32,000 nucleotides of DNA from NCBI RefSeq assembly GCF_900460215.1, contig NZ_UHIA01000003.1:494760-526759 (forward strand). The letters run 5' to 3'. Numbering within the stretch: position 1 is the first letter of the stretch; each line of letters starts with the position of its first letter. Under the pieces are notes generated by a model. That model saw only the letters and a list, made by a program, of their open reading frames with translations, had not been told where the DNA came from and made no database searches. Below are positions 1 to 32,000 of this stretch, piece after piece. Made by a program: the position numbers and the translations under genes. The stretch comes from Suttonella indologenes. GTDB lineage: Bacteria; Pseudomonadota; Gammaproteobacteria; Cardiobacteriales; Cardiobacteriaceae.

Positions 1-1
1 C

Positions 2-3000
2 AGCACACAAGGCAGCCTGAAAAATTTACACACCTTACAAGCTGGCAAACGCATTCAGATTCAAGCAAATAACCTTGATAATACAGCGCAAAGCAGCATC
101 CAATCAGGCGGTACAACAGACATCGCCGCGCAGCACAATTTAACCAACCGCGGCTTGATTGACGGACAACAAACCAAAATCCAAACTGGACAAGTACATA
201 ATCTCGGCACAGGTCGGATTTATGGCGACAATATTGCCATTACTGCCACGCGTTTAGACAATCAAGATGAAAACGGCACAGGTGCCACCATTGCTGCACG
301 AGAAAACCTGAATTTAGGCATCCGTCAATTAAATAACCGTGAAAACAGCCTGATTTACAGCGGTAATGACATGGCAATTGGCGGTGCATTGGATGCTCAA
401 GGTCAAGCCACAGGGAAAGCCCAAAGCATACACAATGCCAGCGCAACCATTGAATCAGCAGGCAAAATGCGATTAGGCGTAGCAACACTGCGCAATACCA
501 ATGAACACTTGCAAACGCAATTGGTAGAAACAGGGCGTGAGCATATTGTGGATTACGAAGCATTTGGACGACACGAATTATTGCGCGAAGGCACGCAACA
601 TGAATTAGGCTGGTTTGTTTATAACGATGAATCAGACCACTTGCGCACCCCCGATGGGGCAACACATGAAAATTGGCACAAATACGATTATGAAAAAGTA
701 ACCCAAGAAACCCAAGTTACCCAAACTGCACCTGCCAAAATCATTTCAGGCAGCGACTTAACCATTGACAGTAAAGAAGTCTTCAATACCGACAGCCAAA
801 TCATTTCAGGCGGCAATCTGCTGGTACAAACAGATAAAGACGGTTTGCACAATGAGCAAACTTTTGGCGAAAAGAAAGTCTTCAGTGAAAACGGCAAATT
901 GCACAACTACTGGCGTGCGCGTCGTAAAGGACGGGATAGAACAGGCCATAGCGTACAAAATTACACTTTACCAGAAGAAATCACCCGCAACATTTCACTG
1001 GGTTCGTTTGCCTATGAATCGCACAGCAAAGCATTAAGCCATCATGCGCCCAGCCAAGGTACAGCTCTGCCGAAAAGCAACTGGAATAATATCCGTACCG
1101 CACAAAACAACGGTATTTCGCTACCTCATTCGCCCAATCCTTTTACCCAATTGCCCAGCAGCAGTCTGTACATCATTAACCCAGCCAATAAAGGTTACCT
1201 TGTTGAAACCGACCCACGCTTTGCCAACTACCGTCAATGGTTAGGGAGCGACTACATGTTGGGTAGTCTTAAACTGGACCCCAACAACCTGCATAAACGT
1301 TTGGGTGATGGTTATTACGAGCAACGCTTAATCAATGAACAAATCACAGAGCTAACAGGACATCGTCGTTTAGATGGTTATCAAAACGACGAAGAACAAT
1401 TCAAAGCCTTAATGGATAAGGGCTTAAGCGCTGCACGTTCCATGAATCTCACGGTTGGCATTGCACTAAGTGCCGAGCAAGTCGCACAGCTAACCAGCGA
1501 CATCGTTTGGTTGGTACACAAAGAAGTTAAGCTCCCTGATGGCAGTACGCAAACCGTATTGGTGCCACAGGTTTATGTGCGTGTGAAAAATGGCGACATA
1601 GACGGTAAAGGTGCATTGCTCTCGGGCAACAATGCACAAATAGACGTTGCAGGCAACCTGAAAAACTCAGGCACGATTGCAGGGCGCAATGCGCTTATCA
1701 TCAACACCGATACACTGGACAATATCGCTGGGCATGTTCATGCACAAAAAGCAGCCATTTCTGCCACACAAGACATCAACAATATTGGCGGTAACCTTTC
1801 TGCTGAACAGGCATTATGGTTAAAAGCAGGCAACAACATCAACAGCCAAAGCACCACCGCCGGCAGTCAAAATACACAAGGCAGCAGCACCCACCTAGAC
1901 CGAATAGCAGGTATTTACATCACAGGCACAGAAAAAGGTGTTTTAGCAGCACAAGCTGGTAAGGACATCAACATCATTGCCAGTCAAATCAGCAATCAAT
2001 CAGAGCAAGGACAAACCCAGCTGCAAGCAGGGCGCAACATCAATCTGGATACCGTACAAACCGGCAAACATCAAGAAACCCATTTTGATGCTGATAACCA
2101 TGTTATTCGCGGTTCAACTAACGAAATTGGTAGCAATATTCAAACGCAAGGTGATGTTACCCTGTTAGCAGGCAACAACCTCAATGCCAAAGCTGCCCAA
2201 GTCAGCAGCGCAAACGGTACACTCGCTGTGTCTGCCAAAAATGACATCAACATCAGCGCAGGCATCAATACGACCCATGTTGATGATGCGTCCAAACACA
2301 AAGGCAGAAGTGGCGGTGGCAATAAATTGGTTATTACCGACAAAGCCCAGAGCCACAACGAAACCGCTCAAAGCAGCACTTTTGACGGCAAACAAGTTGT
2401 ATTGCAGGCAGGAAACGACGCCAACATAAAGGGCAGCAATGTCATTTCTGACAGTGGCACCCATATCCAAGCAGGCAATCATGTTCACATTGGCACAACC
2501 CTAACCCATAATCAAAGCGAAACCTATCATCAAACCAAAAAATCAGGATTGATGAGTGCAGGTATCGGCTTCACGATTGGCAGCAAGACAAACACACAAG
2601 AAAACCAATCCCAAAGCACCGAACATACAGGTAGTACCGTAGGCAGCATCAAAGGCGATACCGCCATTGTTGCAGGCAAACAATTCACCCAAATCGGCAG
2701 TACCGTTTCCAGCCCGGAAGGCAACAACACCATCCATGCCCAAAGCATAGACATTCAAGCAGCACACAACCAATTAAACAGCAATACCACCCAGACCTAT
2801 GAACAAAAAGGCTTAACGGTGGCATTCAGTTCGCCCGTTACCGATTTGGCACAACAAGCTATTGCCGTCGCACAAAGCAGCAAACAAGTCGGACAAAGCA
2901 AAAATGGTCGTGTCAATGCCATGGCAGCTGCCAATGCAGGTTGGCAAGCCTATCAAACAGGTAAGAGTGCACAAAACTTAGCCAACGAGACAACCAATGC

Positions 3001-5875
3001 CAACCAAGTCAGCATCTCCATTACCTATGGCGAGCAAAAAAACCAACAAACCACCCAAATTCAAGCAAGCCAAGCCCAAGCAAGTCAAATTCAAGCAGGC
3101 GGTAAAACCACACTCATCGCCGCAGGTGCAGCAGAACAATCCAACATCAACATAACAGGTTCAGATGTAGCGGGTAAAGCAGGTACCACCCTGATTGCCG
3201 ATAACAACATCACACTCCAATCCGCCGAACAAAGCAGCAGAGAACGCAGCAACAACAAAAGCAGCGGCTGGAATGCAGGTGTCGCCGTATCATTCGGACA
3301 AGACGGTTGGTCATTAGGCATTACCGCAGGTGGCAATGTCGGCAAAGGCTACGGCAATGGCGACAGCATCACCCACCACCATAGCCATATTGGCGACAAA
3401 GGCAGCCAAACCGTTCTCCAAAGCGGCGGCGATACCGCACTCAAAGGCGCGCAAGTCATCGGCAAAGGCGTACAAGTTCATGCCCAAAACCTAAGCATTC
3501 AAAGCGTACAAGATAGCGAAACCTATCAAAGCAAACAACAAAACGCCAGCGCACAAGTGACCGTAGGTTATGGATTCAGTGCCGGCGGCAATTACAGCCA
3601 AAGCAAAATCAACGCAAGCCACCAAAGCGTAAGCGAACAAAGCGGTATTTATGCAGGAGAAGACGGTTATCAAATCAATGTGCAGAACCACACCGATTTG
3701 AAAGGCGGTTTGATTACTTCCACCCAAAAATCGGAAGACGATGGCAAAAACCGTTTTACAACGGGTACGCTCACCTTTGAAGACTTGGCGAATAAGTCGG
3801 AATATAGCGGCAGTGGCTTTGGTATTGGCGTTTCAGGCAGCGTTAAAGGCAATGCACCTGATAATAGCCATATTATGCAAGTGTCGAATAAAACAGGCGT
3901 ATCGCACAACGGTATTGGCTATGCAAGCGATTCTGATAGCCAATCTTCCGTAACCAAATCAGGGATTAACACCGCTAATATTGTGATTACCGATACAGCC
4001 AAACAACAACAAATCACAGGCAAAACAGCGGAAGAAACGCTTAAAGCGGTTAAAACCGACATTACAACCGACAACTACGCCGAACATTCAGGCAGCCTGA
4101 AAAACAATTTCGATAAAGACAAAGTGCAATCAGAGATTGATTTGCAGGTTGAAGTAACCAAACAAGCCGCACCGATGATTGCACAAGGTGTTGCTTTTGC
4201 GTCTGATTATTTGGGTAAAGTTAAACAGTATGAAAACAAATTACTGCAAAAGGATTTGTTAGAACAAGCAATTAACCAAAGCAATGACCCAGAAGAAATT
4301 CTTCGCTTAAATCAAGCCTTAAACGAAGTGGATAGTTATTTAACGGAAAACAAAGCCCGTTATGATTTATTCAAAGAAGGCGGTTTAGACAGAGCGGGCT
4401 TACACGCTGTGGGCGGTGGTGTTTTAACGGGCGATATAAGCGGAGCGGTGGGTGCTGGGGTAACTTCGCTATCTGCTCCGATTATTGCCCAAGTTGCCGA
4501 TAATTCAGGCAGCCTGAAACCTGTTGTGGATACCGTTAGCGGTTTAGCGATTGGCTACACCACAGGCGGCACTGCTGGTGCTTTTACTGGGGCTAATGCG
4601 GATTGGAATAATCGGCAGTTGCACCCTGATGAACGGCGTTGGATTAAACAAAATGCAGAAAAATTTGCCGAACAACAAGGTATTAGCACCGAAGAAGCAA
4701 CGGAATGCTTGGCACAACAAGCGGCACGGCAAACGGACGCTTTATGGTTCTTGGCTTTATCAGGTGGTGAAGACCAAGTTGCAAGGGATTTTTTAGCAAC
4801 AGCCAATCAAACATTCAGCAACGAGAGCGGTAAGCAACAACAATTCTTTACCACGCAAGGCAAAGATTTCACAATGCCACAACGCTATGCACCTGACGCA
4901 AGAATGGACTTGGATTATTACGATAAGTATTTAATCAAAGGCGACAACAACAAAATCAACGACAGAGCCAAACAAATTGTTGCGGACAAAGCGAAATCGG
5001 CGGCGGATACGCTGATAAATGACCCGAAACAAGCGGCGAAAAACACAGGGAAATTTGCGTATAACACTGGTAAAGCGGTTGTTACTGGCACAGTGGATTG
5101 TGTTTTACACCCAATAAATTGTGCTGTTGGCGTGAAAGACGGTTTTGTAGAGAATGCAACGGCAATCGGCACAGGTGCGGCTTCGATGAAAGAAAACGAC
5201 TTGCAACGCTTGTATGGTCAAGATACTCGAACCGCACAAGGATTTATTCTTGCTGGCAATTTAACCGAAGCAGGTTTAACCGCCACAGGTGCAGGTAAAT
5301 TAGGCGGTGCGACGGTTAAAACTGCCAAGAAAGCCGTTGTTGAACAAGCCGAGAAAAAAGCCGCACAAGAAGCCGCTGAAAATGCAAGAAAAGCCAAACA
5401 GGCGGAAATCAATTTTGGCAAAGATGCTGAAATGGTAGGGCAACCTGAAATTACAACTGGTAGTAATTCGGCAGGAAAAGCGAACAATCCGCAAAGTGCG
5501 GCAACTACGCAGCCTGTGATTGGTCAGGGGGCTGTTGCTACTCGTATCAATGTTAGAAATGGGGACGGTTCAAATAGTAGTGGATTGAATTATGCTTGGA
5601 AAAATCATGGTAATGATTCGACAAGAAATAAATCAAAATTTACCATTTCAAAAGATGAAGTTATCGGTATATTAAGTGATAAAAATACCGTTAGAACTCC
5701 TGCTTATTTTGAACCAAGTTCTGGTAACTATATTCGGAATGTTGATACAGGCAGAACTATTGGTATAGATAGATACGCACAAGGTGGTCCTGCTCTGACA
5801 ACTACCTTAACTGTTATTACTGATAGTAAAGGTAATTTGGTAAATACCTATCCAGGTCGCACAAAAGTTAGATAG
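2..5875 (+). CDS. cdiA: CdiA/TpsA-family CDI exoprotein (filamentous-haemagglutinin-like), 5'-partial because the gene enters from upstream of the window; polymorphic C-terminal toxin, tentatively EndoU/BECR-like RNase
   Basis: The frame is open from base 2, with no stop before the TTG at 155 used by the ORF track. The translation has long G/N/S/T/Q-rich FHA beta-helix repeats. It has the conserved ETDPRFANYRQWLGSDYM...TSDIVWLV...LVPQVYV block typical of FhaB/CdiA/TpsA proteins. A pretoxin junction SGSLKNNFDKDKVQSEIDLQ lies at about 4087-4150, followed by a unique tail. The tail motifs NHG...NKSKF...(I/V)xTYP recall bacterial EndoU-type toxins (memory only). A tpsB/cdiB gene and immunity-like genes lie in the same island. 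Confidence 0.92.
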   Translation, partial: STQGSLKNLHTLQAGKRIQIQANNLDNTAQSSIQSGGTTDIAAQHNLTNRGLIDGQQTKIQTGQVHNLGTGRIYGDNIAITATRLDNQDENGTGATIAARENLNLGIRQLNNRENSLIYSGNDMAIGGALDAQGQATGKAQSIHNASATIESAGKMRLGVATLRNTNEHLQTQLVETGREHIVDYEAFGRHELLREGTQHELGWFVYNDESDHLRTPDGATHENWHKYDYEKVTQETQVTQTAPAKIISGSDLTIDSKEVFNTDSQIISGGNLLVQTDKDGLHNEQTFGEKKVFSENGKLHNYWRARRKGRDRTGHSVQNYTLPEEITRNISLGSFAYESHSKALSHHAPSQGTALPKSNWNNIRTAQNNGISLPHSPNPFTQLPSSSLYIINPANKGYLVETDPRFANYRQWLGSDYMLGSLKLDPNNLHKRLGDGYYEQRLINEQITELTGHRRLDGYQNDEEQFKALMDKGLSAARSMNLTVGIALSAEQVAQLTSDIVWLVHKEVKLPDGSTQTVLVPQVYVRVKNGDIDGKGALLSGNNAQIDVAGNLKNSGTIAGRNALIINTDTLDNIAGHVHAQKAAISATQDINNIGGNLSAEQALWLKAGNNINSQSTTAGSQNTQGSSTHLDRIAGIYITGTEKGVLAAQAGKDINIIASQISNQSEQGQTQLQAGRNINLDTVQTGKHQETHFDADNHVIRGSTNEIGSNIQTQGDVTLLAGNNLNAKAAQVSSANGTLAVSAKNDINISAGINTTHVDDASKHKGRSGGGNKLVITDKAQSHNETAQSSTFDGKQVVLQAGNDANIKGSNVISDSGTHIQAGNHVHIGTTLTHNQSETYHQTKKSGLMSAGIGFTIGSKTNTQENQSQSTEHTGSTVGSIKGDTAIVAGKQFTQIGSTVSSPEGNNTIHAQSIDIQAAHNQLNSNTTQTYEQKGLTVAFSSPVTDLAQQAIAVAQSSKQVGQSKNGRVNAMAAANAGWQAYQTGKSAQNLANETTNANQVSISITYGEQKNQQTTQIQASQAQASQIQAGGKTTLIAAGAAEQSNINITGSDVAGKAGTTLIADNNITLQSAEQSSRERSNNKSSGWNAGVAVSFGQDGWSLGITAGGNVGKGYGNGDSITHHHSHIGDKGSQTVLQSGGDTALKGAQVIGKGVQVHAQNLSIQSVQDSETYQSKQQNASAQVTVGYGFSAGGNYSQSKINASHQSVSEQSGIYAGEDGYQINVQNHTDLKGGLITSTQKSEDDGKNRFTTGTLTFEDLANKSEYSGSGFGIGVSGSVKGNAPDNSHIMQVSNKTGVSHNGIGYASDSDSQSSVTKSGINTANIVITDTAKQQQITGKTAEETLKAVKTDITTDNYAEHSGSLKNNFDKDKVQSEIDLQVEVTKQAAPMIAQGVAFASDYLGKVKQYENKLLQKDLLEQAINQSNDPEEILRLNQALNEVDSYLTENKARYDLFKEGGLDRAGLHAVGGGVLTGDISGAVGAGVTSLSAPIIAQVADNSGSLKPVVDTVSGLAIGYTTGGTAGAFTGANADWNNRQLHPDERRWIKQNAEKFAEQQGISTEEATECLAQQAARQTDALWFLALSGGEDQVARDFLATANQTFSNESGKQQQFFTTQGKDFTMPQRYAPDARMDLDYYDKYLIKGDNNKINDRAKQIVADKAKSAADTLINDPKQAAKNTGKFAYNTGKAVVTGTVDCVLHPINCAVGVKDGFVENATAIGTGAASMKENDLQRLYGQDTRTAQGFILAGNLTEAGLTATGAGKLGGATVKTAKKAVVEQAEKKAAQEAAENARKAKQAEINFGKDAEMVGQPEITTGSNSAGKANNPQSAATTQPVIGQGAVATRINVRNGDGSNSSGLNYAWKNHGNDSTRNKSKFTISKDEVIGILSDKNTVRTPAYFEPSSGNYIRNVDTGRTIGIDRYAQGGPALTTTLTVITDSKGNLVNTYPGRTKVR
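10..21 (+). repeat. DNA uptake sequence AGGCAGCCTGAA
   Basis: Exact 12-mer, in frame as G-S-L-K in cdiA. Confidence 0.8.
4090..4101 (+). repeat. DNA uptake sequence at the cdiA constant/variable junction
   Basis: Exact 12-mer encoding GSLK of SGSLKNNFDKDKVQSE. Confidence 0.85.
4507..4518 (+). repeat. DNA uptake sequence
   Basis: Exact 12-mer, GSLK of NSGSLKPVVD, inside the block repeated at 7361-7701. Confidence 0.8.
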
Positions 5876-5885
5876 GAGAATAACG

Positions 5886-6233
5886 GTGTCTTCGTATTCA
5901 ATAATCGTTTCTAATCCATACGGAATTTTTAATTCTGATAATGGTTCTATGCGTATAGATATTCCTTTGGATGTTTTTAAAAGGATTATGTATGATGACG
6001 AAATAGATGATGTATTACTATCTCAATTAAGTCTTGTTGATCAAGATGAATATTCAAATGACGAGTTATCAAAGATTCAAAAGGAAATTAATGAACTAAT
6101 TGAAAAACAATTAGTTACTCAAAAAGATATGCAAGAACTTTTGAATTTATTGCAATTTGCTATTGATAACAATCGTTCAGTGTTATTTACTCCTTTTAAT
6201 TGGGATCATATACCATTAGGAAAATTCAATTAA
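5886..6233 (+). CDS. cdiI: putative cognate immunity protein (CdiI) for the cdiA toxin; small acidic cytosolic protein
   Basis: GTG start lies 7 nt after a perfect AGGAG (5874-5878) that overlaps the cdiA stop. The product is 115 aa, D/E-rich, with no signal peptide. The gene is AT-rich and sits immediately 3' of the toxin, followed by a terminator. Confidence 0.65.
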   Translation: MSSYSIIVSNPYGIFNSDNGSMRIDIPLDVFKRIMYDDEIDDVLLSQLSLVDQDEYSNDELSKIQKEINELIEKQLVTQKDMQELLNLLQFAIDNNRSVLFTPFNWDHIPLGKFN

Positions 6234-6244
6234 ATTAAAAACAA

Positions 6245-6276
6245 ACAGCGAAAACCTAAAAACTTTCGCTGTTTTA
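6245..6276 (+). terminator. rho-independent terminator after cdiA-cdiI
   Basis: Stem acagcgaaa / tttcgctgt with a 10-nt loop, followed by a T-run. A one-mismatch DUS hairpin (ttcaggtagcctgaa, 6281-6295) follows. Confidence 0.6.
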
Positions 6277-6311
6277 CTCTTTCAGGTAGCCTGAAAGAGT
6301 AAAAGCAATAA

Positions 6312-7040
6312 AGACACGACTTGCAACGCTTGTATGGTCAAGATACTCGAACTGCACAAGGATTTATTCTTGCTGGCAATTTAACCGAAGGTGCTTTAAC
6401 TGCAACAGGTGCAGGTAAATTAGGCGGTGCGACGGTTAAAACTGCCAAGAAAGCCGTTGTTGAACAAGCCGAGAAAAAAGCCGCACAAGAAGCCGCTGAA
6501 AATGCAAGAAAAGCCAAACAGGCGGAAATCAATGCAGGGCTTGACGGGGAAATGGTAGGGCAACCTGAAATTACAACTGGTAGTCATTCGGCAGGAAAAG
6601 CGAACAATTCGCAAAGTGTGGCAACTACGCCGCCTGTAACTTCAAACGGTGCGGCGAATATTGCTACTGGGGCAAAATTGAACCTTGACCTGAAAACTAC
6701 ACAAGCGGCAAATGAAGTGGTGGAAAGTTTGCGAACAACTGGACAGTTGCCGAATTATTATATTACGAAACAACAAGCAATCACGAATGGTTGGTCTGGT
6801 GGCAAAGCATTAAATAACACGAACCCAGGCAAAGCAATCGGCGGTGATCTTTTTCATAATAACGAAAATATTTTACCAAATGCGGCAGGACGAGTTTGGT
6901 ATGAAGCTGATATTGGTGTTGATTATAGTCGTTCTCGTAAAAATCAATCTTCAAGAATCTTGTATTCCAATGATGGATTGTTGTATGTTACTTCTGACCA
7001 TTATCAATCCGCTCCACTTTTTATTGGTAAATGGAAATAA
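6312..7040 (+). CDS. orphan cdiA-CT cassette encoding a barnase-family (microbial guanyl-specific) ribonuclease toxin; no TPS domain or signal peptide
   Basis: Bases 6316-6638 repeat cdiA 5196-5518 (DLQRLYGQDTRTAQGFILAGNL...KAKQAEIN). The C-terminus then aligns by eye to Bacillus barnase: LPNYYITKQQA..GW, GKAIGGDLF, VWYEADI, SRILYS and TSDHYQS match barnase DNYITKSEA, GKSIGGDIF, TWREADI, DRILYS and TTDHYQT. The catalytic Glu, Arg and His positions are conserved. Confidence 0.88.
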   Translation, partial: RHDLQRLYGQDTRTAQGFILAGNLTEGALTATGAGKLGGATVKTAKKAVVEQAEKKAAQEAAENARKAKQAEINAGLDGEMVGQPEITTGSHSAGKANNSQSVATTPPVTSNGAANIATGAKLNLDLKTTQAANEVVESLRTTGQLPNYYITKQQAITNGWSGGKALNNTNPGKAIGGDLFHNNENILPNAAGRVWYEADIGVDYSRSRKNQSSRILYSNDGLLYVTSDHYQSAPLFIGKWK

Positions 7041-7345
7041 TGATGAAAATAGAAATTTTTGGTAAAGAAATTAAAGATGAAATGGATTTTCATCGTCAAT
7101 TTAATAAATATGCAGATTGTTCATTTTATGGACATAATTTAGATGCTCTGTGGGATGTTTTAACTGGTATGTTGGATATGCCAGTACATTTGATTTGGTA
7201 TGATTCTGATATATCTGCAAAAATATTAGAAAGATATAAAATGATTATTGAAATTTTTGAAAGAACACGAATTTTCTTTGAAGAAATTTGCAAAAATAAT
7301 CCACAATATCCTTCTGACAAAAAATTCACTTATGAATTGAGATGA
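7040..7345 (+). CDS. barstar-family ribonuclease inhibitor (immunity for the barnase cassette)
   Basis: YGHNLDALWDVLTGMLDMPVHLIW matches the barstar core [24 protein letters not shown]. The ATG at 7040 overlaps the toxin stop (TAATG), implying translational coupling. The ORF track start at 7031 is in the same frame. Confidence 0.88.
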   Translation: MMKIEIFGKEIKDEMDFHRQFNKYADCSFYGHNLDALWDVLTGMLDMPVHLIWYDSDISAKILERYKMIIEIFERTRIFFEEICKNNPQYPSDKKFTYELR

Positions 7346-7360
7346 AAATAGCAATTTTTG

Positions 7361-7701
7361 TTTAACGGGCGATATAAGCGGAGCAGTGGGTGCTGGGGTA
7401 ACTTCGCTATCTGCTCCGATTATTGCCCAAGTTGCCGATAATTCAGGCAGCCTGAAACCTGTTGTGGATACCGTTAGCGGTTTAGCGATTGGCTACACCA
7501 CAGGCGGCACTGCTGGTGCTTTTACTGGGGCTAATGCGGATTGGAATAATCGGCAGTTGCACCCTGATGAACGGCGTTGGATTAAACAAAATGCAGAAAA
7601 ATTTGCCGAACAACAAGGTATTAGCACCGAAGAAGCAACGGAACGCTTGGCACAACAAGCGGCACGGCAAACGGACGCTTTATGGTTCTTGGCTTTATCA
7701 G
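7361..7701 (+). pseudogene. orphan cdiA fragment (pretoxin segment only), cut off by a REP element
   Basis: Nearly identical to cdiA 4424-4763 (LTGDISGAVGAGVTSLSAP...ANADWNNRQLHPDERRW...ALWFLALS). Homology stops exactly at the REP copy starting at 7701. No toxin or immunity gene follows. Confidence 0.85.
7445..7456 (+). repeat. DNA uptake sequence
   Basis: Exact 12-mer in the orphan fragment; a copy of 4507-4518. Confidence 0.8.
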
Positions 7702-7890
7702 CAAGGTAGGGTGGGCAACTTGTTGCCCACGCGTTTAATCAATTTCAGGCAGCCTGAAATCAGTTTATTGGGTTTGTCAATAAACTATTTTATGTGGCGA
7801 AAATTTATCCAAGTTGGTTAAGGAAAACAACAATGCACTTAAAACCCAAATTAAAACGCGTGGGCAACAAGTTGCCCACCCTACGCTTGC
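7701..7890. repeat. NIME/MITE-like unit: two inverted 33-34-bp REP copies (7701-7733 and 7857-7890) flanking a DUS and a small hairpin
   Basis: Left end is gcaaggtagggtgggcaacttgttgcccacgcg. Right end is cgcgtgggcaacaagttgcccaccctacgcttgc, its reverse complement apart from one extra base. Each copy contains the 9-bp stem GTGGGCAAC/GTTGCCCAC. An internal DUS lies at 7747-7758 and the hairpin agtttattg/caataaact at about 7762-7786. Confidence 0.8.
7747..7758 (+). repeat. DNA uptake sequence inside the REP-flanked unit
   Basis: Exact 12-mer within tttcaggcagcctgaaa (7-bp self-complementary stem). Confidence 0.8.
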
Positions 7891-7926
7891 TTTGCCAACT
7901 ACCGTCAATGGTTAGGGAGCGACTAC

Positions 7927-10900
7927 ATGTTGGGTAGTCTTAAACTGGACCCCAACAACCTACATAAACGTTTGGGTGATGGTTATTACGAGCAACGCTT
8001 AATCAATGAACAAATCACAGAGCTAACAGGACATCGTCGTTTAGACGGTTATCAAAACGACGAAGAACAATTCAAATCCCTGATGGATAACAGTGTCACT
8101 GCTGCTCAAACAATGAACCTCACGGTTGGCATTGCATTAAGTGCCGAGCAAGTTGCACAGCTGACCAGCGACATCGTTTGGTTGGTACACAAAGAAGTTA
8201 AGCTCCCTGATGGCAGTACGCAAACCGTATTGGTGCCACAGGTTTATGTGCGTGTGAAAAATGGCGACATAGACGGTAAAGGTGCATTGCTCTCGGGCAA
8301 CAATGCACAAATAGACGTTGCAGGCAACCTGAAAAACTCAGGCACGATTGCAGGGCGCAATGCGCTTATCATCAACACCGATACACTGGACAATATCGCT
8401 GGGCATGTTCATGCACAAAAAGCAGCCATTTCTGCCACACAAGACATCAACAATATTGGCGGTAACCTTTCTGCTGAACAGGCATTATGGTTAAAAGCAG
8501 GCAACAACATCAACAGCCAAAGCACCACCGCCGGCAGTCAAAATACACAAGGCAGCAGCACCCACCTAGACCGAATAGCAGGTATTTACATCACAGGCAC
8601 AGAAAAAGGTGTTTTAGCAGCACAAGCTGGTAAGGACATCAACATCATTGCCAGTCAAATCAGCAATCAATCAGAGCAAGGACAAACCCAGCTGCAAGCA
8701 GGGCGCAACATCAATCTGGATACCGTACAAACCGGCAAACATCAAGAAACCCATTTTGATGCTGATAACCATGTTATTCGCGGTTCAACTAACGAAATTG
8801 GTAGCAATATTCAAACGCAAGGTGATGTTACCCTGTTAGCAGGCAACAACCTCAATGCCAAAGCTGCCCAAGTCAGCAGCGCAAACGGTACACTCGCTGT
8901 GTCTGCCAAAAATGACATCAACATCAGCGCAGGCATCAATACGACCCATGTTGATGATGCGTCCAAACACAAAGGCAGAAGTGGCGGTGGCAATAAATTG
9001 GTTATTACCGACAAAGCCCAGAGCCACAACGAAACCGCTCAAAGCAGCACTTTTGACGGCAAACAAGTTGTATTGCAGGCAGGAAACGACGCCAACATAA
9101 AGGGCAGCAATGTCATTTCTGACAGTGGCACCCATATCCAAGCAGGCAATCATGTTCACATTGGCACAACCCTAACCCATAATCAAAGCGAAACCTATCA
9201 TCAAACCAAAAAATCAGGATTGATGAGTGCAGGTATCGGCTTCACGATTGGCAGCAAGACAAACACACAAGAAAACCAATCCCAAAGCACCGAACATACA
9301 GGTAGTACCGTAGGCAGCATCAAAGGCGATACCGCCATTATGGCAGGTAAACACTATCAACAAATCGGCAGTACCGTTTCCAGCCCGGAAGGCAACAACA
9401 CCATCCATGCCCAAAGCATAGACATTCAAGCAGCACACAACCAATTAAACAGCAATACCACCCAAACCTATGAACAAAAAGGCTTAACGGTGGCATTCAG
9501 TTCGCCCGTTACCGATTTGGCACAACAAGCTATTGCCGTCGCACAAAGCAGCAAACAAGTCGGACAAAGCAAAAATGGTCGTGTCAATGCCATGGCAGCT
9601 GCCAATGCAGGCTGGCAAGCCTATCAAACAGGTAAGAGTGCACAAAACTTAGCCAACGGGACAACCAATGCCAACCAAGTCAGCATCTCCATTACCTATG
9701 GCGAGCAAAAAAACCAACAAACCACCCAAATTCAAGCAAGCCAAGCCCAAGCAAGTCAAATTCAAGCAGGCGGTAAAACCACATTAATCGCCGCAGGTGC
9801 AGCAGAACAATCCAACATCAACATAACAGGTTCAGATGTAGCGGGTAAAGCAGGTACCACCCTGATTGCCGATAACAACATCACACTCCAATCCGCCGAA
9901 CAAAGCAGCAGAGAACGCAGCAACAACAAAAGCAGCGGCTGGAATGCAGGTGTCGCCGTATCATTCGGACAAGGAGGCTGGTCATTAGGCATTACCGCAG
10001 GTGGCAATGTCGGCAAAGGCTACGGCAATGGCGACAGCGTAACACACCACCATAGCCATATTGGCGACAAAGGCAGCCAAACCATTATCCAAAGCGGTGG
10101 CGATACCACACTAAAAGGCGCGCAAGTCATCGGCAAAGGCGTACAAGTTCATGCCAAAAACCTAAGTATTCAAAGCGTACAAGATAGCGAAACCTATCAA
10201 AGCAAACAACAAAACGCCAGTGCCCAAGTGACCGTAGGCTACGGCGCCAGTGCTGGCGGCAGTTATGGCAAAAGCAAAATCCGAGCCGATCATGCTTCGG
10301 TAACCGAGCAAAGCGGTATTTATGCAGGAGAAGACGGCTATCAAATCAACATCGCCCAACACACCGACCTCAAAGGCGGCATTGTTACCAGTACCCAAAG
10401 CGCAGAAAACAAAGGCAAAAATCGATTCAGCACCGGCACACTCGCCCACAGCGACATCAAAAACCACAGCCAATACCAAGGCAAAAGTTTCGGATTGGGT
10501 GCCAGCGTTGCCGTAAGCGGCAAAACATTGGGGCAAGGAGAACAAAACACCCAAAGCAGCCTGAAAACCGTAGCCGATAAAAACGGCACCGGTTCGTCTG
10601 TCGGTTACGGCAAAGACAGCGACAACCAAAGCAGTGTTACCCGCAGCGGCATCAACACCCGAAACATTCACATTACCGATGAAGCCGAACAAATCCGGCT
10701 GACGGGCAAAACGGCAGAGCAAAGCAAAGTCGATATTTATACCGACACCAATACAGACACCGCCGAACAACTTTCAGGCAGCCTGAAAAACGTCTTTGAT
10801 AAAGACAAAGTGCAAAGCGAGCTGGATTTACAAAGAACAGTCAGCCAAGACTTCAACCGCAATGTTCAGGCAGCCAATACCGCAATCAACCGCCACCTTG

Positions 10901-12063
10901 ACCAACTCAAAACACAACTGGAAAAAGGCGAAATCAGCCAAACGGAATACGACAGCAAAGTAGCCAACTGGCAACGAGGGCAAGTGTTGCTCAACAGCAT
11001 TGCCTCAGGCTTAACTGCGCCGACCCAAAGTGCAACAGGTATTGTGGCAGCGACCGCATCGCCAGCGTTGTCGTATGAAATTGGGCAACACTTTAAAGGA
11101 AAAAACGCAGAAGGAACGAGCGCACATATTCTTGCCCATGCGGTATTGGGAGCGGCGGTTGCAGCAGCAGGAGACAATAACGCCCTAGCAGGAGCGATTA
11201 GCGCAGGTGGGGCAGAAGTGGCTGCACCGAGAATAAGTCAATTTTTATATGGAACAGGCAAAGCCAATGAATTGACAGCCGAGCAGAAAGAGACTGTTTC
11301 AGCGATTACAAATTTGCTGGGGGCGGCAACAGGGGCAGTTGTTGGCAACTCAACAGTCAATGCGGTGCAAGGTGGACTGAATGCGGAAAATGCGGTGGAG
11401 AATAATGCAGTCAATCAAAAACAAACAGGTACAATTAATACATTCATCAATGTATTCAACAATACCCCTTCAAAAATGGGACAGACCAAAGGAGAAGCTG
11501 CTCATAATGCTATGTTACGATTAAGTAATACTGATTGGGACTATACTCCCAATGTTACTCCTTATTTTAACTTATTAGAAGGCAGATATATATATACAAG
11601 TGAAGGTGGGTGGATTGATATGGTACATTTCCTATTTTATGCATCTGTGGCATATAAAGAAAAAATCAACTTACAAAGAAAGAATGACATAGATTGGACA
11701 TTACCATCTAATTATGGACAAGTAAGACGCATATCATCAGAAGAAATCCAAAATAAAGCCATTAACGAGGCAATCCAATATGGATATATTCAGGAAAAAA
11801 TGGATTCTTTTAAATCACAACACTCTGCTTATTCATATGAAGATTTACCATCAGATAAGTATGGTGCAATTTTTGGAGCAAAATATTTTAATCCTAAAAC
11901 ACAACAAACTTTTGGAGAACAAATAAATCATTACTTCACCCATATACTAAAAGCACAAGACCCTAAAACAGCACCTAATTATTCATCATTACCAACAGAA
12001 GATTTAGGTGTACATTCAGGCATAGTCAATAAAACAACTAAACCTCTATTCATTGGGAAATGA
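7927..12063 (+). CDS. cdiA: 5'-truncated cdiA copy (silent cassette) with PT-VENN pretoxin domain and an unclassified C-terminal toxin
   Basis: Homology to cdiA starts at 7889, immediately after REP 7857-7890, and corresponds to cdiA 1218 onward (offset 6671). It is near-identical to about 10230 and then diverges. It contains SGSLKNVFDKDKVQSE, a PT-VENN-like stretch (AHAVLGAAVAAAGDNNALAGAISAGGAEVAAP...LNAENAVENN) and an AT-rich toxin of about 218 aa. There is no TPS domain or signal peptide; the first ATG is at 7927. Confidence 0.88.
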   Translation: MLGSLKLDPNNLHKRLGDGYYEQRLINEQITELTGHRRLDGYQNDEEQFKSLMDNSVTAAQTMNLTVGIALSAEQVAQLTSDIVWLVHKEVKLPDGSTQTVLVPQVYVRVKNGDIDGKGALLSGNNAQIDVAGNLKNSGTIAGRNALIINTDTLDNIAGHVHAQKAAISATQDINNIGGNLSAEQALWLKAGNNINSQSTTAGSQNTQGSSTHLDRIAGIYITGTEKGVLAAQAGKDINIIASQISNQSEQGQTQLQAGRNINLDTVQTGKHQETHFDADNHVIRGSTNEIGSNIQTQGDVTLLAGNNLNAKAAQVSSANGTLAVSAKNDINISAGINTTHVDDASKHKGRSGGGNKLVITDKAQSHNETAQSSTFDGKQVVLQAGNDANIKGSNVISDSGTHIQAGNHVHIGTTLTHNQSETYHQTKKSGLMSAGIGFTIGSKTNTQENQSQSTEHTGSTVGSIKGDTAIMAGKHYQQIGSTVSSPEGNNTIHAQSIDIQAAHNQLNSNTTQTYEQKGLTVAFSSPVTDLAQQAIAVAQSSKQVGQSKNGRVNAMAAANAGWQAYQTGKSAQNLANGTTNANQVSISITYGEQKNQQTTQIQASQAQASQIQAGGKTTLIAAGAAEQSNINITGSDVAGKAGTTLIADNNITLQSAEQSSRERSNNKSSGWNAGVAVSFGQGGWSLGITAGGNVGKGYGNGDSVTHHHSHIGDKGSQTIIQSGGDTTLKGAQVIGKGVQVHAKNLSIQSVQDSETYQSKQQNASAQVTVGYGASAGGSYGKSKIRADHASVTEQSGIYAGEDGYQINIAQHTDLKGGIVTSTQSAENKGKNRFSTGTLAHSDIKNHSQYQGKSFGLGASVAVSGKTLGQGEQNTQSSLKTVADKNGTGSSVGYGKDSDNQSSVTRSGINTRNIHITDEAEQIRLTGKTAEQSKVDIYTDTNTDTAEQLSGSLKNVFDKDKVQSELDLQRTVSQDFNRNVQAANTAINRHLDQLKTQLEKGEISQTEYDSKVANWQRGQVLLNSIASGLTAPTQSATGIVAATASPALSYEIGQHFKGKNAEGTSAHILAHAVLGAAVAAAGDNNALAGAISAGGAEVAAPRISQFLYGTGKANELTAEQKETVSAITNLLGAATGAVVGNSTVNAVQGGLNAENAVENNAVNQKQTGTINTFINVFNNTPSKMGQTKGEAAHNAMLRLSNTDWDYTPNVTPYFNLLEGRYIYTSEGGWIDMVHFLFYASVAYKEKINLQRKNDIDWTLPSNYGQVRRISSEEIQNKAINEAIQYGYIQEKMDSFKSQHSAYSYEDLPSDKYGAIFGAKYFNPKTQQTFGEQINHYFTHILKAQDPKTAPNYSSLPTEDLGVHSGIVNKTTKPLFIGK
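10776..10787 (+). repeat. DNA uptake sequence at the constant/variable junction of the second cdiA copy
   Basis: Exact 12-mer encoding GSLK of SGSLKNVFDKDKVQSE. Confidence 0.85.
11395..11406 (+). other. VENN pretoxin/toxin boundary motif
   Basis: gtg gag aat aat is in frame (AENAVENNAV). Composition becomes visibly AT-richer downstream. Confidence 0.85.
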
Positions 12064-12064
12064 A

Positions 12065-12412
12065 ATGATATATTTTAAAATAATAACCATTAGTATGGTT
12101 TTATACATCTCACTATTGCAAATTAATCTGAAAATGTTAGAAAAAAGGATTGATTTCTTAATATGGAACATGGATAAATATTACCTTGCATATGGATATT
12201 ACCCAAATAATTTTGACTTCATATCAAAAAAAACTGATTTTACTACTGAATCATATTGTGATTTTTGGGATAAAAACATTGCAGGATATGGTAATTGCTA
12301 CTTCATAAATAATGATAAGGAATATACTATATTAGTCATGGGTTTTTCATCAAAAATACTATTTTCATCCAACAACAGAATAAAAGAATTCAATTCAAAT
12401 AAATATGATTAG
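12065..12412 (+). CDS. cdiI: putative immunity protein for the VENN-linked toxin; N-terminal membrane anchor
   Basis: The ATG lies 1 nt after the toxin stop. The N-terminus MIYFKIITISMVLYISLLQI is hydrophobic. The gene is very AT-rich and in the immunity position. The ORF track start at 12053 is in the same frame. Confidence 0.6.
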   Translation: MIYFKIITISMVLYISLLQINLKMLEKRIDFLIWNMDKYYLAYGYYPNNFDFISKKTDFTTESYCDFWDKNIAGYGNCYFINNDKEYTILVMGFSSKILFSSNNRIKEFNSNKYD

Positions 12413-12511
12413 ACTTCCTGCGAAACTTAAAATCCCGCTTCCCAATTTACAATGGAAGCAATCAAATTAAGCCGTAACCCTAAACGTTTACAATGATTGC
12501 GGTAACGGCAA

Positions 12512-12542
12512 GCAAGCGTAGGGTGGGTGCTCGCACCCACGC
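12512..12542. repeat. REP variant with compensated stem
   Basis: gcaagcgtagggtgggtgctcgcacccacgc keeps the same flanks as the other copies, but the stem is GTGGGTGC/GCACCCAC instead of GTGGGCAAC/GTTGCCCAC. A minus-strand DUS follows at 12561-12572. Confidence 0.75.
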
Positions 12543-12560
12543 ATTCTTATTAAATTTCAT

Positions 12561-12572
12561 TTCAGGCTGCCT
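12561..12572 (-). repeat. DNA uptake sequence (minus strand)
   Basis: ttcaggctgcct is the reverse complement of the 12-mer. It lies 19 nt after REP 12512-12542. Confidence 0.8.
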
Positions 12573-12741
12573 AAAATACTTTTTCATTCAAATCAACTTT
12601 TGTTACATTGAATTCTTCATGATAAAAAGTAATCAAAAGCTGCCTGAAACAATCCCATTAAGTAAGCATTCCACTTAATGAATAAAACGTCCGTTTGCTA
12701 ACCACTTGTTTTAATAAAATTTACCCAATAGGAACAAAGCC

Positions 12742-13026
12742 ATGAGCCAACTCCAAACCTATCCGAAACAACCCACTTCCATGCAAAGCAGTTATGCATT
12801 GGCAAGACGAGCCGAGCAAAATTACCGCGATATGATTAACCAACAATTAATCCACTCGCTAGAACGCATGGCAAACCCAAACTACCAAGCCCAAGATATG
12901 CCCCATGACTTCCATGCTTCGGTTTTGAACAGAATTGCCCAACAAATGGAACAAGCTGATGTACAAGCAAGCGTAGGGTGGGCAACTTGTTGCCCACGCG
13001 TTAATGATAACTTTCAGGCAGCCTGA
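12742..13026 (+). CDS. hypothetical protein; 3' end replaced by a REP plus DUS
   Basis: ATG preceded by aggaac. I recognise no family. From 12967 the reading frame runs through a REP copy and a DUS, so the native C-terminus is probably lost. Confidence 0.3.
   Translation: MSQLQTYPKQPTSMQSSYALARRAEQNYRDMINQQLIHSLERMANPNYQAQDMPHDFHASVLNRIAQQMEQADVQASVGWATCCPRVNDNFQAA
12967..13000. repeat. REP copy (forward orientation)
   Basis: gcaagcgtagggtgggcaacttgttgcccacgcg. It starts the 133-bp block 12967-13099, which is duplicated at 17241-17373. Confidence 0.8.
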
Positions 13027-13027
13027 A
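13016..13027 (+). repeat. DNA uptake sequence
   Basis: Exact 12-mer, 15 nt after REP 12967-13000 and upstream of the cdiA 5' stub. Confidence 0.8.
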
Positions 13028-13056
13028 AGCCTAAAACCACAAGGAAAGCTCCAAAA

Positions 13057-13311
13057 ATGAACAACCGCTTACACAAAGTCATCTTCAACCGCAACACAGG
13101 CTTAATGGCTGTTGTTGCAGAAAATTCCCATAACAACGGCAAATCAAGTGCTACGGATAATGGTATAGCGGTTAGTTTATGCGGATTATTCAATCAATAT
13201 GATTGCATAAAAATAGCCGCAACAAACGCCCTTAAAGTGGCTTATGCACTACAATCCCAAACCACAGCCATTACAGTGTTGGCAGTGAAATTCAAGCCGC
13301 AGGCAAGTTGA
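13057..13311 (+). pseudogene. collapsed 5' end of a cdiA/tpsA gene (ESPR extended signal peptide stub)
   Basis: MNNRLHKVIFNRNTGLMAVVAENSHNNGK is a typical type V ESPR motif (MNKxxYRxIFNxxxGxxVAVSE). An aggaaa RBS lies upstream. There is no TPS domain. At about 13265-13350 an FHA-like piece (SVGSEIQAAGKLNIQSEEDITVSGSL) appears in another frame. Confidence 0.75.
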
Positions 13312-13349
13312 ATATCCAATCAGAAGAAGATATTACCGTTTCAGGCAGC

Positions 13350-13411
13350 CTATTGCTGATATAGTCGATCATGATTTTATCCAAGCGATTATGAAAATTA
13401 CTGGTCATTGA
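13350..13411 (+). pseudogene. toxin-tail scar (last ~20 codons of a toxin of the 17531-20725 family)
   Basis: IADIVDHDFIQAIMKITGH* matches ISDIVDSDFIQAIMKISGH* at the end of the 20725 toxin. The upstream junction falls inside a truncated DUS (tttcaggcagcct|attgct). Confidence 0.8.
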
Positions 13412-13434
13412 TTATCTATATATTGGTAGTTGTT

Positions 13435-13788
13435 ATGAAATGCTATATTAAAGTTGTCATTATTGTTTTTATAATGGTAATGACAACTTCTTGTAATCCT
13501 TGCTTTTTTGCAACTTCGTATTGTTATTATCCGTTTGATAAATATTCTATAAATAGCGATATTGAATATTATGTAAAAGATAACACAACTGATAAACAAA
13601 GAATTGAAGATTTTAGAAGTTGCCTTGCTGTTACTTGCCCTGAAATACATAAGTTGTATAAATTACCTGATGAAAAAGGTAATTATCTGTATGTTATAGA
13701 AAAAACGAATAACATAGAATATATAAACTGTATTGGTGCAAATTCAAGATGTATGCTTAACAATAAAGGATATTCAACAAAATGGTAA
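13435..13788 (+). CDS. small Cys-rich predicted lipoprotein, family A (putative orphan immunity)
   Basis: Signal peptide MKCYIKVVIIVFIMVMTTSC. Conserved motifs are RIEDFRSCL..CPEI and C-terminal CMLNNKGY. Paralogous to 14210-14592 and 21645-22031. Confidence 0.7.
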   Translation: MKCYIKVVIIVFIMVMTTSCNPCFFATSYCYYPFDKYSINSDIEYYVKDNTTDKQRIEDFRSCLAVTCPEIHKLYKLPDEKGNYLYVIEKTNNIEYINCIGANSRCMLNNKGYSTKW

Positions 13789-13790
13789 TA

Positions 13791-14199
13791 ATGAAAAAAT
13801 TATTGGTCATTGATATGTGTTGTTATCGGTTGAGTGTCATCATTGTTTTAATGATGACACTGACTTCTTGCGGTAGGTGCGGACTAATGCCAGTAGTCTC
13901 GTGTTCAAAATATATAGGTTCTGACTTGGAAATGTTTAGCCATAAGGGAAAATCAGAGATGGAAAAAAGAAGAGATTTTGAAAGTTGTATTTCACAATCT
14001 ATATGTCCTGATGAAATTAAAAATGGCAATTTATTAGATGATACTGGTCATTTTGCACAGTATGTTAATGAACGGCAAAAATTAATTATAGAAAAACAAA
14101 AAATATGATGATGCAATGAATAATTGCGTGCAATCTGTTTATAATTGTATGGTAGAAAATAAAGGATATAAGTGTTGTTTTTTGGATAAAGGTTATTAG
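13791..14199 (+). pseudogene. small Cys-rich lipoprotein, family B, disrupted by two 1-nt deletions
   Basis: Aligned with the intact copy at 21242-21634, a C is missing between 14081 and 14082, and the A-run at 14097-14102 is A6 rather than A7. The conserved tail YDDAMNNCVQSVYNCMVENKGYKCCFLDKGY is present in the DNA but out of frame. Confidence 0.8.
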
Positions 14200-14209
14200 A
14201 TTAACAGTT

Positions 14210-14592
14210 ATGTTTGTGCGTTGTTTTAAAGTTGTCATTATTGTTTTTATAATGGTAATGACAACTTCTTGTAATCCTTGTTTATTTGCAACTTCGTCTT
14301 GTAATTATCCTTTTGATGATATGACGATAAGAGCAAACAACGATATTGAATATTTTGTTAAAAATAATACGACTACGAACAACGAATTGATGATTTCAGA
14401 AGTTGCCTTTCCGTTGCTTGTCCTGAAATATATAAATTATATCAATTACCTGATGAAAAGGGTAATTATCAATATATTATAAAAAAATATTATGATAATA
14501 AATACAATGATAATGCAGTCAAATCGACAAATTGTATTGGGGATAATGCAAGATGTATGCTTAATAATAAAGGATATTCAACAAAATGGTAA
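14210..14592 (+). pseudogene. small Cys-rich lipoprotein, family A, frameshifted
   Basis: The N-terminus MFVRCFKVVIIVFIMVMTTSCNPC is identical to 21645. The frame is lost near 14380-14386. The alternative frame restores RIDDFRSCLSVACPEIYKLYQLPDEKGNY...ARCMLNNKGYSTKW*. Confidence 0.8.
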
Positions 14593-14594
14593 TA

Positions 14595-16508
14595 ATGGGT
14601 TACGGCGTTTCAGGCAGTGCGAGTTATAGCAAGTCGAAAGTCAACGCCGATTATGCGTCTGTGAATGAACAAAGCGGCATATTTGCGGGTGAAGACGGTT
14701 ATCAAATCAATGACCACACCGACTTGAAAGGCGGTTTGATTACTTCCACCCAAAAATCGGAAGACGATGGCAAAAACCGTTTTACAACGGGTACGCTCAC
14801 CTTTGAAGACTTGGCGAATCACGCCGAATATAAGGGTGAAGCGATTGGTTTGGGTGTTTCAGGCAGCGTTGCGGGCGATAATCCAAATCAAAACAGCCGT
14901 ATTTATACCGTTAATCAAAGCGGTATGAGTAGCACAATGGGCTATGGCAAAGACAGCGACAAACAATACGCCACAACCCATTCAGGCATTAACACTGCCA
15001 ATATCACCATTCGTGATAACGAAAAACAACAGCAAATCACAGGAATATCGGCGGAAGAAGCGAAACGGGCTGTTAAAGCCGATGTAACAACCGACAACTA
15101 CGCCGAACATTCAGGCAGCCTGAAAAACAATTTCGATAAAGACAAAGTGCAATCAGAGATTGATTTGCAGGTTAAGGTTACACAGGAGTTTGATAGTAAT
15201 CGCAAAGCCTTGCGTGCAGAAATCAACAAAGCAGCAGATGAAAAAAGACAAAAAGCCGAAGATATAAGAAGAGAAAATTATATTGACGGCAAAAACGGTT
15301 ATAACACCGCAGAATCTTTGGCTTTGGATAAGTCTGCCGACAAATTGGAAAAAGTCGCTTTTTACACTGATTTGGCATTAGGTGGATTGTATGGAATTGG
15401 CGATAGCACGGCTTTAACTTATGTAACAGGTAGTGCAGTGGCTAATCCAGCCATTCGAGCGGGTACAAGACCAAGACAGTTTTGGTTTGAGAAATGTGAC
15501 GGCGATAGTTTGTATTGTTCTAATAGAAATTATGACGATACGGCGGATAGAAAAATTTATGATAAAAACGGGCAAGAAATTGACACTAAAGATCCAAATT
15601 ACACTGGAATGGTTGAGATTGGTGATAAACGGCAAATCTCTGATTTAAATGAGATTGAACCTAACAAAGTAACTGGAAGCATCGTTACTACAAATGACGG
15701 TATATTGAACCCACGAAATGACGCTCTAAAAAATGGGATTAAGCAACAAAAATGGGAAGTAGATAAGGAAGGTATTTTGCTTATCTACAATCCGCCAACA
15801 GGCAATTCTATTTCTGAACTTTTGTATGCCGCTTATGATAAAACTAACGATTTGTTAGGCGGTCGTTTGCCTTTAACTTCTGCACAAAAAGCGAACCTTG
15901 AATTAAATCAATATGCAGAAAGTAAAGGTTATAAGATTGATAGTAACAATCATAGTCGTGGCGGTTTAACTCGAAGTGTTTCTGATAAATATTCAGTCAG
16001 ACATAATCTGCCTTTACCGTATAACAATGTTCAATTCTTCGGTAGTGCGGCAAATGTAGATGATTATACAAACTACATGAACGAATATGGTAGGAAAGAT
16101 TTTAATATTTCTGCCACAACACATTACACAGATTTTGTTGGTAGAACTCCATTAGTTGCATTGCGTAGTAAGCATATTGTTGGTGGAAATGAACCAACAG
16201 GCGGAGTTGAAGATAAATGGTTCTTATATTCGCACAGCAGTTATTTTGCAGAAAAACCAACCCCATACCTTGTAAATGAACACGGTTTTTATATGGATAA
16301 AAATGGCGACCTGATAAAAGATAATTCAGGAAATCCTATAAAAATGACGGAAGAAAATAAATTGGAATATTCAACAAAAGTTCCAAATCCATATTTAGAT
16401 GATTTTGAACAGAAATGGATAAAAGGACAAACTCATAACAAGGTGTCAGGTGATAATCCGTCTCTTCCAGTTCCAGTTAGAACAAAAAAACAACAGGGAG
16501 AGCGATAA
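14595..16508 (+). CDS. cdiA: 5'-truncated cdiA cassette with alpha/beta-hydrolase-like (lipase/esterase-type) C-terminal toxin
   Basis: From 14598 it is homologous to cdiA from about 3566 (GYG.S.....SKSK.NA...SV.EQSGI.AGEDGYQIN..HTDLKGGLITSTQKSEDDGKNRFTTGTLTFEDLAN). The SGSLKNNFDKDKVQSEIDLQ junction is identical to that of cdiA. The unique tail has NGILNP.NDA, a nucleophile-elbow-like NHSRGG (15951-15965), FGSAANVDD and YSHSSYF, a Ser-Asp-His order consistent with an alpha/beta hydrolase. The family assignment is inference. Confidence 0.8.
   Translation: MGYGVSGSASYSKSKVNADYASVNEQSGIFAGEDGYQINDHTDLKGGLITSTQKSEDDGKNRFTTGTLTFEDLANHAEYKGEAIGLGVSGSVAGDNPNQNSRIYTVNQSGMSSTMGYGKDSDKQYATTHSGINTANITIRDNEKQQQITGISAEEAKRAVKADVTTDNYAEHSGSLKNNFDKDKVQSEIDLQVKVTQEFDSNRKALRAEINKAADEKRQKAEDIRRENYIDGKNGYNTAESLALDKSADKLEKVAFYTDLALGGLYGIGDSTALTYVTGSAVANPAIRAGTRPRQFWFEKCDGDSLYCSNRNYDDTADRKIYDKNGQEIDTKDPNYTGMVEIGDKRQISDLNEIEPNKVTGSIVTTNDGILNPRNDALKNGIKQQKWEVDKEGILLIYNPPTGNSISELLYAAYDKTNDLLGGRLPLTSAQKANLELNQYAESKGYKIDSNNHSRGGLTRSVSDKYSVRHNLPLPYNNVQFFGSAANVDDYTNYMNEYGRKDFNISATTHYTDFVGRTPLVALRSKHIVGGNEPTGGVEDKWFLYSHSSYFAEKPTPYLVNEHGFYMDKNGDLIKDNSGNPIKMTEENKLEYSTKVPNPYLDDFEQKWIKGQTHNKVSGDNPSLPVPVRTKKQQGER
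15113..15124 (+). repeat. DNA uptake sequence at the constant/variable junction of the hydrolase cassette
   Basis: Exact 12-mer encoding GSLK of SGSLKNNFDKDKVQSE. About 90 bp around it are identical to cdiA 4063-4150. Confidence 0.85.
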
Positions 16509-16939
16509 TGAAAAAATACTTCTTTTCAGTCTGCTTGTTATTAACAGGCTGTGGGGTTTTGTTTGATGACCCACTAACAAGATTTTGGAATGGCGGTTAT
16601 TTTTTGTTTCCAGACAAAGAAATAGCAAGTGATGGAATTTATAAAACTTCGGATACTGACTTGCATTATTACGAAAGTTTGTCGCTTGAACAAAGAAAAC
16701 GCTATCTAAAATTTAAGCCTATTAAGGATAAATGCGAACATAAGTATTCAGATAGAACAAAATATGATTACGCTACACAAATGGCAAATATCGTTAGGTG
16801 TTTTAATGAACAAGGCTATCAATCTGAAACTGCTTTTATATTGAATGGACATACAATAACTCAAAAAGGTAGTATTTGCACAAAAGATGAACCCAAACAA
16901 TGCGATAATGTTATGCGTAGTTATATCGTTTTATTTTAA
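16508..16939 (+). CDS. cdiI: predicted lipoprotein, putative immunity for the hydrolase-like toxin
   Basis: The ATG overlaps the toxin stop (TAATG at 16506-16510). Lipobox LLTGC. 143 aa and AT-rich. Confidence 0.7.
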   Translation: MKKYFFSVCLLLTGCGVLFDDPLTRFWNGGYFLFPDKEIASDGIYKTSDTDLHYYESLSLEQRKRYLKFKPIKDKCEHKYSDRTKYDYATQMANIVRCFNEQGYQSETAFILNGHTITQKGSICTKDEPKQCDNVMRSYIVLF

Positions 16940-16980
16940 TTGAAATGTAACTTGAAAATTGACAATACAGGAGCAACAAA

Positions 16981-17232
16981 ATGAAATCGATTTATTTTAT
17001 TATTTTTTCTTTTTTATTAACTGCTTGCGTGGTTAATAATGATGATTATTTTGCTGAACCGCCTACACCATACTTAATTAACGAACACGGTTTTTATATG
17101 AATAAAAAAGGTGATTTAATTAGAGATAGTCACGGTAACGCAATTAAAATGACAGAAGAAAATAAACACAATTTCCCCAAAGAATCCGCTAATCCTTATT
17201 ACGAAAAATGGATAAAACAAAAACGAAAATAA
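16981..17232 (+). CDS. 83-aa predicted lipoprotein whose mature part is homologous to the C-terminal extension of the adjacent hydrolase-like toxin
   Basis: Strong AGGAG lies 8 nt upstream. Lipobox FLLTAC. YFAEPPTPYLINEHGFYMNKKGDLIRDSHGNAIKMTEENK matches the toxin tail YFAEKPTPYLVNEHGFYMDKNGDLIKDNSGNPIKMTEENK (16243-16360). Confidence 0.65.
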   Translation: MKSIYFIIFSFLLTACVVNNDDYFAEPPTPYLINEHGFYMNKKGDLIRDSHGNAIKMTEENKHNFPKESANPYYEKWIKQKRK

Positions 17233-17240
17233 ATAACAAA

Positions 17241-17274
17241 GCAAACATAGTGTAGGCAACTTGTTGCCCACGCG
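17241..17274. repeat. REP copy with a degenerate 5' arm
   Basis: gcaaacatagtgtaggcaacttgttgcccacgcg has four substitutions of G in the left arm relative to 12967-13000. It is followed by the same ttaatgataac plus DUS plus cdiA 5' leader. Confidence 0.7.
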
Positions 17275-17289
17275 TTAATGATAACTTTC

Positions 17290-17301
17290 AGGCAGCCTGA
17301 A
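17290..17301 (+). repeat. DNA uptake sequence
   Basis: Exact 12-mer; a copy of 13016-13027. Confidence 0.8.
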
Positions 17302-17330
17302 AGCCTAAAACCACAAGGAAAGCTCCAAAA

Positions 17331-17372
17331 ATGAACAACCGCTTACACAAAGTCATCTTCAACCGCAACACA
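17331..17372 (+). pseudogene. second cdiA 5' stub (first 14 codons of the ESPR)
   Basis: atgaacaaccgcttacacaaagtcatcttcaaccgcaacaca (MNNRLHKVIFNRNT) is identical to 13057-13098 and ends at REP 17373. Confidence 0.8.
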
Positions 17373-17531
17373 GCAAGCGTAGGGTGGGCAACTTGTTGCC
17401 CACGCAGTTCAATCAGATACACATAAAATGATGTTTTAATGTGAAATATTTGATTTCAGGCTGCCTGAAAAATAAAATGATGTGGTGTGCATCAAACCGC
17501 GTGGGCAACAAGTTGCCCACCCTACGCTTGC
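17373..17531. repeat. NIME/MITE-like unit: inverted REP pair (17373-17405 and 17498-17531) flanking a DUS
   Basis: Same terminal repeats as 7701-7890 but a different interior. The central tttcaggctgcctgaaa lies at 17454-17470. The right REP abuts the next cdiA cassette to the base. Confidence 0.8.
17455..17466 (-). repeat. DNA uptake sequence (minus strand) inside the REP-flanked unit
   Basis: ttcaggctgcct within tttcaggctgcctgaaa. Confidence 0.8.
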
Positions 17532-20500
17532 TAGACCGAATAGCAGGTATTTACATCACGGGCACAGAAAAAGGTGTTTTAGCAGCACAAGCTGGTAAGG
17601 ACATCAACATCATTGCCAGTCAAATCAGCAATCAATCAGAGCAAGGACAAACCCAGCTGCAAGCAGGGCGCAACATCAATCTGGATACCGTACAAACCGG
17701 CAAACATCAAGAAACCCATTTTGATGCTGATAACCATGTTATTCGCGGTTCAACTAACGAAATTGGTAGCAATATTCAAACGCAAGGTGATGTTACCCTG
17801 TTAGCAGGCAACAACCTCAATGCCAAAGCTGCCCAAGTCAGCAGCGCAAACGGTACACTCGCTGTGTCTGCCAAAAATGACATCAACATCAGCGCAGGCA
17901 TCAATACGACCCATGTTGATGATGCGTCCAAACACAAAGGCAGAAGTGGCGGTGGCAATAAATTGGTTATTACCGACAAAGCCCAGAGCCACAACGAAAC
18001 CGCTCAAAGCAGCACTTTTGACGGCAAACAAGTTGTATTGCAGGCAGGAAACGACGCCAACATAAAGGGCAGCAATGTCATTTCTGACAGTGGCACCCAT
18101 ATCCAAGCAGGCAATCATGTTCACATTGGCACAACCCTAACCCATAATCAAAGCGAAACCTATCATCAAACCAAAAAATCAGGATTGATGAGTGCAGGTA
18201 TCGGCTTCACGATTGGCAGCAAGACAAACACACAAGAAAACCAATCCCAAAGCACCGAACATACAGGCAGCACCATAGGCAGCATCAAAGGCGATACCGC
18301 CATTATGGCAGGTAAACACTATCAACAAATCGGCAGTACCGTTTCCAGCCCGGAAGGCAACAACACCATCCATGCCCAAAGCATAGACATTCAAGCAGCA
18401 CACAACCAATTAAACAGCAATACCACCCAAACCTATGAACAAAAAGGCTTAACGGTGGCATTCAGTTCGCCCGTTACCGATTTGGCACAACAAGCTATTG
18501 CCGTCGCACAAAGCAGCAAACAAGTCGGACAAAGCAAAAATGGTCGTGTCAATGCCATGGCAGCTGCCAATGCAGGCTGGCAAGCCTATCAAACAGGTAA
18601 GAGTGCACAAAACTTAGCCAACGGGACAACCAATGCCAACCAAGTCAGCATCTCCATTACCTATGGCGAGCAAAAAAACCAACAAACCACCCAAATTCAA
18701 GCAAGCCAAGCCCAAGCAAGTCAAATTCAAGCAGGCGGTAAAACCACATTAATCGCCGCAGGTGCAGCAGAACAATCCAACATCAACATAACAGGTTCAG
18801 ATGTAGCGGGTAAAGCAGGTACCACCCTGATTGCCGATAACAACATCACACTCCAATCCGCCGAACAAAGCAGCAGAGAACGCAGCAACAACAAAAGCAG
18901 CGGCTGGAATGCAGGTGTCGCCGTATCATTCGGACAAGGAGGCTGGTCATTAGGCATTACCGCAGGTGGCAATGTCGGCAAAGGCTACGGCAATGGCGAC
19001 AGCGTAACACACCACCATAGCCATATTGGCGACAAAGGCAGCCAAACCATTATCCAAAGCGGTGGCGATACCACACTAAAAGGCGCGCAAGTCATCGGCA
19101 AAGGCGTACAAGTTCATGCCAAAAACCTAAGTATTCAAAGCGTACAAGATAGCGAAACCTATCAAAGCAAACAACAAAACGCCAGTGCCCAAGTGACCGT
19201 AGGCTACGGCTTCAGTGCCGGCGGCAATTACAGCCAAAGCAAAATCAACGCCGACCACGCTTCCGTCACCGAACAAAGCGGTATTTATGCCGGAGAAGAC
19301 GGTTATCAAATCAATGTGCAGAACCACACCGATTTGAAAGGCGGTTTGATTACTTCCACCCAAAAATCGGAAGACGATGGCAAAAACCGTTTTACAACGG
19401 GTACGCTCACCTTTGAAGACTTGGCGAATAAGTCGGAATATTCGGGCAGTTCGTTTGGCGTTGGTTTAAGCGGCTCAATGGGCGGCGGTGAGAGTATGCC
19501 CAAAGAAATTGGCGGACAAAAACTGATGACTTTGGGTAGCAATAAAACTTTTGACCTAACCGAACCTGATGGCACGCCGACTGGCGAAAGCAAAACCGTT
19601 GCTATGGGTTCGCTGAAAACTCAAACAGGTATCGGACACGACAGTGAAAGCCAGCATTCAGTAACACATTCAGGCATTAACACCGCCAATATTGTGATTG
19701 CTGATGAGAATAAGCAAAAAGAACTCACAGGCAAAACTGCCGATGAAACAATCGGTGCAATCAAAACCGATGTAACTGTGGAAAACTACGCAGAGCATAT
19801 AGGCAGCCTGAAAAATAACTTCGACAAAGAAAAAGTTTTGAAAGAACTGAACATTCAAGTCGAAGTTACCAAAGATTTCAGCGAAAACGCCAAAGCCACG
19901 ATTGCCCAAGTTTATGAACCCAAGCAAGCGAAATTGCGAGAAGAAATCAAAGAATTGGAGAAGAAAAAAGACTTTTCTGACCCTAATTCAAAAGAATGGG
20001 AAATTTATCAGGCGGAACAAGATAAACTTTATGACAAAATTTATAACCTGCAATATCAAAAACGGATTTTGGAAACCGTTGTTGGTATTGTGGCGTTAGA
20101 CCCTGATACGGCGATTACGCAGGGCTTATTGCAAGGCGTTGCTACAAAATTACGCCGAGAAACTTTGGATAATTCACGCAAATTTCCTGGCATTGTCGAT
20201 AAAAACGGCAAAGTCTTATTAAGCAATGTTTCTTACGATAGCGATTACTTTGACGGCGTGAAGTTGGGCGGTGTTCGAGTTGATTTAGATGTTATTTGTG
20301 GTGATACGAGATGTGTAAAAAACCCAAATGGAACATTAACCTATGTAGGTGATGAGAAGTTTCCAAAATTTGAAAATGTTATAAGTCCGACTGATAATCC
20401 AGACGGATTTAAAAAGATTTCTGGTGCAACTGGTGGTATTCAAGGAAAAAAAGGAACATTTTTCGGTGAATATAATATTGGAAGCATGAGAGATACAGTC

Positions 20501-20725
20501 GTAGAAGGTTTTGCTGGCACTCATGATTATATTGGCGGTCAAATGTGGGGCTTTTATGACAAAGACGGTAATACTACGCCAGGTCGAGATACATACAATA
20601 AAAAAGATGAATATTGGTCAAGTAAAATTACCGTTGCAGCAATTCCAGTTGCCGCTCCGTTTGCCATTAGCGATATAGTCGATAGCGACTTTATACAGGC
20701 AATTATGAAAATAAGCGGTCATTAA
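17531..20725 (+). CDS. cdiA: 5'-truncated cdiA copy (silent cassette) with unclassified C-terminal toxin ending in a hydrophobic tail
   Basis: Homology to cdiA starts at 17531 (= cdiA 1895, offset 15636) and is near-identical to about 19445. The junction is IGSLKNNFDKEKVLKELNIQVEVTKDF. The unique C-terminus includes GGIQGKKGTFFGEYNIGSMRDTVVEGFAGTHDYIGG and ITVAAIPVAAPFAISDIVDSDFIQAIMKISGH*. The ORF-track frame stays open back to GTG 17441 only because it reads through the REP. Confidence 0.85.
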   Translation, partial: LDRIAGIYITGTEKGVLAAQAGKDINIIASQISNQSEQGQTQLQAGRNINLDTVQTGKHQETHFDADNHVIRGSTNEIGSNIQTQGDVTLLAGNNLNAKAAQVSSANGTLAVSAKNDINISAGINTTHVDDASKHKGRSGGGNKLVITDKAQSHNETAQSSTFDGKQVVLQAGNDANIKGSNVISDSGTHIQAGNHVHIGTTLTHNQSETYHQTKKSGLMSAGIGFTIGSKTNTQENQSQSTEHTGSTIGSIKGDTAIMAGKHYQQIGSTVSSPEGNNTIHAQSIDIQAAHNQLNSNTTQTYEQKGLTVAFSSPVTDLAQQAIAVAQSSKQVGQSKNGRVNAMAAANAGWQAYQTGKSAQNLANGTTNANQVSISITYGEQKNQQTTQIQASQAQASQIQAGGKTTLIAAGAAEQSNINITGSDVAGKAGTTLIADNNITLQSAEQSSRERSNNKSSGWNAGVAVSFGQGGWSLGITAGGNVGKGYGNGDSVTHHHSHIGDKGSQTIIQSGGDTTLKGAQVIGKGVQVHAKNLSIQSVQDSETYQSKQQNASAQVTVGYGFSAGGNYSQSKINADHASVTEQSGIYAGEDGYQINVQNHTDLKGGLITSTQKSEDDGKNRFTTGTLTFEDLANKSEYSGSSFGVGLSGSMGGGESMPKEIGGQKLMTLGSNKTFDLTEPDGTPTGESKTVAMGSLKTQTGIGHDSESQHSVTHSGINTANIVIADENKQKELTGKTADETIGAIKTDVTVENYAEHIGSLKNNFDKEKVLKELNIQVEVTKDFSENAKATIAQVYEPKQAKLREEIKELEKKKDFSDPNSKEWEIYQAEQDKLYDKIYNLQYQKRILETVVGIVALDPDTAITQGLLQGVATKLRRETLDNSRKFPGIVDKNGKVLLSNVSYDSDYFDGVKLGGVRVDLDVICGDTRCVKNPNGTLTYVGDEKFPKFENVISPTDNPDGFKKISGATGGIQGKKGTFFGEYNIGSMRDTVVEGFAGTHDYIGGQMWGFYDKDGNTTPGRDTYNKKDEYWSSKITVAAIPVAAPFAISDIVDSDFIQAIMKISGH
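19801..19812 (+). repeat. DNA uptake sequence at the constant/variable junction of the third large cdiA copy
   Basis: Exact 12-mer encoding GSLK of IGSLKNNFDKEKV. Confidence 0.85.
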
Positions 20726-20735
20726 GGTTTAGCTT

Positions 20736-21173
20736 ATGTATCGATTATTATCAACAGCCCTTGTATTGTTGATAATGCAGGGCTGTTATTACACAACTAT
20801 TGATAATGAAAAATGCTTTGTTGCCCCACAAAGCGTTCATTGTCCTGTAAGTTCTGATATTGAAAATGTTATTAGAAAAAATCCTAATAAAAGCATAAAT
20901 CAAGTTAGGAGTGATATTAAATATTGTGCTAATATGTATTTTTCCAATATACGGGAATTAAATATTCCGCAAGATTTTGATAATTACATTTTCATACTTA
21001 AAGAAAAAGGTATTCCAAGAAATGATAAGGAATTGGCTTATAATGCAGTTAGAAATATGCACATTATTTGTTTGAGTTCTTTGGGTGGTTATGATTATTA
21101 TCAAAAAACCGCAGAATTTCAGAAAATAGATTATAAAAAAGAAATGGAGAAATTGTTAAATAAAAACCATTAA
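20736..21173 (+). CDS. cdiI: predicted lipoprotein, putative cognate immunity for the 20725 toxin
   Basis: Starts 10 nt after the toxin stop. Signal peptide with Cys (LLIMQGC). Cys-containing and AT-rich. Loosely resembles families A/B (VRSDIKYC, CLSSLGGYDY). Confidence 0.65.
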   Translation: MYRLLSTALVLLIMQGCYYTTIDNEKCFVAPQSVHCPVSSDIENVIRKNPNKSINQVRSDIKYCANMYFSNIRELNIPQDFDNYIFILKEKGIPRNDKELAYNAVRNMHIICLSSLGGYDYYQKTAEFQKIDYKKEMEKLLNKNH

Positions 21174-21174
21174 A

Positions 21175-21240
21175 TTTGCTATTGCCGATATAGTTGATAG
21201 CGACTTTATCCAAGCAATTATGAAAATTAGTGGTCATTGA
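21175..21240 (+). pseudogene. toxin-tail scar
   Basis: FAIADIVDSDFIQAIMKISGH* is homologous to the last ~21 codons of the 20725 toxin. It lies directly after the immunity gene stop. Confidence 0.8.
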
Positions 21241-21241
21241 T

Positions 21242-21634
21242 ATGGACATAATTTTTTTTCGTTGGAATGTAATCATTTTTTCAATGATTACACTATGTTC
21301 TTGTGAAAGTTGCGGACCAATGCCAGTAGTCTCGTGTTCAAAATATGTGGGTTCTGACTTGGAAATGTTTAGCCATAATGAGAAAAATGAAATAGAAAAA
21401 AGAAAGGATTTTGAAAGTTGTATTGCACAATCTGTATGTCCTTATGAAATTAAAAATGGTAATTTATTAGATGATACTGGTCATTTTGCACAGTATGTTG
21501 ATGAAAGACAAAAACTTAATTATAGAAAAACAAAAAAATATGATGATGCAATGAATAATTGCGTGCAATCTGTTTATAATTGTATGGTAGAAAATAAAGG
21601 ATATAAGTGTTGTTTTTTGGATAAAGGTTATTAG
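21242..21634 (+). CDS. small Cys-rich predicted lipoprotein, family B (intact copy)
   Basis: The ATG lies 1 nt after the scar stop. MDIIFFRWNVIIFSMITLCSC. Motifs RKDFESCIAQSVCPYEI and NCMVENKGYKCC. A T8 run at 21252-21259 lies in codons 4-6. 21320-21735 repeats 13885-14300. Confidence 0.7.
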   Translation: MDIIFFRWNVIIFSMITLCSCESCGPMPVVSCSKYVGSDLEMFSHNEKNEIEKRKDFESCIAQSVCPYEIKNGNLLDDTGHFAQYVDERQKLNYRKTKKYDDAMNNCVQSVYNCMVENKGYKCCFLDKGY

Positions 21635-21644
21635 ATTAACAGTT

Positions 21645-22031
21645 ATGTTTGTGCGTTGTTTTAAAGTTGTCATTATTGTTTTTATAATGGTAATGACAAC
21701 TTCTTGTAATCCTTGTTTATTTGCAGTAACCAGTTGCACTCCGAAAGGATATACACACCATAAAGGATATGATGTTGATTTTTATATTAAAAACAATGTA
21801 GATGATAAAACAAAAATTGAAGACATTCGATACTGTCTTTCTATCTCCTGTCCAGAAGAAATAAAAAAATATAATTTTCCAAATGAAAAGGGAAACTATA
21901 TACAAGAAATTAGAAAAATATTGAATAATTCACCTGTTGCTAACAATTGTTTAAGAAATAGTTATTTTTGTATGGAAAATAAAGGATATTCAAAAAGACC
22001 ATTGGTAACGAAAGATAAAGATTATGAATAA
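21645..22031 (+). CDS. small Cys-rich predicted lipoprotein, family A (intact copy)
   Basis: MFVRCFKVVIIVFIMVMTTSCNPC. Motifs KIEDIRYCLSISCPEEI and FCMENKGY. Confidence 0.7.
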   Translation: MFVRCFKVVIIVFIMVMTTSCNPCLFAVTSCTPKGYTHHKGYDVDFYIKNNVDDKTKIEDIRYCLSISCPEEIKKYNFPNEKGNYIQEIRKILNNSPVANNCLRNSYFCMENKGYSKRPLVTKDKDYE

Positions 22032-22044
22032 GTTAGTAAAATCT

Positions 22045-22170
22045 AAAAATGATGAAACTATTTCCGACAAGGTAACTGCTGTCGCCATTCCTGTCGCTGC
22101 ACCGTTTGCTATTGCTGATATAGTCGATCATGATTTTATCCAAGCAATTATGAAAATTAGTGGTCATTGA
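22045..22170 (+). pseudogene. toxin-tail scar (longer, ~41 codons)
   Basis: KNDETISDKVTAVAIPVAAPFAIADIVDHDFIQAIMKISGH* aligns with KDEYWSSKITVAAIPVAAPFAISDIVDSDFIQAIMKISGH* of the 20725 toxin. Confidence 0.8.
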
Positions 22171-22171
22171 T

Positions 22172-22196
22172 ATGGACATAATTTTTTTTCGTTGGA
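22172..22196 (+). pseudogene. stub of the first ~8 codons of a family-B lipoprotein gene, cut by a REP palindrome
   Basis: atggacataattttttttcgttgga is identical to 21242-21266; the REP begins immediately after it. Confidence 0.7.
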
Positions 22197-22236
22197 GCAA
22201 GGTAGGGTGGGCAACAAGTTGCCCACCCTACCTTGC
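22197..22236. repeat. 40-bp REP palindrome with perfect 19-bp arms around an AA centre (both arms full length)
   Basis: gcaaggtagggtgggcaac aa gttgcccaccctaccttgc. Confidence 0.85.
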
Positions 22237-22470
22237 TATTCACACAGCAGTTATTTTGCGGAAGTGCCTGAACAGTATCAAAGGGATGAAAATGGAAATG
22301 TTGTTGAGAAAAATGGCGAACCTGTTTTAACGGAAGCTTGGAAAGATTATACGGAAAAGTGGGGAGTTCCTAAAATGGGTAATGATGGGAAATATATCAA
22401 TCATGCAGTTCCCAAGTTAGTAGTTCCCAATAAACCAAATGGAGAAAAATATGAAGAAAAACATTTCTAA
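22237..22470 (+). pseudogene. C-terminal fragment of a second hydrolase-like toxin variant
   Basis: YSHSSYFAEVPEQYQRDENGNVVEKNGEPVLTEAWKDY is homologous to LYSHSSYFAEKPTPYLVNEHGFYMDKNGDLIKDNSG of the 16508 toxin. It starts at the REP edge. ORF 22192 is open only by reading through the REP. Confidence 0.75.
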
Positions 22471-22762
22471 TCTAATGTTAATATTATTTTGCTCAATAAT
22501 CCTTTCTAGTTGCTTTTTTGGCAGTTGTGCAAATTGGAATTGCTCCAAACTTAATCCACGCTGGGTAAAAGCAGTTGATACATGCACAACTGAAAATCGC
22601 ACCTTTGTTTTGCATGAATTAGGCAACCAATTAGGATATAAATCTATTACCGAAGTCTCATTTAGTGAAATTGGGCAACATATTTCTTCTCAATGTATTT
22701 ACCATAGCGGTAAATATGATATTCATAAAGATAAACAGTATGGGCATTTGTTTGCAAAATGA
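22451..22762 (+). CDS. predicted lipoprotein, putative orphan immunity for the truncated hydrolase-like toxin
   Basis: GGAG lies 6 nt upstream of ATG 22451. MKKNISNLMLILFCSIILSSC lipobox. The gene overlaps the end of the toxin fragment. Cys-rich. Confidence 0.65.
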   Translation: MKKNISNLMLILFCSIILSSCFFGSCANWNCSKLNPRWVKAVDTCTTENRTFVLHELGNQLGYKSITEVSFSEIGQHISSQCIYHSGKYDIHKDKQYGHLFAK

Positions 22763-22861
22763 TTACGCCGATGTGTTATAGCCAGCGTAGCCTGTGCAAT
22801 TAACACAAAATGGTAAATGGTAGATACTATCTTCCCAGTCAAGCCTATATTGTAAAAAAAT

Positions 22862-23860
22862 TCACACAGTTTGGGCTTGATAAACGGTTTGATGTTTAAG
22901 TACACCAAAACAAATGTGTACCAATCGGCGCATACTCGCCCCAATCGCTTGCATTTTTGTTTTACCACGCGCCAACAAGCGCTCATAATGGGCTTGAATA
23001 TCAGGATTGTAACGCTTGGCAACAATGGCTGGCATATACAGTAAAGCCCGCATTCTGCTGTTGCCACGTTTGCTCAACATGACTTTGCCTTTGAATTGAC
23101 CCGATTGTTTTTCTTTGGGAATTAAGCCCCAAAAGACTGCCATTTGTGCTGCGCCGGTAAATTGTCGGCTGCGGTACAATACCGCCATATCTAAGGCAGT
23201 TGCTTTACCCACAGCAGGAATACTTTGCAATAGCTTAATATCGTTTTTTAAATCAGGGTGTTGGTCAATGTGATTATCCACATCGTTTTGCAAGTCGGCA
23301 ATATTTTGTTCCAAAGCCGCAATCATTTGGTTCAATGACAACAACACTTTCTCGGGTGTATTGGCGATTTGGGCTGAATGTAAGCGATTATTTTCACGTT
23401 GTAAATCGGCTTTCAAAGCGTCCAAACGAGCCAATTTGGCTTTAAGCTGGCGAATGTGGGTCGCTTCAGGCTGCCACAGTTCAATATCTATGGTGGGCGT
23501 TGCACCGTATAAGGCAATCACTTTGCTGTCGCTTTTGTCAGTTTTGTGCACCGTACCCAGAGATTTGGCAAAATCAAGGATGTACTTGGGATTAACGATG
23601 CTGACTTTGATGCCTTTATCGTGTAAAAAATATGCCAACAACTCGTGATAAACGCCTGTTGCTTCCATAATCACATGAACGGTAGATAAATCAGTGGTGA
23701 TGTTTTTCTCAATCCATTCAATGAATTTCAGGCAGCCATCGGGATTGTTGTCCAAAATTTTGCTGCGGATGCTGCGTTTGCGGATGTCTTTAAGGTAGGC
23801 AATGTCCCATTTTTGTTGAGAAACATCAACGCCTATGATATGTTGAATGCTGTCCACCAT
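22862..23860 (-). CDS. IS110-family transposase/recombinase (DEDD N-terminal domain plus IS116/IS110/IS902 C-terminal domain)
   Basis: IIGVDVSQQKWDIA..., VIMEATGVYHELLAYFL..KGIKVSIVNP, KTDKSDSKVIA, and C-terminal LQSIPAVGKATALDM...KGKVMLSKRGNSRMRALLYMPA are family hallmarks. An aaggaaag RBS is present. Confidence 0.9.
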   Translation of the reverse strand: MVDSIQHIIGVDVSQQKWDIAYLKDIRKRSIRSKILDNNPDGCLKFIEWIEKNITTDLSTVHVIMEATGVYHELLAYFLHDKGIKVSIVNPKYILDFAKSLGTVHKTDKSDSKVIALYGATPTIDIELWQPEATHIRQLKAKLARLDALKADLQRENNRLHSAQIANTPEKVLLSLNQMIAALEQNIADLQNDVDNHIDQHPDLKNDIKLLQSIPAVGKATALDMAVLYRSRQFTGAAQMAVFWGLIPKEKQSGQFKGKVMLSKRGNSRMRALLYMPAIVAKRYNPDIQAHYERLLARGKTKMQAIGASMRRLVHICFGVLKHQTVYQAQTV

Positions 23861-24045
23861 GGTGTCTTTCCTTGTTCATGCAGTGTCTGCGAGCCAAATC
23901 GCGCACTTGGATACTATTCAGATTAAACTGATGGGAAACAGAGCAGGTTCATCTACGTTACAGCGTCATTGCGCTTAGGTTGGACTCAATTTCCTGCTCT
24001 GTTTGGTTTTTGTGTGCATAATACGTTTTTATCCACACATTTGGA
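23861..24045 (-). ncRNA. candidate IS110 bridge (guide) RNA in the 5' non-coding end
   Basis: The position matches IS110-group elements, whose non-coding end upstream of the recombinase gene encodes a structured RNA. A 12-bp stem aaacagagcagg (23936-23947) / cctgctctgttt (23993-24004) encloses a 45-nt loop with an inner agcg/cgct helix. Structure and expression are unverified. Confidence 0.3.
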
Positions 24046-24051
24046 AAGATA

Positions 24052-32000: not shown

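What the first reader, a model, noticed from the sequence alone, without database searches (positions are those of the whole stretch)
4063..4165. A DNA uptake sequence sits exactly on the constant/variable junction of every cdiA copy, always in the same reading frame
All four cdiA bodies carry the exact 12-mer AGGCAGCCTGAA as ggc-agc-ctg-aaa (GSLK). The sites are 4090, 10776, 15113 and 19801, within the conserved junction SGSLKN(N/V)FDK(D/E)KV. The C-terminal regions become unrelated 40-70 nt downstream. About 90 bp around the DUS are identical between cdiA (4063-4150) and the hydrolase cassette (15086-15173). A DUS plus a homology block at the swap point would favour uptake of foreign toxin cassettes by natural transformation and their recombination into cdiA. 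All 8 coding DUS in the island are read in the same frame as GSLK. With 13 exact copies in 32 kb, far fewer than one is expected by chance for a 12-mer.
Basis: partly seen in the sequence, partly recalled or inferred. Interest (0 to 1): 0.78.

Follow-up and report, generated by a model that had tools for sequence, protein, structure and literature searches.

The report
DNA-uptake tag at CdiA swap junction
A Neisseria-type DNA uptake sequence is written in-frame into the last conserved block before the exchangeable toxin end of a contact-dependent-inhibition gene and all its spare cassettes, but the host here is Suttonella, whose sampled neighbouring DNA lacks such sequences, so the toxin island looks imported.

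Summary
The AG-kingDUS 12-mer sits at 4090, 10776, 15113 and 19801, read GGC-AGC-CTG-AAA (GSLK), inside a block conserved across CdiA proteins (G-x-L-x-N-x-FDK). The four copies become unrelated 45-60 nt downstream.

It is not a protein or codon artefact. In 135 unique homologous junctions, all 12 GRL(K/N/Q) sites use the Neisseria or N. animalis DUS codons, and 13 of 16 GSLK sites use the kingDUS codons. Haemophilus and Acinetobacter use many synonymous codings and never a DUS.

The block is a real swap point. A same-species metagenome contig is a chimera whose crossover lies inside the 87-bp block holding the DUS.

- Exact protein matches name the host as Suttonella indologenes (Cardiobacteriaceae).
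- About 13.6 kb of its adjacent core DNA has no DUS, but carries its own over-represented palindrome, AAGCGCTT.
- DUS density (0.41/kb) and the GSLK frame are ordinary for kingDUS genomes.

DUS at the 5' ends of tpsC cassettes, and cassette capture by transformation, were reported for N. meningitidis in 2013.

Verdict: this is a DUS-tagged recombination block, probably inherited from Neisseriaceae donors. An uptake role in this host is unsupported.

The parts
1..5875 (+). cdiA/tpsA, 3' two-thirds (copy A). The gene runs off the left edge of the window.
   Evidence: Open frame from base 2. Pfam Fil_haemagg_2 and Fil_haemagg.
10..21 (+). kingDUS inside the cdiA repeat region, read GSLK
3670..3790 (+). 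Upstream identity block. A, C and D are 98-100% identical here. It is the left border of the semi-variable linker and is homologous to the place where Neisseria loci carry a reverse DUS read FQTA.
3791..4063 (+). Semi-variable linker (44-74% DNA identity between copies, with indels). It is itself exchanged between strains.
4064..4150 (+). Conserved junction block of copy A, exactly identical to 15087-15173 in cassette C. It contains the crossover interval of chimera L085.
4087..4101 (+). king/sim DUS dyad TTCAGGCAGCCTGAA (kingDUS 4090-4101 on +, simDUS 4087-4098 on -), codons S-G-S-L-K
4507..4518 (+). Second in-frame DUS dyad of copy A (GSLK), 83 nt 5' of the DWNNRQLHPDE motif (motif starts 94 nt after the DUS start)
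4601..4633 (+). DWNNRQLHPDE motif, the inner toxin junction of the A-type module. A and L085 diverge immediately after it.
5886..6233 (+). Putative immunity gene of copy A (no family match)
   Evidence: Position
6321..7345 (+). Orphan barnase-like toxin fragment (6321-7040) plus barstar immunity gene (7031-7345)
   Evidence: Pfam Ribonuclease and Barstar
7386..7709 (+). Orphan fragment duplicating A 4448-4706, including its DUS (7445)
7927..12063 (+). Orphan cassette B. Junction DUS dyad at 10773-10787, PT-VENN domain with VENN at 11395-11406.
13016..13027 (+). Intergenic DUS dyad 29 nt 5' of an ATG that opens an ESPR signal-peptide fragment (13057-13311). The same unit recurs at 17290.
14586..16508 (+). 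Orphan cassette C. Junction DUS dyad at 15110-15124. Followed by a putative immunity gene at 16508-16939.
17441..20725 (+). Orphan cassette D. Homology to A starts at 17531. Junction kingDUS at 19801-19812, with no sim partner. Followed by a putative immunity gene at 20736-21173.
7860..7879 (.). REP-like palindrome GTGGGCAAC(AA/TT)GTTGCCCAC. Seven copies: 7711, 7860, 12978, 17252, 17384, 17501, 22207. The 5' truncation points of B and D abut the same half-palindrome.
22862..23860 (-). IS110-family transposase
24183..26483 (+). HlyC-like acyltransferase (24183-24641) and ShlB/TpsB transporter (24696-26483). The transporter holds the last DUS dyad (25598, GSLK).
26621..27577 (+). Mutator-family transposase, at the right edge of the DUS-bearing region
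27788..32000 (.). Host core genes (ogt, BCCT transporter, glycosyltransferase). No DUS. The host palindrome AAGCGCTT occurs at 30012, 31776 and 31796.

Best explanation
What the site is. It is an in-frame Neisseriaceae DNA uptake sequence, an AG-kingDUS/AG-simDUS dyad. It lies in the conserved block (S)G-x-L-x-N-x-FDK-x-x-V-x-x-E-(I/L)-(D/N)-(L/I)-Q. That block ends the FHA-2/linker part of CdiA and precedes the exchangeable pretoxin + toxin (+ immunity) module.

Shown:
- The block is the 3'-most homology shared by cdiA and its orphan cassettes.
- Recombination inside it reassorts C-terminal modules.
- In the Neisseria, Kingella-type, Simonsiella-like and Uruburuella loci examined, the four codons are held in the DUS spelling of one of three dialects. 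The free residues follow the dialect: S with AGC, R with CGT, and K or Q after the leucine. Non-DUS relatives vary both the residues and the codons.

Inferred:
- The DUS is kept there by uptake bias, whether selection or molecular drive. G-x-L-x tolerates it, and every cassette that keeps any homology arm then carries an uptake tag.
- The invariant 12-19 bp also gives diverged cassettes a guaranteed microhomology patch. Many minimal cassettes begin exactly at it.
- In this window the host is Suttonella indologenes. Its flanking core DNA lacks DUS and has a different over-represented palindrome. The whole CDI island, with its DUS copies, was therefore probably imported from, or is shared with, a king/sim-dialect Neisseriaceae.
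- In this host the DUS most likely acts only as conserved recombination homology, not as an uptake signal.
For: Site and frame.

Mosaic map and last homology patch.

Chimera L085: the crossover lies between -28 and +60 relative to the GSLK glycine codon.

Cross-taxon junction survey, 135 unique segments:
- GRLK/N/Q: 12 of 12 are coded GGC CGT CTG (A/C)A.
- GSLK: 13 of 16 are coded GGC AGC CTG AAA.
- GKLE in Pasteurellaceae: 71 segments use 11 codings.
- GALK in Acinetobacter: 5 segments use 5 codings.

DNA checks: N. meningitidis, N. animalis aniDUS, a Simonsiella-like cassette.

In-window controls: GSLK at 1262/7933 and at 19607 is not DUS-coded, and codon usage predicts P of about 0.016 for the DUS spelling.

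Cassettes whose homology starts at the DUS.

Longest shared exact run: it includes the DUS in 81 of 154 diverged pairs.

Host identity.

Core flank: 0 DUS in about 13.6 kb, against 13 in the island. The host palindrome AAGCGCTT occurs 11 times in the core flank and 0 times in window 1-26 kb.

Literature:
- Capture of tpsC by transformation, and DUS at the 5' ends of tpsC (PMC3848433).
- king/sim dyads used as markers of imported islands (PMC7371117).
Against: - Only about 13.6-20 kb of host core DNA was sampled.
- No comP search was possible.
- The 13 exact DUS copies against about 6 one-mismatch variants show little decay. That could mean recent import, or ongoing maintenance in this host.
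- No donor was identified. The closest non-Suttonella junctions are 70-72% identical at the protein level.
- Several Neisseria hosts carry the kingDUS form at the junction, so dialect tracking is incomplete.
- Recombination breakpoints also occur 300-540 nt upstream and, in N. meningitidis experiments, anywhere in the homology region.
- Selection and drive cannot be told apart by sequence.
- Host taxa of the metagenome loci are inferred only from the DUS types in their flanks.
Confidence: 0.6

Rival explanations
1. The DUS plus homology block is an adaptation that lets this bacterium take up foreign toxin cassettes by DUS-dependent natural transformation and recombine them into cdiA.
For: - All cassettes keep an intact DUS, with little decay.
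- The block is a proven crossover site.
- N. meningitidis acquires tpsC cassettes from added DNA.
Against: - The host is Suttonella indologenes, in the Cardiobacteriaceae.
- There are 0 DUS in about 13.6 kb of adjacent core DNA, where 12-35 would be expected in a DUS-using genome.
- The core carries a different over-represented motif.
- L085 can be explained by intragenomic conversion between copies that are 100% identical to A and C.
Confidence: 0.15
2. Pure protein or codon constraint. GSLK is required by CdiA, and the 12-mer is simply how it is encoded.
For: G and L of the motif are invariant or nearly so across families. Stenoxybacter keeps GSLK with TCC.
Against: - The residues between and after G and L vary freely in outgroups: K, A, T, V, Y, H and E, K, A, T, N.
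- Synonymous codons vary freely there, but are frozen in the DUS spelling in DUS-using taxa.
- S, R and K/Q switch with the dialect.
- Other GSLK peptides in this window are not DUS-coded, and the codon-usage probability is about 0.016.
Confidence: 0.03
3. The DUS copies act mainly as dispersed repeats for illegitimate, microhomology-mediated rearrangement. DUS-DUS recombination between an intergenic copy and the junction copy creates, truncates and shuffles cassettes, and uptake is irrelevant.
For: - Homology of many minimal cassettes begins exactly at the 12-mer: L176, L173/L175, and protein clusters starting MNLK/MNSK/MIK/MTK-GRLKN.
- Between diverged window copies, the DUS plus 3-7 nt is the whole exact match at the site, 15-19 bp.
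- N. meningitidis crossovers use 5-23 bp identities.
Against: - It does not explain why the site follows the uptake dialect across lineages.
- In this window the 5' truncations of B and D abut a REP-like palindrome, not a DUS.
- The DUS run is the longest shared run in only 53% of diverged pairs, and those pairs were chosen for sharing the DUS.
Confidence: 0.2

Closest known systems
Neisseria meningitidis tpsA/tpsC (CdiA) islands, Arenas et al. 2013, PMC3848433
   Same: - A full-length tpsA is followed by 5'-truncated cassettes, each with an immunity ORF.
- Cassettes share a 5' homology arm with tpsA.
- DUS copies lie mostly at the 5' ends of tpsC cassettes.
- Cassettes were experimentally captured from added DNA.
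- The homologous codons in N. meningitidis are GRLK = aGGCCGTCTGAAa.
   Different: - That paper did not tie the DUS to a specific conserved motif, frame or dialect.
- In the meningococcus, homology extends to VENN, about 0.7 kb past the DUS. Here the pretoxin types differ, so the DUS block is the last shared patch.
- The host here is a Cardiobacteriaceae whose sampled core DNA has no DUS.
cdiA-CT/cdiI orphan modules recombining at VENN (Poole et al. 2011, as cited in PMC3848433)
   Same: Modular toxin/immunity replacement by homologous recombination upstream of a conserved pretoxin motif. Cassette B has PT-VENN.
   Different: The main swap block here lies about 0.6 kb upstream of VENN, at the FHA-2/pretoxin boundary. 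A-type modules use DWNNRQLHPDE instead of VENN. No uptake sequence is involved in the enterobacterial systems.
AG-kingDUS/AG-simDUS dyad islands used to detect imported elements in Neisseria (PMC7371117)
   Same: A cluster of king/sim overlapping dyads is confined to an island whose host background lacks them, marking horizontal origin.
   Different: That element is an ICE in gonococci and meningococci. Here it is a CDI toxin-cassette array in a different bacterial class (Gammaproteobacteria).
DUS dialects and coding-frame bias (Frye et al. 2013, PMC3630211; bioRxiv 10.1101/2025.10.24.684340)
   Same: The same 12-mer, the same preferred SLx coding frame, the TGA-blocked frame, and dyad pairing.
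   Different: Neither paper, in the passages read, describes one orthologous coding site carrying three dialects with matching amino-acid changes (GSLK, GRLK, GRLQ). That pattern is what the survey here shows.

Membership tests
CdiA/TpsA contact-dependent inhibition locus with orphan cdiA-CT/cdiI cassettes | Large exoprotein with haemagglutinin (FHA) repeats | tested here: met
   Pfam Fil_haemagg_2 at E 3e-46 to 2e-44 in copies A, B and D, and Fil_haemagg in A
CdiA/TpsA contact-dependent inhibition locus with orphan cdiA-CT/cdiI cassettes | Pretoxin motif followed by a polymorphic C-terminal toxin and a small immunity gene | tested here: met
   PT-VENN in B. DWNNRQLHPDE junction in A. Barnase/barstar orphan pair. 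A small ORF follows each cassette. The toxin domains of A, C and D have no Pfam match.
CdiA/TpsA contact-dependent inhibition locus with orphan cdiA-CT/cdiI cassettes | 5'-truncated cassettes sharing homology with the 3' part of cdiA | tested here: met
CdiA/TpsA contact-dependent inhibition locus with orphan cdiA-CT/cdiI cassettes | Cognate TpsB/CdiB transporter upstream of cdiA | not testable with these tools
   cdiA runs off the left edge of the window. A ShlB-family gene lies downstream at 24696-26483, behind an IS, and may belong to another TPS unit.
Neisseriaceae DNA uptake sequence (AG-kingDUS / AG-simDUS dyad) | Exact match to the 12-mer dialect, including the CTG core | tested here: met
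   13 kingDUS and 11 simDUS, 10 of them overlapping dyads. Dialect sequences as given in PMC7371117 and PMC3630211.
Neisseriaceae DNA uptake sequence (AG-kingDUS / AG-simDUS dyad) | Genome-wide over-representation in the host (about 1-2.5 per kb) | tested here: not met
   0 king/sim 10-mers in about 13.6 kb of adjacent core DNA in several strains. Only this stretch could be sampled.
Neisseriaceae DNA uptake sequence (AG-kingDUS / AG-simDUS dyad) | Host belongs to the Neisseriaceae and encodes the ComP receptor | tested here: inconclusive
   Host named Suttonella indologenes, Cardiobacteriaceae, through exact protein matches, so the family criterion is not met. comP could not be searched.
Neisseriaceae DNA uptake sequence (AG-kingDUS / AG-simDUS dyad) | Enhances DNA uptake or transformation | not testable with these tools
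   Needs transformation assays. According to PMC3630211, kingDUS and simDUS themselves had not been functionally verified.
DUS-tagged tps cassette exchange as in N. meningitidis | A DUS at the homologous position of the cassette homology arm in related taxa | tested here: met
   N. meningitidis, N. elongata, N. flavescens, N. weixii, N. animalis, U. suis, Simonsiella-like and Kingella-labelled loci
DUS-tagged tps cassette exchange as in N. meningitidis | Recombination between cassette and cdiA within the homology arm | tested here: met
   Chimera L085. Mosaic blocks among copies A-D.

The most novel reading that the evidence does not exclude
The uptake sequence is an adaptive, co-evolving address label built into the CdiA pretoxin boundary.

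- Across Neisseriaceae the same four codons are rewritten whenever the uptake dialect changes (GSLK, GRLK, GRLQ).
- Every toxin/immunity cassette is therefore a self-tagged transformable module. The invariant tag also serves as the crossover and truncation point.
- Such a tagged island has crossed into Suttonella, a Gammaproteobacterium.
- Suttonella appears to have its own, undescribed uptake-signal-like palindrome, AAAGCGCTTT, at about 0.8/kb in core DNA.
Probability: 0.3. Interest if true: 0.8.

Novelty: new variant of a known kind. Interest (0 to 1): 0.55.

Why it matters
This is a natural experiment on a long-running question: are uptake sequences selected, or do they only accumulate by drive?

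- One orthologous coding site carries three DUS dialects, with matching amino-acid changes, in DUS-using lineages.
- The same site has free codons in lineages without DUS.
- It sits at a place where recombination has a clear fitness consequence, because it exchanges toxin and immunity modules.

It also shows that DUS dialects can trace the movement of toxin cassettes between genera, and here apparently between bacterial classes. The four codons are a precise target for recoding experiments.

Tried and rejected
- Uptake signal at the homologous place in Pasteurellaceae: none found. The only recurrent USS lies at +174 in a single module class, in 32 of 35 sites.
- Predicted forms for other dialects (eikDUS GYLK, simDUS GCLK, king3DUS SSLQ/H, wadDUS ACLK): I probed with synthetic variants in a profile search. 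No Eikenella, K. kingae or N. wadsworthii homologue was returned, so these predictions remain untested.
- The protein database searches returned only short fragments.
- Sampling more of the host genome through IS copies failed. The IS110 transposase is on record on one 2.3-kb contig only, and the Mutator transposase is not on record.
- The source genome was not among the GTDB representative hits. The best junction match was 70%.
- GC content does not separate island from flank.
- A pairwise up/down identity screen with free end gaps gave mostly noise. Only the L051a-L070 pair was informative.


Full report
1. THE OBSERVATION

The 12-mer AGGCAGCCTGAA occurs 13 times in the window, against 0.01 expected from shuffles. 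Four copies, at 4090, 10776, 15113 and 19801, lie at homologous positions of four cdiA-like reading frames:
- A: 1-5875. It runs off the left edge of the window; bases 2-157 are open in the same frame.
- B: 7927-12063.
- C: 14586-16508.
- D: 17441-20725.

At each of the four sites the 12-mer is read a-GGC-AGC-CTG-AAa = GSLK, within GSLKN(N/V)FDK(D/E)KV(Q/L)(S/K)E(I/L)(D/N)(L/I)Q.

Four more coding copies, at 10, 4507, 7445 and 25598, are also read GSLK. By descent the eight copies represent only four origins. One frame of the DUS contains TGA. The SLx frame is reported as the commonest coding frame of kingDUS genome-wide (bioRxiv 10.1101/2025.10.24.684340).

At A, B and C the site is the overlapping king/sim dyad TTCAGGCAGCCTGAA. 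This arrangement is known from Simonsiella, Alysiella and Kingella negevensis (PMC7371117; PMC3630211).

The density of 13 in 32 kb (0.41/kb) is far above random. It is below the 0.9-2.5/kb of kingDUS genomes.

2. ANATOMY OF THE JUNCTION

A DNA alignment of the four copies gives this map, in copy A coordinates:
- A, B and D are 95-100% identical up to about 3550.
- B departs at about 3550-3600.
- C joins A and D at 98-100% identity over 3670-3790.
- All copies then diverge to 44-74% identity, with indels, over about 3790-4060. I call this the semi-variable linker.
- Identity rises again over 4075-4134. A and C are 100% identical there; the other pairs are 66-78%.
- Identity falls to background after about 4135-4150.

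The exact A=C match is 87 bp, 4064-4150 = 15087-15173. In every other pair, the exact match around the site is only the DUS plus 3-7 nt, 15-19 bp in total.

The DUS therefore sits in the last conserved patch, 45-60 nt before unrelated sequence. The constant/variable transition is stepwise, not a single point.

Pfam places FHA-2-type repeats (Fil_haemagg_2) upstream of the block. It places a PT-VENN domain about 0.6 kb downstream in cassette B, with VENN at 11395-11406. The block therefore marks the boundary between the FHA-2/linker region and the pretoxin, not the classical VENN junction.

3. IS IT PROTEIN CONSTRAINT?

I built a profile of the 86 residues around the site. I used it to fetch 79 loci from species-representative genomes and 80 metagenome loci. 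I then extracted every junction with an HMM.

The motif G-x-L-x-N-x-F-D-K is conserved in Neisseriaceae, Pasteurellaceae, Acinetobacter and others. G, F, D and K are invariant and L is nearly so. The residues encoded by the variable part of the DUS are free in those groups.

Among 135 unique 120-nt junction segments:
- GRLK, GRLN and GRLQ: 12 of 12 are coded GGC CGT CTG (A/C)A, which is the Neisseria or N. animalis DUS.
- GSLK: 13 of 16 are coded GGC AGC CTG AAA, which is the kingDUS.
- GSLK exceptions: two are Stenoxybacter GGC TCC CTG AAA, one mismatch from the simDUS that dominates the Stenoxybacter loci. One is a decayed TTG form.
- GKLE in Pasteurellaceae: 71 segments use 11 different codings.
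- GALK in Acinetobacter: 5 segments use 5 codings.
- Snodgrassella, a Neisseriaceae with no DUS in 68 kb of loci, has GYLA or GYLS.

DNA checks on named genomes:
- N. meningitidis: cacACAGGCCGTCTGAAAAAC.
- N. elongata, N. flavescens and Uruburuella suis: AGGCCGTCTGAA.
- N. animalis: TCAGGCCGTCTGCAAAAT, read GRLQ. This matches the aniDUS GCCGTCTGCA described in the 2025 preprint.

The same block class also exists in both spellings: HSGRLKNVFDKDRVQSEL in L109 and L137, and HSGSLKNVFDKDRVQSEL in L101 and L104.

Inside the window, other GSLK peptides are not DUS-coded. Those at 1262 and 7933 read GGT AGT CTT AAA. The one at 19607 reads GGT TCG CTG AAA. Local codon usage predicts the DUS spelling with P of about 0.016.

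Pure protein or codon constraint is therefore rejected.

The tracking is incomplete, however. N. elongata, N. flavescens, N. weixii and many metagenome contigs with Neisseria-type DUS flanks also carry the kingDUS form at the junction. In N. meningitidis the kingDUS transforms at 0.0002 of the AT-DUS. This points either to cassette flow between dialect groups or to retention of an older spelling.

4. IS THE BLOCK A SWAP POINT?

Contig L085 comes from sample ERZ1023499, which also holds this window's exact BCCT protein. Relative to the GSLK glycine codon:
- L085 is 92-98% like copy A up to about -400.
- It is 100% identical to cassette C from -340 to -28.
- It is 100% identical to copy A from +60 to about +540.
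- It then diverges immediately after DWNNRQLHPDE (A 4601-4633).

The C-to-A crossover therefore lies inside the 87-bp block that contains the DUS. Three modules are exchangeable: the linker, the pretoxin part and the toxin proper.

N. flavescens L051 and a Kingella-labelled MAG, L070, show the same modularity. Their identity is 97% upstream, 69% in the linker, 84% in the block and 96-97% downstream.

Many minimal cassettes begin their homology exactly at the DUS:
- L176...ATGAATTTAAAAGGCCGTCTGAAAAACAGCTTCGAC.
- The Simonsiella-like L173 and L175.
- Protein clusters starting MNSK-, MNLK-, MIK- or MTK-GRLKNSFDKD.

Among diverged pairs that share the DUS, the longest exact run in -300..+75 includes the DUS in 81 of 154 pairs. 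This figure is biased by the way the pairs were chosen.

This fits Arenas et al. 2013. [quoted passage not shown]

Other DUS copies sit just 5' of other module borders:
- A reverse Neisseria DUS read FQTA lies at -357 in most Neisseria loci. The window has FTTG at that place and no DUS.
- A kingDUS read QGSLNA lies five codons before VENN in Neisseria PT-VENN cassettes.
- In the window, the DUS at 4507 lies 83 nt before DWNNRQLHPDE.

No USS occupies the homologous place in Pasteurellaceae.

5. THE HOST

The window's TpsB and glycosyltransferase proteins are exact matches to NCBI proteins of Suttonella indologenes, WP_115217849.1 and WP_115217852.1. This species belongs to the Cardiobacteriaceae, in the Gammaproteobacteria.

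Same-species contigs extend 10 kb beyond the window's right end. The core stretch from ogt onward is about 13.6 kb. It holds no king or sim DUS, not even the 10-mers, in any strain. A DUS-using genome would be expected to have 12-35 there.

That core stretch instead carries a palindrome, AAGCGCTT, with consensus about AAAGCGCTTT:
- It occurs 11 times in L165 between 9621 and 20535, against about 0.2 expected.
- Half the copies are intergenic, in pairs about 20 nt apart. Half are coding.
- In the window it occurs only at 30012, 31776 and 31796, and never in 1-26 kb.

The DUS copies and the host motif are thus mutually exclusive. The DUS-bearing region contains or is bordered by IS110-family and Mutator-family transposase genes.

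The closest non-Suttonella junctions are from Neisseriaceae: 70-72% for two Neisseriaceae MAGs, then Stenoxybacter and Uruburuella.

I infer that the CDI island was imported from, or is shared with, a king/sim-dialect Neisseriaceae. I also infer that in this host the DUS is unlikely to act in uptake.

Caveats:
- Only one core stretch was sampled.
- comP could not be searched.
- The DUS copies are little decayed: 13 exact copies against about 6 one-mismatch variants.

6. COMPARISON WITH WHAT IS KNOWN, AND VERDICT

The locus meets the tests for a CdiA/orphan-cassette array. The motif meets the sequence definition of AG-kingDUS/simDUS. It fails the genome-wide test in this host.

Already published:
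- The idea that DUS in tps islands supply donor DNA by transformation, and the experimental capture of cassettes (PMC3848433).
- Dialect islands as markers of import (PMC7371117).
- Coding-frame bias of DUS (the 2025 preprint).

Full-text searches found no paper that links DUS to tpsC or cdiA beyond these. They found nothing on uptake sequences in Suttonella or the Cardiobacteriaceae.

What appears to be new:
- The exact placement of the DUS on a family-wide motif at the FHA-2/pretoxin boundary.
- Its rewriting in three dialects, with matching residue changes.
- Its use as a cassette end and as a crossover patch.
- Its presence in a non-Neisseriaceae host.

I rate it a new variant of a known kind, with interest 0.55.

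Noticed in passing
window 30012, 31776, 31796; L165 9621-20535; L166, L168, L169: The host core DNA carries a strongly over-represented palindrome, AAGCGCTT (consensus about AAAGCGCTTT). It occurs at about 0.8/kb against 0.2 copies expected in 13.6 kb. Half the copies are intergenic pairs about 20 nt apart and half are coding. It is absent from the 26-kb island and from all non-Suttonella loci except one chance hit. It behaves like an uptake-signal-type repeat of Suttonella, and no literature on it was found.
   Followed up: partly
window 7711, 7860, 12978, 17252, 17384, 17501, 22207; also L086, L107, L138: A REP-like perfect palindrome, GCAAG(C)GTAGGGTGGGCAAC(AA/TT)GTTGCCCACCCTAC(G)CTTGC, lies next to the intergenic DUS dyads. 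The 5' truncation points of cassettes B (about 7893) and D (17531) abut the same half-palindrome. It also occurs in cassette arrays on DUS-bearing metagenome contigs, so it travels with the island. An IS110-family transposase gene lies nearby.
   Followed up: partly
window 13016-13311 and 17290-17330: A DUS dyad lies 29 nt upstream of an ATG that opens an 84-aa ORF with an ESPR type V signal peptide. This is a remnant of the 5' end of cdiA inside the cassette array. The same DUS-plus-start unit is repeated after cassette C.
   Followed up: partly
window 24183-26483: An HlyC-like acyltransferase gene and a ShlB/TpsB transporter gene lie downstream of the cassette array, between an IS110 and a Mutator-family transposase gene. 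The TpsB gene holds a king/sim dyad read GSLK (25598). This may be the start of a second TPS unit cut by an IS.
   Followed up: no
L035, L051, L104, L137, L147 and others, at -357 and +678 from the junction: Neisseria loci carry two further conserved in-frame DUS copies. A reverse Neisseria DUS is read FQTA, where other taxa have F-x-T-G. A kingDUS is read QGSLNA five codons before VENN. Both sit just 5' of module borders.
   Followed up: partly
L035 (N. elongata), L051 (N. flavescens), L071/L072 (N. weixii), many metagenome loci: cdiA islands in hosts with Neisseria-type DUS are mosaics of dialects (AG/AT, muc, king, sim within 8 kb). This suggests cassette traffic between dialect groups.
   Followed up: partly
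L002, L004, L005 (Stenoxybacter acetivorans): The junction reads GGC TCC CTG AA(A/C), giving GSLK or GSLN. This is one mismatch from the simDUS that dominates these loci. An exact simDUS would require a cysteine.
   Followed up: no
Haemophilus-type loci, for example L129 at 4169+174: A USS (ACCGCACTT) recurs 174 nt downstream of the junction in one module class only, in 32 of 35 sites. It lies inside the variable part and is homologous to the region after the junction of window cassette D.
   Followed up: partly
P0117 (metagenome protein): A cassette reads the kingDUS in the other frame (RQPE) and continues in frame with NRFDADKV. This implies a one-base loss in the A-run right after the DUS.
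   Followed up: no
L166 6557-6590, L168 2043-2076: An inverted pair of kingDUS 10-mers lies between a sulfatase gene and a THR4_C-domain gene. This strain-variable segment sits next to the IS and is absent from the window.
   Followed up: no

Follow-up and report, generated by a model that had tools for sequence, protein, structure and literature searches.

The 32,000-nt stretch of Suttonella indologenes DNA analysed here (the window) is a CDI island with cdiA, cdiC and cdiB genes, and the small cysteine-rich lipoprotein genes arrayed in it are probably periplasmic immunity genes of the CdiI type, from a superfamily that appears to be undescribed. In this reading, which we consider likely, one lipoprotein (C) is the cognate partner of an intact toxin and the others (families A and B) are orphans; the toxin acts on the envelope, and the arrays, which arose as cassettes replaced one another and underwent deletion and gene conversion, are now decaying. 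The homology, the lipoprotein signals, the closeness to toxins, the polymorphism, the scars and the loss of reading frames are observed; that the domain is toxic, that the lipoproteins bind it, that it works in the periplasm and what its biochemical target is, we infer.

The island contains FHA-2 CdiA proteins, a VENN toxin, a barnase/barstar orphan module, an HlyC-type cdiC (24183-24641) and a cognate TpsB/CdiB transporter (24696-26483), which is named as a member of the ShlB/FhaC/HecB family. A 5'-truncated orphan cdiA (17441-20725, + strand) with FHA-2 repeats and no PT-VENN bears the only intact toxin of the present family in the window. Fil_haemagg_2 was detected in its product, and also in three of the long upstream ORFs that were checked in other species (L028, L034, L044). 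The neighbouring CdiA (7927-12063) contains PT-VENN (PF04829), which is absent from the toxin-bearing proteins, where the variable part is bounded instead by GVKLGGVRVD. There is also a 5' cdiA remnant (13057-13311, + strand), whose translation starts with an ESPR-type signal peptide (MNNRLHKVIFNRNT...); the equivalent ORF in strain L001 is tagged PF13018 ESPR, and repeat D8 pairs the remnant with 17239-17373 at 97%. The remnant reads into the first of the toxin-tail scars described below, and is therefore a cdiA with its interior deleted.

The polymorphic toxin domain (20285-20725, + strand) consists of about 146 aa following GVKLGGVRVD and ends in a conserved tail (20620-20725). Its motifs are a Cys pair ICG..RC, which is invariant across the toxin family, TGGxQ and E..AGTHD..GGQ. 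The C-terminus is matched by 23 protein clusters, and the domain, as a roughly 145-aa CdiA C-terminal region, occurs in at least 107 species-level genomes. At many loci the upstream reading frame is open across the entire 5-kb flank, and the CdiA lengths of about 1900 aa at these loci are set by that flank and are not true protein lengths. The AF2 model of the toxin has moderate confidence (pLDDT 72.9) and is mixed alpha/beta. It has no match among PDB folds in Foldseek (E > 8), and a profile search of PDB sequences returned nothing significant (E ≥ 0.11). A scan of 22 toxins against Pfam produced scattered matches with E > 0.01, and no Ntox/Tox, colicin M, lysozyme-like, NlpC/P60 or lipase family. 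NCBIfam and single-sequence searches of the PDB likewise yielded no significant match, either for the toxin or for the immunity lipoproteins. A lysozyme-like or papain-like interpretation of the E..HD motif and the Cys pair was dropped, as fold support is absent.

All six genes or remnants of families A and B that had been noted previously are present, namely three A copies, two B copies and a stub, and all are on the + strand. The intact orphans, which are candidate immunity genes, are A1 (13435-13788, 117 aa, lipobox TTSC), B2 (21242-21634, 130 aa) and A3 (21645-22031, 128 aa). B1 (13791-14199) and A2 (14210-14592) are pseudogenes. The B stub (22172-22196) consists of the first 8 codons, which are the same as the start of B2, and is cut off by a palindromic REP-like element (22199-22231, no strand assigned) with a GTGGGCAACAAGTTGCCCAC core and repeats D12 and D13. 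Gene C (20736-21173, + strand, 145 aa, lipobox MQGC) is the lipoprotein gene in the cognate immunity position. Inspection of the translations indicates that every A, B and C copy passes the PROSITE lipoprotein rule PS51257, which asks for a lipobox [LIVMFWSTAG]2-[LIVMFYSTAGCQ]-[AGS]-C, its Cys lying at residue 15-35, behind a basic N-terminus and a hydrophobic core. Counted from the translations and including the lipidated Cys, the mature proteins have 7 (A), 9 (B) and 5 (C) cysteines. An AF2 model of A1, built on 10 sequences, is of moderate confidence (pLDDT 78.8).

Families A and B are homologous far above chance (BLASTP E = 3e-14, 31% identity). Direct comparison of C with A/B is not significant by BLASTP, and hhalign gives P = 0.0016, which is not convincing alone. 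The proposal that C is a distant relative is upheld through intermediate sequences, by a transitive BLASTP chain: C matches a 142-aa gene of L001 (2e-39), which matches A (about 1e-5), and C also matches the cognate-position lipoproteins of other Neisseriaceae (1e-5). When an HMM made from the cognate-position lipoproteins of other species was run against the 244 ORFs of the window, the A/B/C ORFs alone were at the top, and A1 was the best (E = 2.8e-6). The same HMM also weakly matched a lipoprotein at 16508.

A HMMER search of 1.84 billion representative proteins with an A+B profile found only five true relatives, which makes the A/B branch in the strict sense very rare; the wider lipoprotein superfamily was recovered only by genomic context. 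In almost all loci the gene after the toxin encodes a lipoprotein of 97-147 aa, and its start either overlaps the toxin or lies up to about 15 nt behind the toxin stop. There are 83 adjacent toxin-lipoprotein pairs (77 unique), found across Beta- and Gammaproteobacteria. The superfamily has the motifs R..D...C(GG) and CM..KGY and 4 or 6 free Cys; in its alignment the lipobox Cys, two more Cys and the Tyr of KGY are invariant. The strict PS51257 regular expression is passed by 145 of the 197 immunity-like ORFs, the rest being mostly LNGC-type boxes or fragments. Of these ORFs, 68 have 5 cysteines in the mature protein and 62 have 7, so that the number of free Cys is even.

Ten members of the immunity superfamily had no matches in Pfam or NCBIfam. 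Profile searches of the PDB gave only signal-peptide-level matches (E > 0.2), with a Foldseek E of 7.7, and no significant profile or fold similarity was found to known immunity and inhibitor families (CdiI PF07262, Imm, Tli/Tai/Tsi, MliC/PliC and LprI). The profile-HMM and structure searches proposed in the earlier note, using A/B and the toxin tail, thus matched no housekeeping or curated family. Its view of A/B as a new family stands in that they are unrecognised, and fails in that they do not stand alone, being a rare Cys-enriched branch of a large superfamily. Judged by these searches, the toxin domain and the lipoprotein family are both undescribed yet widespread.

The lipoprotein that follows the toxin differs between strains. 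In the window and in L001 it is C; in L086 an intact toxin is followed by a B2-type gene that is 99% identical to B2 of the window; in L088 the toxin is followed by an A-like gene (P0030); and in N. lactamica L006 an orphan toxin is followed by A. Genes of types A, B and C are intact in other strains and in Neisseria, where the C gene of N. lactamica has 97.8% DNA identity and the C cluster is found on at least 1000 contigs. The idea that the lipoproteins are immunities kept after loss of their toxins therefore gains from the comparison, given that A, B and C each adjoin an intact toxin in some strain and that 83 such pairs recur.

Between close relatives of the Suttonella/Neisseria type, identity is at least 93% upstream of GVKLGGVRVD and 60-88% in the toxin domain, and the switch is exact. 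For pairs whose backbones are more than 80% identical, toxin and immunity divergence are correlated with r = 0.83. Over all pairs (Mantel test), immunity divergence is correlated with that of the toxin (r = 0.63) and almost equally with that of the upstream backbone (r = 0.58), so the global correlation is mostly phylogeny. Toxin and immunity vary together between strains on a conserved backbone. A given toxin type does not always go with one immunity type: L001 and L086 share 88% identity in the variable toxin domain, while the products of the first genes downstream, the 142-aa C-type protein and B2, have 22% identity.

The immunity lipoproteins would be exported via Sec, lipidated on the lipobox Cys and oxidised to form 2-4 disulfides. 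Lipoproteins of E. coli that lack Asp at position +2 go to the outer membrane. No A, B or C protein has Asp at +2 and, if the E. coli sorting rule applies, all would be anchored in the outer membrane facing the periplasm, where they would bind and neutralise the disulfide-bonded CdiA C-terminal toxin of about 145 aa. The toxin lacks PT-VENN as well as a separate domain for entry into the cytoplasm, and its site of action is therefore most likely the periplasm or the envelope and probably not the cytoplasm. The hydrophobic tail of the toxin had been taken as a sign of envelope action. This is a weak argument, because the tail is conserved throughout the toxin family and its modelled helix might just as well lie inside the fold; immunity by a lipoprotein, an even count of free Cys in the immunity proteins, the toxin Cys pair and the lack of a separate entry domain argue for such an action better. 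The lipoprotein would shield the cell both against toxin delivered by a neighbour and against its own, the latter because CdiA C-termini are held in the periplasm of the producer before deployment, as stated in passages of PMC11630599.

These could also be true immunity lipoproteins whose toxin has a cytoplasmic target, in which case the lipoprotein would catch the toxin in the periplasm, ahead of its passage through the inner membrane, and would shield the stored toxin of the producer as well. We consider this unlikely, although it has some merit: passages of PMC11630599 and PMC9086364 describe CDI toxins as traversing the periplasm of the target and being stored in that of the producer, and no PDB or Pfam match assigns the toxin an activity. 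In addition, CdiA is exported unfolded by Sec, so cytoplasmic immunity is not strictly needed. However, the polymorphic domain is just about 145 aa, with neither a separate entry domain nor a VENN processing site, and its invariant Cys pair suggests a toxin that is folded and active in an oxidising compartment. The 2022 review (PMC9086364), as searched by term, gives cytoplasm-acting CDI toxins no lipoprotein or periplasmic immunity.

The arrays carry traces of how they may have arisen. The earlier note had recognised three scars of one toxin tail ahead of lipoprotein genes, and this is borne out. Scar 1 (13349-13411) consists of the final 20 codons of the toxin and its stop (PIADIVDHDFIQAIMKITGH), and scar 2 (21175-21240) reads FAIADIVDSDFIQAIMKISGH and stop; both belong to repeat family D2. 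Scar 3 (22039-22170, repeat D9) holds roughly the final 43 codons (...KNDETISDKVTAVAIPVAAPFAIADIVDHDFIQAIMKISGH and stop). The DNA identity of the three is 68-93%, both among themselves and to the true toxin end at 20660-20725. The alignment adds a fourth, a micro-scar of 23 nt (13791-13813, ATGAAAAAATTATTGGTCATTGA) that encodes MKI[S]GH and a stop. All four are on the + strand. The micro-scar lies between A1 and B1 and overlaps the annotated start of B1, which may therefore truly begin at the in-frame ATG at 13815. This anatomy suggests that toxin/immunity cassettes replaced one another in succession, some of them being exchanged with Neisseria, and that deletions then took most of each old toxin, so that its final 7-43 codons now run directly up to the start codon of the next immunity gene. 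The two arrays would then have exchanged sequence by gene conversion, since they share a B-A junction with 99% identity. The orphans B1 and A2, no longer under selection, would now be decaying through point deletions. More than half of the loci in the family have at least two immunity paralogs, often behind 3' fragments of toxins, and for this toxin/lipoprotein family it is usual to find orphans arrayed together with 3' stubs of toxins.

Two of the five full-length copies are frameshifted, as had been claimed. B1 has two 1-nt deletions, a C lost at 14081 and an A7 run shortened to A6 at 14097-14102, and A2 has one, near 14374; A2 is intact in sister strains (P0002, L001, L086, L006). The A6 allele of B1 is common to the window and L001, and the other two of the three frameshifts are confined to the window strain, which indicates that decay is ongoing. 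It might be supposed from this, and from promoter and terminator scans in which no signal rose above background and promoter-like sites were not enriched, that the whole array is non-functional debris of past cassettes, free of selection, in which some frames have stayed open by chance. This is improbable. The reading frames of A1, A3 and B2 are intact, no cysteine or motif has been lost at a divergence of 42-72% within family A and of about 30% between A and B, and other strains, as well as Neisseria, have intact versions of these genes. In CDI, an orphan immunity gene can guard a cell against the toxins of its neighbours.

We give slightly less weight again to the idea that the C-terminal domain is no toxin and the lipoproteins assist CdiA as accessory or biogenesis factors. 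The model for this would be BcpO of Burkholderia bcpAIOB (PMC3415462, PMC9086364), a small predicted lipoprotein of CDI loci, without assigned activity in PMC9086364; and toxicity is, in the present case, a suggestion from sequence. BcpO differs from the window lipoproteins in being an extra gene beside a separate BcpI, not polymorphic and not found in arrays. In the window family, unlike with BcpO, the lipoprotein gene alone takes the immunity position, where it touches or overlaps the stop codon of cdiA and no other immunity candidate is present. An accessory factor would be expected to be conserved and single-copy, whereas these genes diversify along with the polymorphic C-terminal domain, are exchanged horizontally as a cassette and pile up in orphan arrays behind toxin fragments.

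Phase-variable surface lipoproteins, as the earlier note had hinted from homopolymer runs within coding sequence (A6/A7 at 14097-14102 and 21532-21538, and T8 at 21252-21259 in B2, recurring in the stub), are scarcely credible, because two strains have the same A6 allele, the remaining frameshifts (at 14081 and near 14374) lie outside homopolymer runs, T8 does not differ between the two window copies and the L086 B copy aligns over it without an indel (a comparison of 3-4 sequences), and short A/T runs are expected anyway at the GC content of 27-35%.

Periplasmic immunity to a polymorphic CDI toxin, our preferred reading, has parallels in several known systems. CDI CdiA-CT/CdiI modules and the meningococcal islands of tpsA, tpsC-cassettes and IORFs (Arenas et al. 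2013, PMC3848433) share with the window a toxin that is the polymorphic C-terminus of an FHA-repeat TpsA/CdiA, a small immunity gene directly downstream, 5'-truncated orphans and immunity genes stacked behind the main gene, TpsB in the locus, and cassette exchange by recombination. The meningococcal paper makes no mention of lipoprotein IORFs. In CdiA-CT/CdiI modules a PT-VENN or ELYN motif marks where the variable CT begins. In contrast to such modules, the PT-VENN boundary is absent before the window toxin, the immunity protein is a secreted disulfide-rich lipoprotein and not a cytoplasmic or integral-membrane protein, and many orphans keep just 7-43 toxin codons. The periplasm-acting effectors of T6SS (Tle/Tli lipases, Tae/Tai amidases, and VgrG2b with its immunity lipoprotein, PMC6899460) follow the same logic of a Sec-exported, often lipidated, periplasmic immunity against an envelope toxin. 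Their delivery is by type VI secretion and here it is type Vb, and there is no sequence or fold similarity to the window families. Colicin M-type bacteriocins similarly combine a periplasm-acting polymorphic toxin with a small exported periplasmic immunity protein. Passages of the ColM review PMC5821083 do not describe the ColM immunity proteins. The delivery route of these bacteriocins differs, and neither the toxin nor the immunity profile had a significant match to any sequence in the PDB search.

The CdiI proteins of CDI ionophores are membrane proteins. These ionophore toxins (the CdiA-CT EC93 family; Halvorsen et al. 2024, PMC11630599) likewise belong to CDI and, in passages of that paper, attack the envelope from the periplasm, at the inner membrane; both toxin and immunity vary greatly, and the immunity proteins share about 30% identity. 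The ionophores are described there as bundles of five helices with glycine zippers, and their N-terminal entry domain exploits a protein of the inner membrane. The window toxin, in contrast, is modelled as mixed alpha/beta with a Cys pair, has no entry domain and would be paired with a soluble lipoprotein immunity. Membership of the ionophore family was considered and dropped, as the predicted architecture differs and these passages of PMC11630599 describe no lipoprotein immunity for ionophores.

In those parts of the CDI literature that discuss them, CDI toxins are cytoplasmic nucleases or other enzymes, or inner-membrane ionophores, and the immunity proteins are cytoplasmic or membrane proteins. 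More tentatively than for the assignment as immunity genes, and as a possibility a little less likely than not, we suggest that this may be a class of type Vb (CDI) effector whose route ends in the periplasm, the first such class to be recognised. It would comprise a roughly 145-aa disulfide-bonded toxin of apparently new fold, without VENN or entry domain, and an outer-membrane-anchored, disulfide-rich superfamily of lipoprotein CdiI proteins, in more than 100 species from Haemophilus, Neisseria and Enterobacter to Bordetella, Stenotrophomonas and methylotrophs, with the immunity arrays forming a transferable protective collection. If this is true, CDI would have a branch directed at the envelope, as T6SS already does, in the form of a widespread CdiA-CT family paired with periplasmic lipoprotein immunity, and there would be a tractable CDI toxin that does not need an inner-membrane receptor. 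It would also give names to two sizeable groups of 'hypothetical protein', including the lipoprotein gene on the Neisseria contigs. Cassette exchange is documented between Suttonella (Gammaproteobacteria) and Neisseria (Betaproteobacteria), and the orphan arrays would predict which neighbours' toxins a strain can resist.

The window is a contact-dependent-inhibition (CDI) island, in which everything in the following gene order, apart from the transposase, is on the + strand. A large CdiA (155-5875) is followed by an orphan module, made up of a barnase-type ribonuclease domain (6321-7040; PF00545, E = 7e-7) and an overlapping barstar gene (7031-7345; PF01337, E = 5e-14), and by a 5'-truncated CdiA with a PT-VENN toxin (7927-12063). 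Next come the first array of small genes (13349-14592), an orphan C-terminal fragment (14586-16508) that carries another toxin, the lipoprotein partner of this fragment (16508-16939), a second 5'-truncated cdiA (17441-20725) and, directly after it, the second small-gene array (20736-22196). An IS110-type transposase is located on the minus strand (22862-23860). Downstream of it and of the cdiA/orphan array are a cdiC-like gene for an HlyC-family acyltransferase (24183-24641; Pfam E = 8e-47) and, directly behind this, the TpsB transporter (24696-26483), giving the order cdiA…I…(orphans)…C-B. Proteins encoded in the flanks include a BCCT transporter and a glycosyltransferase. The GC content is 27-35% in the arrays, compared to 45-50% in the cdiA cores.

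The cdiA 5' end (ESPR signal peptide MNNRLHKVIFNRNT…) is found in two copies (13057-13311 and 17331-17426), neither attached to a TPS domain, and the repeat that carries it is 97% identical between 12965-13099 and 17239-17373. The signal peptide at 13057-13311 runs into the first remnant of the toxin tail, and this cdiA has therefore lost its whole interior, leaving only the two ends. A palindromic REP-like element, with core GTGGGCAACAAGTTGCCCAC or GTGGGCAACTTGTTGCCCAC, occurs at module boundaries (12966-13002, 17240-17276, 17372-17408, 17501-17525 and 22195-22231), and reads through as 'GNKLPTLRL' or 'GWATCCPR'. One copy (core GTGGGCAACAAGTTGCCCAC) truncates a B-type gene, while other copies precede the 5'-truncated cdiA at 17441.

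The arrays contain small Cys-rich lipoprotein genes of types A and B, and every coordinate that the earlier note reported for these genes and remnants holds. A1 (13435-13788), A3 (21645-22031) and B2 (21242-21634) are intact, while B1 (13791-14199) needs two 1-nt repairs and A2 (14210-14592) needs one, in agreement with the claim that two of the five copies are frameshifted. The B stub, starting at 22172, has the same first eight codons as B2 and is cut off by the palindromic element. The three proposed scars of the toxin tail (13349-13411, 21175-21240 and 22039-22170) are genuine, their DNA being 68-93% identical among themselves and to the real toxin end. They always terminate at the toxin stop codon, abutting the immunity start (TGA-T-ATG), and the deletions have spared the translation-initiation region of the immunity genes. 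A fourth remnant of 23 nt, ATGAAAAAATTATTGGTCATTGA at 13791-13813 in the A1/B1 interval, matches the final ATGAAAATTAGTGGTCATTGA of the toxin, and the ancestral start of B1 is thus likely to be the in-frame ATG at 13815.

For the final 222 residues of the 17441-20725 product, a collection of 5.8 billion proteins yielded 23 relatives. These come from Neisseria, from many Pasteurellaceae and from a plasmid of Enterobacter, and all lack Pfam domains. A scan of one genome per species located the toxin in 107 species, including members of Haemophilus, Aggregatibacter, Snodgrassella, Morganella, Enterobacter, Yokenella, Stenotrophomonas, Bordetella, Cupriavidus, Limnohabitans, Methylotenera and Methylophaga. 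The module of toxin and lipoprotein is also present in metagenome-assembled genomes labelled Synechococcus (L046, L052) and Bifidobacterium (L066); contamination in binning is the most likely cause, since all other occurrences found are in Proteobacteria. In many cases the reading frame is open across the whole 5-kb upstream flank, implying that a very large protein ends in the toxin domain, and the three long upstream ORFs that were checked have FHA-2 repeats and no PT-VENN domain. Among close Suttonella/Neisseria-type relatives, identity is at least 93% up to the sequence GVKLGGVRVD, drops to 60-88% over the next ~110 residues, and recovers in the last ~35 (the tail), which indicates that the polymorphic unit is a small domain of ~145 residues (20285-20725). 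Invariant features across the family are a Cys pair (ICG..RC; C80 and C85 in the numbering of alignment A4), G-TGG-Q, E-x3-G-x-HD-xx-GG, GN, and AIP...P-A in the tail. An AlphaFold2 model of moderate confidence (pLDDT 72.9, pTM 0.68) has a mixed α/β structure with the tail as a long helix. No fold match to the model was found in the PDB, and the family profile had no match in PDB sequences or Pfam.

In nearly every locus, the gene after the toxin either overlaps its stop codon or starts within ~15 nt, and encodes a protein of 97-147 residues with a lipoprotein signal peptide, the motif (E/Q)R..D...C(GG) and a C-terminal CM..KGY. An HMM scan of 90 loci gave 197 immunity-like ORFs, and 83 pairs in which the toxin and lipoprotein genes are direct neighbours, 77 of these pairs being unique. 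Of the 197, 145 pass the strict PROSITE rule for lipoboxes, most of the others having LNGC- or QTGC-type boxes or being fragments. Counting the lipidated residue, the mature protein has five cysteines in 68 cases and seven in 62. The cysteines that remain free are then even in number, as one expects of periplasmic proteins with disulfide bonds. In an alignment of 58 sequences that includes the genes of the window, four residues are invariant: the Cys of the lipobox, the one following R..D..., the one in CM, and the Tyr in KGY. The model of A1 is all-helical (pLDDT 78.8). These proteins are annotated as "hypothetical protein" or "lipoprotein", and gave no match in Pfam, NCBIfam, PDB sequences or PDB folds. 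In profile and fold searches, the family that the earlier note did not recognise shows no clear homology to any family of housekeeping lipoproteins.

Homology between A and B is clear (BLASTP E = 3e-14). The gene at 20736, here called C, had been described as a distant relative, and direct comparison with A or B was not significant (hhalign P = 0.0016). The link is made by the 142-residue gene behind the toxin in the sister strain (L001), which has a C-like C-terminal half (E = 2e-39) and an A/B-like N-terminal half (E ~1e-5 to A). A further match, at 1e-5, is between C and the lipoproteins that occupy the cognate position in other Neisseriaceae, and on these two grounds the description is right. 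When an HMM was built from the genes of other species with the three closest left out, A1 (E = 2.8e-6), A2 and A3 ranked top among the 244 window ORFs of at least 50 codons; with the three included, B and C also ranked top. Compared to the bulk of the superfamily, A and B have an insertion (…C-P-x-E-I…) that follows the first conserved Cys and, to match it, one more Cys ahead of CM; the two probably form an additional disulfide. This strict A/B branch is very rare, with five true relatives in an exhaustive HMMER search of 1.84 billion representatives. The window shows a typical, partly decayed orphan array of this rare Cys-rich branch.

The suggestion that these genes are retained immunities is supported in its core, since for each of A, B and C there is a locus in which it comes directly after an intact toxin. 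For C this is the window, and for its 142-residue variant (C142) it is L001; a gene 99% identical to B2 has this position in a metagenomic contig (L086), where an A2-type gene comes next; and an A-like gene (P0030) has it in locus L088. An A-type gene also follows an orphan toxin in two Neisseria lactamica genomes. More than half of the loci have two to seven immunity-like genes stacked together, often with a 3' fragment of the toxin in front of each, and the pattern of scar and orphan is therefore the usual appearance of the family. The observation made earlier is confirmed.

For pairs with a CdiA backbone identity above 80%, the identities of toxin domain and immunity protein are correlated with r = 0.83. 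Over all pairs, immunity correlates with toxin at 0.63 and with backbone at 0.58; the first value is barely above the second, and the all-pairs correlation is mostly phylogeny. In the variable domain, the toxins of L001 (4574-9209) and L086 have 88% identity, yet their first downstream genes, C142 and B2, share 22% identity. The N. lactamica toxin in L006 is 78-82% identical to both, and is followed by an A-type gene (A128) of the type that is second in the L001 array. The C142, B2 and A128 subfamilies share 22-35% identity. Similar toxins thus precede three immunity subfamilies, and pairing is not simply of one toxin with the first downstream gene. It is possible that specificity is set by a few toxin residues; that arrays are reshuffled by recombination in the conserved tail, so that the cognate gene does not always come first; or that several lipoproteins act jointly.

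A second unannotated toxin type, in the orphan fragment at 14586-16508, has its own lipoprotein partners. It contains the stretch NHSRGG, which looks like a GxSxG nucleophile elbow, and in Pfam it gave no more than a faint match to DUF7379; the lipoprotein gene behind it (16508-16939, +) has an LLLTGC lipobox. Tail remnants of this type (…YSHSSYFAE…) are fused to or precede the lipoprotein genes at 16981-17232 and 22439-22762, and 22192-22470 is also listed for this type. This toxin may act in the periplasm as a lipase-like effector.

Across the island, identity between the window and L001 is 96-99%, yet the two differ in toxin variant and immunity content. C together with scar 2 (20736-21241) is 97.8% identical to N. 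lactamica DNA (L006/L007), and A2 with the start of the next orphan (14208-14734) is 94.9% identical, implying that cassettes have moved between a gammaproteobacterium and Neisseria. Members of the protein cluster of 20736 are encoded on 1000 or more contigs of Neisseria, N. meningitidis among them. These identities indicate recent inter-class transfer of immunity cassettes among human upper-airway bacteria. Within the window, a block of 199 nt is 99% identical between the arrays (14092-14290 and 21527-21725) while its flanks are 62-83% identical, which points to recent gene conversion between them. The block runs from the 3' end of B across the spacer into the 5' end of A, with its signal-peptide region; in this region A1 and A2 are 95% identical.

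Variation in tract length, raised in the earlier note, is not borne out. The A7 to A6 change in B1 is common to the window and L001, and the T8 tract is the same in both window copies and aligns to L086 with no indel across it. The deletions found in the window only, of C at 14081 (B1) and of A near 14374 (A2), are outside homopolymer runs. In the sequences compared, these deletions and the constant tracts lend no support to switching (phase variation) of the lipoprotein genes, and the frameshifts in B1 and A2 are ordinary pseudogenisation of unselected orphans.

The polymorphic C-terminal domain of CdiA has a dedicated, co-localised and diversifying lipoprotein partner. The functional steps that follow are all inferred from this. 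The lipoprotein would be the CDI immunity protein (CdiI), exported, lipidated and oxidised, and would bind the toxin. By the sorting rule of E. coli, a lipoprotein without Asp at position +2 goes to the outer membrane. The lipoproteins here have no Asp at +2, and by this rule would be attached to the outer membrane on its periplasmic side and bind the toxin there. For the toxin itself, the most likely site of action is the periplasm or the envelope, because it is small, has no entry domain and no VENN site, and has a conserved Cys pair and a putatively periplasmic immunity protein. Envelope action, as proposed earlier, is thus the favoured reading, though the hydrophobicity of the tail is weak evidence for it, since the tail may simply be a core helix. 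E149, H155 and D156 (alignment A4 numbering) are obvious candidates for catalytic or metal-binding residues. According to a 2024 ionophore paper (PMC11630599), CdiA C-termini wait in the periplasm of the producer before delivery. A periplasm-active toxin would therefore need exactly such an immunity protein.

Among known systems, the window resembles the meningococcal tpsC/IORF islands (PMC3848433), in being a CDI toxin/immunity locus with orphan modules, and every testable feature of CDI toxin/immunity loci was found apart from the VENN boundary. No account of a lipoprotein CdiI or of a periplasm-acting enzymatic CdiA C-terminus was found in that 2013 paper, in a 2022 CDI review (PMC9086364), in the 2024 paper (PMC11630599), or in full-text searches of the open-access literature.

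The nearest functional analogues are the periplasmic effectors of type VI secretion systems (T6SS) with lipoprotein immunity, and colicin M with its immunity protein; no similarity of sequence or fold to either was detected. As judged from sequence, the toxin and its putative immunity lipoprotein are two unannotated, widespread families inside the CDI framework. The pair, whose functional steps we infer, is a concrete candidate for envelope-targeting CDI.
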